Positions 1 through 64,000 of a stretch of DNA of 64,000 nt are shown here, one piece after another. The stretch is from a virus. The notes under the pieces are model-generated. The model did not search any database. It had not been told where the DNA came from and worked only from the letters and a program-made list of their open reading frames with translations. Within the stretch, counting starts at the first letter, position 1. Each line of letters starts with the position of its first letter. The stretch lies in the IMG/VR virus record IMGVR_UViG_3300025280_004467, positions 6,875 through 70,874 of that record; one strand, given 5' to 3'. The position numbers and the translations under genes were made by a program.

Positions 1-1
1 C

Positions 2-148
2 TTTTAAAAATGATTCTCTGAAATTTCTATTCCCCTCATCAAGTCCGGGGCCAATTAAATAAGTTGAATTTAATCCACAAGAAAAAACTAATAACAATAT
101 TAGCAGGAAGGCGATAGAAATTAATGCGTATTTGACTATTTGTTTCAT
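2..148 (-). CDS. Putative lipoprotein (truncated at window edge; not in ORF track)
   Basis: Manual translation of the - strand from ATG at 148: MKQIVKYALISIAFLLILLLVFSCGLNSTYLIGPGLDEGNRNFRESFLK...; basic N-terminus, hydrophobic stretch, lipobox VFSC; SD AGAAGGAG upstream. Confidence 0.7.
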   Translation of the reverse strand, partial: MKQIVKYALISIAFLLILLLVFSCGLNSTYLIGPGLDEGNRNFRESFLK

Positions 149-163
149 ATATTAAATCTCCTT

Positions 164-177
164 CTATTTATAACTAG
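164..177. promoter_or_regulatory. Back-to-back CTANTTA motifs (CTATTTA on +, CTAGTTA on -) between divergent lipoprotein genes; putative bidirectional phage promoter
   Basis: CTATTTATAACTAG imperfect palindrome; the same motif recurs upstream of structural genes. Confidence 0.4.
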
Positions 178-238
178 GGGACAACCTCAATTTCTTGCTA
201 TATACATGTATTATCACAAAAGAGGAGAAATCCACAAT

Positions 239-469
239 ATGAAAACAATATTTTATTTTTTATTTATTTCTTTAATGCTAATTGGCTGCGCGGCTAGCGT
301 ATCAGTTATAAAAAATAAAACCACCACTCCGGAATCGCAAATAATTGAACAAGACCATAATGAAATGCTAGAATTGGCAAGAGAAATGGATCAAGAAAGG
401 ACGCCTGCAATATATATTGTTGTTATTTCAGAACCAGAAATTGTAATTGCAAAACCACCTGAAAAATAG
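239..469 (+). CDS. Small putative lipoprotein
   Basis: ATG at 239 preceded by AGAGGAG; MKTIFYFLFISLMLIGCAAS signal peptide with lipobox LIGC; the track's start at 140 is unlikely. Confidence 0.7.
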   Translation: MKTIFYFLFISLMLIGCAASVSVIKNKTTTPESQIIEQDHNEMLELAREMDQERTPAIYIVVISEPEIVIAKPPEK

Positions 470-478
470 TTATTTAAT

Positions 479-1798
479 GTGGCCGTAAGAAAAAAAACAT
501 ATATTTTAGATACAAACGTTTATTTGACCGATGCAAATGCTATATTTGCATTTGGAAAAGGTGATATATTAGTTCCTTTAAAAGTTCTAGAAGAAATAGA
601 TAGACACAAAAAAAGACAAGATAGTGTTGGCTTAAATGCAAGAAATATAATTCGAATTCTTGATTCTCTGAGAGAAAAGGGAAATCTTAAAAAAGGAGTA
701 CGAATTAGCAAAGGCAAGGGCATAATATTCATTCAAAACTGTGATACGTCCTTGTTACCAGAAGAATTATCTTCATCAGATCCGGATAACATGATAATTG
801 GCACAGTTCTTGCGCAAAAACAAAATTTTCCTAATAAAAAAATAATTGTTGTTTCTCGTGATATTAATATGCGAATTAAATGCGATTCACTAGAAATTCC
901 CGTACAAGATTACACCGTTGGTCAAGTTGTACAAGATAGTTCACTACTGTACACTGGATTTACAAAACATTTGGTGGATGATGAAATAGTTGACCAATTC
1001 TATGAAGGTAAAGACGTGTTTTTGGAAAAAGAGGAGATAAAACTTTATCCCAATCAAATGGTCATGCTTGTTTCTAATTCAAATGAGAAAAAAACGGCAT
1101 TAGCTAGATTTGCCAATTATAATTCTTCACTTAAAAAAATTACTGAAAATGGCGATATTTGGGGTGTCAGATCCAGAAACAAAGAACAAAATTTTGCTTT
1201 AGATCTGTTATTAAATCCAAATATTCCTGTTGTTACGTTAGTTGGTAAAGCTGGAAGCGGAAAAACATTATGTGCCATTGCCGCTGGCCTTTATCAAACA
1301 GTTGAAGATGGAGAAGACTCGATTTATAGAAGATTAATAGTCACTCGACCCATTCAGCCGCTAGGGAGAGATATAGGATATTTACCAGGCTCTTTAGAAG
1401 AAAAAATGGGGCCATGGCTAAGCCCCATTAAGGATAATTTAGAATTCCTTTTGGGAGACAGAAAAATGTTAGATTTATATTTTGAAGATGGTACTATAGA
1501 GGTTGAAGCAATGACGTTTATTAGAGGCCGCTCTATCTCTAATGCATATATCGTAATTGATGAATGTCAACAGTTAACACAACATGAAATAAAAACGATC
1601 TTAACAAGAGTCGGAGAAAATACTAAAATAGTAATGACAGGTGATATTGAACAAATTGACAATGTTTATGTTGATGAAACATCGAATGGTTTGACATACG
1701 CTGTTGAAAAGTTTAAAGAACATGATTTATCAGGCCACATTACATTAACCAAAGGAGAACGTTCAAAAGTTGCCACTTTAGCCGCAAGGATTTTATAA
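479..1798 (+). CDS. phoH: PIN-domain PhoH-family ATPase (PhoH2/YlaK type)
   Basis: N-terminal PIN motif YILDTNVYL; Walker A GKAGSGKT; GYLPGSLEEKM, RGRSI, IDECQ, GDIEQID PhoH motifs. Confidence 0.93.
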   Translation: MAVRKKTYILDTNVYLTDANAIFAFGKGDILVPLKVLEEIDRHKKRQDSVGLNARNIIRILDSLREKGNLKKGVRISKGKGIIFIQNCDTSLLPEELSSSDPDNMIIGTVLAQKQNFPNKKIIVVSRDINMRIKCDSLEIPVQDYTVGQVVQDSSLLYTGFTKHLVDDEIVDQFYEGKDVFLEKEEIKLYPNQMVMLVSNSNEKKTALARFANYNSSLKKITENGDIWGVRSRNKEQNFALDLLLNPNIPVVTLVGKAGSGKTLCAIAAGLYQTVEDGEDSIYRRLIVTRPIQPLGRDIGYLPGSLEEKMGPWLSPIKDNLEFLLGDRKMLDLYFEDGTIEVEAMTFIRGRSISNAYIVIDECQQLTQHEIKTILTRVGENTKIVMTGDIEQIDNVYVDETSNGLTYAVEKFKEHDLSGHITLTKGERSKVATLAARIL

Positions 1799-2338
1799 AT
1801 GGTAGTTAGAAAATATAAATTTTTTAATAAAAAGTTTTTTGCCAAAACAGTTACATGGAAGCTGATAGACGGAATAGTAACTTTTGTTTTATGTTATATA
1901 CTTACAGGTGAACTTTTTATATCAGCAAACTTAGCTATATTAGAAGTAATTGTTGAAAGCATATTTTATTATTTTCATGAGCACGCTTGGTCAAAAATTA
2001 ATTGGGGAGAATATAAAATGAACGAAAAAAAAGTAGAGGAACAAAAAACATTGCAAATTCACTGGAAAGAATCAGAAAAGCCGGAATTAATTTCTGCTGT
2101 TAACGAAATTGCCCTTGGCAAAGAAACAAAATTAAAAGAATGGCTGGTGAATTATGTTGGAGAAAAATGTTCTCCCGAAAATGATAAAGTGACTGTTGAA
2201 ATGATAGTTGAAACCGTTGCGAAAGAATTTCCAGAGTTTTTGTTAACAGTTGCAGAAGAAAATTGGGTTAGAGGATATCAGCAGGCATTAGATGACGCTG
2301 AATTAGGCAAAAGAATTTCTGAACAAGAAAATGAATGA
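1799..2338 (+). CDS. DUF2061-like membrane domain fused in frame to a soluble phage hypothetical domain
   Basis: KTVTWKLI...YYFHEHAWSKINWG resembles DUF2061; internal GGGGAG + ATG at 2018 begins an acidic soluble half. Confidence 0.6.
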   Translation: MVVRKYKFFNKKFFAKTVTWKLIDGIVTFVLCYILTGELFISANLAILEVIVESIFYYFHEHAWSKINWGEYKMNEKKVEEQKTLQIHWKESEKPELISAVNEIALGKETKLKEWLVNYVGEKCSPENDKVTVEMIVETVAKEFPEFLLTVAEENWVRGYQQALDDAELGKRISEQENE

Positions 2339-3008
2339 TATATCCTCTTATATAAAGAAAAAAAATAAATTATTAGAAAATGAAAATTTAACTTTTTTTG
2401 GCTCAATTAATGTTGTTGTAAAGGACAGACTTCCGGAAGAAATTAGCTTAAGAACTGTTCTGAGAAGGGTAGAAAATTTATTACCTTCTTACTATGTTAA
2501 TAACATTGATGCAATTTATGTTGGTCAATTTCAAGAATTTATAGAGAAAGAAACAAATGCTGCCTATAAAGACGGTGCTTTGTATATAATTAATGATCAA
2601 TCTGATGAAAATGATATGATCGATGATATAATTCATGAAATTGCCCACGCTGTAGAAGAAATAGCAGGCAAAGAAATATACGAAGACAATAAAGTTGAAG
2701 TTGAGTTTTTGGGTAAAAGAAAAAGACTTGAAAGCATCTTGAGAAGTGAAAATTATGAAGTACAAAAATATGATTTTTTAAATTCTAGATATTCTGAAGA
2801 ATTCGATATATTTCTTTATAGAAAGGTTGGATATCCTTTATTAACATCTTTAACGATGGGTTTATTTGTGTCTCCATACGCTATTACTTCTTTGCGTGAG
2901 TACTTCGCAAGGGGATTTGAAGAATATTATTTAGGGGACAGAAAATACTTGACAAACATAAGTTCTATGTTGTATAATAAGATAGAATACCTGGATAATA
3001 TAAAATGA
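2331..3008 (+). CDS. Putative zinc metallopeptidase-like protein (HExxH)
   Basis: IIHEIAHAVEE plus downstream REYFARGF (third-ligand EYFA-type motif). Confidence 0.6.
   Translation: MNDISSYIKKKNKLLENENLTFFGSINVVVKDRLPEEISLRTVLRRVENLLPSYYVNNIDAIYVGQFQEFIEKETNAAYKDGALYIINDQSDENDMIDDIIHEIAHAVEEIAGKEIYEDNKVEVEFLGKRKRLESILRSENYEVQKYDFLNSRYSEEFDIFLYRKVGYPLLTSLTMGLFVSPYAITSLREYFARGFEEYYLGDRKYLTNISSMLYNKIEYLDNIK
2949..2978 (+). promoter_or_regulatory. Sigma70-type promoter TTGACA-N18-TATAAT embedded in the upstream CDS
   Basis: Perfect -35 (2949-2954) and -10 (2973-2978) hexamers, 26 nt before the nuclease ATG. Confidence 0.7.
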
Positions 3009-3769
3009 CACATGTCTCTTACTCTGAATTAAAAAATTGGTCTGTTTGCCCCTTTTATCACAAATTAACTTATATTGATAAAATTAAACTTTTTAAAGGC
3101 AATGAACATACTGCTTTTGGTAATGCTGTTCATGATACTTGCGAAAATATGCTGTTGAATGAAAATCTTGAAGCAGGAGAATATTTTCTTGATCAATATA
3201 AAAAAGTTTTGAAAAAATTATCAGACGATGATTATGATTTTGATAAAAAATTAGTTTTAGATATGAAAGAACAAGGACTTAGTTTGCTACCTCAAATTAA
3301 ACCGGCTCTTAAAGAATATTTCGGAAAATATAAAGTTTTTTCAACAGAAGAAAAATTATTTGAAGATATATCTTATGAAGATTATAAATTCAAAGGATAT
3401 GTTGATTTGGTGTTAAAAACAAAAGATGGAAAGTATCATGTTATTGATTGGAAAACATGTTCTTGGGGGTGGCACTATAAAAAGAAAAACGATAGAATGG
3501 TTACCTATCAATTAACTTATTATAAACATTTTTTTGCCAAAAAATATAATATTGAGCCCACGGATGTGGAAACTCATTTTATCCTTCTTAAAAGAACTGC
3601 AAAAAAGGATAATGTTGAAATATTTAAAGTGATAAGCGGAAAGAAAAAAACTGACAATGCACTTAACTTCTTAAGAAAAGCGATATATAATATTAATAAT
3701 AAAAATTATGTTAAAAATCGCTTGTCTTGCAAATACTGCGAATTTAGTAAAACAAAATATTGCCCATAG
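3005..3769 (+). CDS. PD-(D/E)XK nuclease, Cas4/RecB/AddB-like, probable Fe-S cluster
   Basis: SYSEL..CP, FGNAVH, KGYVDLV...IDWKT, QLTYY motifs; C-terminal CKYCEFSKTKYC. Confidence 0.88.
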   Translation: MTHVSYSELKNWSVCPFYHKLTYIDKIKLFKGNEHTAFGNAVHDTCENMLLNENLEAGEYFLDQYKKVLKKLSDDDYDFDKKLVLDMKEQGLSLLPQIKPALKEYFGKYKVFSTEEKLFEDISYEDYKFKGYVDLVLKTKDGKYHVIDWKTCSWGWHYKKKNDRMVTYQLTYYKHFFAKKYNIEPTDVETHFILLKRTAKKDNVEIFKVISGKKKTDNALNFLRKAIYNINNKNYVKNRLSCKYCEFSKTKYCP

Positions 3770-3778
3770 AGGTTTAGA

Positions 3779-5035
3779 TTGAAAAAAATTAAAATTTTGA
3801 GCATAAGCGATCATCCTTTATCTCCTTCCGGAGTTGGAACTCAAACTCGTTATGTTTTAGAAGCTGCTTTGAAAACAGGTTTATTTGAAGTTGTTAGTTT
3901 AGCCGGCGCAATTAAACATGAAAATTATAAACCTTCAAAAACAGAAGAATATGGTGACGACTGGATTATTTTTCCTGTCGACGGATATGGAAATCAAGAA
4001 ATAATAAGATCAATGATTAGAGAACATAAACCAGATTTTATTTGGTTTATGACAGATCCGCGGTTTTTTTCATGGCTTTGGGATGTTGACAATGAAATTA
4101 GAAAAAACGTCCCTTTAATGTACTATCATGTTTGGGATAATTATCCATATCCCACATTTAATAAACGATATTATGACTCGAATGACGAGATTGTAACAAT
4201 ATCAAAGGTAACAAATGATATTGTTAAAAATATATCGCCAGATGTGTCTTTGAAACACATAGGCCACTCAGTTGATACAGATATATTTAAAAAATATTCT
4301 AGTGATGAAATTAATGAATTTAAAAGAAACAGTTTGAAACCAAAAGATATGAATAAATTTGTTTTCTTCTGGAATAATAGAAATGCCAGAAGAAAACAAA
4401 GCGGTTCTTTAATTTATTGGTTTAAAGATTTTTTAGATATTGTTGGTCATGACAAAGCTATGTTGGTTATGCACACAGATGCTAGAGACCCAAATGGACA
4501 AGATTTATTTGCAATCATGAATGAGTTAAATCTGGGAAAAGGCCAATTACTACTTTCAGAACAAAAATATCCACAAGAAATTCTTGCAAGAATGTACAAT
4601 ATGGCTGATTGTACAATTAATATTTCAGATGCGGAAGGATTTGGATTGGCAACGTTAGAGTCATTGGCTTGCGAAACGCCGATTATTGTTAACATGACTG
4701 GAGGATTACAAGAACAAGTCACTGATGGAGAAAAATGGTTTGGCATTGGTCTGGAGCCAACTTCTAAGGCGATTATTGGATCTCTAGAGGTGCCTTTTAT
4801 TTATGAAGATAGATTGTCCAAAGAAGTTGTAGTTGACGCATTATTAAAAATTTACAACATGTCAAAGAAAGAAAGGGAAGAATTGGGGAGACTCGGAAGA
4901 GGACATATTATGAAAAATTATAATTACGAAAATTTCAAAAAATTGTGGGTTGATTGTTTATTGCAGTTTTATGAAAAACATGGCTCTTGGAAAAATAGAA
5001 AATTATATAAACCTTGGAATATACAGGAAGTATAA
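3779..5035 (+). CDS. GT-B (GT4-like) glycosyltransferase
   Basis: SDHPLSPSGVG N-terminus; NRNARRKQ; ISDAEGFGLATLESLAC. Confidence 0.9.
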   Translation: MKKIKILSISDHPLSPSGVGTQTRYVLEAALKTGLFEVVSLAGAIKHENYKPSKTEEYGDDWIIFPVDGYGNQEIIRSMIREHKPDFIWFMTDPRFFSWLWDVDNEIRKNVPLMYYHVWDNYPYPTFNKRYYDSNDEIVTISKVTNDIVKNISPDVSLKHIGHSVDTDIFKKYSSDEINEFKRNSLKPKDMNKFVFFWNNRNARRKQSGSLIYWFKDFLDIVGHDKAMLVMHTDARDPNGQDLFAIMNELNLGKGQLLLSEQKYPQEILARMYNMADCTINISDAEGFGLATLESLACETPIIVNMTGGLQEQVTDGEKWFGIGLEPTSKAIIGSLEVPFIYEDRLSKEVVVDALLKIYNMSKKEREELGRLGRGHIMKNYNYENFKKLWVDCLLQFYEKHGSWKNRKLYKPWNIQEV

Positions 5036-5036
5036 A

Positions 5037-6293
5037 ATGAAAAAAATATTAGTTAGGGCGCCAGTTTTATCCAGATCTGGCTACGGAGAACAAGCCAGAT
5101 TTGCACTAAGAGCGCTCAGAAGTCGTCCCGATTTATATGATGTGTATATTTTGCCAATTAATTGGGGAAAAACAGGATGGATTAATGATGACGATGAAGA
5201 AAGGGATTGGATTGATTCCATGATAGGGAAAACTAATATGCTGCACCAATCCGGTATTCAATATGATGCAACTTTACAGGTTACAATTCCAAATGAGTTT
5301 GAAAAAGCTGCGCCAATTAATATTGGTTATACAGCTGGAATTGAAACAACAGCTGTTGCGCCAGTTTGGCTAGAGCAAGCTAACATTATGGATAGAATTA
5401 TTGTTGTTTCAAATCATTCAAAAAACGTTTTCCAGGATACCACATATACTGGAAAACATAAAAAAACAGATGAAGTTGTACGATTGACTTGTGATGTACC
5501 CGTAGATGTTGTTGGATATCCTGTGAGAAAGTTTAAATCAGAAAAACTTGATTTAAATTTAGAATATGATTTTAATTTTCTTGTTGTTGCTCAGTGGGGC
5601 GCCAGAAAAAATCTTGGAAACACTATTAAATGGTTTCTTGATGAATTTAAGGATGATGAAGTTGGTTTAGTTTTAAAGGTTAATGTAGCAAAGAATTCTA
5701 CTATAGATAAGCATGCTTCTCTGCGAAAACTAAAAGAGAATTTAAACAAATATGAAGATAGAAGTTGTAAAGTTTATTTGTTGCACGGAGACATGACTGA
5801 CGAAGAGATGTCCGGCTTATATAATCATTCACAAATCAAAGCCTTAATTAATCTTTCGCATGGAGAGGGATATGGACTTCCTATTTTTGAAGCAGTGTAT
5901 AATGGTTTGCCAGTTGTAACTGTCGGGTGGAGCGGGCAAATGGATTTTCTATATGCTCCTTTTTATGATAAAAAGAAAAAGAAAAAAGTTATTAAGCCGC
6001 ATTTTGCAAGTGTTAGTTATACATTGAAACCAATTAGCAAAGAGGCAGTATGGCCCGGTGTTTTGGAAGAAAATTCTAGATGGTGTTATGCCAATGAAAT
6101 GGATTATAAAAACAAAATTAGAGACGTTTATAAATCTTATGGAAAATATAAAAAAATGGCCACCAATTTGAAGGGACATGTTGAAGAATCGTTTTCGCCA
6201 AGAATTATATATGAAAATTTTGTAAACTCAATAGAAAAATGTTTTGAAGGCATGCCACAACAGGATGAAAAAATTGAAGTTATGGTGCTTTAA
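5037..6293 (+). CDS. GT-B (GT4-like) glycosyltransferase
   Basis: MKKILVRAPVLSRSGYG; QWGARKNL; SHGEGYGLPIFEA; ATG at 5037 follows the previous stop. Confidence 0.88.
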   Translation: MKKILVRAPVLSRSGYGEQARFALRALRSRPDLYDVYILPINWGKTGWINDDDEERDWIDSMIGKTNMLHQSGIQYDATLQVTIPNEFEKAAPINIGYTAGIETTAVAPVWLEQANIMDRIIVVSNHSKNVFQDTTYTGKHKKTDEVVRLTCDVPVDVVGYPVRKFKSEKLDLNLEYDFNFLVVAQWGARKNLGNTIKWFLDEFKDDEVGLVLKVNVAKNSTIDKHASLRKLKENLNKYEDRSCKVYLLHGDMTDEEMSGLYNHSQIKALINLSHGEGYGLPIFEAVYNGLPVVTVGWSGQMDFLYAPFYDKKKKKKVIKPHFASVSYTLKPISKEAVWPGVLEENSRWCYANEMDYKNKIRDVYKSYGKYKKMATNLKGHVEESFSPRIIYENFVNSIEKCFEGMPQQDEKIEVMVL

Positions 6294-8287
6294 TGAATCT
6301 TGTTTATTGTGCTCAGTTTAGAGATCAAACTGGCTATGGCGTCGCCGCTCGAGGGTATCTCAAAGCTCTAGATTCTTATATAAAAAAAAATAAAAATATA
6401 TCTTTAAAAATATATTCTACGATAGCATCGGAATCAAAAAAGCTTTCTGACGAAGAAAGATCCTTAATTAAAAAATATGAATTTAAAGATGATCTCGACA
6501 TAGAAAATACTATTAGAGGTGACTATTCTTTTATTTGGCATATGCCGCCTCCGATGATGTGTTTTGCAGATGAAAGATTTCGCCCTTCACCCGGGTGCAG
6601 CCCATCAATGTTAAAATTGATAAGAGCTTCAAATTATAATATTAGTCTTGTTGCCTGGGAAACAGATAAAGTTCCTGCAGAGTGGAAGGAAAATTATGAT
6701 CATTTTAATTCGAATTTGATTATAGTCCCTTGTGAGTGGAACAAAGAGACATTTTCTAAAACGGGCATTAACTGTGAAGTTGTGCCACATATAATTGAAA
6801 ATATTTCAAAAGAAGTCAAACCAATTAATGGAATTCCAGATGAACTTTTAGATGGCAAATTTGTTGTTTTGACATCGTCGCAATGGACTCACAGGAAAGG
6901 ATTTGATGTTTTATTAAAAGCATTTTTTGCAGAACTTGGACAAAACAAAGACGCATTATTAATATTAAAAACATATGAGAGTGTTACTCACAATACTGAC
7001 AGAATAAAATCAGAAATAAAGCATTATAAAAATTTAACGTTTTTTCAATTTAATGAAGCTGCACAGGATAATAATATTTTAATATTGCCGGGCTTCTTGC
7101 CTTCGGAAAATATCGCGTGGCTTTATAAAAAATCTTCAGTATTTGCATTAACTTCGCGCGGCGAAGGATTCGCCTTGCCTATAAGCGAAGCGTTGATAAA
7201 TAAAAAACCAGTTATTGTTTCTGCAAAGGGTGGTCATGTTGATTATATTCATCCGGAAGCAGGTTTCTTTGTCGATGGCCATTGGGATTCTTGTTTTCTT
7301 GGTATACCTCCTTATGAAACAGATGGAAACTATTTTGAATGCCATATAAATTCAGCAAGGGAACAGTTAAGAAATGCTTATAATTTATGGAAAGACAATC
7401 CAAAAAACCTCAAGAAAAAAGGAAACGTGGGATATCAACATATAATTGAGGGAGAATATGATGAATATAGCGTTGGCAAAAAATTTGTAAAATCTGTTAC
7501 AAATATAAATTCAGAAAAAACTAAGACTCAACAACTAAAAGACAAATTAAAAAAATGTGAGGACAACAAGCAAAAACTTAAGTTATTGAAAAATTCATAT
7601 GAAGGAGAAACTTGCTATATTTTAGCAACGGGTCCATCATTTTTGGAGTATGATCACGATTATTTAAAAAATATATTAAAAGACAATTTAGTTTTCTCCA
7701 TTAAGAGTGCGTATGATTATTTTCCAGAAGAAACGGATTTTCATTTCTTTAATGCTGCAAATCTTCCCATGCCCGAAAAAGGCTTTCTTCACGAATATTA
7801 TAAATATCAAAAAAATGAACCTATTGTAGTGGCTAGTGATAATTATCCCTTACATAGTAGATGGAGTAAATTTCAAAAACACGACTTATTTTTTCAAATT
7901 CCACTTAGAACACAAATAGATGATCGGTTCTTAGTTAAGACATTAGAATTTGATAAACACACATTAGATAAAACAATAGAAAGGCCTTGTGGCCCCGGAA
8001 TTATGTATGAAACAGTTATGTATATGGCGGAGCACGTGGGCGTATCTAAAATTGTAACGTTGGGGTGGGATTTAAATAATGATGCGTCGGAAAAAGAAAG
8101 CGATCACAAACATCATTACGACGAAAAACAATTTTTTATTAAAGGAGATGTCCTCCCGTGGGAAATAAAAGCTACTAGAGAAGCAACAGAGCAACTTCTA
8201 GAGTGGCTAAAGACTAAAAATATTATTTTACAAACAGCTTCAAAAAGTAGTAGAATAAGTAAGAAAATTGAAAGGATAATATTATGA
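6293..8287 (+). CDS. GT4-like glycosyltransferase fused to a C-terminal Maf/DUF115-like transferase domain
   Basis: TGYGVAARGY, QWTHRKGFD, SRGEGFALPISEA; second domain CYILATGPSF...GPGIMYE...VGVSKIVTLGWD. Confidence 0.8.
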   Translation: MNLVYCAQFRDQTGYGVAARGYLKALDSYIKKNKNISLKIYSTIASESKKLSDEERSLIKKYEFKDDLDIENTIRGDYSFIWHMPPPMMCFADERFRPSPGCSPSMLKLIRASNYNISLVAWETDKVPAEWKENYDHFNSNLIIVPCEWNKETFSKTGINCEVVPHIIENISKEVKPINGIPDELLDGKFVVLTSSQWTHRKGFDVLLKAFFAELGQNKDALLILKTYESVTHNTDRIKSEIKHYKNLTFFQFNEAAQDNNILILPGFLPSENIAWLYKKSSVFALTSRGEGFALPISEALINKKPVIVSAKGGHVDYIHPEAGFFVDGHWDSCFLGIPPYETDGNYFECHINSAREQLRNAYNLWKDNPKNLKKKGNVGYQHIIEGEYDEYSVGKKFVKSVTNINSEKTKTQQLKDKLKKCEDNKQKLKLLKNSYEGETCYILATGPSFLEYDHDYLKNILKDNLVFSIKSAYDYFPEETDFHFFNAANLPMPEKGFLHEYYKYQKNEPIVVASDNYPLHSRWSKFQKHDLFFQIPLRTQIDDRFLVKTLEFDKHTLDKTIERPCGPGIMYETVMYMAEHVGVSKIVTLGWDLNNDASEKESDHKHHYDEKQFFIKGDVLPWEIKATREATEQLLEWLKTKNIILQTASKSSRISKKIERIIL

Positions 8288-9123
8288 AAACTCATATTAT
8301 AGCAGAAATCGGCATTAACCACAACGGCGATTTAAATATTGCAAAAAAACTTATTGACATAGCTGCAGTAGCTGGTTGTGACTCTGTTAAGTTTCAAAAA
8401 AGAAATCCGAATGTATGTGTTCCGAAACATCAAAAATCTGTCATGAAGGATACCCCATGGGGAAGAATGACTTATCTTGAATACAAATATAGAGTTGAAT
8501 TTGAAAAGCAAGAGTATGATGAAATCGATAAACATTGCAAAGAAAAAGGTATTCAATGGTCAGCTTCTCCGTGGGATTTGGACAGCCTCATTTTTCTCAT
8601 GCGGTATGATCTGCCGTACATAAAAATCCCTTCAGCACACCTTACTAATATACCACTTCTAGAGGCCGCAATTGCGTCAGGAAAGCGCGTAATTGTTTCT
8701 ACGGGGATGAGTACTCTAAAAGAGATTGACGCGGCTGTAGAGGTACTTAAAAGAGGAGATTTTGCGCTACTACATTGTAATTCAACATATCCCGCACCTC
8801 TTGAAGAATTGAATCTTAAATGTATCCAAACTCTCAAAGAAAGATACAATTGTGAAGTTGGATATAGTGGTCATGAATTTCGTTTGGGGACCACTGTAGC
8901 TTGTGTTTATCTTGGAGCAACTATTTTAGAAAGACATATTACTTTGGACAGAACAATGTGGGGTTCCGATCATCTTTCTTCTGTTGAACCACAAGGATTA
9001 ATTAAGTTAGTAAAAGGTGTTAGAGAATTGGAAATTTCTTTGGGAGATGGTATCAAAACTGTAACTGAAGGCGAGAAAAGTGTTAGGAAAAAGTTAAGAG
9101 GCAATATTAATGAAATGGGGTGA
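8284..9123 (+). CDS. neuB: NeuB-family nonulosonate synthase, short form lacking the SAF domain
   Basis: IIAEIGINHNGD, VKFQKR, LHCNSTYP, GYSGHE, ERHITLDR. Confidence 0.92.
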   Translation: MKTHIIAEIGINHNGDLNIAKKLIDIAAVAGCDSVKFQKRNPNVCVPKHQKSVMKDTPWGRMTYLEYKYRVEFEKQEYDEIDKHCKEKGIQWSASPWDLDSLIFLMRYDLPYIKIPSAHLTNIPLLEAAIASGKRVIVSTGMSTLKEIDAAVEVLKRGDFALLHCNSTYPAPLEELNLKCIQTLKERYNCEVGYSGHEFRLGTTVACVYLGATILERHITLDRTMWGSDHLSSVEPQGLIKLVKGVRELEISLGDGIKTVTEGEKSVRKKLRGNINEMG

Positions 9124-10225
9124 TTGCGAGTTAGTTTATAATAAAGAAAATAAAAAAATCTCCCCCAAGCATAAAAAGGGTATTTTAAATTATTTTTATT
9201 TTTATCCTGAAGCCACGGAAGAGAATATATGGCATGATGAAGAAACACTTGAATACTTTTCTGCAGCACAAGTTCTTTCGAATGTTCTTAGTGGGCAAAA
9301 TCATCATTTTATTTGTAGTAGAGGGGATTTTATTAGTAACCAACACCGCCCACATCCTGCAAGCCCTTTATATATACGTGATGTGGGCTATGCAAACGAA
9401 GAATCCGAAGGGCGACGACTGGTACGTACATGCGTAAAATACATATCTGTTACTGATAATACGAAAACTAGTCCTAATGTTGAGTACGGTGTGATCTGCG
9501 CGGGATTTATTGAAATACAGAATTATTATTCAACCTTAAAAGAAAATTTTAATAAAAATTCTGAAATGCTGAACACAGAGATAAGATGCGGGTATTGTAA
9601 AGAAATTGACGAAATTAGAAATCAGGATTCAGTTTTAATCATTGGCGGCGCCCCTTCTTCGTTGCAGGTGGATTATTCGCAATTTGATGAAATCCCAAAA
9701 TGGACAATGAATTCATTTTATTTGAATGACAAAATTTCTTCTTTGCCAAATATTCAACTAGTTTCTTTGCTAGACAACGTAAATATAGAAGACAATAGGC
9801 TATGGGATTGCCTTGAAAATATTAAACCTTTATTAATACAAGAAATTAGCGAATTGGGAGATAAGAGAATACAAGATATTAAAAACAGATATGACAAAAT
9901 AACATATATGCACACTAGATATCGTTCTCGTTTGGGAATCGGAGCCCGCCTAATTGTTTTTGCTATTCTATTAGGTATTAAAAAAATTTATATTACTGGA
10001 ATGGATGGGTACGATGCAAAATTATCAGAAAGACACGCTTTTGAAAAAGGGAAGAAGTTACCAGGCTGGTTAACTGAATTTGGCCCTCACATGCAAAAAC
10101 AAAATTTTGTTGTATTTTGGGATTATATAATGTATACTTTAAAGAAGTCATATGATTTTGAAATAATTGATCTTTCGAAAGGGATAGACAATATTCAATA
10201 TAAATTTATTCAAGAAGAGATATGA
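9110..10225 (+). CDS. CstII/GT42-like (Maf-like) sialyl/nonulosonyl transferase
   Basis: VLIIGGAPSS, MNSFY, AILLGIKKIYITGMDGY resemble CstII motifs (IAGNGPS, NQFY, ALGYKEIYLSGIDFY). Confidence 0.6.
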   Translation: MKWGDCELVYNKENKKISPKHKKGILNYFYFYPEATEENIWHDEETLEYFSAAQVLSNVLSGQNHHFICSRGDFISNQHRPHPASPLYIRDVGYANEESEGRRLVRTCVKYISVTDNTKTSPNVEYGVICAGFIEIQNYYSTLKENFNKNSEMLNTEIRCGYCKEIDEIRNQDSVLIIGGAPSSLQVDYSQFDEIPKWTMNSFYLNDKISSLPNIQLVSLLDNVNIEDNRLWDCLENIKPLLIQEISELGDKRIQDIKNRYDKITYMHTRYRSRLGIGARLIVFAILLGIKKIYITGMDGYDAKLSERHAFEKGKKLPGWLTEFGPHMQKQNFVVFWDYIMYTLKKSYDFEIIDLSKGIDNIQYKFIQEEI

Positions 10226-10914
10226 AAAACATAAATGAAATTGCAATTGTAATACAGGCCAGGTTGGGATCACAAAGATGTCGAAATAAGATGATTAAAC
10301 CTTTTGCCGGAACGACACTTACAGATATCTCAATCGAAAAGGTATTAAATTCTCAAATTATACCAAAAGGAAACTTTTATCTTTCTGTGCATGAAAAAGA
10401 ATTAATAGATATAGGCAAAAAACATGATATTAATATATTCCACAGAAGCGAAGCTTCAGCTATGTCAGAGGGAACCCCTATGACAGAAATTTATGAATGG
10501 TGGGATAAATTACCATTTAAATACGTTGTTTTAATTAACGCATGTTGCCCACTGCTTGAAACAGATACCATTGATAAATTTATTAAAAGATATCTTAAGT
10601 CAAATTCAGATGGTATGTTTGGTGTTGTAGAAAAGAAAAATTATTTTTGGGATATGGAAGGCAACTGTTTGATTCCTTTAACAGAAGCAGTTATGAATAC
10701 GAAGACCGCTGATCCTGTTCACGAGGCGGCCCATTGTCTTTATGCGAGCAAGATGGAAGATATTGGTAGAGGAGTTTGGATGGGAGATTTCAGAAAGAAA
10801 GGAAAAATTGAGTTGGTTCCAGTGCCGGAAGAAGAAATATTCGATATTGATTATGAGTGGGAATTTGAATTTTATGAAACCCTCTATAAACATGTTAATA
10901 AACTAGACAGATAA
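10222..10914 (+). CDS. neuA: CMP-nonulosonate synthetase (NeuA/cytidylyltransferase family)
   Basis: IVIQARLGSQRCRNKMIKPFAG; NACCPLL; DIDYEWEF. Confidence 0.85.
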   Translation: MKNINEIAIVIQARLGSQRCRNKMIKPFAGTTLTDISIEKVLNSQIIPKGNFYLSVHEKELIDIGKKHDINIFHRSEASAMSEGTPMTEIYEWWDKLPFKYVVLINACCPLLETDTIDKFIKRYLKSNSDGMFGVVEKKNYFWDMEGNCLIPLTEAVMNTKTADPVHEAAHCLYASKMEDIGRGVWMGDFRKKGKIELVPVPEEEIFDIDYEWEFEFYETLYKHVNKLDR

Positions 10915-10928
10915 AAACAATTAAGAAG

Positions 10929-11687
10929 ATGATGAATAAAATATTACTTGTGGGACCATCTAAAAAACTTAAGTCATTTAATTTAGAATTTTTTGAAGAC
11001 TGCAAAAAAGAAGGTTATAGTATAATTTCTTATAGTGATTCCATTGGCAGATTAAAAGAAATTGAATATAAACCAGATTATCATTGTTTTATAGATCCAG
11101 CAACTATAAGAGGGCCAAGTGAAGAGCATCCTTTTTTAGAGGATGTGGATCTATTAGTTGCTGATGTATTTGGTCAACATCCGGAACTTTCAAGTTATTT
11201 TAATAATTTTAACAGAGTGTTTAAATATCCTGTAGACGAATATCCTCCAGTAAATGCTATTGAATCAACGCCAAAACCTCATGGTAGCAGTCTGACACTT
11301 TCATTTGGAGCACCACTTGAAATTGAAGTTACAAAAGACGAAGATAAACATATTGATTTTTATGAAAAATATTATATGTTTCAACCCACATTTATTCTAT
11401 CTTCTCACAGCATGAAAAGGTTAAATACAGATAAGTTCTCTTGTTATCTGTTACCATTAGTTTTGTTTCATTTTAAAAATTTAAAAAAAATAGATTGTAT
11501 AGGTTTTGGCGATTTTGATGTTGATAGGGGATGGGGTTCTCAAAGATCTGACGGATATGAAGACTACAAAGAAACTTTTGATATAGTGGTACCTTATTTT
11601 AAAAACTTTTTTGAAAAAAATAATATAGAAATAAATTTTCTTGGTGATACGAGTAATAATTATTATTTTAAAAAATTGAGAGAATAA
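10929..11687 (+). CDS. Hypothetical protein, possibly a divergent Maf/GT42-like fold
   Basis: ILLVGPS N-terminus and KIDCIGFGDF echo the neighbouring transferases. Confidence 0.4.
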   Translation: MMNKILLVGPSKKLKSFNLEFFEDCKKEGYSIISYSDSIGRLKEIEYKPDYHCFIDPATIRGPSEEHPFLEDVDLLVADVFGQHPELSSYFNNFNRVFKYPVDEYPPVNAIESTPKPHGSSLTLSFGAPLEIEVTKDEDKHIDFYEKYYMFQPTFILSSHSMKRLNTDKFSCYLLPLVLFHFKNLKKIDCIGFGDFDVDRGWGSQRSDGYEDYKETFDIVVPYFKNFFEKNNIEINFLGDTSNNYYFKKLRE

Positions 11688-11689
11688 AA

Positions 11690-12664
11690 ATGGAAAGGTT
11701 TTATGAAGGAAAAAAAATATTAATAACTGGTGGAACAGGCTCGTTGGGCAAAGCACTTATAAAGAGATTAAAGAAAATAGATTGTCAGTTAATAGTTTAT
11801 AGTAGGGATGAGGGAAAACAAGCATTATTATTTGGCGACGATCCAAATATTATAAGAGTGATTGGGGATGTTAGAGATTTAAATAAACTAAACACCACCT
11901 TTCGACTTCACAAACCTGATTATGTTATCCACGCGGCAGCGCTTAAAAGAGTTGACGATATGGAGATGTATCCGGATGAATGTGTAAAAACAAATATTCA
12001 GGGTTCTGAAAATGTTGCAGTTGCTGCATTGAATAATGGTGTTAAAAAGTGTATGTTAGTCTCGACTGATAAAGCTTGTCAACCTGTTAATGTTTATGGT
12101 TCTTCAAAGTTTATAGCAGAAAGAATATTTACAAACTTTGATTACAATTCAGAAACTACAATTTTTGCTTCTGTTAGATATGGTAATGTCATTGCCAGCC
12201 GCGGCTCTTTTATACCTCTCTGGCTTAGTTTGATTGCCGAGAATAAAAAAATAAAAATTACATCAATGGACTGCAGCAGGTTTTTGTTTACTTTGTCAGA
12301 TGCAGTTGATACTGTGTTAAACTCGCTTGAAAATGCTCAAGGAGGAGAAGTTTTTATACCAAAAATTAATTCATACAATATGGAATTAATTGTTTCTGCT
12401 GTAAAAAAAATGATTAACAAAAAAATAGGTTGTGAAATAACTGGTATGCGACCTGGAGAAAAGATTCATGAAGATATGTTGGCAGAAACAGAACTTCCTT
12501 TTACATATGAGATAGACGATAGATTGATGGTGGTCGCACCACAATATACAAAAAAAACACATTCATATAATAAAAAATATAAAGGACTTCATTATAATTC
12601 GTCTCTTCACTTAAACAATAATGTTGAGGAATTGGTCAATTTGATAGAACGAGGCATTAGCTAG
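11690..12664 (+). CDS. pseB: UDP-GlcNAc 4,6-dehydratase (PseB/FlaA1/CapD family)
   Basis: ITGGTGSLG, YSRDEGKQ, HAAALK, STDKA, YGSSK, RYGNVIASRGS, RPGEKIHE. Confidence 0.9.
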   Translation: MERFYEGKKILITGGTGSLGKALIKRLKKIDCQLIVYSRDEGKQALLFGDDPNIIRVIGDVRDLNKLNTTFRLHKPDYVIHAAALKRVDDMEMYPDECVKTNIQGSENVAVAALNNGVKKCMLVSTDKACQPVNVYGSSKFIAERIFTNFDYNSETTIFASVRYGNVIASRGSFIPLWLSLIAENKKIKITSMDCSRFLFTLSDAVDTVLNSLENAQGGEVFIPKINSYNMELIVSAVKKMINKKIGCEITGMRPGEKIHEDMLAETELPFTYEIDDRLMVVAPQYTKKTHSYNKKYKGLHYNSSLHLNNNVEELVNLIERGIS

Positions 12665-12674
12665 CTTATATAAT

Positions 12675-13691
12675 ATGAAGATATTTGAAACAATTTTTTC
12701 TGAGCAAGAGTTAAAGCCTGTTGTTGAAGTTTTGAAAAAGGGACAATTGGGTTTTGGTGAAAATGTTATTAAGTTAGAAGAAAGATTTTTTAATTTTTCC
12801 AAGCTAAAATATAATACGGCAGTCAATTCCGCATCTGCTGCAGCTTTTGTTATTTTTGAATTTTTAAAAGAAAAATATGGCATTTGTGATGTATATACGA
12901 CAACGTTGGGATTTGTGTCTCCCGTATGGGCAGCGCAGAAAGCGGGCCATAATATAATTTTTGTTGATGTTGGAAATGATTTACTTTTTGATTGTGAAGA
13001 TTATAAAAGTAAGAGAAATGATTCAAACTCAAAAAATAAAGTTATTTTAATGCCAGTATTATATGGTGGCGTCAGTAAAATAAACAATTGGAGCGTATAT
13101 AAAGATGAAATAATAGTAACTGATTCGGCTCATTGTATAACTCCAACGATTAAATCAGATTATGTATTTTTTTCTTTCCACCCTTATAAACCAATTTGTA
13201 CTTCAGACGGCGGTATGATATCAACTGGTGATCGGGAGGCAGATAAATATTTTAAGTCTTATCGAAATTTTGGGAGGGCGTCATCGGATAATTCATATAA
13301 CATAATTCAAAATGGGTTTAAATTTTATATGAATAATTTAAACGCTGCTATAGGTTTGATTAGTTTAGACAAATACGAAAACAGTTTAAATGTTCGTAAA
13401 AGTAATTTTAATTTTATTGAAAAAAATGTTATAGTAAAAAATAAATTATTAAATCACGATCAGTATTCATCTTACTATTTTGCCACTGTTTTTTGTGAGA
13501 ATGCAGATGATAAAATGAAAAAACTTAACATAACTAGACATTATCCTTTGTTGCATAAAACAACTTTTTTTGATGAAGATCAAACTTTGAAAAATTCTGA
13601 GAATTTATATGATAAATTTTGCAATATTCCGATACATGAAAACTTAACAAAAAGTGATATTACTTTTGTGGTGGATACTATAAATGAGTAA
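12675..13691 (+). CDS. DegT/DnrJ/PseC-family PLP sugar aminotransferase
   Basis: AVNSASAA, DSAH, FSFHPYKPICTSDGGMI (catalytic Lys), GFKFYMNNLNAAIG. Confidence 0.9.
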   Translation: MKIFETIFSEQELKPVVEVLKKGQLGFGENVIKLEERFFNFSKLKYNTAVNSASAAAFVIFEFLKEKYGICDVYTTTLGFVSPVWAAQKAGHNIIFVDVGNDLLFDCEDYKSKRNDSNSKNKVILMPVLYGGVSKINNWSVYKDEIIVTDSAHCITPTIKSDYVFFSFHPYKPICTSDGGMISTGDREADKYFKSYRNFGRASSDNSYNIIQNGFKFYMNNLNAAIGLISLDKYENSLNVRKSNFNFIEKNVIVKNKLLNHDQYSSYYFATVFCENADDKMKKLNITRHYPLLHKTTFFDEDQTLKNSENLYDKFCNIPIHENLTKSDITFVVDTINE

Positions 13692-14694
13692 GACATTTAT
13701 CATAGCTGAAGCCGGCGCCAATCATGATAGAAATTTTGAACAAGCTTGTAAATTAATAGATGTTGCTGTCGAAGCAAAAGCGAACGCTGTTAAATTTCAA
13801 ACATATTCAGCCAATACTTTATATTGCAAAAATACTCCTAATTTTGCAGGGTATGAAAATGTTTTTGATTTAATTAAAAATATTGAACTTCCTAGAGAGT
13901 GGCAAATCGATTTGAAAAAATATTGCGATGACAAAGGTATAGAATTTATGTCAACTCCATTCGATAGAAAAGCTGTTGATGAGTTGTATAGCTTGGGCAT
14001 AAAAAGATTTAAAATTGCAGGATTTGAATGTACCGATCCCAGAATGGTTAAATATATAGCATCAACAAAGTTGCCATTAGTAATATCTCTTGGGATAGGC
14101 ACAAAACTCGAAACGGCGACACATATTAGAGATTGGGTTCTAGAAGTAAATAAAGAACCTGATATTACTTTCTTACACTGTAATAATGCTTATCCAACAC
14201 CTTATGAGGATATAAATTTAGGACAAATGAAGAAAATGATAAAGCATTTTCATGCAACAGATTTAAAATTTGGATTGTCAGATCACACATTAGGAATATT
14301 GATACCACCTATTGCAGTTGCTTTGGGCGCAGGGACCATTGAAAAACATTATACCATTAATAGAATTTTGCCAGGCCCGGATCATCCATTTGCTATAGAG
14401 CCTGACGAATTGAAAGAGATGATAAAAAATATTCGCTTAGCTGAAAAAGTATTGGGTGAAAAAACTGAAAAATATACAGAAAGTGAACAAGATTTTAGTA
14501 TGGCAAGAAGATCGGTTGTAGTTGATGGCGATGTTAAATTTGGTGATTTAATAACCGAAGAAAATATAACCACTAAGAGGCCTTTGTTAAGTGATTCTGT
14601 ACCGGCTATTGAATATTATAATTTGATAGGCAGGAAATTTAACAAAAATTTATCTGAAGATTCTATTCTAAAATGGGGAGATATAAGTGAGTAA
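13684..14694 (+). CDS. NeuB/PseI/LegI-family nonulosonate synthase with SAF domain
   Basis: IIAEAGANHD, VKFQTY, STPFD, LHCNNAYP, GLSDHT, EKHYT, GPDHPFA, RRSVV...KRP. Confidence 0.92.
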   Translation: MSKTFIIAEAGANHDRNFEQACKLIDVAVEAKANAVKFQTYSANTLYCKNTPNFAGYENVFDLIKNIELPREWQIDLKKYCDDKGIEFMSTPFDRKAVDELYSLGIKRFKIAGFECTDPRMVKYIASTKLPLVISLGIGTKLETATHIRDWVLEVNKEPDITFLHCNNAYPTPYEDINLGQMKKMIKHFHATDLKFGLSDHTLGILIPPIAVALGAGTIEKHYTINRILPGPDHPFAIEPDELKEMIKNIRLAEKVLGEKTEKYTESEQDFSMARRSVVVDGDVKFGDLITEENITTKRPLLSDSVPAIEYYNLIGRKFNKNLSEDSILKWGDISE

Positions 14695-15385
14695 AATATT
14701 TCTGGTATCGAAGTCTAATATATGGTCTGATCGTTTATATGATATATTGAAGAAAGATTTTGATTGTGAGTATTTTAACACAAACGCTTATGAAGATGTA
14801 TTATCCGAATACTCTCCTGATTGGATATTTTTCTTTCACTGGTCTGAAATGATATCGGAAGAAATTTATAACAAGTATAAATGTGTCGTTATACATACAG
14901 GGAACTTGCCAAAAGGTAGAGGAGGTAGCCCATTACAAAATCAAATTTTGGAAGGCATTATTGAAAGTAAAGTAAATGCTATATCTGTAGAAAAAAACGT
15001 AGACAGTGGTGATATTTATTGTTCATTGCCGATAACATTGCAAGGTTCAATAACTGATGTTTGGTTAGTCATTGTAGATAGAGCTTGCACATTAATAAAA
15101 AAATGTGTAAACGAGAACTTGATCCCTGACAAACAAATTGGATATGCACAAGTATATAAGAGAAATAAAAATAACAAAATTCCATTAGAATCTGCAGATG
15201 ACATAATAGATGTGCACAAGTTTATTCAAATGTTGGATGATAAAACTTATCCAAATGCTTTTTTTGAAATTGGTAACTTTAGATTAGAATTTTCAAGAAG
15301 TAAATTAGACAAAGATTGTATTTTAAGCGACGTCGTTATAAGGAGAAAACATGAAAATATTAGTTTTAGCAGCTCATCCAGATGA
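14687..15385 (+). CDS. Sugar N-formyltransferase (Fmt-like)
   Basis: FFHWS, IHTGNLPKGRGGSPLQNQI, VDSGDIY, QMLD...YPNAF. Confidence 0.85.
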   Translation: MSKIFLVSKSNIWSDRLYDILKKDFDCEYFNTNAYEDVLSEYSPDWIFFFHWSEMISEEIYNKYKCVVIHTGNLPKGRGGSPLQNQILEGIIESKVNAISVEKNVDSGDIYCSLPITLQGSITDVWLVIVDRACTLIKKCVNENLIPDKQIGYAQVYKRNKNNKIPLESADDIIDVHKFIQMLDDKTYPNAFFEIGNFRLEFSRSKLDKDCILSDVVIRRKHENISFSSSSR

Positions 15386-15995
15386 TGAAACGCTCGGATG
15401 CGGAGCCACAATTGCTAAATTGTCAAACGAAGGGCATTATATAAAATTGATAACTTTTACAGATGGCATGGGCGCTCGAGGGCTTGTAACTGAAAATAGA
15501 AACGACAAGCTCGATGATGTATGTGACATCTTAGGGATCGATGATTATGTATTTGCTAATTTTCCCGATAATAGGATGGACACAGTATCTTTATTAGATA
15601 AGTGCAAATTTATTGAAGATAGTGTTGATTTTGAGCCAGATATGATATTCACACACCATCCCGGTTGTCTAAATATTGATCATGCTTTAGTTTATAGAGC
15701 GACTATGACAGTTTTTAGGCCTCAAAATGGTGGAAAAACAAAAATTTATTCTTACTATGTGCCTTCATCAACAGATTATAATCCGTTAAACAACTTTGTG
15801 GGGAACGTATATGTTGATGTCGAAAATTATAAAAATGTTAAATTAGACTGTTTGAGAAAATGTTATAGTGAGGAGATTAGAGAATATCCTCATTCTCGAA
15901 GTTATACTAATATAGAAAATTTAATGAAAGTGTGGGGTTCTGAAGTTGGTTTAAAATTCGCAGAAAAATTTCAGTTAATCAGGGAAATTATATAA
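15351..15995 (+). CDS. PIG-L/LmbE-family de-N-acetylase
   Basis: LAAHPDDETLGCGATI, FTDG, FPDNRMD, THH...NIDH, AEKF. Confidence 0.92.
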   Translation: MKILVLAAHPDDETLGCGATIAKLSNEGHYIKLITFTDGMGARGLVTENRNDKLDDVCDILGIDDYVFANFPDNRMDTVSLLDKCKFIEDSVDFEPDMIFTHHPGCLNIDHALVYRATMTVFRPQNGGKTKIYSYYVPSSTDYNPLNNFVGNVYVDVENYKNVKLDCLRKCYSEEIREYPHSRSYTNIENLMKVWGSEVGLKFAEKFQLIREII

Positions 15996-16753
15996 TGAAA
16001 GTTATTTTTTTAGGCTATGAGAATTGTAATCTTATAAAATTTTTATCCGAGAGCTGTGAAGTATATCAAACTATGGACCCTATAACGTTATCTGAAATTG
16101 AAAAATTCAATCCAGATATGATAATATCTTATGGATACTTACACATTATTAAAAAAGATGTGATAGAAATGTACGAGGGAAAGATCATAAATCTTCATAT
16201 TTCATATCTTCCGTGGAATAAGGGTGTATATCCGAACATATGGAGCATTATTGATAATACGCCAAAAGGTGTTTCTATACATTTAATTGACGAAGGTGTT
16301 GATACTGGTGATATAATTTTTCAGCGAGAGGTGGAAATTAACGATGATGACACACTATCTTCTTCTTACTGGAAACTTAGAGATAATATAGAAGATTTGT
16401 TTATTGAGAAATGGGATTTAATCAGAAATTTTAATTTTCATAGAAAAAAACAAATACCAGATGGAACTTTTCACCTTAGAAAAACAAGTGAAAAATACTT
16501 TCAACTATTAGGAATATTAGGCAACTGGGAGGTTAGCGTGAAGGAATTGAAGAAAAAAAGCGATGAAGAAATTATTAATGAAATTCAAAAAATTCGAACT
16601 AAAAACAACACACACTGGATGGATGTTGTAAAATTAGCTTTTAGACTTTCGCCCAAAGAAGCAAGAGAAATTTTTAAGAAAATTAAATATTGCGATTACA
16701 AAATTAATGAATTACTTAAGGAGCTGGCTGACAATGATTTGGAACAATTGTAA
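15995..16753 (+). CDS. Sugar N-formyltransferase with an extra C-terminal helical domain
   Basis: ISYGY, INLHISYLPWNKG, GVSIHLIDEGVDTGDII; C-terminal IINEIQKIRTKNNTHWMD segment. Confidence 0.85.
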   Translation: MKVIFLGYENCNLIKFLSESCEVYQTMDPITLSEIEKFNPDMIISYGYLHIIKKDVIEMYEGKIINLHISYLPWNKGVYPNIWSIIDNTPKGVSIHLIDEGVDTGDIIFQREVEINDDDTLSSSYWKLRDNIEDLFIEKWDLIRNFNFHRKKQIPDGTFHLRKTSEKYFQLLGILGNWEVSVKELKKKSDEEIINEIQKIRTKNNTHWMDVVKLAFRLSPKEAREIFKKIKYCDYKINELLKELADNDLEQL

Positions 16754-17723
16754 AATAATTTATGAAGATGGCGAGCTTCATGAAGAATGTTCGCCAGGAA
16801 CTGGAATGTTTCAATCTTATTTAAGATACTGTAACAATATTTTGAGCGAGCCTAAACTTCCCGTTTGGTATGATATGGAAGAAAATATTTGCTTTGGCTT
16901 AGAACAGACATGGTTAAATACTATCAGTAGAGAATCATTTTTTATTTCGGATAAAAATAGCTTTTTAGAAGGTAATAGATGGGATAAAGATTTTGTTTTA
17001 AATTATTTTGGTGAAATTTTTGGAAAAAATATTATAGAAAATGATGAGATTATGTATTACAACTTGTCACGATTGGAAAATATTAAAAATTCAAAAGTTT
17101 TAGTTGTTGGAGCCGGCCCAACAACAAACACTTGCGATTGGAATCCGGATGATTATGATCACATTTTATCTTGTAATCATTTTTTTCTCAATGATAAAAT
17201 AAAAAATATAAATGTTACTTTAGCAACGGTCACAAAAGAAGTAGACTTGTCTAAAGATAATGTTGAGTTCAATGATTACATGGATAAGAACTCAACAATA
17301 ATATGTTTTGAAGACAGATTTCATAATGAACAAAAAGACGGATTTGAATATATGAAAGAAAAATATCCTGATAGAGTTATGTATGCCCATACAAGATATA
17401 GGGGAAAAATAGGAAGCATGACTAGACTTTTGTGCCTTGCTGTTCTTTTGGGAGCTAAAGAGATTGATATAGTTGGCATGGATGGGTTTAAGAAAAGTAT
17501 AAAGCCTGGCGATGATAACGATCATTCATTTGAAAAAGGGAAAGTTTTTCAAGGCACTCATAATTATCGGCTCTATAAAAGACACTATGTTGCGTTATGG
17601 GATTATTTATTGAATTATGTTGGAAAGGGCGTGAAATTTAGAAATTTAGGAGAAAATCATGAATCAAACATGTCATCAGACATTTCTAAACAAATGTTTC
17701 CGCTAAAAGAAGGTGACAAATGA
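16734..17723 (+). CDS. CstII/GT42-like (Maf-like) transferase, paralog of 9110-10225
   Basis: VLVVGAGPT, SCNHFF, HTRYRGKIG...AVLLGAKEIDIVGMDG, HSFEKGK, WDY; ATG 16734 preceded by AAGGAG. Confidence 0.62.
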   Translation: MIWNNCKIIYEDGELHEECSPGTGMFQSYLRYCNNILSEPKLPVWYDMEENICFGLEQTWLNTISRESFFISDKNSFLEGNRWDKDFVLNYFGEIFGKNIIENDEIMYYNLSRLENIKNSKVLVVGAGPTTNTCDWNPDDYDHILSCNHFFLNDKIKNINVTLATVTKEVDLSKDNVEFNDYMDKNSTIICFEDRFHNEQKDGFEYMKEKYPDRVMYAHTRYRGKIGSMTRLLCLAVLLGAKEIDIVGMDGFKKSIKPGDDNDHSFEKGKVFQGTHNYRLYKRHYVALWDYLLNYVGKGVKFRNLGENHESNMSSDISKQMFPLKEGDK

Positions 17724-18592
17724 AATGGATTACAGAAGATGATGCAAGGTTTTATGGCCATTGGACTAATAGAAATGGTACAGACTCAGTTCAATATTAT
17801 AATGAACAAATAACCAATAGAAGAAAGAAATATAATTTCGAAAAGAGTGAAAAATATCTTCCCTTTATTGAACAACTTAATGATAAAGGCTATTATAAGG
17901 CTGAGAACTTTTTTGATAAAAGTTTATTATTAGAATTAAAAGAAGAAACTGAAAATTTAATAAGAGAAGATAAGCATATTAAAAGAAGGGACAAAAATAA
18001 TATTGTAGTCGATCAACCTTTTCTATATACCAAAAGTGCTTCCAAGATAGCTTTTCATGATTCTTTAATTCAAATTGCATCAATGTACTTTAATTGCCTA
18101 CCAGCAATTGGAACTTTTAACTTAAGAAAAAGTATGGTCAATGATTTACCTTTAGACGGAACAAACCTTTTCCACAGAGATTTTAACAGTACAGTAAAAA
18201 TTTTAAAGTTTTTCTTTTATTTGAACGATGTCAATAAGGATAATGGGCCTTTTACATACGTTGAGGAGAGTAATAGAAAAATGTTTGAAGGTTGGTGGTT
18301 ACAGCACAGATGGAGGGACGAAGAATTGGCAATGATATACGGGAAAGACAAAATAAAACATTTGACTGCTAATTTCGGAGATATGTTAATGGCGAGAACA
18401 AATGGCTGGCACAAAGGCCAAAAGTTGGTCACCGGCGAACGATTAATGTTAACTGTGAATTTTGTTATACATCCTGAACTTGCCGGCGGAAGACCTCAAA
18501 CTGAAGAAAAAAGATTTCAAATTAAAAAAGAAGATTATCATAATCTTTCAGATCATAAAAAGCCAGTTGCTGATTTTTTAATAAAGGTTTAA
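17720..18592 (+). CDS. Fe(II)/2-oxoglutarate dioxygenase, phytanoyl-CoA dioxygenase (PhyH) family
   Basis: FHRD, KFFFYLNDV..DNGPF, GD......NGWHKG, RLML. Confidence 0.85.
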   Translation: MKWITEDDARFYGHWTNRNGTDSVQYYNEQITNRRKKYNFEKSEKYLPFIEQLNDKGYYKAENFFDKSLLLELKEETENLIREDKHIKRRDKNNIVVDQPFLYTKSASKIAFHDSLIQIASMYFNCLPAIGTFNLRKSMVNDLPLDGTNLFHRDFNSTVKILKFFFYLNDVNKDNGPFTYVEESNRKMFEGWWLQHRWRDEELAMIYGKDKIKHLTANFGDMLMARTNGWHKGQKLVTGERLMLTVNFVIHPELAGGRPQTEEKRFQIKKEDYHNLSDHKKPVADFLIKV

Positions 18593-18593
18593 A

Positions 18594-19523
18594 ATGAGAA
18601 AAATATTTATAGATGGCGGTGCCCACACGGGAGAATCTTTAGAGGCTTTTTGTAGAATTTACGAAGATAGCGAAGAATATGAGGCATATTGTTTTGAGGC
18701 ATCCTACGTTGAAAAATTTAAAAGTAGTTTTGATAAAGTTTCGAAGAGACATTTAGAACAAAATAAAATTAAAAGTGTTGAGTGGTACAACAAAGCCGTG
18801 TGGATAGAGGACGGTGAAATAACTTTTTATAATGATGGAAAGGAGGGTTCTAGTCTTATAAAAGAAAAGTGGAGCCTAGATCCTAAAGAAGTTGAATGTT
18901 TTGATTTAGGTTCTTGGATAAAAAATAATTTTTCCAATGAAGATTACATAGTTTTAAAATTAGATATTGAAGGTGCAGAATATGAAGTCTTAGATAAAAT
19001 GTTCCATGATAAAACAATAAATTATGTTAACAAATTGTATTGCGAAATTCATGGATTAAAGTGTGGAAAAACTTTTCAAGAATCTGTCGATTTAGTAGTC
19101 CAAGCAGAAAAGTTCGATCATAAATTATACTACTGGACAGCAACAGAAGTAGACAAAGAAAATATGAATTTATATTATACACATGAATCTTTATCAAAAG
19201 AATATAAACAATGGAATTTAAGAAGGGTTGCAAAAATAGTAGAATTTGAAAAAACTTTTATGGATGGAAAGATGCTGTACTCCGCCACGAGGAAGTATGA
19301 TGATCAAGTTATCGAAGAAATGCTCATTGCCAAAAAAAAGATTTCAAATGAGAAAGTTCATTTTCTTCTTCAAGGGGATAGACTTATATTTTTGGTTGAA
19401 TATGAAATATTAGATGTGAATGATGAAGGGGGAGTTCATTGGGGTAAAAGGATTAAAGAAATGAAATTGGAAAATTCAAATTTCTTAGAATTAATAAAAG
19501 AATGTAAAGGATATGATCAATGA
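18594..19523 (+). CDS. FkbM-family methyltransferase with C-terminal extension
   Basis: FIDGGAHTGES, KAVWIEDG, VLKLDIEGAEYEVL, CEIHG. Confidence 0.85.
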   Translation: MRKIFIDGGAHTGESLEAFCRIYEDSEEYEAYCFEASYVEKFKSSFDKVSKRHLEQNKIKSVEWYNKAVWIEDGEITFYNDGKEGSSLIKEKWSLDPKEVECFDLGSWIKNNFSNEDYIVLKLDIEGAEYEVLDKMFHDKTINYVNKLYCEIHGLKCGKTFQESVDLVVQAEKFDHKLYYWTATEVDKENMNLYYTHESLSKEYKQWNLRRVAKIVEFEKTFMDGKMLYSATRKYDDQVIEEMLIAKKKISNEKVHFLLQGDRLIFLVEYEILDVNDEGGVHWGKRIKEMKLENSNFLELIKECKGYDQ

Positions 19524-19822
19524 TCATATACATAGATATCGATGAAACGATATGCACCTCACCAGAAGATAGAGACTATGCAAAAGCTGTACCAATCTTA
19601 ACAAATATTGAAAAATGTAATAAACTTCATGAGGAAGGTCATACAATTATTTATTGGACGGCAAGAGGAACAGGATCTGGAATTGATTGGCGAGAATTAA
19701 CAGAAAAACAATTTGAAGAATGGGGTGTCAAACATCATGATCTCAAGTTTGGCAAGCCAATTTATGATTTGTTTATAGATGATAAAAATATAAATTCGGA
19801 AAGATTTTTTAATGACAAGTAA
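19520..19822 (+). CDS. Small HAD-superfamily phosphatase (capsule-biosynthesis type)
   Basis: IDIDETIC, YWTARG, GKP.YDLFIDDK. Confidence 0.85.
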   Translation: MIIYIDIDETICTSPEDRDYAKAVPILTNIEKCNKLHEEGHTIIYWTARGTGSGIDWRELTEKQFEEWGVKHHDLKFGKPIYDLFIDDKNINSERFFNDK

Positions 19823-20666
19823 TATTCAAAAACCAAAAAAATGTCACTGTTGTGGTGATGGCGAGTACAAACAAATGAACGAATTGTATGGTCACCAGTC
19901 ATTGTATGTCAGAGAAAAACATATGTATATACCAAACATAGAGGATGTAGTGGACACATATATATGTGTAAATCCAGTATGCAAACATGTTTATAGGCAT
20001 TATTATGAGGACATATCAGATTTCCATAGAGAAGGAAATCTTAGAAAGAAACAGAAAAATGAAAAGACTAGTTTATTAGATCTTGGTACGCCGGAAAACG
20101 TTAAGCTTAAAATGGACAGAACAAGAAGACAGTTTTCTTACGTGAAAGATTTCATGCTTCAGGATGATCTTGCGTTTGAGATAGCTCCCGGAAGAGGGTT
20201 CTTTTTAATGGTAGCGAAAGAATATTTTAATACGATTAAAGGAGTTGATATCGATCCAGGAGTAATAGCACACAATGAAATTTTAAATCCGGACATAGAA
20301 GTCAAATTATGCAGCTTTTTGGACTTACCGGAAGATGAAAAATATGATGTTATATTGGCTTTTGATTTTTTAGAACACATTGAAGAACTTAATGATTTTG
20401 TTATAAAATTGTATGCGATAACAAATAAATATGTAGTAATACAGGTCCCGGTGGATAGACCAATAATACCGCCAAACTATCACCTATTAGAGAAACCAAA
20501 AGAGCACCAATTGCCTTTTGATGGTCATTTACATTATTTTTCAGAATTTTCACTGAATAATTTACTCTCAAAAGATGGATTATTTGAGTGCGCACACATG
20601 TATAAGACTTTTCCAGGAGAGACCGCCGGCGGCAAAGAATTATTGTGTGTTTTTAAGAAGGTATAA
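19812..20666 (+). CDS. Class I SAM-dependent methyltransferase with N-terminal Zn-binding motif
   Basis: CHCC...CVNPVC; FEIAPGRGFFL, GVDID, YDVILAFDFLEHI, HLHYFS. Confidence 0.82.
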   Translation: MTSNIQKPKKCHCCGDGEYKQMNELYGHQSLYVREKHMYIPNIEDVVDTYICVNPVCKHVYRHYYEDISDFHREGNLRKKQKNEKTSLLDLGTPENVKLKMDRTRRQFSYVKDFMLQDDLAFEIAPGRGFFLMVAKEYFNTIKGVDIDPGVIAHNEILNPDIEVKLCSFLDLPEDEKYDVILAFDFLEHIEELNDFVIKLYAITNKYVVIQVPVDRPIIPPNYHLLEKPKEHQLPFDGHLHYFSEFSLNNLLSKDGLFECAHMYKTFPGETAGGKELLCVFKKV

Positions 20667-20698
20667 TAGAATAAAATTTCAGCAACAAGGAGTAAAAA

Positions 20699-20896
20699 AT
20701 GAAATTATCAAACCAAGCAATGGGAACTCTAATGATGACACTTCAAAAGTGTCTCATGGATCAAAGTGATATCACTGAACTATTGCAACAATTAGATTTT
20801 GATGTACAAAGTGAAGAATTGATTGTTCTAAACCCGCCAATGGTAAGAATACCTAATGAAGAAGAACGTGTAATGCCGCGAGAAGAAGATATGTAA
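20699..20896 (+). CDS. Small hypothetical protein
   Basis: SD AAGGAG, tight fit between neighbouring genes. Confidence 0.7.
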   Translation: MKLSNQAMGTLMMTLQKCLMDQSDITELLQQLDFDVQSEELIVLNPPMVRIPNEEERVMPREEDM

Positions 20897-20897
20897 A

Positions 20898-21248
20898 ATG
20901 ACAATAATATTAAAGCCATGGGGCTATGAAAATATATGGGCCCACACAGATAATTATGTAGGAAAGATACTCGTTATAAAACCGAATCAAAAATTATCCA
21001 GACAATATCATACCATAAAAGATGAAACAATATATGTGCTGAAAGGAGTCCTTACTTTAGAAATTGGATTAGGAGATGAAATACAAACTCTAGAATTAAA
21101 GCATGGCGACACATATCATGTAAGTCCACAAACTATTCATAGATTTTGTAACACAGGAAAACAAGATTTACATTTAGTTGAAGTTAGTACGCCTGAACTA
21201 AGTGATATTACGAGAATAGAAGATGATTATGGTAGAGGATATGCCTAA
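20898..21248 (+). CDS. Cupin, mannose-6-phosphate isomerase C-terminal-like
   Basis: KPWGYE, LSRQYH..KDET, IHRF, EVSTPE.SD..RIEDDYGR. Confidence 0.85.
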   Translation: MTIILKPWGYENIWAHTDNYVGKILVIKPNQKLSRQYHTIKDETIYVLKGVLTLEIGLGDEIQTLELKHGDTYHVSPQTIHRFCNTGKQDLHLVEVSTPELSDITRIEDDYGRGYA

Positions 21249-21498
21249 ATATTTATATCATTGTAAAACATGCAATGAAGAATTTTCTGCCCACCATTTA
21301 ATGAGTGAGAGACTTGAAAAAAGAGATGAATGTGATAAAGAATGTTTGCTAAAAAAAGTACTTTCATCCCCTATTAACTTGCATAAAAACAAAAAAGAAC
21401 AAAAAGTTGGACAAATCGTGAAACAGCACATTGAGGACACACAAGAAGAGATTAGACAAGAAAAGAAGCGCTTAAAAAAACAGGAGTATGAATCATGA
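21241..21498 (+). CDS. FmdB-family zinc-ribbon protein
   Basis: MPKYLYHCKTC...ECDKEC; ATG 21241 preceded by AGAGG. Confidence 0.7.
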   Translation: MPKYLYHCKTCNEEFSAHHLMSERLEKRDECDKECLLKKVLSSPINLHKNKKEQKVGQIVKQHIEDTQEEIRQEKKRLKKQEYES

Positions 21499-21800
21499 GC
21501 ATGAGTCTAACAATATTATTAATAATATCTTTTATTTTAAATGTTGTTTTTATCTGGTATATAGTTAAACTTATCCAAGAATTAAACTATATGTCAGAGA
21601 ACACTGAACATACTTCAGGGGTTCTGAGCGAATTTTTAGAACACTTAGAACGTCTATACGAATTAGAAACATATTATGGAGATGAAAGTTTAAAATCTTT
21701 AATCAGGCATTCCAAAGAAGTATTGGAAGAAGTTAAAGAATTTGAAACAGTTATTTCCCCTATGAAGGAACAAGAACATGTCGAAGAAAAGGAAGAGTAA
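21495..21800 (+). CDS. Single-pass membrane hypothetical protein
   Basis: N-terminal hydrophobic helix followed by an acidic helical domain; coupled overlaps. Confidence 0.65.
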   Translation: MSMSLTILLIISFILNVVFIWYIVKLIQELNYMSENTEHTSGVLSEFLEHLERLYELETYYGDESLKSLIRHSKEVLEEVKEFETVISPMKEQEHVEEKEE

Positions 21801-22464
21801 AAGATATTACTTTACAGAGGTCCATGAAAATGCAATAGTTCGATACGCCATATGCAACGATAAAAAAGAAAGGACAAAACTTTATATAGAATATATTCAA
21901 CCAGCATTTAACGAATTGGTAGATAAAATCGTTTTTACTTATAAATTCTCTACACTTCCAAATATTGATCTTTTGCGTGATGAGTGTAAAATTTGGCTAA
22001 CAACTATTTTAAATAAATTTGATCCAAATAAGGGATCAAAGGCTTTTTCATATTTTAGCGTTATAACAAAAAATTGGTTTATTCACAAGGTCAAAAAAAA
22101 TTCTCAAAGGTATAAAAGAGAAATTCAATTTGAAGATTTGTCGAAAGATGCAGAACAGTCGCATATGTCTGTTGTTTCTTCTTATGTTCATGAGAGGGAA
22201 ATTAAAGAATTTTGGAAACATTTGTGGTCTCAAATAGACGATTGGGATCAAGAAAATTTAAGAGTTAATGAAAGGAAAGTTTTAGAGGCCGTTAAGATTT
22301 TATTAAGTAACTCAGATGATATAGAAATTTTTAACAAAAAAGCAGTATATCTTTATTTAAGGGAGCTGACAGGTCTAAATACAAAACAAGTTGTTAACAA
22401 TTTAAATAAGTTAAGAGTAAGGTATTCTAAATTTAGAAAAAATTGGAATGATGGAAAAATATAA
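21778..22464 (+). CDS. Phage RNA polymerase sigma factor, T4 gp55-like (late transcription)
   Basis: KFDPNKGSKAFSYFSVITKN resembles sigma region 2.3-2.4 / gp55 (FDPEK...FAYFT); C-terminal HTH-like YLRELTGLNTKQV. Confidence 0.75.
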   Translation: MSKKRKSKRYYFTEVHENAIVRYAICNDKKERTKLYIEYIQPAFNELVDKIVFTYKFSTLPNIDLLRDECKIWLTTILNKFDPNKGSKAFSYFSVITKNWFIHKVKKNSQRYKREIQFEDLSKDAEQSHMSVVSSYVHEREIKEFWKHLWSQIDDWDQENLRVNERKVLEAVKILLSNSDDIEIFNKKAVYLYLRELTGLNTKQVVNNLNKLRVRYSKFRKNWNDGKI

Positions 22465-22471
22465 TTAAAAT

Positions 22472-22478
22472 CTAATTA
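22472..22478 (+). promoter_or_regulatory. CTAATTA, putative late promoter motif
   Basis: In the intergenic gap, 25 nt before the tubulin ATG, followed by GAGG. Confidence 0.45.
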
Positions 22479-22503
22479 TCTTAATACAGAATGAGGAAAA
22501 AAA

Positions 22504-23574
22504 ATGTCTGATGAACCTAATAACGAATTTGATGATTTTGACTTTGTTGATCATTATGGAACAACAGTTGAAGTCGATCACCAAGACCAATTACCAGAGA
22601 ATGTAGCTACATCTGCTTTGAATTGTGCTTTTGTTGGAGTTGGAGGCGGCGGAGGAAAAATGGTAAAAGCATTTTTAGATCTAGGCTTCAACAAAACTCT
22701 TCTTATTAATACAACCGAAAAAGATCAACCATCCAATGTGGATCCAAAACATTTAGTGCTAATCCCTAATGCCGATGGCGTTGCAAAAGATGTTTCTTAT
22801 GGGAAAACAGTATTTAAAAATAATGGAGCTGTTGTAGAAGATGCATTGAGAACCAAATTAGGAAAAGTTGATTGGCTTTTTGTTATGGCCGGCAGCGGCG
22901 GCGGAACTGGAAGTGCATGTGTGGCCCTTCACGATGTTTTTGAAAGATATTTGTCCTCTGTTCAAGCAGAAGGAAAGGTTATTTATATTATTTCTTGGCC
23001 CACCGCTCAAGAACTGTTAAATCCAACAATTGCAAAAAATGCATTATCATTAATAAATGATGTGACTTCGTACACACATATTGTTTTGGATAATGAAAAA
23101 CAAGTAGAATTATTGCGTGGAAAAGTTGGCATACTTAACATGTTTCCTGTAGCAAATATAACTTTTGCAAAACTATTCAACCAGATTCTCAAGTTGGCAT
23201 CTGAAAAATCTCCTATTCAAACATTTGATTCAAAGGATTTGGAGAGAACACTTCAACATAATGGAAGAATCTTCATTGGCTCGACAGTTATCATGGATCC
23301 AAAAGATCCAACGTTGGGCGCCCAAATCCTTCAGAATTGTCTTCAAAGATCTCCTTGTTCTCCCCCCACGGGAAAACCAAAGACAGGCACTCTTTTGCTT
23401 GTTGTAACGGAAGACATGGCCTCTGATCCGGAAGTTAGTAAACATTTGGATGCTGCAATGTCTTATGTAGGAGGAAGAACAGATACATTGTTTGCAGGCG
23501 TTTATGTAAGAAATAAACTTCCCGGATTAATAGCAATTCTCTCAATGAGTGGCTTGGAGAACGAAACTCAATGA
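22504..23574 (+). CDS. Tubulin/FtsZ-superfamily GTPase (TubZ/PhuZ/CetZ-like)
   Basis: T1 loop FVGVGGGGGK, LLINT, T4 signature AGSGGGTGS, VLDNEK, T7-like TFDSKDL. Confidence 0.9.
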   Translation: MSDEPNNEFDDFDFVDHYGTTVEVDHQDQLPENVATSALNCAFVGVGGGGGKMVKAFLDLGFNKTLLINTTEKDQPSNVDPKHLVLIPNADGVAKDVSYGKTVFKNNGAVVEDALRTKLGKVDWLFVMAGSGGGTGSACVALHDVFERYLSSVQAEGKVIYIISWPTAQELLNPTIAKNALSLINDVTSYTHIVLDNEKQVELLRGKVGILNMFPVANITFAKLFNQILKLASEKSPIQTFDSKDLERTLQHNGRIFIGSTVIMDPKDPTLGAQILQNCLQRSPCSPPTGKPKTGTLLLVVTEDMASDPEVSKHLDAAMSYVGGRTDTLFAGVYVRNKLPGLIAILSMSGLENETQ

Positions 23575-23855
23575 AAGATATAGAACAATACATTATAGAG
23601 GTGATTAGTAATATTAAAGATGATAGAGATATTACGCAAAGCCTTTTAAAAGATGTGATGATGTATATTTCTGGTGACGAGACTAGACATGAAAAAGTTG
23701 GTCAAGTCGCAGCAAAATATGTTGAAACTCTTCAAAGATCAAACGAACAGCTTGTAAAAGTTGTTGCTTTGATGCAAAAAAGAGTTAACAACTCAAGTGA
23801 ATTTACTGATCAAGATAAGGCAGAAATATTTGAATTATTGAAGGAAACGAATTGA
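23571..23855 (+). CDS. Small helical hypothetical protein
   Basis: Coupled ATGA overlap, GGAG SD; helical/coiled sequence. Confidence 0.7.
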   Translation: MKDIEQYIIEVISNIKDDRDITQSLLKDVMMYISGDETRHEKVGQVAAKYVETLQRSNEQLVKVVALMQKRVNNSSEFTDQDKAEIFELLKETN

Positions 23856-23856
23856 G

Positions 23857-25341
23857 ATGGGTAACGGAAAACAGCCACCCGGCTACGGCGGCTACGGCGC
23901 TAGTTCTGAAAATATATTTTCCGAATTAGGATCGACAGAAACTCTTTATCGAGACTTTAGAAATGCCATCGATAATCGAAATAAACACACAGCCAAAAAC
24001 AGATATCTAAATGGGCCCTATTTGGGCATCGCCGTCGACGTAATGTCGATAGAGGCTGCAAAAGATGTAACATCATATTATGGAGCTGTTTTTGATCTCG
24101 GGTCACCTTATAAAACATTAAAGTTGAGAGTTTATGTGCCAGAAATGGATGCCGGCGGCTATTGTACTCCTTTTGCCTTACCCGGCGATGATGGATGGAA
24201 GGCCGATTACTATCAAACTTTAAACATGGCACCGATATTTAGTGGAGTTTTTGCCATGACTGATGAACGGAATAGGGAACCCAAAATAGGCGATATCGTC
24301 GCGGTTGAATATCATAATGAAAATAGACCACAAGAAGGTGGAAAATATTTGGGTATAGCATATGCAAAGGGCGCTAATCACGATTTTCGTTCACAAGGCA
24401 TGAAAGACAAAAAAGCGATATTTGAAGACGCCCGGAGAGAAACAGTGGTTGAAAGCGTAGTAGTTGCAACTTCGGACGCAGCTCCATCAACAAAGCCATC
24501 CACAAAAGACTGTTCTAGAACACCTTCAGAGCCTCCTCATATTAACTTTTTGGATATTGAATGGCAACAGTCGCCACAGTTCTCATCCCCGCGCATCCCA
24601 CATCCAGATGGAATGCTGTATGGCCAAATTTGTATGATGCTATTTGGACCCAAATCTTCGAATCCATATATCCTGACCGAAAACCACAAAGAGGTTTTTC
24701 CAGGCCCGGACCTTTCTCTTATAGCTAAAGAAGTCCACTTGACAACTCCAACAATTTTTAAAAAGTCAGCTGCCAAGATAGTTAAAGTTCACGATCTTGT
24801 TAGACTACCACTCCTTATGGTGTTCCGTGAGTTGGAGGAGCGTCTGGAACGCGGCACGCCCACCGACAAAGAAGAATTGAAAAATTTTGAAATACATAGT
24901 ATCCGCGGATGGCAGAAGCCGCAACCGTATCCAGGGCGCCAAGAGAAAATCTGGGGGTGGGGCCTTGGAATAGAAATTAATAAAGCCGTAAATCACGCAA
25001 TTACGGGCATGCAAGAAGGCGAACAAGGGGGTGAGAAAGGATGGCAGAATTGGAAAGATAAGAAGCATAAACAAAAATTGCCCGATCTTGTTATATCGAT
25101 TTTTAAATATTATGGGTTTCGTTGGGGTGGTCATTTCCCCCTTGACCAGCTAAGGCACCCGGGTTGGTTTGATTTTGTTGGCCTTCCATCAACATCTCTT
25201 GCGAGTTATGTACAAGGCATTAAATATATGAAAGAACATCAGGCTCAATACCCGAACTGGGAAAAATATATTATTCGCCCGGGCCACCGCGAACCTTGGA
25301 ATGACGCTTTGAATGAAACATTAGGAATAAGTGTAGGATAA
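23857..25341 (+). CDS. Baseplate hub/gp5-like protein: OB-fold-like N-terminus plus degenerate M15 peptidase-like domain
   Basis: LKLRVYVPE...PKIGDIVAVEY (gp5 OB-like); WGLGIEIN, FKYYGFRWGGHF M15-like motifs. Confidence 0.6.
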   Translation: MGNGKQPPGYGGYGASSENIFSELGSTETLYRDFRNAIDNRNKHTAKNRYLNGPYLGIAVDVMSIEAAKDVTSYYGAVFDLGSPYKTLKLRVYVPEMDAGGYCTPFALPGDDGWKADYYQTLNMAPIFSGVFAMTDERNREPKIGDIVAVEYHNENRPQEGGKYLGIAYAKGANHDFRSQGMKDKKAIFEDARRETVVESVVVATSDAAPSTKPSTKDCSRTPSEPPHINFLDIEWQQSPQFSSPRIPHPDGMLYGQICMMLFGPKSSNPYILTENHKEVFPGPDLSLIAKEVHLTTPTIFKKSAAKIVKVHDLVRLPLLMVFRELEERLERGTPTDKEELKNFEIHSIRGWQKPQPYPGRQEKIWGWGLGIEINKAVNHAITGMQEGEQGGEKGWQNWKDKKHKQKLPDLVISIFKYYGFRWGGHFPLDQLRHPGWFDFVGLPSTSLASYVQGIKYMKEHQAQYPNWEKYIIRPGHREPWNDALNETLGISVG

Positions 25342-25344
25342 TAG

Positions 25345-26511
25345 ATGGCTATTTTTGAAGTACCAGGAGATACGGGCCCACCATTAGCGGTTTCTAAGCC
25401 GCTTCTTAGGGCTCCGAGAAACAAGTTAAAACCAGCCATTGAAATGTTCGGCCTAGATCCGAAAAAAGCAAAACTCCTTTCGGAAGCCCCGAAGAGTGCG
25501 CATACTGGAGTTGGTTGTACAAAAAGGCATGAGCCAACCGGCGTTTATGATACAGCTGAGTGTGAGCATTTTATTGGATTAAATGACTTAGATGGTTTCA
25601 GGGGAGGCGTTGGTATAGTATTAGGCAGAGACAGAACTCATTCTATTAATAGTGGTTATGGAGGTCAGGGAGATACTCAAGCATTTGCTATTAGAATAAC
25701 AGCAGGTTATGGTTCATGTAATCCAGGATTTTTTGGTGCAAAAGGCCATTGGGCGGATACTGCTCCAAGCGGTGAACCACTTTTGCACAATCCTAGCAAT
25801 AGGTATGATGGTGCAATGATATATTTAAGTCAAAAAACTGATGTTGATGATAATTTTTACTGTGCCAACGGGTCAATGGAAGGACCTGTTACAGGAAGAT
25901 CTGCTATTGTTGTGAAGGCCGATGCACTTCGTTTTATAAGTAGGGATGGCGGAATTAAAATAATTGCCAATTCTGATACTGAGCATACTGGAGGCCGGCC
26001 CACAAGAGCGCATACAAAGATTGATTTTTTGGTAAACAATGACGACAGAGATCTTCAACCTCTTGTTAAAGGGGATAATTTAAAAAATATGTTGTGGATG
26101 ACACTCACGTATATGGATCATATCGTAAAACAAATTGCTAATTTAAATAAATCTCAACTATTGCTGAATAAGAAATTGGGTTCTCACAGACATGTGTTAC
26201 CTTCAGGTATGAAAACTGTAATTCCGGATCCGATAAAGACTTTAGCAGCTGGTGGAGTTCCGGTGTATTATACAGTTGGTGAGTACGAAAGTCAATTTAC
26301 ACTTCCGGGACAGGGAGAATCTTCCCCATTTATTAGTACCGCTCCAAGCACTAGTGTATCAATAGGTGCAGCAGATCATGCGCTCCTTGCAGGCGGCATT
26401 CTTGACCAAAATTTATTCAATATCGCTAGTGCTCTACAGGGGTTGTCGCGAGACTATTTAAATGATTGGAGCGATGTTTATATTTTGAGTAGGCACGTAA
26501 ATACTACGTAG
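25345..26511 (+). CDS. Baseplate central spike-like protein
   Basis: Beta-rich IVLGRDR, IYLSQKTD, IVVKAD..RFIS..GIKI; QPLVKGDNL; HxH (SHRH) metal-tip motif; position upstream of gp25/gp6. Confidence 0.6.
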   Translation: MAIFEVPGDTGPPLAVSKPLLRAPRNKLKPAIEMFGLDPKKAKLLSEAPKSAHTGVGCTKRHEPTGVYDTAECEHFIGLNDLDGFRGGVGIVLGRDRTHSINSGYGGQGDTQAFAIRITAGYGSCNPGFFGAKGHWADTAPSGEPLLHNPSNRYDGAMIYLSQKTDVDDNFYCANGSMEGPVTGRSAIVVKADALRFISRDGGIKIIANSDTEHTGGRPTRAHTKIDFLVNNDDRDLQPLVKGDNLKNMLWMTLTYMDHIVKQIANLNKSQLLLNKKLGSHRHVLPSGMKTVIPDPIKTLAAGGVPVYYTVGEYESQFTLPGQGESSPFISTAPSTSVSIGAADHALLAGGILDQNLFNIASALQGLSRDYLNDWSDVYILSRHVNTT

Positions 26512-26520
26512 GAAAAACAA

Positions 26521-29500
26521 ATGTCAATAACAACGACAGAAGACGGAAAAAGTTGGACTGAAAAAAAAGTTGGAGTCCCATGGATTGAAGGAACTGGACT
26601 GAACCAAAAAATATTTGTTGTTACTGATCATATTGAACAAGCAACGTTGGGTTATACCGGTAATTGGAAGTCAGAATATGAGGCCGCCGCCAAAAAAAAG
26701 GCGCTACATGCTTTATTAGCGGAAGACGCCAAAGCCGGCATCACTCAGGAACAGGTAACAAAATTATTACTACTTGTTACTAAAGAATCCGTACCCCATG
26801 TGTCTCCCCGTCCAGGTGATCCAGTTAAATTTCTATTTAGTATGGGATATCTTGAAACTGGCTTTGTTGATACCGGTGATATTGATCTGGAAGTAACTAC
26901 ATGGGATGTAAAGGATTTTGATACGGTTGAATTTAGTAGTTTTATAGAATTTTCAAGAAGGATGGAAGTTCTTGCTTTAAAATATGAAGAATATGAAGAA
27001 AAAACAATAAGTTCAGGAATTGTTTATTTCGGACCAGGTGAGGGATATACAAGTTTTATTTTTAAAGATGAAGCAGAATCTTTAAGAGACGTATATGAGC
27101 AAGTTTGGGAAAGTTTAAAGAAAAATGGTGTAAAAGCTCACGATTCATTTGGGATAATGTTTTCGGCCATCAGCAGCGCGGAAGAAGTAAGCTCTGACGA
27201 AGAGAAATTAAAAGAAGAATGGTTCAAAGACCAATACGGACAACCAGTATCTATTGTTGGATTATTCTCGGGAAGCCCAATGGATATCCTCGCGCCCCCG
27301 ACTTTTTTGCCTAAAGGCTCTTTGAATGATTTTTCTGGTTCTCCATTTAATGATCCGAGAAGATTATGGGTTATAAGACAAATAAAAGATTCAACTGGAG
27401 ATATACAGCCATTTTTAGATCCTAGCGCAACATTATCTCTTGACGCCCCTCCGGGACAATTTCCAGGATTTTCTTCGAAGGACGTTAAATTTCTATGTGA
27501 ATCTCCAGCTTTTGCAAAAGGAATTCCACAATTTACTCATGATGAGTTTGTTAAAAAATATCTACGTCCAAAACCATCTCCAATTCCTGAAGGAATTGCT
27601 TCTCAAGGCTCTGGTAACAAATTTGCACAGTTTAAAGCTGCATTATTTAACTGGGATGAAATTGGTAAAGACTTTACTGCTGTTGGGACTGAGGGTGAAT
27701 TTCTTAAGAAAAACTTCACGAGTGACAACATCTTAAGAGAAGCAGTCGGTAATAGAAGAACAAATATATCAGACTATGTTGGTGATTATTTTATGGGTCA
27801 GCTTCCCGGCCGGCCTAAAAAAATTCGTTCATTGCATGATGCATGGAGGTACTTTTTATCCAGAATGGATCTTCCAACTCTTATTGAAGAAGCACTAGAA
27901 TGTATGTATTTGGATTTTTCTATTGATGACATCGTTGATGTTCTTTGCGACCAAATGTTAGAAAAGTTATTCAAGATTGATTTGGAAAAATTAGATAAAC
28001 TTGCATCAGCAATGGACACTGGTGAATATTCACAGCATGAAATAGCTGGTATATCAAGTTCAGATGTAGCAGCTATTGTAAGATCGGCAATTGGAAAAGC
28101 AGTATCAGAGAATGCAGGTAAAAAATTATCAGAAACAAAATTAGCGGATGAGACAGCCATCGAACTCGCAAAAGCTTTAGATGATGAATTCACCAGCAAG
28201 GGGTGGCGAAGATTTCTTTGCAATGTAATTGTTTATTCCGCTGGTTGGATGTTGGGAAAAGGATTTGGAACAACTTCAGACACAATTAAAAAATTAAAAA
28301 ATCCTGAACTCAACCAAGAAGAAAAAAGTCCGATTCCTCCTTATGAAAAGTGTGATGTTACATTTAAAAGTCTTAATGAAGTTCCAATTGTTGGAACACT
28401 ATATGACATGGCTATGCGCGAGGCACAAAAGAAAATTGATGAAAAAATTCAGCAATGGATTGAAAAAATATTGGTTAGACCTGTTCGTGCAGCTATTTGG
28501 TCTTGGCAGAAATGGTGTATTGAAGATGAAGAAAATAAAGATCATAATTATGGTGGAATTAGTTTAGATGATATGCCCAGATCTCCAAATGATGATACAA
28601 AATTAAAAGAACAGTTTTTTGGAGACACATTTGATTTTGAAACCTTTCTTCGAAATTTATTTGGCGCATTAACTCCTAGAGAAATATGCGGATTAATGAG
28701 TGGCAATAAGCCATCTGATAAAATTGCTCGTTTTGTTGTGCAATATGTTCAGACTTATCCGTTAGCTCCGGAACAATTAAAAAACAAAGTATCTGATGAG
28801 GCAAAAATTGTTTCATTTTTTTCTTCTTTATCAACTTATTTTGACACTTCTGTATGTAAGAATATTGGTGAATATCCGGAAAATCTTATTACTGGGCCAT
28901 GTGATCCTCAAGACCTTAATTATGCAGAAGAAGCATATAGGGAGGCATTGAAAAAATTAGGACTTTCTCCGGAGGATATTGATGAGCAAGTAGAAGAAAA
29001 GAGGAAAATAATCCTTAAGGATATAGCTGATGCAGTTGCAAAATTATCTGAAGATACAACCGGATTAACTGAAGAGTTAGAAAAAGCAATTAAACAAACA
29101 GCGCAGGAGAACTTTAAAAATGCTATAGCTGGCTCAGGTGAAAACGATTCACCAACTGGGTTTTCTATTATTTTAGATACCATATTAGATGCTGTGATAG
29201 CTAGCTTCAAAAGCGATATTGAAAAATTTTATCAAATAATAGCAGCGAATACACCATTTTTTGAACAAGTCTATGATAAACTTTTGGATTTATCTAAACA
29301 AAGAATAATAGGTACAGATATATCGGCGCCCCACGCCATATATGGTAAACCTCTAGAGCACAATGTTTCCAAATGGCACAATTATAATTTAAAAGTAGAT
29401 ACTGATGTTCTTTCGGTTGTTGATGGAACTGCAATATGTGAAGAAATAGCAAGACAAAAGGCGTTAATGAAAAAGATCATGGGCACCGCCGATTGGGAAT

Positions 29501-32500
29501 TATGTCCTCGCCCGGGGGAAATGGCCAAGCTAAAAGCCGACAATGCCGAACCCCTTCCACACTGGATGTACGGAGAATATGTAAGAATAGCTTCGGCAAT
29601 GAATTATAAAACATTTCCCCCAGCGGTAAATTGGAACGACATGACCGACGCGGGTTGGTGGTTCCCCTACCTAGGCGGCGCCGGTCTCGCGGGTGAGGTG
29701 TCCACGGTGAAACATAATAAATATTTTCATGGCTGGGCAGAATCGGGAATGGAGGTGATTCCAAACATGTTTGATCCCGCGGGCATGTTGCAACCTCCGT
29801 CTCCTAACTACTTACTTAATTTTACCCAAGAAGAATTAGATGATCTTTTTAGAATCGCTTTTAGATATTACGCAAGATATACATACAATTATAATCTAGG
29901 TTCTACGAGTGCTAATAATACTGAATGGGGTTGGGGAAATCCAAAATCGGAATCCTCGATATTAAGGCCAAAATCTTTGCCCGGAAATGAAGATTTTGAT
30001 AAAGTTGTATTTTATGGCTATTCTTCTTTTCTTATGGACCCGGTTGATTTAAAAGATGAAGATGTGGCAAGTTATCTAGATGATGTTGATTTTAGATGCG
30101 GCCACCGTGGCCCAGGCCCAACCCCAACAGGACATTCTAGCGGAAATGAGTATGATAACCATTTAAATTGGTCAGAATTACTAAGTATAATGCAGACTGG
30201 ACGAGTTTATGCAGACATCCCGCCATCTCTAAGCGCGTTCACCACCAATGCTTTGGGTTTGCCTGGTGCGTATCTGGAAACAGGTCAAACGCGTCACGTG
30301 CTCTATATGGGTCCGGAGGGCTTTCCCACCGAGAACGAAGCGGACAAATATGATCTATTTATAGATTCTGATAAAATAATGGAGGAATTAAGTTGGGGCA
30401 TTTATGGAGGAACAGGGTGGAATCTTAGTTCTACAAAAGAGTGTTTATTAAGAATATTTTTGTTTAGATTTATTGGATCTGATATCACAGGAGGAACAAC
30501 TAATTACACGTGGAACGGCGGCCACCGCGAGGTGGGTACCTACCATGCACGCTACACGTGGCTCCAGGACTGGCAAAACGGCGACCCGATACGCCCGGTG
30601 TATTTTGATCCAGCACCCCGCGCCTTCGGCCCAACGATGTTGGAAGGCGCCTTACCATCTGAGTTTTATGATGAATGGGACATAGACGATTATTCAAATC
30701 TTATTGGCGGACACATGGAAAGAGCACTATATTATTATGAATATGGATTAGATTTTCATCCGGGGTATTCCTATTTTCCTTACAACATTTCTGGTCAATT
30801 AAATTTTATATTTAGTGAAAAGAAAAATGATAGCAATTTCGAAGGCCCTTTTCATAGCTTAACTTTGGATGAATTTAAATTTTCAGAATTGGCGGAAGCC
30901 AATTGGGCAACCCCGGGGTTTAGATATGCACTCGGGAGCGGCGGGCTCTCGAGCGACCTGGCGGAGGAAGTTGGAGAACAGCAACCCGTAGCTCAAGATA
31001 CACCATATTATGGCCCTATTATTCATGAGGACGGACCACTTGAAGGTCAAAAAGTTCCCCTTTGGCAAATCATGTCGAAGCCCGAGATGGTGAAAATGTT
31101 GGAGTGCCAAGCATATGAACAATCTATAGCAGGCCAGCTTGATTATGAAGGATTGTTTAATTTTGGCTTGCTGTCTCAGTTAGATAGTGAAGTAACTGTA
31201 ATTGAAGATGAAAATTCTTATTGTATTATTGATCGATATGGATTTATAAGCAGTTTCACCACCACAAAAAGATATGAAGAAAGAGATAGGTTAATAGGCG
31301 TAGAAGTAGATCTTACAATTCCAGAAGACGCAAAAGATTATACGAATGATCAAGCAGGCAGATATAAAAAAATAGTTGATATATTTGCTGACACTGAAAT
31401 AATGGGCCCAGATACAATAATTCCTGGACCAAGTTTATCTCAAACTATAGATAAAAGTTATGCTTTGCAGCCTCAAGTTTTTCAAAAATATTTGATTAAT
31501 AAAATCAAAGATGGGCCCGTAGCAATGAGAGATTATGGAACCCCCAGCACTACAGGTTGGGAACCCGAATCCGGCAAAACTATTTTTCACCATCTTATAA
31601 CTAAGTTGGCCGGCGGCTGGGCCGGTTCAGGAGATCCTCCGCAAGGATGGAATTATGATCCCGTCTCACCATATAATCTATATGCGATTTTATTTAGACA
31701 CGTAATAAAACATATTTCTTCTTTAGCATATGCGCAAAAAAATATCTTAAAAGATTTTTTGGAAAATATAGACATTGCTAAAATGCAATTTTCTTTGGAT
31801 TCAATTAAAAATAAGGCAATAAAAGATTATCAGTCGTTGGTAGATGAATCTGATCCATGGACCGGGCAAAATCTTCCTTCTATAGAGGACCTTATGTTGG
31901 CGGTTGATGACGAAGGCCGCGGCGGCATCGCCGCTAGAGTGCTTATTAAAATTTTAATATTAGAATATTTTACACGAGCAGTAGGAATGACAGTTGTATT
32001 TAATTTGAAAGATAGTATGGAAGACGATATAATAATGAATTTTTTCACAGCAGAAATATCGAACCCGGTGATGCAGTTTTATGCAGATCAAACAACAGAT
32101 CCAAAGGTTCTTTTTGGTTTAATGTTCAAATTAGAAAAGTTAATAAAGACAACTTTGGAAGAAGGAATGGAGGATGTTATTAATTTATTTACAAGTTTAT
32201 ATTCGATTGAAGGATATGATAGTGCTATAGATCAGGTTGTTTTGAAGAATGAACAAATATATGATTTAGCAAAAATGTATAATGAACTTGAAGTTGCTGA
32301 ATTCACAACCGGGCAGCAAACGCCCATGAACAGATTAAGAATATCAGAAGATATTATATCACCATTCACGACGTCTGATCAGATAAGTTCTTTAACATAT
32401 GCTGAACCAAGATTTTCGCACCCTGTGGTGACCTCCCCCGACGACCAAGGCTGGGTAACGACCTGGCACACTTATGAAAATGAGGGCTTTATTTTAGAAA

Positions 32501-35010
32501 AGTATATAAAAATTAAATTTCATCCGATGAATAAAATGTTCAGTAACTTAGTTGATGCAGGGTACACCGCGGAAGAATCTACCGAAATGGCGGATAAAAT
32601 ATTTAAACTTCCCATTGAATATAGAGGTGAAATGTATTTCGACGATCCCGGCAAGCCAGTTTATATGAACATAGAAGACTTTCAAGAAGCTTTTGGGATC
32701 AAAGCGGCTGGTTCTCTTGATGGTTCGATATTTGATTGGAAACAGACCCCGGGCCTCGGCTTCCCGGATGATTTTGCTGATGCAATTGATGAACTCTCTA
32801 AGGATTCTAATTGGGAAACATTGGGCTATGAAACTCAGGGTGCGGTCGCCATACAAGAAGAATTAGCATTTTTAGAGCAGTTGTGCACTATTGCGCAAAT
32901 ACCCGCGGCATCGATGGCTCAAGGTAGCATTCCTGGTATTGTGACGATGGACTGGGCCGATTTATCAGTGACAAACATAGCCTTCGCACCAGATGATTAC
33001 ATGCTCGGTGTCGGAGTTGAAGAAGAAACATATTATTTGTTAAATCAAATGTCAACAGGTGATCCTCGTTTTATCGACACCGGCCAAGATAAGTTGGGTC
33101 AAACTCGGCCACATGCTTATAAGTATCTTGAACATTTAAATGGCGGCCAAGTTTATTATAATGGTGGAGTAAGTGAGAAGGATGGTTATATGAGGTCCTG
33201 CCTTGAAAAGGGCGCCCTGACTAAACCGCAATATTGGTCCGGACGCGCCTATCTTCCTCTTTTTTCACAAGATGTCTTTTCATTTATTTCAGAAGAACAT
33301 AGAACATTGTTAACAAATATTGCTTTTAGGTATTACACAATGAAATATTTTGGGGACTATACTGGATTTAAGATTCGAAACCCATGGGAGTTGGCGGGAA
33401 CAAGCAAGGGGAGAGAAATTTTAAGTATAATTTTTCATGGAGATCGGGTTAGTGTTCCGGCGTTGATCAACGGTACTGCAACTTCTTTCGATAATTCTTC
33501 TTTGGAAGTGGGAGAATTTTATGGAGAAGCAAAGGGAATTGCTGAAATGATGTTCCCCAAAAGGCACAAGGGGGGTAACTGGAGTCTCACTGTAGGTAAG
33601 AATGAAGAAGGTACAAGGGACCTCGACCGCTTTGACTTGGCAAAGACCAGCAAGGCGGGTTCGGACACCAAATGGGAGCACGCTGGTATGTGGTTCGAAG
33701 ACCCCATCGCGAAAGTTCCTAATATTTTCCAATCGTTCCTACGAGCCAGCGACCCCGCCGGGAACGTCCTCGGGCCACCGGCGGGTACCGGATCTCCTGA
33801 CTATTACACTCCCATTGAAAAAGATGTGTTCTTACCACTCTGGACCTTCGATTACGACACTGACAGCACGTGCTCAATAACCATGGGTTCGCCAATATGG
33901 ACCAGAACTACGACCACGCAGCTTCCCCCTGATGTGGCTCCATTCTTAGGAGAAGACTACGCCTGGTCGCTTATTGAGCCACAGGTGACATTGTTCCAAC
34001 AGACTGTTGGCCCTATGTTCCAGACCCAGGAGGAATTCGAAAGATATATGTTATTTGGTTTGTTTTTTGGATTTGATGCCGGATCGGATAACAATTGGCG
34101 CATGCTCAAAAATCAATCGACCAATGGTGCAGACGTTTTTGAGTTTGGCCAGAATCCCTTCTTCCAGAATTGGACCACATCTTACCAAAGAGATCTTTAT
34201 CTTGCAATGAAATTATATAAAAATGGAATGCCGGAAATAGGACTTACTACGAGTCCAATTGATATATTCACAAATGGTGTGTTAATAACAGATACTTTAC
34301 AATTTGCTCAAGAAGTTTCTGGAGAGTCGTGGGGAAGTCAGATGTCAACTTTTGCCGAGGAAGCCGCATATGGAGTTAGGTTGTCATGTCTTCTCCCTCG
34401 GAATATCCAACCCGCGAATGCAACGTTGGTGGGCGAAACTGGAGAATTTTGGGAAAGGCCTTTATCTAAAAACAAACAAAACAATGATCAAAATGAGTCA
34501 TTTTATGATTTTGTGAGTCATTCGACTTACGGAGTCACTCCGGGCTATACAGAGAGTCTCTTAACTATCAAAAGACTTAAGGCATATGCAATAAGAGAAA
34601 TGATTAGGCTTAACTCCAACCCCGAGGCAGAAAGCCCAATGTACATGGATGGAACCACACCAGGAATGTTAACATTCCTACTTCCCCTTCTCGAAGAAGA
34701 ACATGATGTTACAAATTCAACAACTCTTTTGTCGCTATTGTCAGACAATTGGTACGAAAAAACAAATTGGAAGCAAGATGATAGAACAAATGACTTGTCT
34801 CTATATAATGAAATGAAAAAAAGAAAAGAATTTAGATTATTGTTTGATTATATATTTCCAGTTAAAAGAATGTTATCGTTGGTAACAATACACAATTTCT
34901 TAAGTTTGAGCGGAATTATTAGCCAATCTGCTGGAGCAGCAGAGCCAAAGGATGTTTTTGCAGCAACTAAAAAATTACTTTCTGACCTTTCATTATCCAA
35001 TAAATCTTAG
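26521..35010 (+). CDS. Giant (2829 aa) probable virion/baseplate-associated protein of unknown function
   Basis: Uninterrupted 8.5 kb ORF between the spike and gp25 genes; helical regions interrupted by GC-richer W/Y/G-rich blocks. Confidence 0.7.
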   Translation: MSITTTEDGKSWTEKKVGVPWIEGTGLNQKIFVVTDHIEQATLGYTGNWKSEYEAAAKKKALHALLAEDAKAGITQEQVTKLLLLVTKESVPHVSPRPGDPVKFLFSMGYLETGFVDTGDIDLEVTTWDVKDFDTVEFSSFIEFSRRMEVLALKYEEYEEKTISSGIVYFGPGEGYTSFIFKDEAESLRDVYEQVWESLKKNGVKAHDSFGIMFSAISSAEEVSSDEEKLKEEWFKDQYGQPVSIVGLFSGSPMDILAPPTFLPKGSLNDFSGSPFNDPRRLWVIRQIKDSTGDIQPFLDPSATLSLDAPPGQFPGFSSKDVKFLCESPAFAKGIPQFTHDEFVKKYLRPKPSPIPEGIASQGSGNKFAQFKAALFNWDEIGKDFTAVGTEGEFLKKNFTSDNILREAVGNRRTNISDYVGDYFMGQLPGRPKKIRSLHDAWRYFLSRMDLPTLIEEALECMYLDFSIDDIVDVLCDQMLEKLFKIDLEKLDKLASAMDTGEYSQHEIAGISSSDVAAIVRSAIGKAVSENAGKKLSETKLADETAIELAKALDDEFTSKGWRRFLCNVIVYSAGWMLGKGFGTTSDTIKKLKNPELNQEEKSPIPPYEKCDVTFKSLNEVPIVGTLYDMAMREAQKKIDEKIQQWIEKILVRPVRAAIWSWQKWCIEDEENKDHNYGGISLDDMPRSPNDDTKLKEQFFGDTFDFETFLRNLFGALTPREICGLMSGNKPSDKIARFVVQYVQTYPLAPEQLKNKVSDEAKIVSFFSSLSTYFDTSVCKNIGEYPENLITGPCDPQDLNYAEEAYREALKKLGLSPEDIDEQVEEKRKIILKDIADAVAKLSEDTTGLTEELEKAIKQTAQENFKNAIAGSGENDSPTGFSIILDTILDAVIASFKSDIEKFYQIIAANTPFFEQVYDKLLDLSKQRIIGTDISAPHAIYGKPLEHNVSKWHNYNLKVDTDVLSVVDGTAICEEIARQKALMKKIMGTADWELCPRPGEMAKLKADNAEPLPHWMYGEYVRIASAMNYKTFPPAVNWNDMTDAGWWFPYLGGAGLAGEVSTVKHNKYFHGWAESGMEVIPNMFDPAGMLQPPSPNYLLNFTQEELDDLFRIAFRYYARYTYNYNLGSTSANNTEWGWGNPKSESSILRPKSLPGNEDFDKVVFYGYSSFLMDPVDLKDEDVASYLDDVDFRCGHRGPGPTPTGHSSGNEYDNHLNWSELLSIMQTGRVYADIPPSLSAFTTNALGLPGAYLETGQTRHVLYMGPEGFPTENEADKYDLFIDSDKIMEELSWGIYGGTGWNLSSTKECLLRIFLFRFIGSDITGGTTNYTWNGGHREVGTYHARYTWLQDWQNGDPIRPVYFDPAPRAFGPTMLEGALPSEFYDEWDIDDYSNLIGGHMERALYYYEYGLDFHPGYSYFPYNISGQLNFIFSEKKNDSNFEGPFHSLTLDEFKFSELAEANWATPGFRYALGSGGLSSDLAEEVGEQQPVAQDTPYYGPIIHEDGPLEGQKVPLWQIMSKPEMVKMLECQAYEQSIAGQLDYEGLFNFGLLSQLDSEVTVIEDENSYCIIDRYGFISSFTTTKRYEERDRLIGVEVDLTIPEDAKDYTNDQAGRYKKIVDIFADTEIMGPDTIIPGPSLSQTIDKSYALQPQVFQKYLINKIKDGPVAMRDYGTPSTTGWEPESGKTIFHHLITKLAGGWAGSGDPPQGWNYDPVSPYNLYAILFRHVIKHISSLAYAQKNILKDFLENIDIAKMQFSLDSIKNKAIKDYQSLVDESDPWTGQNLPSIEDLMLAVDDEGRGGIAARVLIKILILEYFTRAVGMTVVFNLKDSMEDDIIMNFFTAEISNPVMQFYADQTTDPKVLFGLMFKLEKLIKTTLEEGMEDVINLFTSLYSIEGYDSAIDQVVLKNEQIYDLAKMYNELEVAEFTTGQQTPMNRLRISEDIISPFTTSDQISSLTYAEPRFSHPVVTSPDDQGWVTTWHTYENEGFILEKYIKIKFHPMNKMFSNLVDAGYTAEESTEMADKIFKLPIEYRGEMYFDDPGKPVYMNIEDFQEAFGIKAAGSLDGSIFDWKQTPGLGFPDDFADAIDELSKDSNWETLGYETQGAVAIQEELAFLEQLCTIAQIPAASMAQGSIPGIVTMDWADLSVTNIAFAPDDYMLGVGVEEETYYLLNQMSTGDPRFIDTGQDKLGQTRPHAYKYLEHLNGGQVYYNGGVSEKDGYMRSCLEKGALTKPQYWSGRAYLPLFSQDVFSFISEEHRTLLTNIAFRYYTMKYFGDYTGFKIRNPWELAGTSKGREILSIIFHGDRVSVPALINGTATSFDNSSLEVGEFYGEAKGIAEMMFPKRHKGGNWSLTVGKNEEGTRDLDRFDLAKTSKAGSDTKWEHAGMWFEDPIAKVPNIFQSFLRASDPAGNVLGPPAGTGSPDYYTPIEKDVFLPLWTFDYDTDSTCSITMGSPIWTRTTTTQLPPDVAPFLGEDYAWSLIEPQVTLFQQTVGPMFQTQEEFERYMLFGLFFGFDAGSDNNWRMLKNQSTNGADVFEFGQNPFFQNWTTSYQRDLYLAMKLYKNGMPEIGLTTSPIDIFTNGVLITDTLQFAQEVSGESWGSQMSTFAEEAAYGVRLSCLLPRNIQPANATLVGETGEFWERPLSKNKQNNDQNESFYDFVSHSTYGVTPGYTESLLTIKRLKAYAIREMIRLNSNPEAESPMYMDGTTPGMLTFLLPLLEEEHDVTNSTTLLSLLSDNWYEKTNWKQDDRTNDLSLYNEMKKRKEFRLLFDYIFPVKRMLSLVTIHNFLSLSGIISQSAGAAEPKDVFAATKKLLSDLSLSNKS

Positions 35011-35017
35011 TATAGAC

Positions 35018-35024
35018 ATATTTA
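35018..35024 (+). promoter_or_regulatory. ATATTTA, variant late promoter motif
   Basis: 23 nt before the gp25 ATG, followed by GAGGAG. Confidence 0.35.
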
Positions 35025-35047
35025 TATTTGAGGAGACTTATTAAAAA

Positions 35048-35434
35048 ATGCCATTAGGATTATCGCCCAAACTTCCATTACAGATGGATACAATGGTTGG
35101 TTCTTACGCTCTAAACCGAACTTATTTACAAATGATAAAGCAAAATTTTAAAAATTTGCTATTAACAAATCCAGGTGAGAGAATAATGGACATCAGATTT
35201 GGTGTCGGTCTTAGTAGATTTTTGTTTGAACAAAACTCTGCGGAGGTAAAAGGCCACATAGTGTCCAGTATATCTACACAAGTTAATTTATATATGCCAT
35301 TTATAAAAATAAACCAGATTATATTTCAAGAAGATACAGAAGATCTGCCCGTTGATCCCAATAGTCTGCAAATGACAATTAATTATTCGATACTTCCAAT
35401 TGGGGCTTCTGATTTTGTTGATATAAGTCTTTGA
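35048..35434 (+). CDS. Baseplate wedge subunit, T4 gp25/GPW-like
   Basis: IKQNFKNLLLTNPGERIMDIRFGVGLSRFLFE; YMPFIKI. Confidence 0.9.
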   Translation: MPLGLSPKLPLQMDTMVGSYALNRTYLQMIKQNFKNLLLTNPGERIMDIRFGVGLSRFLFEQNSAEVKGHIVSSISTQVNLYMPFIKINQIIFQEDTEDLPVDPNSLQMTINYSILPIGASDFVDISL

Positions 35435-35438
35435 TATA

Positions 35439-35446
35439 ACTAATTA
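35439..35446 (+). promoter_or_regulatory. ACTAATTA, putative late promoter motif
   Basis: 21 nt before the gp6 ATG, followed by AAGGA. Confidence 0.45.
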
Positions 35447-35467
35447 AGAAAAAGGATTTTTTAAAAA

Positions 35468-37261
35468 ATGGCAAAAAAAACTTTTCCAATCAAATACACT
35501 AGTCGTGAATTTAGTACAATTAAAAGTGATTTAATTGATTATGTTCAAAGATATTATTCAGATGTTTTTCAGGATTTCAATGAAGCGTCTTTTGGTGCTT
35601 TAATGCTGGATACAGTGTCTTATGTTGGTGATATATTATCTTTTTATCTTGATTATCAAACAAATGAGTCTTTTATTGACACAGCCACTGAATTTGATAA
35701 TGTTCTACGATTAGGAAAACAATTTGGATATAAATATAGACAGAACCAAGTTTCCTATGGAGAGGTTAGTTTATATATTTTAGTACCTGCTCAAGGAACT
35801 GGAGTGGGACCTGATACTGATTATTTACCAATGGTCATGAAAAACACAACATTCTCATCTGCAGGCGGAGGAATTTTTACTCTAAATGAAAATGTTGATT
35901 TTTCAAATTCAAATAATGAAATAGTTGTTGCTAGAGCTGATTCTGTTACTGGTAATCCAACATTTTATGCCGTCAAAACAAAAGGTCAAATAATATCAGG
36001 AGAACTACAAGAGGAACAAATTTCTGTTGGCGGATATCAGAAATTCTTTCGTGCAGAACTGGCCTCTCCAAATTTAACAGAGATTTTATCAGTACATGAT
36101 GCAGAAGGGCATGAATATTTTGAAGTTGATTATTTGTCACAAAATATTATTTATCGTTCTTTAATCAATAGAAATTCGGATAGCGACGAAGTGTCTTCAG
36201 TTCTTAAAGCTTATCCAGTGGCAAGAAGGTTTGTTGTTGATCAGGAAAAAAATAGAACATTTTTGCAATTCGGACATGGTTCAGATTCAGAAATATTTAA
36301 TGATCCCATTGCAGATCCAAGTGAGATATTATTGAAAGTTCATGGTAAAGATTATGTTGCTGATGCTTCTTTTGATCCTTCAAATTTGGTAGCGACAGAT
36401 AAATTCGGCGTTGCACCATCTGACACGACATTAACAATTGTTTATAGAACTAATACTGTTGCAAATTCAAATGCTGCCTCAAATTCAATTAGAAATATTA
36501 TAAATCCGGTTGTTACTTTTAAGGACAGAAAATCACTGTTGCCCGATAACACTCAAACGGTTATTGACAGTCTAGAGGTAACAAACGAAAAGAGAATTTT
36601 AGGAGATGTCAGTACTCCAACGTTGTCAGAATTAAAAACTAGAGTTAAAGGAACTTATGCAGCTCAAAATAGAGCAGTGACGCAAGAAGATTATATGAGT
36701 GTAATTTATTCTATGGCATCAGAGTATGGTTCAATTAAAAGATGCAACATTGTACAAGATAATGATTCATTTAAAAGAAATATTAACATTTACATTGTAA
36801 GTGAGGATGAAAATAACAAACTAGTAAACCATACACAATCTTTGGAAGATAATTTGATAACTTGGTTAAATAGATATAAAATGATAAACGATACTATTGA
36901 TATTCTCCCTGCAAAGATTATTAATTTTGGAATAGAATTTAGTGTTATTGGAGATTTGGGAATTAATAAATATGATGTGTTATCCACAATAACTGATGTC
37001 TTAAATGGGGTTTTTGAAAGAACGTTTGATATTGGCGAACCATTGGTAATAAGTGATTTAGCAAAAATTATCAATAGTGTTAAAGGCGTTGTAGACACAG
37101 TAGATGTGAAAATAGTGCAAAAAACAGGAGCAGATTATTCAGATATAAGTTTTGCTATTACAGATAATATAACTGCAGACGGAAGATTTTTGGAGGTTCC
37201 CGCGGATTGCATTCTAGAAGTTAGACATCCGGCAAATGATATTAAAGGGACTATTAAATAA
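35468..37261 (+). CDS. Baseplate wedge protein, T4 gp6/baseplate J-like
   Basis: YTSREFSTIK, DFNEASFG.LMLD, LSFYLDYQ.NE.F..TA, LQFG.G, AQNRAVTQEDY. Confidence 0.9.
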   Translation: MAKKTFPIKYTSREFSTIKSDLIDYVQRYYSDVFQDFNEASFGALMLDTVSYVGDILSFYLDYQTNESFIDTATEFDNVLRLGKQFGYKYRQNQVSYGEVSLYILVPAQGTGVGPDTDYLPMVMKNTTFSSAGGGIFTLNENVDFSNSNNEIVVARADSVTGNPTFYAVKTKGQIISGELQEEQISVGGYQKFFRAELASPNLTEILSVHDAEGHEYFEVDYLSQNIIYRSLINRNSDSDEVSSVLKAYPVARRFVVDQEKNRTFLQFGHGSDSEIFNDPIADPSEILLKVHGKDYVADASFDPSNLVATDKFGVAPSDTTLTIVYRTNTVANSNAASNSIRNIINPVVTFKDRKSLLPDNTQTVIDSLEVTNEKRILGDVSTPTLSELKTRVKGTYAAQNRAVTQEDYMSVIYSMASEYGSIKRCNIVQDNDSFKRNINIYIVSEDENNKLVNHTQSLEDNLITWLNRYKMINDTIDILPAKIINFGIEFSVIGDLGINKYDVLSTITDVLNGVFERTFDIGEPLVISDLAKIINSVKGVVDTVDVKIVQKTGADYSDISFAITDNITADGRFLEVPADCILEVRHPANDIKGTIK

Positions 37262-38859
37262 TGGCAATTATGAGATTTACAGCAAGCGCCGACACTACAA
37301 TTACTAATGCATATAGATCTAGTCTTTTAGATAATCAGCGCGCCACTGGTTCAAATATGGGGGCAGCCGATGTTGTTGAAATATATTCTATTATTGATCA
37401 AACGTCCGGCTCTTCTAGTGAATTATCTCGCGCATTACTTAAATTTCCAATAGCTGAAATGTCTTCTTCGAGAGCTGATGGAGACATTCCCGCCAGTGGA
37501 AGCGTCAATTTCTTTTTAAGAATGTTTAATGCAAAACATTCCTTTACGATGCCGTCAAATTATTCCTTGCAGGTTGTACCTGTTTCTCAATCATGGGAAG
37601 AGGGCACAGGATTGGACATGGAGGAATATAAAGATAAAACAAAAGATGGGACTGGCGCAAATTGGTTACGTGCAACTTCTACCACTTCTTGGAATATAGT
37701 TGGTGGGGATTATGATTATGAACCAACATATTCAGTTTCTTTTGGTCAAGGTGATGAAAATTTAGAAGTTGACATAACTGAATTAGTAGAAGAATGGATC
37801 GCTGATGGAGATGCAACCCCTCCAGGAGATAATCGATCCAATTATGGAGTTGGAGTTTTTCTAGGTAGCACATATGAAGCATATCATTCTAGCTCGGCAC
37901 TAGTGAGTACTAGCGATGTTATAACTGGTGTTCCTGCTGATGGAGTTCTGTTGCATAATGTTACTGGTTCCACAAGGTCATATTATACAAAAAAGTTCTT
38001 TTCTAGAACATCGGAATTCTTTTTTAAGAGACCAATGATTGAGGCAAGATGGGATTCGTCAATTAAAGACGATAGAGGAAATTTTTATGCTAGTAGTTCT
38101 TTGGCTGATGAAACTGGCAATTTGAATACAATTTACCTTTATAATTTAATTCGAGGTCAATATAAAAACATTCCTTCTGTCGGAGATGGAGAAGTTTATG
38201 TAAGATTGTATTTGGATAAAACCTCATCCGTTGCAGAATATTTAACTTCTCTCAAACAAAAGGTAGGAACAGAAACAAGTATTACTACCAAAAACAGCTT
38301 CGTTACAGGCGGACTTGTTCCAGATGAAACAGGAATTTATTCAGCATCCTTCTCCTTAGATACCACTTCAAGTGTCGTTTATGACAGATGGTTTAGTACT
38401 GATCCAGATTTAAGTGCTGCTTATGTTATGTTTCACACTGGAGCAATTAATGTCCAAAGTTTGGTTGCTAAAGATTATAATACCAATACCAAATATGTTA
38501 CGAGAATTACAAATTTAAAATCGGCATATGATCAAAAAGAAACAGCTCGTTTTAGAGTTCATGTCCGGGATAGAAATTGGAATCCAAATAGTTATACAAA
38601 GTTTACAACAGATATTAGTAGCAGCATTGTTGACGATGCATATTACAAAGTGATAAGAGTACAAGATAACTTAACCGTTGTTGATTATGGCACTAGCAGC
38701 TTAAATCATACTCTTATGTCATATGATTCACGAGGCAATTATTTTGATTTAGATATGTCTATGTTGGAAAAAGATTATTCTTATGGTATCAAATTAGTTT
38801 ATAAACGAGATACCGTTTATCATGAACAGCCTGAAATATTTAAATTTAGGGTGGAATAA
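37261..38859 (+). CDS. Virion structural protein (DNRLRE-like beta-sandwich N-terminus)
   Basis: ADTTI, SRALLKF, VSQSWEEGTG, VDITELVEEW, NYGVG, FFSR motifs; baseplate context. Confidence 0.6.
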   Translation: MAIMRFTASADTTITNAYRSSLLDNQRATGSNMGAADVVEIYSIIDQTSGSSSELSRALLKFPIAEMSSSRADGDIPASGSVNFFLRMFNAKHSFTMPSNYSLQVVPVSQSWEEGTGLDMEEYKDKTKDGTGANWLRATSTTSWNIVGGDYDYEPTYSVSFGQGDENLEVDITELVEEWIADGDATPPGDNRSNYGVGVFLGSTYEAYHSSSALVSTSDVITGVPADGVLLHNVTGSTRSYYTKKFFSRTSEFFFKRPMIEARWDSSIKDDRGNFYASSSLADETGNLNTIYLYNLIRGQYKNIPSVGDGEVYVRLYLDKTSSVAEYLTSLKQKVGTETSITTKNSFVTGGLVPDETGIYSASFSLDTTSSVVYDRWFSTDPDLSAAYVMFHTGAINVQSLVAKDYNTNTKYVTRITNLKSAYDQKETARFRVHVRDRNWNPNSYTKFTTDISSSIVDDAYYKVIRVQDNLTVVDYGTSSLNHTLMSYDSRGNYFDLDMSMLEKDYSYGIKLVYKRDTVYHEQPEIFKFRVE

Positions 38860-38861
38860 AA

Positions 38862-41800
38862 ATGAGCATCAAAGATCTTTTTAAGAAAAATCAAGAAGCT
38901 ACTCAAATTTTAAAAAGCGATTCTATTGCTAATATATCCGAAGATGCTGAATCAAAGGACTTCGTTCGAGAAAAGATAGAGAGCAAAGAAAGGTTTATTC
39001 CTCAATTTGATTTTAATGATCCAAAAAACTTTGCAAGATTTGGTCTCGCAGAAGAATATTATGAACAATCAATTAAGAGGGTTTATAACACATATCCATA
39101 TGATGGTTCTCGTTATGAGATAGAAGAGTGGCACAATAGTTCTTCATTTTTTGATGAATATATATTTGATAATGAATATCCAAGAAGAACTGGTTATGTC
39201 ATTTTTGGCGACGATTGGGGAGACAAAGAAGAATTACAAAATGGTTATGGCGCGCCAGCTACTGCCTCATATGAATATATTTTAATTAAAGGCGGCCCAA
39301 ATAAAGATCCAGACAACACAGCTTTAAAAGATATATTTCCTTCAAATGACGGTAAAGCAAATTTATTTAAAACTGATCAAAATAGAGAATGTAATTTAAA
39401 AATTGAAGGAATGGATGGAAATACTGTTGAATTTTGGATGAAAAAGGAAGCGTTTGATACTTCCGGCAAAACTCAAAAAGAAGTAATCTTAGATGTTTAT
39501 TCAACTTCTTCTATTTCTTCTAGTTCTGATTACGGCAGATTCAGAGTTGAAATGTACGGGGATACGTCGTCTGATGCCGCCGCATCATTGGTCAACGCTA
39601 TTGACGTCACCGGCGTAGGCAACGATCACGCATTTACGCTAACATCTCCTACTGCGATGGGAGGCGACGCCGTCGCCTATACATTTAAATTCGTGCATGG
39701 TCTCAATGAAGTTAATGGCGGCGCCGCGGGAAATGTCTACTACATTTCTCGCCACTCTGACGCCGGCGGCACAATCACACTGACTACCGCCCAACGCGCC
39801 ACCGCTTTGGCTAATGCTATTAATGGATTACCGAGCCCGTATGCCGCTTTCAGCGACGGCAACGTGGGTTCTATTAATTCTGTCGATCTCAAAATTACGG
39901 CGGACGCTAGCGATGGAGACGGAACTATCGATCTGACCTTCGATCTTGTTGGGGGTATTGGAAACGAACATGCAAATGTGCTAGCAGCCACAAATGGATT
40001 TACGGGATCTAAAATTCTTGAAACCGCTTTTACAGGCGGCGCCGATAAAATCGGACCATTTCTTATGACTTACATGTCGGGAACGGATGGGATTGCAACA
40101 GCTTCTGTTGGTACCGGCGTTACACCTTCTACAATTGCTGATAACAAATGGCACCATTATGCAGTTTCAGTAAGAAATGACGATCAAAAGTTGCGGATGA
40201 GGTTATATGTCGATGGAGAGTTTAATCATCAAGTTCATACTGGTTCTTCAATTGGGTATGTAAGCTCATCTTTGATTGGTACAATCGGAGCATTAGCATA
40301 TAAGCCATCTTCATCTATCGATCCAGAAGGCGGAACCACAGAAAATGATGATGACACCTTACAACCCACGAGAGGTTGGGGCAAATTGTCTGCCTCTTTG
40401 GACGAATTTAGATATTGGAAACAAGAGAGAAACGCACAACAAATTGGTAGAAAATGGTTTACAAATATTTATGGTGGTTCAAATACTGATCTTTCTAATA
40501 CTCAACTTGGTGTTTATTATAAGTTTAATGAAGGTATAACTGGAACTTCAAGTCTTGATGAAATGGTATTAGATTATTCTGGAAGAACTTCAAATGGAAC
40601 TTGGGTTGGCTATGACTCTGCAAATTCTGGTTCGTATAGAAGTACAGGATCTGCAATTGATGAAGGGTATTTATCAGGTTCGGAATTTAAAGATCCGATT
40701 ATCCGTTCAGTCCATGGAGATGTTCAAGACAAACTAACAAAATTAACAAAGAAAGGCAGGCTTCACGATTTAAAAAATAACTCATCAATTTACAATAGCG
40801 TTCCGGAGTGGATAAGGTCAGACGACCAGCTATCTGGAAAACATCTTGTTAAATTAACTCAAATAATTTCAAGCTATTTTGATACTTTAGCTCTTCAGAT
40901 AAAGTTTCTTCCAAGATTAAAAAATCCCGTTTATCCAAGCAGCAGCTATAAAGCTATTCCTTTTGCTGATCAGCTTTTGGAAAATCATGGTTTATTAGTG
41001 CCAGAATTATTTACTGATTCTACTATTTTAGAACAATTTGCTCAACAAAATGAAATAAAAGAATTTGATATGGATCTACGAGAAGTAAAGAATTTAATTT
41101 ATAAAAACATTTATAACAATCTTTCATACATTTACAAATCAAAGGGAACAGAAAAATCTTTTAGAAATCTTATTCGTTGTTTTGGGATTGATGACGAGAT
41201 TATTAAAATTAATATTTATGGCGACAATTCAATATATGAAATTACAGGAAATTATCGCCACACAGTGACAAAAAAGAACTATTTAGATTTGAACTCTGCA
41301 AATAGAAATAGTTCAGTTGTTTATCAATATTTGGAAAGTTCCAATACAAGCTCTGTTTCCTTTATAACAAGTAGTTATGATAGTTTTAGTGGCTCTGCCA
41401 GAACTTTCGAAGCTGAAGTTATTTTTCCGGAAAGAATAAATCCGAGAGTAACAAATTATGAATTTACAGATTTGTCTTCTTCTTTATTCGGGCTCCACAC
41501 AGCCGGCACAGAAGAAAATGTTTTAACATGGCCAACGCCAGTTGCAAATGCAGATCAAGATATAAGAATCTATGCAGTAAGGGAAAAGAGTGGAGGCAAA
41601 AACGTTCATTTTAAATTAGAATCAACATTTCTTGGAACTTTCGAAGATGGGAACACTTATTTGACTTCCTCCTTGTATGATGATGTTTACAATAATGAAA
41701 AGTGGAATTTTGCTATCAGATTTAAAAGAGATATTCATCCATTGGCGACAGGCGTTACTAGTTCTGGGCCTAACGGCGATATCAATCCTTGCAATGACAC

Positions 41801-44800
41801 CTCAGGAAGTATTGAGTTTTACGGCGTCAACGTTGTTCAGGATTATGTAAAAAATGAATTTTTAGTTACTTCATCGATTGCACTAGACAAGTTCAATGAT
41901 TTGGTATCGTCAGCAAAAAGAATTTATGCAGGTGCTCATCGACAAGATTTCGGTACAACTGTTCTTCAAAAATCAGATGTTAAAATTGGTTCTGTTAGAT
42001 TTTGGTTGGACGATATTCCAAATGATATTATCAGAGAGCACGCATATGATGTTGAAAATTATGGAACAGAGCATCCTTATAGGAATTCTTTCCTTTTTCA
42101 AGGCCCGGATAAACTCGCTGGACTCGATGAACCATATTCGGGATCAATATATATTCCACAAGCTGAAACTCTTGCTTTGCATTGGAATTTTGCAACATTA
42201 ACTGGTTCTGATGATTCTGGAGAATTTGTTGTCATGGACGCGTCTTCCGGTTCTGTCTCCTCCAGAAATGGCATTCAGGTTAGATATGGGGACAATGAAG
42301 GCGTTGGGACACCTTTAGCGAGAACTCTTAAAAGACAACATACAGGAAAAGGTCAATATTTTCCAACAAATAGTTCAAAAGTTGTTGACAAAGTGTATGT
42401 TCCAAATGCAAGATTACAACCACCAGAAATTATTGCTAGTTCAAACATGATTGAAGGGAGAACTAGAGATGACAGATTGTTAACAAGAAACAGCAGACCC
42501 ATTACTCATTTTATTGGAATTGAAAAAAGCCCATATCAATCTGTGACAGAGGAAATGCTTAAAATTTTCGCAACATTAACAGACTTCAATAATTTGATCG
42601 GAGAACCTGTAAGTACATATCGTCCAAATTATAAACAAATGGACAAATTGAAACAGATGTTTTTTGAAAGAATCGACAATGTTCCGGATGTTGAAAAATA
42701 TATTGATTATTATAAATGGATTGATAATGCAGTTGATGTGATAATTCATCAACTAATGCCAATGTCTGCTAATACGTCTGAAAATTTAAGTACAATGATT
42801 GAAAGCCATGTATTAGAAAGAAACAAATTTAGACATAAATATCCATTTTTTAATTCAGCATATGCGAATTGGGAGCCGGAAAGCTCAACTACAAGTCAAT
42901 TTCAGAATGCACCTCAAAACCCCGCCGCGCATCGTTATAATGGCAATTCTTCAGAAATATCTCTTTTGGAAGAAAATGCTTATGAATCAGTTACTGAGGC
43001 TACAGTTTTAAACAATTTTGCTCTAAGTCCAATGAACACTAGAAAAGGTATTTTGTGGTGGCAAAATAGAGCAGAGAGGGATAAAACCGATGAGATTTCG
43101 TCAGGAGATGCCACTGTAGATAAACAAAGAGAAATATATAGAAAAATTATTACGTCAGCAGTTGCTTTTTCGGGTTCATCTTATAAAGATGCTTCCGTCG
43201 CGCAAGTATATCGTTTACGTACTGGGTTACAATTAGATGACGAAAGTCACAAGAAACATTCTAATTCTTATTCAAGAAGTGTTTTAAAACCTTTTTCGTC
43301 AACTTCGAGATTAAGGACAACGGCCAGCAATGTGGTCGCTTCCGAATCTACTGAATTATACGGATTTAGAGCAGATTATGATTTTGAGTCAGAACCGGTT
43401 CCGGGCTTACCATCAGGGAAAAAGAGAAAACTTAATTTTGCTGTCGAGAATGTAGACGACGGAAAAATATTAAAACACAATATTGCTGCACCTTTTAGCA
43501 TTTACACTAGTAGTGCCGGCCGCATTATAACCAATATTCATAATGATTCAGCAGCCACACTACAGGGCCCGTTCACGGAAAAATATGTTGGAGGCCTTCA
43601 GTATAGACATATTCAAATTAATTCAGGTAGTGAATTAGATACCAAATATACAAGACCGCAAGGGTTTAAGTTGATTGTAAGTGATGAATCTGATTTAAAT
43701 AATAATGCCACTGCAACAATTACCATCACGGATTACACCGAACTCAATAGCACCGACAAGGTTAATCTGGTTGCTACGGACGGCACTAACTATAACTTTA
43801 CTCAGGGCGACCAAAGTTCGGTCAATGGTACATGGGAGGCCACAACTTCAAATAACCAAACTGCGACCAACCTAATGAATGTCATCAATACTTCAAGTGG
43901 ACCAGCCGGAACCAGATTCACCGCTACGGTAAATGGAGCTGTAGTTACGGTTACTCAAGCTACAGGCGGAACCGACGGCAATACAACTGTTACTCTTACA
44001 GATACTGGAACTGCAGGGATGTCTAAAACAGACTTCACCGGTGGTGGAGAAGAAGCAAAATTATTCAGAAGCCCCATAATAGGAACAATGCTTAACTATG
44101 CTCCTCCAGATCTAGATTCAAATCTTACATTAGATACTGAATTGCCTCGTGCAATGTTCTATAGAGACGAGACAGCAAAAAGACCAATTAATATTAGAAA
44201 TATAAAAAGTGCTTCATATGGAATTGGTAATTACAGAAAAAATTATGAAGTTATTTTAACAAGTGGAAGATCGTCTAATAGCAAATATAATGTCACAATT
44301 ACAGGAGCAGTTTCATCTTCTGTAGTAGCTAGTGATTTTCCAGATCTTAAAGAATTTGCTCTTCCTGAGAGAGCAAAAAATGAATCAGTAATTGTTAATA
44401 GATTTTCAGCTCCAGGCGGCCCAGAAGTTATGTCAAGAGGTTTTCTTGATACAGCTGCTGAAGAGTATTCAGTATATAATGCTTTACCTTATAGAAATCT
44501 CGCCATTAGACAGCCTTATCAAACATTGTTAAAGAGGTATACTTCACAGTTTGGTGAAGATAGTGTTTTTGGAGCGGGAAGTGGCTCCTCTCATAAAGTT
44601 CATAGAAATACAAGATATAGATTGGAGCTGTCAGGGGATACCGTTATTACAGGAACTGTAAGAGATAATGGGTTTGTTACTCGCCCAATACCACAAAGTG
44701 ATTTGCAATATGCTTGGATTACCGCTTCTGCCTATCAAGTTTCTGGTGGCTTAGTACAAAATGCGCAGCTGCCTTTTGGATATGAACAGCCAAATATTAA

Positions 44801-47800
44801 ACTTGGCGGCGCTTCGAATGATATTCAATTTGTTTCTAGTGCGGCAGGCATTATAAACAAGACTTCTGATCGCGATGGTATACCTGTGGATTTTATTGGA
44901 TTAAACATAACATATGTTGATGATGTGGACTCAGATAATAATTTGATTTTTCCTTTAGATGGTACAGGAGATAATCCTGTCTTTGGTGATCAGCTTATTG
45001 CTCTTGATCAAATTGATATGTCAGCGGATGGAACATATGCAACGCCGGATATAGCAGCTGTAAATATATATCGTAACGGAGCTTATGGCTGGCCCAGCTG
45101 GAAACAAATTAGAAATGAGCAACATAGAATAACTCGTTTTCAAAGAAAAAATAATACATATAATTTTTATGAAAACACTCAGCCAAAAATTATTAACGAA
45201 GTCAACAACAATGATGGGATTACAGGGTTTAAAGATAACTCTCAGCTCAAACAATATAGAATTCCTGCAATTACCACTAAATTTAAGCCATTAACAACGA
45301 CAATGTTTGATAATATAAAAACTGCTTTTACTTTTAAAGAAGCTGTGTACATCAAAGCTTCTTATACTTATAGCAATTTAAATTCTTATTTATTAATTGA
45401 TGAAGGTCTTCTGGATACCAAACATGCAGTTATAAAACAAAAACCAGAAATTAATGAAATTATTACAAATATTAATAATATTAAAGTGAAGGACATCGAA
45501 TATAAAGAAGTTATATATCCAAGAGCTGAATTTACTTCTTTGGCTAAAACTAGAGGAAGACTGGCTTATAATGAATTTTTTGGCACAGGAAGTAATGGAT
45601 ATGATCGAATAAATCATAGAACGTTCTGGCGCTCTCGTGCCGAAGATCGACAGAGAACTAATTTTATAGCTTCAAATTCTTTAGGAACTGAATTAAGCTC
45701 ATATTTTTATACTGCTGATGGAGGTCTATCTGACCAAGACGGTCCTTATTTTTCCGGCGATTGGGTACATCAGCTTCACCCAATGGCTTTAAGTGTTTGG
45801 CCTTTGGACTCATTTCCCGGGGGATATATGTCTGGGGGTTTTGTAGGTCACAAGTATGATGAAAGGAGGTCCAATATTGGAGCAGCTGGAGAACTTTATA
45901 CCCAAGTAGAGGGAGGTTTAGTTTCAAGTTCCGACGCCGGCACCCACCCCGCCGCGCCAGGGCAATGTTTTTTCTTTTATCAACATTATGGATGGTTTGG
46001 AGTATCTGATACGCAAACATGGCCTTCTGAATATTATATTTCAGCATCCGGACCAGGAAAAAACAAACCCGGTTTTGCGGCAGATACTGACGCTTCAGCA
46101 GTCCATTTACATCATTTCAAACCACAATATAGTGCTAGTGCTTTATCTAGTTTGACTCCGTGGTATGATTCATACGAAGCATATGCTGATAACATCAGGC
46201 CATTGGGGAAAGATTATTCTATTGTTCCTGAATTTAGAGTCTCTGAACATATGGAATACTATCTTAAGAAAGGATTTTTAACCAAAAATAATAAATATTT
46301 ATCTCTAGTAGGAGCTTCAAAGAAGTCACGAAGTTCAGGTTCGTCTGAAGTGTTATTTACTGCGGTGGATCGCGGCTTCACAGGAATCAACGTGGACCAA
46401 AATGAGCTTCAGTTCTCAGTAGAAGAACACTTGTCATCTAGCGCAGCTAGTGAAAACGAACCTTCAATTGACGATTTTTATAAAATTTATTCACATTCTG
46501 ATTTTCTTGATTCGTTTAATTTGATTAAAAGTAAAAATCTAGATAAAAATGTTTCACAGATCACATTAAAATGCAAAGGGATCAAAAAACTTCTTCCATA
46601 TCAAGGATTTTACCCAGTGTTAAGATGTGTACAGCTTGGTTCTATGCTTTCTCAATCTTTTAGCCCTTATCTGACGGCTTCTTCTGATTCTGCCCTATCT
46701 AAAGAAAGTCAAGTGCAAGCTTTAATTCAGCCCTTCTTTTCTCCCGGTATTATGTATAACACAATTAAATCAGGAATTGCAGTTGATTGGCCAGTAATTA
46801 CTGGATCTACGAAAATAGGTGATACAGCTGCTTCATTTGGTTATTTAGGTTATTTGACAACTGGTAGTAGTTTAGTTGATAAACAGTATCACAATCGTCG
46901 TTTCCCATTCGAATCTTTAGTTTCTCCGGAGAGATATATTCCTGCTGCTCCCGTTCCAGGAGCGGAACAAGGCGCCACCGGAGTAGAAGCGAGAGTTAAT
47001 ATGGCAATTAGCCCGGCATATAGATCTGGTTCGCAGTCAGATGAAGAAAATGTATATGATTTTGAAGGAAATGCACCACATTTTATTTGGACAGGGGAAC
47101 ATGATGATAAATATAATTTAGCTATGCATAACTTTTTAGGTGAAATTCCTAAATTCTTTTTAGAAGATGAACGTCTAACAACGTTTGCGTCTAAGCAAGG
47201 TCCGTTCACTATGGTTTCCGGAACAACATATTATATGGATGTTGTTTTGGAAAAAACATCAGAATTTATTCAATATGAAGGGCCCCATATCGATATGAAG
47301 GAAACTAATTCAGAGACTGGATTATTGAGATATTCTTCTGGCAGCGCAAGAGGTTTACATTATGGGCCGGCCTGCGACGTTCTCGGGGAAAAGGATCAAA
47401 CAACTGATGGTCTAACTGCGACCCACAATGCCAACTACAATTGGCTATCAAATATTCAAGATCCTGCTTTTGCTCCGTATACTCCACCATATTTTTATGG
47501 ATCATCTGTTGCAAGAATTACTTTTTCTCCTCACAAACATAGAGAGCTGCTTCCATCTGAAGGTCCTCAAACTTTTACAATTGCTGAGATATTGGATGGT
47601 GCAAGAGTTGAAACAATTTATGAGCCAAATAGGACAGCATCTTATGCTCAATCCATTAATTCTACGAAAGATTCTACGGATGGTACCCATTTAGAAGGTT
47701 ATATTAGGGTTCCTGAGGAGAAAAGTTTAGCTGGTGTTAGTAAAATGAAAATTGATTCTTCAATTAATTTATTTGGCAAAACAAAAGTTAAAGAAGTCAC

Positions 47801-48908
47801 CTATGAAACAGGTTTAGGCCCGAACGGCAAATATGCTCCGGTATTAATAAAAGATTCTTCTGAAGAAACGTTTGATGTTTGGACAATCAGCACAAAATTT
47901 GAATGCCCAACGTTAAACTTTTCCGGTAACGCGAAGGGTCATTTTACAAGAGGGATGTGGTTTGGTTATGGCGAAGAGCCGCCACCAGATCAAGGAATTT
48001 TCTTAAGAATTAGGGAAAGCTTTCCGGAAGAATTAAATAAAACAAAAACAATGAAAAACCTCACAGCAAATCCTCTCACTACCGTTGGACTATTGGAGAC
48101 AGGTTCTCTTATACAAGTTTGCGGGTTTACTGAAAACACTACCAAAACTAAAAGAAGAATTGGAAGAATTGCAAATCAAAAAGTTATTTCAGAAGCTATA
48201 ATTGCTATTCCCTTTAGGGCAAAATCAAAAGAATCCGTAAGAGGATTTTTTGATATTCCAAAAGATTATGTTGATCTTGCTTTGGATCGCGCTTCTAAGA
48301 AAACTGTTAAAAAATATCAAAAGAAAGGTATTGAGGTTGGAGAATCGATTATAGACATGGTTGAAAAAATGCAGAAATACGTAATTCCCCCTCAACATGA
48401 TTTTGTTATCAACAAAAACGTTAGACCTTTTGCAATGTATGTGTTTGAATTTGAACATACTTTTGACAAGGAGGATTTATCTAATATATGGCAAAACTTA
48501 ATGCCAAAAATTGCTAGAAATCCGGAGCTGGACGAAGTGGAGATTACTCACCCGTGCGGCGTTAAGGGAGAATTTTTTGAAGATGGAGAAATACCTTTTG
48601 ATATTAAATGGATGATTTATAAAGTCAAAAAGAGGGCTGAAAAAAGTTATTTTAACGTTACTGCTGATTCTACTGATGATGATAGATTTGAATTTGAATT
48701 CAATGTTGACTCAGAAAAAAAGACTCCTGACTATAGTTATAATTGGCCATACGATTTCTTTTCTTTGGTAGAGTTGGCGAAGGTCGAAGCAAATATTAAA
48801 TTGTCAGCTCTAACAATAGAACAACAAAAAAAATGCGAGGAAAAGGCCAAAAAAGATAACAAAGAGTGCGAAGATTACGGTTATTTAGATGGAGGCAAGA
48901 ATAATTAA
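38862..48908 (+). CDS. Giant (3348 aa) baseplate/tail protein with LamG-like domains and a gp7/tail-I-like segment
   Basis: TVEFWMKK...WHHYAVS...LYVDG...LDEFRYW (LamG); YIYKSKGTEKSFRNLIRCFG (baseplate wedge-like). Confidence 0.75.
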   Translation: MSIKDLFKKNQEATQILKSDSIANISEDAESKDFVREKIESKERFIPQFDFNDPKNFARFGLAEEYYEQSIKRVYNTYPYDGSRYEIEEWHNSSSFFDEYIFDNEYPRRTGYVIFGDDWGDKEELQNGYGAPATASYEYILIKGGPNKDPDNTALKDIFPSNDGKANLFKTDQNRECNLKIEGMDGNTVEFWMKKEAFDTSGKTQKEVILDVYSTSSISSSSDYGRFRVEMYGDTSSDAAASLVNAIDVTGVGNDHAFTLTSPTAMGGDAVAYTFKFVHGLNEVNGGAAGNVYYISRHSDAGGTITLTTAQRATALANAINGLPSPYAAFSDGNVGSINSVDLKITADASDGDGTIDLTFDLVGGIGNEHANVLAATNGFTGSKILETAFTGGADKIGPFLMTYMSGTDGIATASVGTGVTPSTIADNKWHHYAVSVRNDDQKLRMRLYVDGEFNHQVHTGSSIGYVSSSLIGTIGALAYKPSSSIDPEGGTTENDDDTLQPTRGWGKLSASLDEFRYWKQERNAQQIGRKWFTNIYGGSNTDLSNTQLGVYYKFNEGITGTSSLDEMVLDYSGRTSNGTWVGYDSANSGSYRSTGSAIDEGYLSGSEFKDPIIRSVHGDVQDKLTKLTKKGRLHDLKNNSSIYNSVPEWIRSDDQLSGKHLVKLTQIISSYFDTLALQIKFLPRLKNPVYPSSSYKAIPFADQLLENHGLLVPELFTDSTILEQFAQQNEIKEFDMDLREVKNLIYKNIYNNLSYIYKSKGTEKSFRNLIRCFGIDDEIIKINIYGDNSIYEITGNYRHTVTKKNYLDLNSANRNSSVVYQYLESSNTSSVSFITSSYDSFSGSARTFEAEVIFPERINPRVTNYEFTDLSSSLFGLHTAGTEENVLTWPTPVANADQDIRIYAVREKSGGKNVHFKLESTFLGTFEDGNTYLTSSLYDDVYNNEKWNFAIRFKRDIHPLATGVTSSGPNGDINPCNDTSGSIEFYGVNVVQDYVKNEFLVTSSIALDKFNDLVSSAKRIYAGAHRQDFGTTVLQKSDVKIGSVRFWLDDIPNDIIREHAYDVENYGTEHPYRNSFLFQGPDKLAGLDEPYSGSIYIPQAETLALHWNFATLTGSDDSGEFVVMDASSGSVSSRNGIQVRYGDNEGVGTPLARTLKRQHTGKGQYFPTNSSKVVDKVYVPNARLQPPEIIASSNMIEGRTRDDRLLTRNSRPITHFIGIEKSPYQSVTEEMLKIFATLTDFNNLIGEPVSTYRPNYKQMDKLKQMFFERIDNVPDVEKYIDYYKWIDNAVDVIIHQLMPMSANTSENLSTMIESHVLERNKFRHKYPFFNSAYANWEPESSTTSQFQNAPQNPAAHRYNGNSSEISLLEENAYESVTEATVLNNFALSPMNTRKGILWWQNRAERDKTDEISSGDATVDKQREIYRKIITSAVAFSGSSYKDASVAQVYRLRTGLQLDDESHKKHSNSYSRSVLKPFSSTSRLRTTASNVVASESTELYGFRADYDFESEPVPGLPSGKKRKLNFAVENVDDGKILKHNIAAPFSIYTSSAGRIITNIHNDSAATLQGPFTEKYVGGLQYRHIQINSGSELDTKYTRPQGFKLIVSDESDLNNNATATITITDYTELNSTDKVNLVATDGTNYNFTQGDQSSVNGTWEATTSNNQTATNLMNVINTSSGPAGTRFTATVNGAVVTVTQATGGTDGNTTVTLTDTGTAGMSKTDFTGGGEEAKLFRSPIIGTMLNYAPPDLDSNLTLDTELPRAMFYRDETAKRPINIRNIKSASYGIGNYRKNYEVILTSGRSSNSKYNVTITGAVSSSVVASDFPDLKEFALPERAKNESVIVNRFSAPGGPEVMSRGFLDTAAEEYSVYNALPYRNLAIRQPYQTLLKRYTSQFGEDSVFGAGSGSSHKVHRNTRYRLELSGDTVITGTVRDNGFVTRPIPQSDLQYAWITASAYQVSGGLVQNAQLPFGYEQPNIKLGGASNDIQFVSSAAGIINKTSDRDGIPVDFIGLNITYVDDVDSDNNLIFPLDGTGDNPVFGDQLIALDQIDMSADGTYATPDIAAVNIYRNGAYGWPSWKQIRNEQHRITRFQRKNNTYNFYENTQPKIINEVNNNDGITGFKDNSQLKQYRIPAITTKFKPLTTTMFDNIKTAFTFKEAVYIKASYTYSNLNSYLLIDEGLLDTKHAVIKQKPEINEIITNINNIKVKDIEYKEVIYPRAEFTSLAKTRGRLAYNEFFGTGSNGYDRINHRTFWRSRAEDRQRTNFIASNSLGTELSSYFYTADGGLSDQDGPYFSGDWVHQLHPMALSVWPLDSFPGGYMSGGFVGHKYDERRSNIGAAGELYTQVEGGLVSSSDAGTHPAAPGQCFFFYQHYGWFGVSDTQTWPSEYYISASGPGKNKPGFAADTDASAVHLHHFKPQYSASALSSLTPWYDSYEAYADNIRPLGKDYSIVPEFRVSEHMEYYLKKGFLTKNNKYLSLVGASKKSRSSGSSEVLFTAVDRGFTGINVDQNELQFSVEEHLSSSAASENEPSIDDFYKIYSHSDFLDSFNLIKSKNLDKNVSQITLKCKGIKKLLPYQGFYPVLRCVQLGSMLSQSFSPYLTASSDSALSKESQVQALIQPFFSPGIMYNTIKSGIAVDWPVITGSTKIGDTAASFGYLGYLTTGSSLVDKQYHNRRFPFESLVSPERYIPAAPVPGAEQGATGVEARVNMAISPAYRSGSQSDEENVYDFEGNAPHFIWTGEHDDKYNLAMHNFLGEIPKFFLEDERLTTFASKQGPFTMVSGTTYYMDVVLEKTSEFIQYEGPHIDMKETNSETGLLRYSSGSARGLHYGPACDVLGEKDQTTDGLTATHNANYNWLSNIQDPAFAPYTPPYFYGSSVARITFSPHKHRELLPSEGPQTFTIAEILDGARVETIYEPNRTASYAQSINSTKDSTDGTHLEGYIRVPEEKSLAGVSKMKIDSSINLFGKTKVKEVTYETGLGPNGKYAPVLIKDSSEETFDVWTISTKFECPTLNFSGNAKGHFTRGMWFGYGEEPPPDQGIFLRIRESFPEELNKTKTMKNLTANPLTTVGLLETGSLIQVCGFTENTTKTKRRIGRIANQKVISEAIIAIPFRAKSKESVRGFFDIPKDYVDLALDRASKKTVKKYQKKGIEVGESIIDMVEKMQKYVIPPQHDFVINKNVRPFAMYVFEFEHTFDKEDLSNIWQNLMPKIARNPELDEVEITHPCGVKGEFFEDGEIPFDIKWMIYKVKKRAEKSYFNVTADSTDDDRFEFEFNVDSEKKTPDYSYNWPYDFFSLVELAKVEANIKLSALTIEQQKKCEEKAKKDNKECEDYGYLDGGKNN

Positions 48909-50188
48909 TGGAATTTTTTGATAGAAAAGAAGAGGTAATTGGAGTTGAATTAACTCAATTCGGCAAACACTTATTGTCAGTTGGCAAGTTCAAGCCAGCT
49001 CAATATGCTTTTTTTGATGATGATATTTTATATGATATCAAATATTCTTCAACTGGTTCTGCTTCTGATGGAGGTTTTGACTCAACGGAAAGATCGCATA
49101 TTTATGAAAAGCAAAACGTTTCAGAAACAAGAATTAAAGAAACTCCCAGAATAAAAACTCAATATAATTTTTCTGATCTTGAAAAAAGAACTGGAGCCGC
49201 TCAATCAGATTATCAAACTGATTGTGGCCCACGTGTTACTCCAATTGAGATGATTGAAGAATTATATGAAAAACTCTTCGAGTTTGGAACAGAATTTAAT
49301 TTTGTTGTCCTTAATCCAGACGAATTGCATACGATAAACTTACAAGATCTTGTTGAAAGCGGAACTGATACAGGCCTTGTTAATACCTTGACCACGCTGT
49401 TGGAGACAACACATGCGTTTAATAATTTTAATATATATTCTTCAGCTGCTTCAATTGCAAATTGTTTATATCAGAAAAGATTAAGTGATATAAAATATTA
49501 TCCTTATATATTTCCTTTAGGGAATTCTTCTTTAAGTAAAGATTATGCTCCAGCATGGTCAGTTAAATTTTTAAATGGAGATTTATTATCAGAAGATCCT
49601 TATGATAGCGTTGCGTTTTATAGTGGTTCAAATTTTCCACAGATGAAAATCCCCCAGTTAGAAACAAGAATTCAATATGATACATATGTAGCTAAAGTAG
49701 GTTCAGATGGATTGCTTGTAAACAATTATGCAGTTGACGATGTTGGATTTTTTGGAGAAATAAGGTCTGACAAATTTAAAGATGACACTATTATACAAGT
49801 TAAATCAGATTATCTTTTTTTGGAAGTTAATGAATTGAATACAGATTTCTTAAAAGATAATTTTGAAATTGAAGTTTTTGCAGTTGAGGAAAAGACCGAT
49901 GACGCCTTTCCCGACAAGATTAATCGTGAATTCAAACAATTGTATTTTTTTAACCCAGGGGGCGTTGATAACGAGCCAAAACCCTATCACGTGGAATATT
50001 ATTTTGATTTGCTTGTCGATGAAGAAATAGAATCCAAATTTTATTGTAAATCTAAAAATGTCGATAAAAAACAAAATATTCTTTCAGATCAAAAAATTCC
50101 ATTTAATTGTGATGATGCTCCAACGCCTCAGTTTGAAAATATTTATAAAATTGAAGTTAAGGCTGAAGATTTTGAGGAGCCCTGTTAA
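48908..50188 (+). CDS. Structural protein with the N-terminal half of a tail-fibre anchor-like domain
   Basis: VELTQFGKHLLSVGKFKPAQYAFFDDDILYD, paralogous to the N-terminus of 56573-57586. Confidence 0.55.
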   Translation: MEFFDRKEEVIGVELTQFGKHLLSVGKFKPAQYAFFDDDILYDIKYSSTGSASDGGFDSTERSHIYEKQNVSETRIKETPRIKTQYNFSDLEKRTGAAQSDYQTDCGPRVTPIEMIEELYEKLFEFGTEFNFVVLNPDELHTINLQDLVESGTDTGLVNTLTTLLETTHAFNNFNIYSSAASIANCLYQKRLSDIKYYPYIFPLGNSSLSKDYAPAWSVKFLNGDLLSEDPYDSVAFYSGSNFPQMKIPQLETRIQYDTYVAKVGSDGLLVNNYAVDDVGFFGEIRSDKFKDDTIIQVKSDYLFLEVNELNTDFLKDNFEIEVFAVEEKTDDAFPDKINREFKQLYFFNPGGVDNEPKPYHVEYYFDLLVDEEIESKFYCKSKNVDKKQNILSDQKIPFNCDDAPTPQFENIYKIEVKAEDFEEPC

Positions 50189-53145
50189 TGAGATTAGACC
50201 CACAAAGTATTTTGCGAACACGACTTCCAGGCGTGTATTTAGACAATATAACTTTGGATTTGACTGGTAATTCTGATCAGTATTTAATGAATATAAATTT
50301 TAGAACTGAACTTGTTGTTTCTTCACTTAAAAATTTATCATATTATTTTAATGGAGATTTCAACAATCAATATAAAATAGCTGTTCTTTATTCAAATAGA
50401 AATTTAAGTACTTTAGATCTTGGTTCAATTGGTAACCACCAGACATATTATTCTAGATTGTTGAATATGGTTAGGGAAGAGAGAGATGTCTTTTTAGTTA
50501 GTGTTGATGGGTTGAAAAATATTATTGGTTTGCCGACACCGCAAACAAATAGTAACTTCCATGAAAAATATCGTGCAAACGGCCATCGTGGACACTCTGT
50601 TCAGGGATACTCACGCGTGCCTGATACCAAGTACACAATATTTACGTTACCATTTCAAGTTAAAACTTTAACTGTCCCTGTTTCAAATAATTTATCTTTA
50701 TTTATAATCCCTTATTTATCGAATTCTACTAATGTTGCTAATTCTGGCGTTGGTAATAGCATATTAGAAAAGCCTTATTACATTGGAAGTGTCATAGCAG
50801 AGAACATTATTAGAAATGGAGTCACAAATTTAAGAAGAAGCGTCTCTGTAAATAAACGTGGGTCTGAAATTTCAAATGAGATAATTGACTATACGGAAGC
50901 AATTACGAGGCAATCCGCATCCCCGCGAAAACAGGTTATTAATAATTCTAAATTACAAGATGTTACTGTGTTGAATGATATAATATCAAAAATCACTCCG
51001 GATAAAGATACGCTTGAAAATAAAATAACAACAAATAAAAATTATTTTTCTCCTCTTACTTTGTCTAGAGATAAAAGAGAAAATGTTAGAGGTTTTTTTG
51101 GATTAGATTTGCTATCAATCATGAGAAATAATTTTCCCCATTCTAAGATTTTTTATAATTCTTCGATAGGCCTCGTCAAAAGATTTTTAGATTTGACACA
51201 TGTCCGTTGTAGCCTCACTGAAGAACCCTCTATCTCTTCGGCATGGTCCCGCGGCAGAAAAAGAAGAACAAGAATAAGAAAAATTCAGCGCTTACGCATT
51301 AAATCATCAATATCGGAGAGACTTGATGATCCTTTTGTGCTACATTATTCATTTGTGACGCCCCCAACCAACCATTCTAAAAATATATATAATTCATATC
51401 GATATTCTGCCAGGTTTGAAGTAAATTTTTCTAATATTTACGGGTCTATAGATAAAGATATTACGTCTCTAAGACATGTTCAAAATAAGATTCTTTCAAA
51501 AAACAACTCTTTATCAGACTCTATTTATGACAATATTTATAGTTTAAGTGTTCTTCCTGCTAGCTGGCACAGTAGGATTGTTAAAGAAATTGTGAAATAT
51601 TGCAAAATTTATTCTTTAAAAGAAATTAGTCTCGAAGAAGAAAAGAACTATAGTATAAGGCTAAAAAATCTTTTATTATCAAAGTTTGGTAGACAAAAAA
51701 TTGCTACTTTTCTTACTCAGTTTATTAAGATGTTAGATGATATTATTTCTTCAATTGAAGGCGGGGCTACAAAAAAGGATCCTTTATCTGGGGGATACCA
51801 CCCCAGCAGCACCCATAGGACATCTGGCCGTCGAATAGTTATTAGACATCGTTTTAACGAGACATATGATATGAAATTAAATCCTAGAAACTATGGTGCA
51901 GATTATATGGATGATCTTTTTTCAGGTAAGTTCGCAAGTAATTCTGGTCCAGTTATATACGATAGTAATGATCTACATAAGAGAGTGAGCCTTGAAGAAT
52001 CAAAATATTTATTAAATTTCATTGATTTTGCTAGTGATGTTTCAAACATCACAACTCATAAATTTGATCGAGCTTTAGATTTAAGTTTGCAAAAATTATC
52101 ATTTTTATCTCCATACTCAATTAAAACAGGAGGGATTGGCATTTCTCGAGAATTGATGCATTCCGACAAATTGACTCATTTAACTGCTGATGATTTGATA
52201 AAATATAATTATTATTTATTAAAATATATTATAAGTTCTCACGTGAAGGATAATCAAGTTTCACTGTTGTTTGCATATGCCCGAAGCATCGGGGAGACAC
52301 GCGGGGACCTTTTAAAGAATCAAGATTTCTTAATAGAAAACTTATCAACTTATTTTAGAGAAATAAAAAATTTTGAAATATTAGAGTCTTTTAAAGCCAC
52401 TCTTGCCGACAAGAGCGAAACAGAAAAGACCAAAGCACCTCATGACACTGATGATACCAGTTCTTCTAAAATTCCTAAAACATCGGAGGAATCTGATTTG
52501 TTCGAAGAAAAAATTAATCCAAGCGAACTTTTAATTACTGTATTGTCAGGAGAAATTTTTAATGATAAATTTCCTTTTGATCCTATTGAAAAATATCATA
52601 TTCCATCCCTACTAAAAGATGCGAGTTATGAACAAGTTTCGTCTCTTCCAAATCAAATTAAAGTATTAATTAAATATTATGATTATATTGCATCCGAATT
52701 CGGTGTCACATTCCACGTGGAAAATAAGATAGACTCATTAATGCGGAAGCTTATAGTTGAAAAACTTTCCGATCCTAGTATAATGAATTTAGTAGGCTAT
52801 ATTTATGTTAATTTCTTTAACTTAAAGGAAATTCAAACATTTGAAGGTTATGAAATAGCTAACAATGACAATGTGCTGATGAATAAACCAATATATAAAA
52901 AATTAGAATCTTTTGATAGAATTTCTCAAGGAAGTCTTATATTGTGTAGGCTTGTAGATTATAAAAATCTTAAATTTAATATCCCAGAAACAGGAAATTA
53001 TCCCACTTATAATGAGTCCTTTTTTATTAAACCCACCACCCGCCCCGGAAGAGGCACGCTACGGGGCACTGCTGGAAGAGACACACTACGTGGTACTGCT
53101 GGAAGAGACACACTGCAGGGCCCTCAAGGTGGAAGTTCATATTGA
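50188..53145 (+). CDS. Hypothetical protein (985 aa), probably structural, with C-terminal nonapeptide repeats
   Basis: Coupled TAATG overlap; LPGVYLDNITL N-terminus; C-terminal GRGTLRGTA-GRDTLRGTA-GRDTLQG. Confidence 0.65.
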   Translation: MRLDPQSILRTRLPGVYLDNITLDLTGNSDQYLMNINFRTELVVSSLKNLSYYFNGDFNNQYKIAVLYSNRNLSTLDLGSIGNHQTYYSRLLNMVREERDVFLVSVDGLKNIIGLPTPQTNSNFHEKYRANGHRGHSVQGYSRVPDTKYTIFTLPFQVKTLTVPVSNNLSLFIIPYLSNSTNVANSGVGNSILEKPYYIGSVIAENIIRNGVTNLRRSVSVNKRGSEISNEIIDYTEAITRQSASPRKQVINNSKLQDVTVLNDIISKITPDKDTLENKITTNKNYFSPLTLSRDKRENVRGFFGLDLLSIMRNNFPHSKIFYNSSIGLVKRFLDLTHVRCSLTEEPSISSAWSRGRKRRTRIRKIQRLRIKSSISERLDDPFVLHYSFVTPPTNHSKNIYNSYRYSARFEVNFSNIYGSIDKDITSLRHVQNKILSKNNSLSDSIYDNIYSLSVLPASWHSRIVKEIVKYCKIYSLKEISLEEEKNYSIRLKNLLLSKFGRQKIATFLTQFIKMLDDIISSIEGGATKKDPLSGGYHPSSTHRTSGRRIVIRHRFNETYDMKLNPRNYGADYMDDLFSGKFASNSGPVIYDSNDLHKRVSLEESKYLLNFIDFASDVSNITTHKFDRALDLSLQKLSFLSPYSIKTGGIGISRELMHSDKLTHLTADDLIKYNYYLLKYIISSHVKDNQVSLLFAYARSIGETRGDLLKNQDFLIENLSTYFREIKNFEILESFKATLADKSETEKTKAPHDTDDTSSSKIPKTSEESDLFEEKINPSELLITVLSGEIFNDKFPFDPIEKYHIPSLLKDASYEQVSSLPNQIKVLIKYYDYIASEFGVTFHVENKIDSLMRKLIVEKLSDPSIMNLVGYIYVNFFNLKEIQTFEGYEIANNDNVLMNKPIYKKLESFDRISQGSLILCRLVDYKNLKFNIPETGNYPTYNESFFIKPTTRPGRGTLRGTAGRDTLRGTAGRDTLQGPQGGSSY
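53047..53121 (+). repeat. 27-nt tandem repeat, about 2.8 copies
   Basis: ggaagaggcacgctacggggcactgct / ggaagagacacactacgtggtactgct / ggaagagacacactgcagggc. Confidence 0.9.
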
Positions 53146-53146
53146 A

Positions 53147-53154
53147 ACTATTTA
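53147..53154 (+). promoter_or_regulatory. ACTATTTA, putative late promoter motif
   Basis: 22 nt before ATG 53177, followed by AGAAGG. Confidence 0.5.
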
Positions 53155-53176
53155 ATTTTAGAAGGTTATAAAAAAA

Positions 53177-56100
53177 ATGGCAGCAGGTTCCGGAGATCCA
53201 ACAGAGACAGCACCAGTCCCACCGATGGCAGAGATTCAATCTGTTTTAACAAATCCAGTTTCTTTGTTTATGGGTCACAATAATGCGCCTTATTGGCCAC
53301 TATATGTTCACTATAATGATATACAAAATGAGGATCTCATTGGGAATGGAGCACAAGTGAATCATGCTAAAAGTTTTGTCGGCAACAAGGTTGATAAACT
53401 GATGGATTACGGCTATGATGTGTCGAATGATCACATAAGAACAAATTTGGGATGCTTATGGTATACCATCTCCGATGGAAGCGTTAAACTCCAACATCTT
53501 GCCTGGCCCATCCCGGGTCAATCGAGCGCCGCGCCTTTCTCAATTGAAGCTGGTAATGGAATTTTCCTTAACACTCCTTTTATTATATATGATACTTCAC
53601 CCACCAACGCCACGGAAATCAAGGACAACCAGTCTTTGACGTCTACAAGTTATTTACATATGACGATCGATCCCACGTCGCTCAACGAGCACCCCCAATA
53701 TGAGATCGCCGCAAAAGGCGCTGGTTCGGTTCAGGGCATGACCACCGCCACCGAGAAGTTTAGGGTATATGTGAACATAGACGTTCCAACCAGCGAAGCC
53801 ACAATTAAATATAATGATTATAAAAAAGAAAGATTTTTTAATTTTATATATAATATATGGGCCGCGCAGATCGTAACCATGAGTGACGATGGGCGCACCG
53901 TAACGCGCACTAATCCGATATTTTATGACTATGTTACAGAAATTGGGGCTTTAAAACAAAACTCCACCGGCGCCGGCGGCACCCCATGGGCCTCAATAAC
54001 AAGCGAAATATTAACTAATGAAGAGCTGCCAAAGCAAGATCTTGATCAAGCCGTACAAATGCTCGACTATACAACAAATTCGGATGTATTACTTCCTAAT
54101 TTTAATTGTTATGATTTGCATTTATTTGTTGATGAGATGGTTAAGAATCTGCCTCAAGAGGATGATCAATATTCAGAGCTTGCGAATTACTTAGGTTATT
54201 TAAAACAGCTTATAACTTTCAACAGTGTGAGCGCGGTAACAAGTTTGGGGCAGACACCGGAGCATATTCAGGAATACGTCGAACAGTATATGACTGCTCT
54301 CGAGACATCTCCCCAATTGGCTTTCGAAGACGCCTACGCCGGCCTTTATGCTCATATGACAAAACTTTCCAATATTGTAATCATGCAAAGTGTACTTGAG
54401 CAAATGCAGACCTCCAAAAATAGTTTTTATTTCCCTGCTGGCTTAACGTGCGAAATGCTTACACCTATTTATAACGAAAAAAGTTTACTTAAATCATTGG
54501 ATCGCTGGAATTTAGATTATGTTGTATTAAAAGCAATTGCAGAGAGAGTAGGCGAGAAGGTTCCATTTGGCCAATACGATCCAGTTGAAATACCTTCCGG
54601 GGTCGTCGACGGCAGCGAGGTTTCTTTGTTTAGTGGTGATGATGAAATATTAGCTTGCCCGGGCCTAAGCTACTCGTCATATGACACCGGCAATCCTCAT
54701 GTTTATACAAATAGGAATTCTTTTAATTTTTATGATTTTTCTTCCTATTCCGATTCTAGTGATAATTCTTTTTGCTCTTTATATGAGATGCAGGTAAAGT
54801 GGCCCACCACATTCGTTGCCTCCGGATTTGGCATGACCTGGGAAGATATATATTCTTATAAAACGAATCATATGTTTTTAGACGTTCCCGGGTCTGAAGA
54901 TCCTCTTCAGTTCTTTGTTAAAAGAGGCCCGGCAGAAGATTTTTCTGCTGCCATATCAAACGTTAATGGATTTTTTAGCGAGACTTCTGATGACGATAAT
55001 TTAAAAAGTGTACTTGATTTTATTGATAATGGCGGAAAAACGAGAACTTTTACAGATATATTAGATGGCAAGAAAGCAAATTCCGAAATAGTTTATTGGA
55101 GAATTCAAAAGAAAGATTCAGAAAACAATTTAATCCAAAATATTTTTATTCCAAACCATCCAGAATTTAATCCAAAATATTTTATAGATAGTCAAATTAT
55201 TAACAATGAGGAATATAAATATGTAATTTATGCATGGTGCGCTATATATGGAACTAAATATAACTATACATTCCATGGCCACTCAATAAATCTCGAGCAA
55301 ACGATTACCTCGACCGCTGGGCTAGCCCATATCATCGGGGAGAAGAAAGGGAAAGATGGGTTTGATCATTATATAAATCAATTCGGGGATGACGTTTTTG
55401 GTGGGGAAGAGTATGAGACATCCACTGGCGCGCGCGGCATGAGATATAGTTTCGATTTTTCCGCGCACTCCAAACCGTGTGTTAAAATGGTTGAAATTCC
55501 ATATTCTTCTTTAGGGGGCCTGTCTCCCGGCTCTGCTACTAAAAATGTAGAAGCTTCTTCTATTCCTTCTCCCCCGAATGTTGAAGTTGTTCCGTATGAA
55601 AATACGGATACCGCACTTTTGTTTTTATTAAATGCTTCTGCAGGGACCGTACATACTGATTTTATAATTGGAATTAATCCCGAGGACAATGATTTATTAT
55701 ATGACATATGGCAAATAATCATAAATAATTCAAGTTTAATGGATAACGATGGAACGATTTTATTTAACACTAAAGACGTTAAAAGATATGAAATATATAG
55801 AATAGAAGAAAAACCAAAATCATATTCTGATTTTACTAGTGGCAAATTGATTGGACCCGATGGTATACCGGGCATCAAGCCTACAAACATTAGTTATAAA
55901 AATGAGTTTGGAGAAAAAATTATTGAGCGGAGTACTTCTGTGTCTTTTAAAGATACGTCAATTCTTCCTAATAAAAAATATTATTATACTTTTAGAGTGA
56001 TTGACGACTTTGGACATTTTTCAAATCCAACTGCTGTTTACGAAGTTGAGATTGTTAATGATGGCGGAACAATATACCCAATAATAAACATTGTTGATTT

Positions 56101-56449
56101 TGATTTTGAAAATAATTTACAAGCAACAAAAACTATGAGAAAATATTTACGTATTCTCCCAACACTACAACAATCATTACTTGATTTGGACACAACTCCG
56201 CCTGATTATGAGACACAAACAGCCGGCACGTATTTATTAGGTGTTGGCCAAAAAACCAAGATAGGGCTACCAGAACTACAATATAAAATTTTTGAAGATA
56301 AAAACAATGAAGTAGTTGATGGCAAGAAGAAATATTTTAAAGTTAAATTAACTTCTAAAAAAACAGGGAAACAAGTTGATATAAATCTTAAATTTAAAAT
56401 AAATCATAACGAAACTGCGGAAGAAGATGATTCCATTGTTCTAATATAA
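53177..56449 (+). CDS. Virion structural protein with Fn3-like beta-sandwich segments
   Basis: YFIDSQI....YKYVIYA; YEIYRI...FKDTSILPNKKYYYTFRVID..G.FSNPT. Confidence 0.6.
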   Translation: MAAGSGDPTETAPVPPMAEIQSVLTNPVSLFMGHNNAPYWPLYVHYNDIQNEDLIGNGAQVNHAKSFVGNKVDKLMDYGYDVSNDHIRTNLGCLWYTISDGSVKLQHLAWPIPGQSSAAPFSIEAGNGIFLNTPFIIYDTSPTNATEIKDNQSLTSTSYLHMTIDPTSLNEHPQYEIAAKGAGSVQGMTTATEKFRVYVNIDVPTSEATIKYNDYKKERFFNFIYNIWAAQIVTMSDDGRTVTRTNPIFYDYVTEIGALKQNSTGAGGTPWASITSEILTNEELPKQDLDQAVQMLDYTTNSDVLLPNFNCYDLHLFVDEMVKNLPQEDDQYSELANYLGYLKQLITFNSVSAVTSLGQTPEHIQEYVEQYMTALETSPQLAFEDAYAGLYAHMTKLSNIVIMQSVLEQMQTSKNSFYFPAGLTCEMLTPIYNEKSLLKSLDRWNLDYVVLKAIAERVGEKVPFGQYDPVEIPSGVVDGSEVSLFSGDDEILACPGLSYSSYDTGNPHVYTNRNSFNFYDFSSYSDSSDNSFCSLYEMQVKWPTTFVASGFGMTWEDIYSYKTNHMFLDVPGSEDPLQFFVKRGPAEDFSAAISNVNGFFSETSDDDNLKSVLDFIDNGGKTRTFTDILDGKKANSEIVYWRIQKKDSENNLIQNIFIPNHPEFNPKYFIDSQIINNEEYKYVIYAWCAIYGTKYNYTFHGHSINLEQTITSTAGLAHIIGEKKGKDGFDHYINQFGDDVFGGEEYETSTGARGMRYSFDFSAHSKPCVKMVEIPYSSLGGLSPGSATKNVEASSIPSPPNVEVVPYENTDTALLFLLNASAGTVHTDFIIGINPEDNDLLYDIWQIIINNSSLMDNDGTILFNTKDVKRYEIYRIEEKPKSYSDFTSGKLIGPDGIPGIKPTNISYKNEFGEKIIERSTSVSFKDTSILPNKKYYYTFRVIDDFGHFSNPTAVYEVEIVNDGGTIYPIINIVDFDFENNLQATKTMRKYLRILPTLQQSLLDLDTTPPDYETQTAGTYLLGVGQKTKIGLPELQYKIFEDKNNEVVDGKKKYFKVKLTSKKTGKQVDINLKFKINHNETAEEDDSIVLI

Positions 56450-56547
56450 ATATTGTTTAAAAGACTCTAAAAAACAGTGATTTGTAAAACAATAATTTAA
56501 TCATTTTTATTGGATTTAATTAAAAAAAAGACTATTTATAATAAAAT

Positions 56548-56555
56548 ACTACTTA
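56548..56555 (+). promoter_or_regulatory. ACTACTTA, putative late promoter motif
   Basis: 17 nt before ATG 56573, followed by AGAGG. Confidence 0.45.
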
Positions 56556-56572
56556 CATAGAGGAAAATAAAC

Positions 56573-57586
56573 ATGGCATTTTTAGATAACTCTGGCGATA
56601 TAATTCTTGATGCGGTTTTAACAGACTTAGGAAGAATGAGGCTTGCAAAGGGTGATGGATCTTTTAAAATTACTCAATTCGCTGTAGGTGATGACGAAGT
56701 TGATTACAACCTTTATGACTTGACGCTCGATTCTGCAAACCGGGACCTTAATATTCTTAAAACCCCAGTTTTAGAAGCGTTTACAAATAATACCGCAGTT
56801 CTGAAATCGAAACTCATATCAATTTCTAGAAGCGATCTTCTTTATCTTCCAATGATAAAGTTAAATCAAAGTATGGATAATAATCGTCTACATTCAACCA
56901 GCAATGCATTAAATATGTTCGTTGTTGCAGCTGACGCCGACACAGCGCAGGGAACATTTGCTAGCTCGGGATTAGCCAAAGATGCTGGAATTGTTCCAAA
57001 CAATGGTAAACAAATTGATGGATTTATTAACGGCGTAGATATAGAAGGTACAGTTCAAGGAGCAGCATATATTAAAGCAGATCAGGGAATTGATAATACA
57101 GATGTCAAACCAACACAAACTATAGATCCCGACTTGTTTGAAACTCAGTATATGATTGAAATTGATGGCAGGTTAGGTTCTATTGTTAATAGCGATGGGG
57201 TAATTTCTGCTTCGCCCAATTTTATTCGTTTAGGTGAAAGTTTTCGTGGAGATGATGATTTTATGGTTACTTATTATCTGACTCTTGAGACAGATTCAGC
57301 TTTTGTTACAGATATTAGAAATCAAACAGGAGAAGCAAAAATTGAAGATGAAATCAGAGGTCCTCGCGGAACTCGTCTTGAATTCAAAATTAGAACATCG
57401 TTGGAAATTCAACAAAGTAGAACATTGTTTACAAAACTTGGAAAAACAGGGCAGACTTGGACAAACCCTGCAGGGTCAACTACAAGTTCGCCAAGTGTAG
57501 ATTATATTGATACTACAATCAGAGTCGTAGGAGTTACGACTGGTTATAAGTTAGATATTCCAATTAGAATTGTTAAAAAGGTATAA
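56573..57586 (+). CDS. Structural protein with the N-terminal half of a P2 gpH/DUF3751-like fibre anchor domain
   Basis: AVLTDLGRMRLAKG...ITQFAVGDD. Confidence 0.6.
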   Translation: MAFLDNSGDIILDAVLTDLGRMRLAKGDGSFKITQFAVGDDEVDYNLYDLTLDSANRDLNILKTPVLEAFTNNTAVLKSKLISISRSDLLYLPMIKLNQSMDNNRLHSTSNALNMFVVAADADTAQGTFASSGLAKDAGIVPNNGKQIDGFINGVDIEGTVQGAAYIKADQGIDNTDVKPTQTIDPDLFETQYMIEIDGRLGSIVNSDGVISASPNFIRLGESFRGDDDFMVTYYLTLETDSAFVTDIRNQTGEAKIEDEIRGPRGTRLEFKIRTSLEIQQSRTLFTKLGKTGQTWTNPAGSTTSSPSVDYIDTTIRVVGVTTGYKLDIPIRIVKKV

Positions 57587-57589
57587 AAT

Positions 57590-58738
57590 ATGGCAACCTC
57601 GTTTAAATCAATATCAAATACCGATATTACAACAACTAGAACTTTATTACATGAGACCGTGCCGGTTACAGGAACAATCGTTTCAGGGACTTACGGCATC
57701 GACGGCACAGCAACTGAATTCCCTGCCGAAGGCAATATTAAAAATTATTCGCACGGAATGTTCCAATCTGTTTTTGATTATCCGTATTTAAGTTCTTCTG
57801 CTAATCATATTTTTGATATTACTGTAGGATATGCCACTTCATCAATTTGGGTTTCCGGCGAAGCAGTTGTTGATGGAACCAACGCTCAAAACACTGAAAA
57901 GCTTAATATATATAATCAAATGGCTCAAATTCTGGTAGGGCATGATCACACTGGTTCAATTAAGGAATTTAAAATTCCTGGCGGTGACGAAATTCGCGAA
58001 GCATATTTTATCAACTTTTCTAGACTTTTGATTAAAGACGAAATCAAAAAAGGTTCTTTAACTATGTCTTTTGGAACAGGCTCAACATACACCACAGCGC
58101 ATAATTATAATGGAAGCTCTAGAACTTTTTATGATTACGGCGACACGACTTATTATACAGATTCTCCGGCGGGAGATTATGCAATATTAACAATGTCGGC
58201 GGAACCTCCGGATCCTGAAGAAGGAGGAAAACCAGTTGGTCTTGTTTATTATCAAGCAGGCATTGTTGTTCTTTCAGCTTCAATGTTTTATGTACCTGAT
58301 TCTTCTCAAGTTCAAGGAAACGCTGATCATGATAATGACAACTATATTAATATGACTGGTTCTGGCAATGGACTTACAAAAGATGACGACAATTTATCAT
58401 TCAGGCATATGTTAGTATCCTCTTCGATTAGTGGTACGGCAAATGCTCTTCGTCATCGACTCGACAATATTGAGTTTCAAAATACAACAGAACTAAATTC
58501 TACAATTCATTTCTGCAGAATGAATCACAATGAATTTAATTATAGTTCAAATCCAACATATTTAACAGCTAGCAAAATTCAAGTTAAAAATACTAATTCT
58601 GACTTGCCGGTATCGTATGTAACGTCTATTGGTCTTTATGGTTCAGATAATGCATTGTTGGCAGTTGCTAAATTATCCGAACCGTTGAAAAAAGATCCAA
58701 CAAACGAGATCACTTTGAGAGTAAGACTTGATTATTAA
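57590..58738 (+). CDS. Structural protein with the C-terminal half of a gpH/DUF3751-like domain
   Basis: YVTSIGLYGSDNALLAVAKLSEPLKK...LRVRLDY. Confidence 0.6.
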   Translation: MATSFKSISNTDITTTRTLLHETVPVTGTIVSGTYGIDGTATEFPAEGNIKNYSHGMFQSVFDYPYLSSSANHIFDITVGYATSSIWVSGEAVVDGTNAQNTEKLNIYNQMAQILVGHDHTGSIKEFKIPGGDEIREAYFINFSRLLIKDEIKKGSLTMSFGTGSTYTTAHNYNGSSRTFYDYGDTTYYTDSPAGDYAILTMSAEPPDPEEGGKPVGLVYYQAGIVVLSASMFYVPDSSQVQGNADHDNDNYINMTGSGNGLTKDDDNLSFRHMLVSSSISGTANALRHRLDNIEFQNTTELNSTIHFCRMNHNEFNYSSNPTYLTASKIQVKNTNSDLPVSYVTSIGLYGSDNALLAVAKLSEPLKKDPTNEITLRVRLDY

Positions 58739-58749
58739 TCATTGGCACA

Positions 58750-58757
58750 ACTATTTA
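58750..58757 (+). promoter_or_regulatory. ACTATTTA, putative late promoter motif
   Basis: In a short intergenic gap, 7 nt before ATG 58765 (no clear SD; possibly leaderless). Confidence 0.45.
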
Positions 58758-58764
58758 AATTGAG

Positions 58765-61167
58765 ATGCCGTATTATAAATTTAAGAAAAATGACCTATTC
58801 TATAATGTCATAAAGACTCATCCAGTAAGTGAATTTTCTATATACGATGGAAAAGTTTATTACAACAACACACCACAAATAAGTGGTGCATTTACTGCTA
58901 GCGTTCCCGGTGTCCCTCCAGGAAATATTAGCCTATATGAATTAAATGTTGATAGAAATAAAGATGATCATCTATTTGTTCCAAAAACAATAGAAAACGA
59001 TAATAATAACGATCCTGAAAATCCGAATAACACTACAGCAGAAAATCCTACAAACACTGATGGTGTTAAAAGTTTAATCTTTCCATATGTTGAAAAAAAT
59101 TCAGATCAAAATTTAAAATTCAAGCATATTACAGAGACCGAATATAATGCTCATTATGAGTGGGGGCAGATGATTACTGGTAGTTATCCATTATCTGCCA
59201 GTATCAAAAGAAATTTTTATGATAGCCAAGAAGATGCTAATGTTTTTGACCAACCAGAAGCTACAAAACCAGCGAACGCAGCTGAAGCTTGGAATCAAGC
59301 ATTTCCCCCTGACCCTATTGAACTTGTTACAAAAGGAGACGCCGGCGCCCTTTATACAGCAAGACCTCGTATTCAAGCTTTGAGAAATACTCTTAATTAT
59401 TATTCTCCCATGAGCCGTCATTATGTATTTTCTTCTTCCATTGATGGCTGGAGAAAGGATACACAAGAATTAAACCTTATTAGTATTCCATCAATATATT
59501 ATGGGAATTGTATCAAAAGAGGTTCTGTAGATTTAAAATTCTACGTAAAGGGAAAGTTAGTTGGACGAACACGCGACATAAAAAAGAATGGTGAATTAAT
59601 TGATATAACTACCGTTCCCTTTAGTAGACGTTCTGTGTTTTTTGATGGCTTTGCGAAAACCTCTGCCGTGTCCAATGTTTTTATATCGTCGAACGAGCCG
59701 AATTTTGCTGATTTTATTAAGGTTCCCTCGGTGGATAATTCGTTATCTGGACTATCTTCTCTTACGGTTTCAATGTGGGTCAACGCGCTGAAGCTTCCAG
59801 GTGCGAATTTGGCTTGGTACACTCTCATTCACACAAGTGACAATTGGAAGTTGTGGATCGATCCAATCCCCAACGGCGCCGGAGGTGCTAGGATCTATTT
59901 CGAAACCTTAAAAACCGACAACGTGAACGTTAACGGAAGATGGAAGGTCGCAGGAGAACTTTCACTTGGATCTTGGCACCATATAGCTGTTTCATATGAC
60001 GGCGCGCTAGCGGCCAACAATCCCGTAGTTTATGTTGACGGGGTATCAAAGTCAATAACGGAAACAGTCACTCCTTCAGCTGGAATAAGTGACAACGTTG
60101 GTCCAACACTGATTGGACATCGTTTTAGAGGACACATCGATGAGGTCAGTATTTGGAATGACAATTTAGACGAAGACGAAGTTGGGGAAATATATAACAG
60201 TGGCAAGGCTTGTAACTTAGTTACCCATTCTAAATATAGCAATTTAGTTTCATGGTGGAGGATGGGCGAGGTCACAGACACAGAGGCTGCACAATTAGAG
60301 GAAAACCCAACAACTGGCCCGACTTCTAATTTAATAGGAGATCCGCCATTATCAACAAATTTTATAATTCCAGATGAAAAAGGTTCAAATACAGCGTACA
60401 TGATAGGGTTTGCAGATTGGAACCAAAAAGCCCCTCCGCCGGACTACGAGTTTATGATATCGGGAATTACTGGGGTTGCCGCTCCTTCTTGTTTAACTTC
60501 TTCTTTAGTAGGGCTGGACGAGGGCGAAGATCATCCAATTGCAGGAGTTGTTCTTTATAATGAAGGTTTTATAATTTTAACAGGAAGTTGGAATCTCGAT
60601 GAAAATACTCAAAGTGATTATAAAAATGATGGAATTGCAAATGATTATCCAAGATGGACTTATTTTGGAGCCAGATTAACTAGTGGTTCAGGAGATGCCG
60701 GAAATCCTTCGCTATCCATCGGTGACCCAACAGTTGTTGGTGATCGTAGTCATGATTTATCAATGGAAGCAAAAGATAATTTGAGGACAGGCGATCACTC
60801 TTTAGATGATGCCTTCTTCCATATTTCGCTTTCTGGTACAAATTATGTGCCAACCAGAACAATGCTAGCTCATGCTCCAAAGGGAAGGTTGAATCATTCC
60901 AATAATCCAACTTATGTTACGTTTAATTCAGCTAACTTTGAATCAACCGGCGCTCTTGGATATTTTGAAGGACACAAAACACCGATTAAAAATATAGTTT
61001 CAAGTTCTCATAAAAATTATAGTGCTAGTTTTGATAAACATACTTTTGTTTCAAAGATTGGAATCTATGATGAAAATAGGAATCTTATCGGAATAAGCAA
61101 ATTAGCAACTCCAGTTCGAAAACGAGAAATTGATAATCTAACATTTAAAATTAAATTAGATTTTTAG
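58765..61167 (+). CDS. Paralog of 57590-58738 carrying an inserted LamG/concanavalin-like domain
   Basis: IKRGS, GVVLYNEG, NHSNNPTY, SKIGIYDENRNLIGISKL; LamG LTVSMWV...WHHIAVSY...VYVDG...IDEVSIW. Confidence 0.75.
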   Translation: MPYYKFKKNDLFYNVIKTHPVSEFSIYDGKVYYNNTPQISGAFTASVPGVPPGNISLYELNVDRNKDDHLFVPKTIENDNNNDPENPNNTTAENPTNTDGVKSLIFPYVEKNSDQNLKFKHITETEYNAHYEWGQMITGSYPLSASIKRNFYDSQEDANVFDQPEATKPANAAEAWNQAFPPDPIELVTKGDAGALYTARPRIQALRNTLNYYSPMSRHYVFSSSIDGWRKDTQELNLISIPSIYYGNCIKRGSVDLKFYVKGKLVGRTRDIKKNGELIDITTVPFSRRSVFFDGFAKTSAVSNVFISSNEPNFADFIKVPSVDNSLSGLSSLTVSMWVNALKLPGANLAWYTLIHTSDNWKLWIDPIPNGAGGARIYFETLKTDNVNVNGRWKVAGELSLGSWHHIAVSYDGALAANNPVVYVDGVSKSITETVTPSAGISDNVGPTLIGHRFRGHIDEVSIWNDNLDEDEVGEIYNSGKACNLVTHSKYSNLVSWWRMGEVTDTEAAQLEENPTTGPTSNLIGDPPLSTNFIIPDEKGSNTAYMIGFADWNQKAPPPDYEFMISGITGVAAPSCLTSSLVGLDEGEDHPIAGVVLYNEGFIILTGSWNLDENTQSDYKNDGIANDYPRWTYFGARLTSGSGDAGNPSLSIGDPTVVGDRSHDLSMEAKDNLRTGDHSLDDAFFHISLSGTNYVPTRTMLAHAPKGRLNHSNNPTYVTFNSANFESTGALGYFEGHKTPIKNIVSSSHKNYSASFDKHTFVSKIGIYDENRNLIGISKLATPVRKREIDNLTFKIKLDF

Positions 61168-61179
61168 TACAATGTAATA

Positions 61180-61719
61180 GTGTTTCTTGGTTTAGACATA
61201 TCGACATCAATAACTGGTGCGACTGTTCTTGATAACAATAGCAAATTATTATATTGCGAAGCTTGGGATATGAGAAACAAAAATCATTTCCCGGATTTAT
61301 TTAATAAGGCAAATCTAGTAAAGGGGCGCTTATTAGATTTAAGTATACAATTTCATATTAAATATATTTTTATCGAACAATCTTTGCAAGCATTTAGGCC
61401 CGGATTTTCTTCAGCAAAGACTTTATTGACATTAGCAAAGTTCAATGGTATAATTTCATATATCTGTCAAAATGATATGGGAATTGAACCAGAATATATT
61501 GGAGCATCGACTGCAAGAAAATCAAATGGAATTAAAATTCCTCGTGGAGAAAAAGCAAAAAAAGTTGTTCTTCAATATGTTCTTGACAATGAACCAAATT
61601 TTGTGGTAGAATATACAAAACAAGGAAACCCGAAACCAGGATCATATGATCGGACAGACAGTTTAATTATCGCGAGAGCAGGTTATAATTTATGGAAGGA
61701 GAGAAACTCCAACTCCTAA
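61180..61719 (+). CDS. RuvC-like Holliday junction resolvase (RNase H fold)
   Basis: FLGLDISTSITG, IFIEQ, LAKFNGI, ARK, YDRTDSLIIA. Confidence 0.8.
   Translation: MFLGLDISTSITGATVLDNNSKLLYCEAWDMRNKNHFPDLFNKANLVKGRLLDLSIQFHIKYIFIEQSLQAFRPGFSSAKTLLTLAKFNGIISYICQNDMGIEPEYIGASTARKSNGIKIPRGEKAKKVVLQYVLDNEPNFVVEYTKQGNPKPGSYDRTDSLIIARAGYNLWKERNSNS
61583..61612 (+). promoter_or_regulatory. Sigma70-type promoter TTGACA-N18-TAGAAT with extended -10 TG, inside the resolvase CDS upstream of primase
   Basis: TTGACA 61583-61588; TG-g-TAGAAT 61604-61612. Confidence 0.6.
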
Positions 61720-62633
61720 AAAGCATTTTTGGAAAGTTTCATCATTCAAATGATGAATGCCTTTTTCATTGTCCAAAGTGTAAACATCACAAGCGCAAAT
61801 TCTCTATTAATTTAGAGAAGGGTGCATTTAAATGTTGGATTTGTGATTATTATGGCCGCTCTCTTCGTCGTCTTATAAGAAAATATAGCGACTTCCGCAC
61901 ACTCCAAAAGTGGGATAAATTAAATGGTCGAGAAGATATAACAAAATTTGATGATTTATTCTTAGAAGAAACTGAAATTGAACCATTGCAAAGATTTGAT
62001 TTGCCACAAGAATTTGTATCTCTTACAAATGAAGATCTTCCTTTGGCAATGACCCCTGCTTTAAATTATTTGGAGAACAGAGGAATATCAAAAAAAGATA
62101 TTATTCGTTGGAAAATTGGATGCTGCATGCGAGGCGAATATAACAATAGAGTCATTATTCCTTCTTTTGATGAAGAAGGTTATGTAAATTATTTTGTTGC
62201 AAGAACATTTAATGGAGCTTGGAAAAAATATTTAAACCCTCAAGCATCAAAGAATATAATATTTAATGAGCTTTATTTAGATTTCGATCAAGATTTAATA
62301 ATTGTTGAGGGCATCTTTGATGCAATGATTGCTGGTCCAAACTCTGTTCCAATTCTTGGTTCTACTTTGCGCGAGAATTCCAAGTTGTTCCAGATGCTTG
62401 TAAAAAATGATACACCAGTTTATATTGGTTTGGATGTTGATGCCGAAAACAAGTCAAAAAGAATAATAAAAGATTTATTAAATTATGGAATTGAAGTGTA
62501 TAAAATTGCCACATCCGGTTATGAAGATATTGGTTCAATGACAAAAGAAGAATTTTTAAATAGAAAAAACGAAGCGGTATTATGTGATCCTAACGACTAC
62601 TTATTGTACGAAGCTTTAGGAGAAATAAAATAA
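61692..62633 (+). CDS. DNA primase (Zn finger + TOPRIM)
   Basis: CPKC...CWIC; YLENRGI; RVIIP; YFVAR; KYLNP; IVEGIFDA; LDVDA; DIG. Confidence 0.9.
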   Translation: MEGEKLQLLKSIFGKFHHSNDECLFHCPKCKHHKRKFSINLEKGAFKCWICDYYGRSLRRLIRKYSDFRTLQKWDKLNGREDITKFDDLFLEETEIEPLQRFDLPQEFVSLTNEDLPLAMTPALNYLENRGISKKDIIRWKIGCCMRGEYNNRVIIPSFDEEGYVNYFVARTFNGAWKKYLNPQASKNIIFNELYLDFDQDLIIVEGIFDAMIAGPNSVPILGSTLRENSKLFQMLVKNDTPVYIGLDVDAENKSKRIIKDLLNYGIEVYKIATSGYEDIGSMTKEEFLNRKNEAVLCDPNDYLLYEALGEIK

Positions 62634-62782
62634 TGAAAGGATTATTGCATCGATTAGCAAACCTTTTTAATCAAAATCACTGCTGCTGTTGTTGTGGTTG
62701 TTGCGCTTGCAAGAATTGCCCGGGGAAATGTAACAAACTCAAGGTAGTGCGTCGAAGGGGTCGACCAAGGAAAAATAAATGA
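62633..62782 (+). CDS. 49-aa Cys-rich microprotein with C-terminal AT-hook (not in ORF track)
   Basis: MKGLLHRLANLFNQNHCCCCCGCCACKNCPGKCNKLKVVRRRGRPRKNK; SD AGGAG at 62618; TAATG and ATGA overlaps with both neighbours. Confidence 0.75.
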   Translation: MKGLLHRLANLFNQNHCCCCCGCCACKNCPGKCNKLKVVRRRGRPRKNK

Positions 62783-64000
62783 AACTAACCAAATCACAAC
62801 TTAAACAAATTATTCAAGAAGAAGCCAATAAAGAGTTAACCAGATCACAACTAGAGAAAATTATTAAAGAAGAAACTGTTAATGAATTCGGCGCCGAGCT
62901 TGGAGGATACATCGGCAGTGGATCACCGGGAGGCCACGCCCGAACAATGGCAAGAGCCGCCGAAGCTGAACGCACCGAAGATTGGACAAGCGACATGAAG
63001 CGAATTGCAAAGGTGTTCGAAGCTGCAAGATTGGGAAAGCTGGTTGCTAGATTGATTAATAAAAAAGATGAATTTATGGACTTAATTGCGTATTTTGTTG
63101 GTGAGTTAGTAGAACAAGATAAAAAAAGAGAAATTCAAATAATGCGTAAGGTTTTAACGGATTTGATGAAATCTATACAAGCCGGCGAAGGAGAAGGCGA
63201 GAAGAAAAAGGAAGAACCCGCCGCAACCCCGCCTGAGCCAGAAAAATCAGCTGAACCTGAAGCAACAACTGCGACAACCGCCCCGGTTGATCCCATGCAT
63301 CGTCAGGCTCAAAAATTTAGAAAAAAACATGGATTAGTGACCATGGATCCTTCGAAGTTGACTGGTTTAGAAGAGATTATTCGAGAAGAAACAATCAAAA
63401 TTTTGATGCAAGAAGTTGAACCTGGAGGATTTAAAAAAGGCATTAAGAGTGTTGGCGACTTTTTACGAAAAGGCGTTGACAAGCTCACTATGAGGGGCGC
63501 TATCCCCCGAAGACTCCTTTCCCCGGATGTGGGTAAAATACGGAAGCGTTTTGAACAAACAAAATTGAAAGCAATGATTAAACAATATATTGATCGACCG
63601 GATGAATTTCACCACTTAATGATATATCTCATGAGTTTTATTGAAGATATTTCTTATAGAACCAAAGCTGGATATTTTAGAGAATTTATTGCACGCTGGC
63701 AAGAAAGAGTAGAAAAAGAAGCTACTGCAGCAGGCGTTCCACCAGAAGCTGCCGCTGCAGCGGCTGGAGGCGAAGCTGCAGCAACAGACGTTCCGCCAGA
63801 GGCTGGGGGTGAAGTTGCAGCCACGACCGCCACCACCGCCCGCGCGGCAAAAGCTGCAGCAGCAACTGCGACAACCGCCCCGGTTGATCCCATGCATCGT
63901 CAGGCTCAAAAAATAGGTCCTAAACCAATTGTTTATCCTCCGGTGGATATAGGCAAGCCCAAGACACGTATGAAGCAGATAGGTGGCCCTGAAAAGGCCC
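62779..64000 (+). CDS. Repeat-module protein, open at window end (not in ORF track)
   Basis: Manual translation: MKLTKSQLKQIIQEE...LEKIIKEE...LEEIIREE; no stop before 64000; two homologous modules with Ala/Pro/Glu linkers. Confidence 0.8.
   Translation, partial: MKLTKSQLKQIIQEEANKELTRSQLEKIIKEETVNEFGAELGGYIGSGSPGGHARTMARAAEAERTEDWTSDMKRIAKVFEAARLGKLVARLINKKDEFMDLIAYFVGELVEQDKKREIQIMRKVLTDLMKSIQAGEGEGEKKKEEPAATPPEPEKSAEPEATTATTAPVDPMHRQAQKFRKKHGLVTMDPSKLTGLEEIIREETIKILMQEVEPGGFKKGIKSVGDFLRKGVDKLTMRGAIPRRLLSPDVGKIRKRFEQTKLKAMIKQYIDRPDEFHHLMIYLMSFIEDISYRTKAGYFREFIARWQERVEKEATAAGVPPEAAAAAAGGEAAATDVPPEAGGEVAATTATTARAAKAAAATATTAPVDPMHRQAQKIGPKPIVYPPVDIGKPKTRMKQIGGPEKA
63266..63912 (+). repeat. 50-nt perfect direct repeat (63266-63315 and 63863-63912)
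   Basis: caactgcgacaaccgccccggttgatcccatgcatcgtcaggctcaaaaa occurs twice, 597 nt apart and in frame (TATTAPVDPMHRQAQK). Confidence 0.92.

What the first reader, a model, noticed from the sequence alone, without database searches (positions are those of the whole stretch)
62633..62782. Unannotated 49-aa microprotein: ten-cysteine cluster fused to an AT-hook
Seen: HCCCCCGCCACKNCPGKC followed by RRRGRPRK, with a good SD and start/stop overlaps coupling it to primase and the next gene. Known: R-G-R-P flanked by basic residues is the AT-hook minor-groove binder (HMGA; similar hooks in H-NS/Lsr2 and CarD of Myxococcus), and dense Cys clusters typify metallothioneins. Inference: a metal- or redox-responsive binder of AT-rich DNA, such as a genome-condensing protein, an anti-silencer competing with H-NS/Lsr2, or a Zn/Fe-S donor for primase. 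I do not recognise this architecture in phages.
Basis: partly seen in the sequence, partly recalled or inferred. Interest (0 to 1): 0.72.

Follow-up and report, generated by a model that had tools for sequence, protein, structure and literature searches.

The report
Ten-cysteine phage microprotein with AT-hook

Summary
ORF 62633..62782 (+) encodes the stated 49-aa peptide: 10 Cys in 18 residues, then RRRGRPRK. It has an AGGAG 10 nt upstream and overlaps the primase stop and the next ATG.

It is neither a chance ORF nor a variable TGY microsatellite. The same small ORF occurs in 83 of 84 viral contigs that hit the Cys-block pattern. It also occurs in 47 of 47 contigs found with the N-terminal motif alone. 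In all there are 165 distinct canonical sequences, 156 of them with exactly 10 Cys. Synonymous sites are saturated while the residues are kept.

The family core is about 31-34 aa: an amphipathic helix (MKxxLH[KR]LxNLFNxxH), then CCCCC-G-CC-x-C plus two more Cys. No Pfam, NCBIfam, PHROGs, PDB or cultured-phage match was found.

The AT-hook is real and under selection, but it is accessory. I found 10 distinct hook-bearing sequences. The gene is a presence/absence cassette, and only a minority of copies lie next to a primase.

Best reading (inferred, about 0.5): a polynuclear metal-thiolate (or Fe-S) micropeptide, which the hook tethers to AT-rich DNA in this clade. Function is untested. I call it a new variant of a known kind.

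The parts
62633..62782 (+). Microprotein gene, 49 codons plus stop
   Evidence: Searches give the ORF. Searches show it belongs to a family. Searches show selection at the protein level.
62618..62622 (+). Shine-Dalgarno AGGAG, inside the last primase codons, 10 nt before the ATG
   Evidence: 63 of 74 family loci have GGAG/GAGG/AGGA at -18..-4. The AGGAG plus ATG 'socket' is kept even in relatives where another gene uses it.
62633..62680 (+). Residues 1-16: predicted amphipathic helix MKxxLH[KR]LxNLFNxxH, with His6 and His16
   Evidence: A1 consensus. These positions were not part of the search pattern, yet they are kept through several codons each. AF2 predicts a helix at residues 2-12, at low pLDDT. 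Mean hydrophobic moment is 0.59, z 1.85 against shuffles.
62678..62731 (+). Residues 16-33: H-CCCCC-G-CC-A-C-KN-C-PGK-C, the ten-cysteine block
   Evidence: H16, C18-21, G22, C23-24 and C26 are invariant in A1. 42 of 47 copies found without using the Cys block have the exact block. 156 of 165 distinct sequences have exactly 10 Cys.
62750..62773 (+). Residues 40-47, RRRGRPRK: AT-hook-type tail. The basic tail as a whole is residues 34-49, net charge +9.
61692..62633 (+). DnaG-type primase, translationally abutting the microprotein gene
   Evidence: Pfam DNAG_N 9.8e-07. 41 related viral loci.
62779..63999 (+). Downstream gene (open at the window end). Its first 45 nt (62779-62823, MKLTKSQLKQIIQEE) are a widely repeated N-terminal module.
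61426..61454 (+). Sigma-70-like promoter match (12/12, with TG) upstream of the primase. It may drive primase, microprotein and the next gene as one transcript.
   Evidence: consensus match only. No + strand terminator-like site between 61000 and 64000.

Best explanation
The ORF is a genuine protein-coding gene.

The family unit has two parts. The first is a short N-terminal amphipathic helix with two conserved His, which I take to be a docking or self-association surface. The second is an almost invariant block H-CCCCC-G-CC-x-C plus two further Cys, ten thiols in total. I infer that these ten thiols, with one or two His, wrap a defined polynuclear metal-thiolate cluster. That would be metallothionein-like (Zn, Cu(I) or Cd) or possibly an Fe-S cluster.

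In the window's small sub-clade the peptide gained a C-terminal RRRGRPRK AT-hook. This should place the metal-loaded peptide in the minor groove of AT-rich DNA; the phage DNA itself is 29-43% G+C.

The gene behaves as a self-contained cassette with its own ribosome-binding site. It is plugged in front of various genes, here between the primase and a gene of the 'MKLTKSQLKQIIKEE' family.

Shown: the gene, the family, the selection on it, its cassette behaviour and the conserved hook motif. Inferred: translation, metal binding, DNA binding and any biological role.
For: Gene and family:
- 83 of 84 viral contigs with the Cys-block pattern carry the same small ORF.
- 47 of 47 contigs found by the N-terminal motif alone carry a 31-49-aa ORF with the Cys cluster. 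42 have the exact block and 5 have single substitutions.
- About 490 metagenome stretches are estimated, 120 were shown, and they give 106 complete distinct proteins.
- together give 165 distinct proteins.

Selection on the protein:
- Every Cys position uses TGC and TGT, most near 1:1. Gly22 uses 4 codons and Leu8 uses 5.
- pN/pS is 0.35 for the N-terminus, which was not used in the pattern, and 0.04 for the Cys block.

Translation signals:
- A core SD is present in 63 of 74 loci and a weaker one in 8 more.

Fixed stoichiometry:
- 156 of 165 sequences have exactly 10 Cys, although there are two different C-terminal layouts...xxxCC and ...xxCxxxC.
- 70 of 74 have exactly 2 His.

No fold without a ligand:
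- AF2 mean pLDDT is 54.6, with only helix 2-12 predicted. This fits an apo metal-cluster peptide but does not prove one.

Hook:
- All 8 strict matches in 2.04 million six-frame residues lie in this tail, and the Arg/Gly/Pro codons differ between members.
- Pfam AT_hook is the top hit at residues 40-49.
- Other members carry unrelated basic tails: P0002, P0005 and L252.

Cassette behaviour:
-.
- One contig joins 62586 to 62780.

Known chemistry of metallothioneins and of AT-hooks is recalled knowledge, not a call.
Against: - No metal, DNA-binding or expression data exist. No RNA run holds the stretch.
- There is no sequence match to any metallothionein, Wbl or other metal-protein family in Pfam, NCBIfam or PDB.
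- Five consecutive Cys are unusual for characterised metallothioneins, and neighbouring thiols cannot all face one small cluster.
- The peptide contains Phe and His, unlike classical metallothioneins.
- The neighbours give no consistent metal theme: 63 of 68 downstream genes have no Pfam hit. Thioredoxin, cysteine-synthase-like and IscU-like neighbours are single cases.
- The Pfam AT_hook score is below the curated cut-off.
Confidence: 0.5

Rival explanations
1. Virion-internal peptide. The N-terminal helix acts like a capsid-targeting sequence, so the poly-Cys peptide is packed with the DNA and injected with it. In this clade the AT-hook holds it on the DNA. This can coexist with metal binding.
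For: - By my reading, about 49 of 70 downstream genes start with one of three 13-20-aa N-terminal modules: MK[IL]TKxQLxxIIKEE, MKxxxENWRKFL.E, or MPKFYRQNKK..PRYFLNE. The regex caught 35 of these.
- Each module ends in (L/I)-x-E.
- In T4, the first 10 residues of an internal protein target it to the head, and the gp21 protease cuts after Glu (passages of PMC9026906).
- In L194 and L243 the microprotein gene lies directly after a Peptidase_S77 (T4 gp21-type prohead protease) gene.
- Several members carry basic or AT-hook tails.
Against: - The microprotein's own N-terminus has no (L/I)-x-E site and is not similar to those modules.
- In the window it sits in a probable early operon behind the primase, with sigma-70-like promoters upstream.
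- No virion proteome exists for these uncultured phages.
- That the neighbouring modules are targeting sequences is itself only my inference.
Confidence: 0.15
2. Regulatory leader. The Cys-codon-rich ORF senses charged tRNA-Cys or sulfur supply and couples translation of the downstream gene to it. The peptide itself has no function.
For: - 10 of 31-49 codons are Cys.
- 61 of 70 downstream starts lie within 17 nt of the stop, and 34 overlap it.
- In one locus (L224) the downstream gene is a PALP enzyme of the cysteine-synthase type and the upstream gene is a thioredoxin.
Against: - Non-Cys positions (K2, L5, H6, L8, N10, L11, F12, N13, H16, G22) are conserved at the protein level through many codons.
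- The number and spacing of Cys are fixed.
- The AT-hook tail is under purifying selection.
- There is no terminator-like structure downstream on the + strand, and in most loci no room for one.
- The downstream genes are heterogeneous.
Confidence: 0.07
3. Precursor of a modified, secreted or lipid-anchored peptide. Examples are a RiPP core with a leader helix, or an S-acylated cysteine string.
For: - The layout is a short leader-like helix followed by a Cys-rich core.
- The Cys string resembles those of eukaryotic palmitoylated proteins. That resemblance is recalled, not tested.
Against: - No radical-SAM, cyclodehydratase, lanthionine or other maturase gene is among the 66 upstream and 68 downstream neighbours.
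- No SCIFF or other NCBIfam precursor family matches at E up to 10.
- There is no signal peptide or lipobox in the consensus.
- The neighbourhoods vary too much for a dedicated pathway.
Confidence: 0.06
4. Dedicated zinc or Fe-S donor or partner of the adjacent DnaG-type primase. This was one of the first reader's options.
For: - Translational abutment to the primase in the window.
- Primase is the single most frequent upstream neighbour: 10 of 66 by Pfam, plus the window.
- The primase has a CHC2 zinc-ribbon match, weak in the window (E 0.092) and clearer in relatives.
Against: - 56 of 66 upstream neighbours are not primases.
- In four large contigs that have both genes, they lie tens of kb apart: L038/L190, L037/L213, L021/L214 and L029/L210.
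- Relatives with 85% identical primase (L002, L003, L007) lack the gene.
Confidence: 0.05
5. No function: a chance ORF over a TGY microsatellite.
For: TGY and RCA repeats are common. Most of the 120 loci returned by the loose pattern were long poly-Cys reading frames without starts.
Against: - The run length is fixed, and start, SD and stop are conserved.
- The flanks are conserved at the protein level.
- 165 distinct sequences show saturated synonymous change.
- Contigs of four marine runs show no indels within 62633-62782.
Confidence: 0.02

Closest known systems
Metallothioneins, including bacterial SmtA/BmtA-type
   Same: Small size, 20-32% Cys, Cys-Cys and Cys-x-Cys motifs, conserved His next to the thiols, and no stable predicted fold without metal. 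The fixed number of ligands (10 Cys + 2 His) is of the order used for three- to four-metal clusters. This comparison rests on recalled chemistry.
   Different: - No sequence match to any Pfam metallothionein family at E up to 10 or to any PDB chain.
- It has a run of five consecutive Cys.
- It has a conserved amphipathic helix with Phe.
- It is phage-encoded. My two literature searches for phage metallothioneins found nothing relevant.
WhiB7-type Wbl proteins ([4Fe-4S] transcription factors with a C-terminal AT-hook; Wbl proteins also occur in actinobacteriophages)
   Same: The same logic of parts: a Cys-ligated cluster module followed by an AT-hook that reads AT-rich DNA. Wbl family members are carried by phages (passages of PMC13013590).
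   Different: - No Pfam Whib (PF02467) match.
- None of the family-wide conserved motifs described for Wbl proteins, and a different Cys spacing.
- Half the size or less.
- The hook is present in only a small minority of the family.
- The carriers are uncultured marine myovirus-like phages, not actinobacteriophages.
AT-hook (HMGA-type; Pfam PF02178)
   Same: R-G-R-P core flanked by Arg/Lys on both sides. AT_hook is the top Pfam hit, covering profile positions 2-11 of 13.
   Different: - The score of 12.2 bits is below the 17.4-bit cut-off.
- There is a single hook on a 49-aa peptide rather than several hooks on a larger protein.
- Binding is untested.
T4 internal proteins and their capsid-targeting sequences
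   Same: Small, hypervariable, cassette-like genes. The microprotein sits among genes with short conserved N-terminal modules ending in (L/I)-x-E, and in two loci it follows a gp21-type protease gene.
   Different: - The microprotein itself has no such cleavage motif.
- No homology to T4 internal proteins was tested or found.
- Packaging is pure inference.

Membership tests
AT-hook motif (Pfam PF02178) | G-R-P core with Arg before it and basic residues on both sides | tested here: met
   RRRGRPRK at residues 40-47. The same core is in all 10 hook-bearing members.
AT-hook motif (Pfam PF02178) | Score at or above Pfam's gathering cut-off | tested here: inconclusive
   12.2 bits, E 0.18, against a cut-off of 17.4. 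AT_hook is the best-scoring family for the window protein and for L217. L004 and L185 got no AT_hook row.
AT-hook motif (Pfam PF02178) | Minor-groove binding to AT-rich DNA | not testable with these tools
   Needs EMSA or footprinting.
Metallothionein | Sequence membership in a described metallothionein family | tested here: not met
   No metallothionein family in Pfam at E up to 10 for 6 members. NCBIfam gave none for 4 members. A PDB profile search gave none.
Metallothionein | Low mass, very high Cys content, Cys-Cys/Cys-x-Cys motifs | tested here: met
   10 Cys in 31-49 residues; 156 of 165 sequences have exactly 10.
Metallothionein | Metal-thiolate cluster formation | not testable with these tools
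   Needs metal titration and native mass spectrometry.
WhiB-like (Wbl) Fe-S proteins | Pfam PF02467 match, with the family's four-Cys cluster motif and other family-wide conserved motifs | tested here: not met
   No Whib hit at E up to 10. The A1 consensus shows no such turn.
SCIFF / radical-SAM-matured Cys-rich precursors | NCBIfam precursor model and an adjacent maturase gene | tested here: not met
   No NCBIfam hit at E up to 10. No maturase among 66 upstream and 68 downstream neighbours.
Attenuator leader peptide | Terminator/antiterminator structure between the leader and the regulated gene | tested here: not met
   No + strand terminator-like site in 61000-64000. The stop overlaps the next start in the window, and in 34 of 70 loci.
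Known phage protein families (PHROGs) | Any PHROG match | tested here: not met
   0 of 74 members at a useful E-value; one member at E 0.49.

The most novel reading that the evidence does not exclude
An ultra-conserved deca-cysteine micropeptide, carried as a mobile cassette by many lineages of large marine phages, is a viral metallopeptide. It would load a defined Zn, Cu or Fe-S cluster and use it to alter the trace-metal or thiol economy of nutrient-starved ocean bacteria, or be injected with the genome. In the AT-hook clade the cluster would be parked directly on AT-rich DNA. That would make a minimal 49-residue metal-sensing DNA binder, built on the same logic as WhiB7 but evolved independently.
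Probability: 0.3. Interest if true: 0.8.

Novelty: new variant of a known kind. Interest (0 to 1): 0.6.

Why it matters
If the peptide binds metal, it would be a virus-encoded metallothionein-like or Fe-S micropeptide family, a kind my searches did not find described.

It is abundant in ocean viromes: an estimated ~490 stored metagenome stretches, 83 IMG/VR contigs, and contigs of 20 marine sequencing runs that hold this phage's version of the stretch. Zn, Fe, Cu and reduced sulfur limit growth in that habitat.

It also shows that gene callers miss a strongly selected 31-aa gene almost everywhere: only 8 hits among 1.84 billion representative proteins.

The hook-bearing version is a compact natural fusion of a Cys cluster to a minor-groove reader, and chemical synthesis can test it directly.

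Tried and rejected
- **blastn of 61000-64000 against 50,697 phage records:** no match.
- **tblastn of the microprotein against the same records, E up to 10:** none.
- **Primase against cultured phages:** the best match is only 34% identical, so no host can be inferred.
- **Word-indexed protein search:** one hit only, P0001.
- **ESM Atlas:** no usable hit.
- **Family and structure libraries:** Pfam, NCBIfam, PHROGs and a PDB profile search gave no family.
- **Rfam on the whole window:** nothing.
- **Loose TGY pattern:** swamped by microsatellite-like frames, so I replaced it with stricter patterns.
- **AF2 with the 74-row alignment:** low confidence (pLDDT 54.6). No fold search was attempted because it would be meaningless.
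- **Homodimer with four Zn (complex prediction):** no verdict, score 0.09 against a mark of 0.42. This is neither support nor evidence against.
- **Sequencing runs:** no RNA holder is listed, so there is nothing on expression.
- **Literature:**
  - The string search 'CCCCCGCC' returned only DNA sequences.
  - 'metallothionein + phage-encoded + cysteine-rich' returned 0 papers.
  - 'consecutive cysteines + phage', 'small genes + phage genomes + cysteine' and 'metallothionein + marine phage' (one paper, whose only phage passage I read) returned nothing on this family.
  - These searches cover open-access text only.
- **Earlier scan notes:** nothing on this family. One unrelated Clostridia peptide came up.
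- **Apparent fused forms (P0003, P0006, P0008; 114-155 aa):** these look like over-extended or chimeric gene calls, and I did not treat them as real fusions.
- **IscU-like neighbour in L115/L172:** I read this by eye. My Pfam request for it had wrong coordinates and I did not repeat it, so it is untested.
Full report
**1. What is there**

Window 62633..62782 (+) is an ATG-started ORF of 49 codons. It encodes MKGLLHRLANLFNQNHCCCCCGCCACKNCPGKCNKLKVVRRRGRPRKNK.

- There are ten Cys between residues 17 and 33, and RRRGRPRK lies at residues 40-47.
- AGGAG lies 10 nt before the ATG.
- The ATG shares a base with the TAA of the upstream gene, and the TGA overlaps the ATG of the next gene.
- The upstream gene (61692..62633) is a DnaG-type primase (Pfam DNAG_N, 9.8e-07).

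**2. Setting**

- All long ORFs lie on the + strand, and G+C is 29-43%.
- The window carries a gp25-type baseplate wedge protein, PhoH with a PIN domain, a nonulosonic-acid sugar cluster with two NeuB genes, a tubulin/FtsZ-like gene, and two giant ORFs of 2829 and 3348 aa.
- The assembly is one 70.9-kb contig.
- The primase's best cultured relatives are only 28-34% identical: Flavobacterium phage immuto, Microcystis phage Mel-JY01 and SPO1-like phages.
- Twenty marine DNA sequencing runs hold the stretch or a part of it.

This is a fragment of an uncultured marine myovirus-like phage. The host is unknown.

**3. Is the ORF real?**

Relatives found through the primase. A search with the primase found 41 related viral loci. 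A small ORF with the same N-terminus and Cys block lies within 500 nt downstream in 5 of them: L001, L004, L005, L010 and L011. A sixth contig, that of L006, has it one gene further on (seen as L185). Three relatives with 85% identical primase (L002, L003, L007) have no such ORF.

Search with the Cys block. A degenerate DNA pattern for H-C5-G-C2-x-C hit 84 viral contigs. In 83 of them the hit is a small ORF of this family. The exception, L191, is a 152-aa frame. The 80 listed loci all lie on different contigs.

Search without the Cys block. Because the pattern fixes the Cys block, I ran the reverse test with a pattern for only the N-terminus (ATG-K-x-x-L-H-[KR]-L-x-N-L-F-N).
- It hit 47 contigs.
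- All 47 encode a 31-49-aa ORF with a Cys cluster straight after His16.
- 42 have exactly H-C5-G-C2-x-C, and 5 differ by one or a few substitutions.

Wider counts.
- A scan of metagenome contigs stopped at 120 loci, with about 490 stretches estimated. It gave 106 complete distinct proteins.
- Together with the viral set this makes 165 distinct canonical proteins.
- Among one genome each of 185,579 prokaryote species the pattern hit 8 contigs. Only 2 are family members, both on about 100-kb MAG contigs. The one labelled Halobacteriovorax matches an IMG/VR viral contig in length and position; the other is labelled Ca. Pelagibacter.
- I take the Halobacteriovorax-labelled contig to be a binned phage contig. 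The labels do not establish a host.

**4. Selection**

In 70 distinct 78-nt versions (of 78 members that have 15 codons before His16), every Cys position uses TGC and TGT, most near 1:1. Gly22 uses all four codons. Leu8 is kept in 67 of 70 through five codons and Leu11 in 63 of 70. His6 is kept in 69 of 70 and Phe12 in 66 of 70.

Pairwise synonymous difference is saturated. pN/pS is 0.35 for codons 2-15 and 0.04 for codons 16-26. Codons 1-15 were not part of the pattern, so their conservation is not an ascertainment effect.

A core Shine-Dalgarno sequence is present in 63 of 74 loci and a weaker one in 8 more. Of the remaining 3, at least L215 is a mis-assigned start.

In contigs of four marine runs no base change or indel was reported inside 62633-62782 where contigs cover it.

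The microsatellite and chance-ORF readings are excluded as far as sequence can exclude them. Translation itself is inferred, because no RNA run holds the stretch.

**5. Anatomy of the family**

Alignment A1 has 74 rows: the window, 72 distinct loci and L004. I left out L215 because its start was mis-assigned, and L186 because it starts with GTG.

- The consensus is MKxxLHRLxNLFNxxHCCCCCGCCxCxxCxGxC.
- H16, C18-21, G22, C23-24 and C26 are invariant.
- Most members are 31-34 aa long.
- There are two main endings, ...C-x3-C-C and ...C-x2-C-x3-C. Both bring the total to ten Cys.
- 156 of 165 proteins have exactly 10 Cys, 8 have 11 and 1 has 9.
- 70 of 74 have exactly two His.
- The 12 residues before the His-Cys block have a helical hydrophobic moment of 0.59 (z 1.85 against shuffles).
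- AF2 predicts a helix at residues 2-12 and nothing else, with mean pLDDT 54.6.

**6. The AT-hook**

The strict motif [RK]RGRP[RK][RK] occurs 8 times in 2.04 million six-frame residues of all the DNA I held. All 8 are in this peptide's tail, in 5 distinct contigs, and the Arg, Gly and Pro codons differ between them.

Counting metagenome members, 8 of 165 canonical sequences carry it. L004 (which has Y in place of the first Cys) and P0001 add two more. All hook-bearing members belong to the ...C-x-G-x-C-N/H ending class.

One hook-bearing member (L217) lies between a family-A DNA polymerase gene and an unannotated gene. That neighbourhood has no tblastx match to this genome. The hook form therefore occurs in at least two genomic contexts.

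Pfam AT_hook is the best-scoring family for the window peptide (residues 40-49, 12.2 bits), but it is below the cut-off of 17.4.

Other members have unrelated basic tails or insertions: P0002, P0005 and L252.

The hook is a real, selected, clade-specific addition to a unit that usually works without it.

**7. Genomic behaviour**

An alignment of the primase 3' ends shows that the last primase codons, the embedded AGGAG and the following ATG are conserved. That ATG starts the microprotein in the window, L004 and L005. In L002, L003 and L006 it starts the 'MKLTKSQ...' gene instead. One marine contig joins 62586 directly to 62780. The gene is therefore an exact presence/absence cassette.

Across loci the upstream neighbour varies:
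- DnaG-type primase in 10 of 66.
- T4 gp21-type prohead protease (Peptidase_S77) in 2.
- M50 peptidase in 2.
- Single cases of Pol III alpha, Pol A, thioredoxin, QueF, baseplate J, tail sheath and others.
- No Pfam family for most of the rest.

Of the downstream neighbours, 63 of 68 have no Pfam family. One is a PALP enzyme of the cysteine-synthase type (L224).

The downstream start lies within 17 nt of the stop in 61 of 70 loci and overlaps it in 34.

**8. What it most likely does**

The constant count of ten thiols plus two imidazoles is kept through two different C-terminal layouts, and there is no predicted fold beyond the helix. Together these point to a ligand set for a defined polynuclear metal-thiolate cluster. 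That would be metallothionein-like for Zn, Cu(I) or Cd, or else an Fe-S cluster. The helix would serve as a docking or pairing surface.

In the window's clade the hook would hold this unit in the minor groove of AT-rich DNA, which here means both the phage genome and probably the host's.

This reading rests on recalled metallothionein and AT-hook chemistry, not on a tool result. I put it at about 0.5.

Rivals:
- A virion-internal, co-injected peptide (0.15; compatible with metal binding).
- A Cys-sensing leader ORF (0.07).
- A modified, secreted or lipidated peptide (0.06).
- A primase-specific metal donor (0.05).
- No function (0.02).

The evidence for and against each rival is given in its own section.

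**9. Comparison with known families**

No member matches any Pfam, NCBIfam or PHROGs family, nor any PDB chain, at permissive thresholds. The peptide works like a metallothionein fused to an AT-hook, but by sequence it is not a member of any metallothionein family.

The nearest known architecture is the WhiB7 subfamily of Wbl proteins. These are [4Fe-4S] cluster proteins with a characterised AT-hook, and the Wbl family is also present in actinobacteriophages (passages of PMC13013590). This peptide lacks the Wbl domain.

My literature searches found no description of this family. They cover open-access full text only, so a description elsewhere is possible.

**10. Verdict**

This is a real and remarkably conserved phage microprotein family that annotation misses. 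Only 8 hits appeared among 1.84 billion representative proteins. The AT-hook is a minority embellishment, and function is unproven. I rate novelty as a new variant of a known kind and interest at about 0.6.

Noticed in passing
window 62779-62823, repeated at about 62830-62874; also loci L422 onward: The first 45 nt of the downstream gene (MKLTKSQLKQIIQEE) form a mass-repeated module.
- In four marine runs, word depth rises to about 190-3000 over 62786-62812, against about 4-60 beside it. Many contigs match only 62777-62823 and run on unlike on both sides.
- A strict pattern for the motif hits an estimated ~520 IMG/VR stretches. It often occurs 2-3 times per contig at a spacing of 240-560 nt, that is, arrays of small paralogues.
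- Two further N-terminal modules recur beside the microprotein: MKxxxENWRKFL.E and MPKFYRQNKK..PRYFLNE.
- All three end in (L/I)-x-E, which resembles T4 prohead-protease sites. They may be capsid-targeting propeptides or recombination sockets. Neither idea was tested.
   Followed up: partly
window 62570-62635, and L002-L006 around 3876-3945: The primase 3' end, its embedded AGGAG and the following ATG form a conserved 'socket'. Different downstream genes use it in close relatives: the microprotein in some, the MKLTKSQ gene in others.
   Followed up: yes
L224:119-1429; L172/L115: In L224 the microprotein gene lies between a thioredoxin gene and a PALP (cysteine-synthase-type) gene. In L115/L172 an IscU-like ORF, read by eye only, lies just upstream. 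These are single cases that hint at a thiol, sulfur or Fe-S theme.
   Followed up: partly
L194:2582-3238 (-) and L243:17-250 (+): In two loci the microprotein gene directly follows a Peptidase_S77 (T4 gp21-type prohead core protease) gene. It is followed by a gene starting MKKAELKKVLKP... with no Pfam family.
   Followed up: partly
window 61426-61454 and 61583-61612 (+): There are two near-perfect sigma-70-type promoter matches (12/12 and 11/12, both with an extended -10 TG). They lie inside the 179-aa gene upstream of the primase.
   Followed up: no
window 8284-16753: A nonulosonic-acid-type sugar cluster is carried on the phage: two NeuB genes, a cytidylyltransferase, a Polysacc_synt_2 dehydratase, a DegT aminotransferase, formyltransferase-like genes and PIG-L. 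Glycosyltransferases lie at 3779-8287.
   Followed up: no
window 22504-23574; 26521-35010; 38862-48908: There is a tubulin/FtsZ-like gene (Pfam Tubulin, 1.3e-07, just below the cut-off) and two giant ORFs of 2829 and 3348 aa with no Pfam match.
   Followed up: no
window 62779-63999: The downstream protein has the N-terminal module twice in tandem. It also has Ala/Thr/Pro-rich stretches containing a repeated segment ...TTATTAPVDPMHRQAQK....
   Followed up: no
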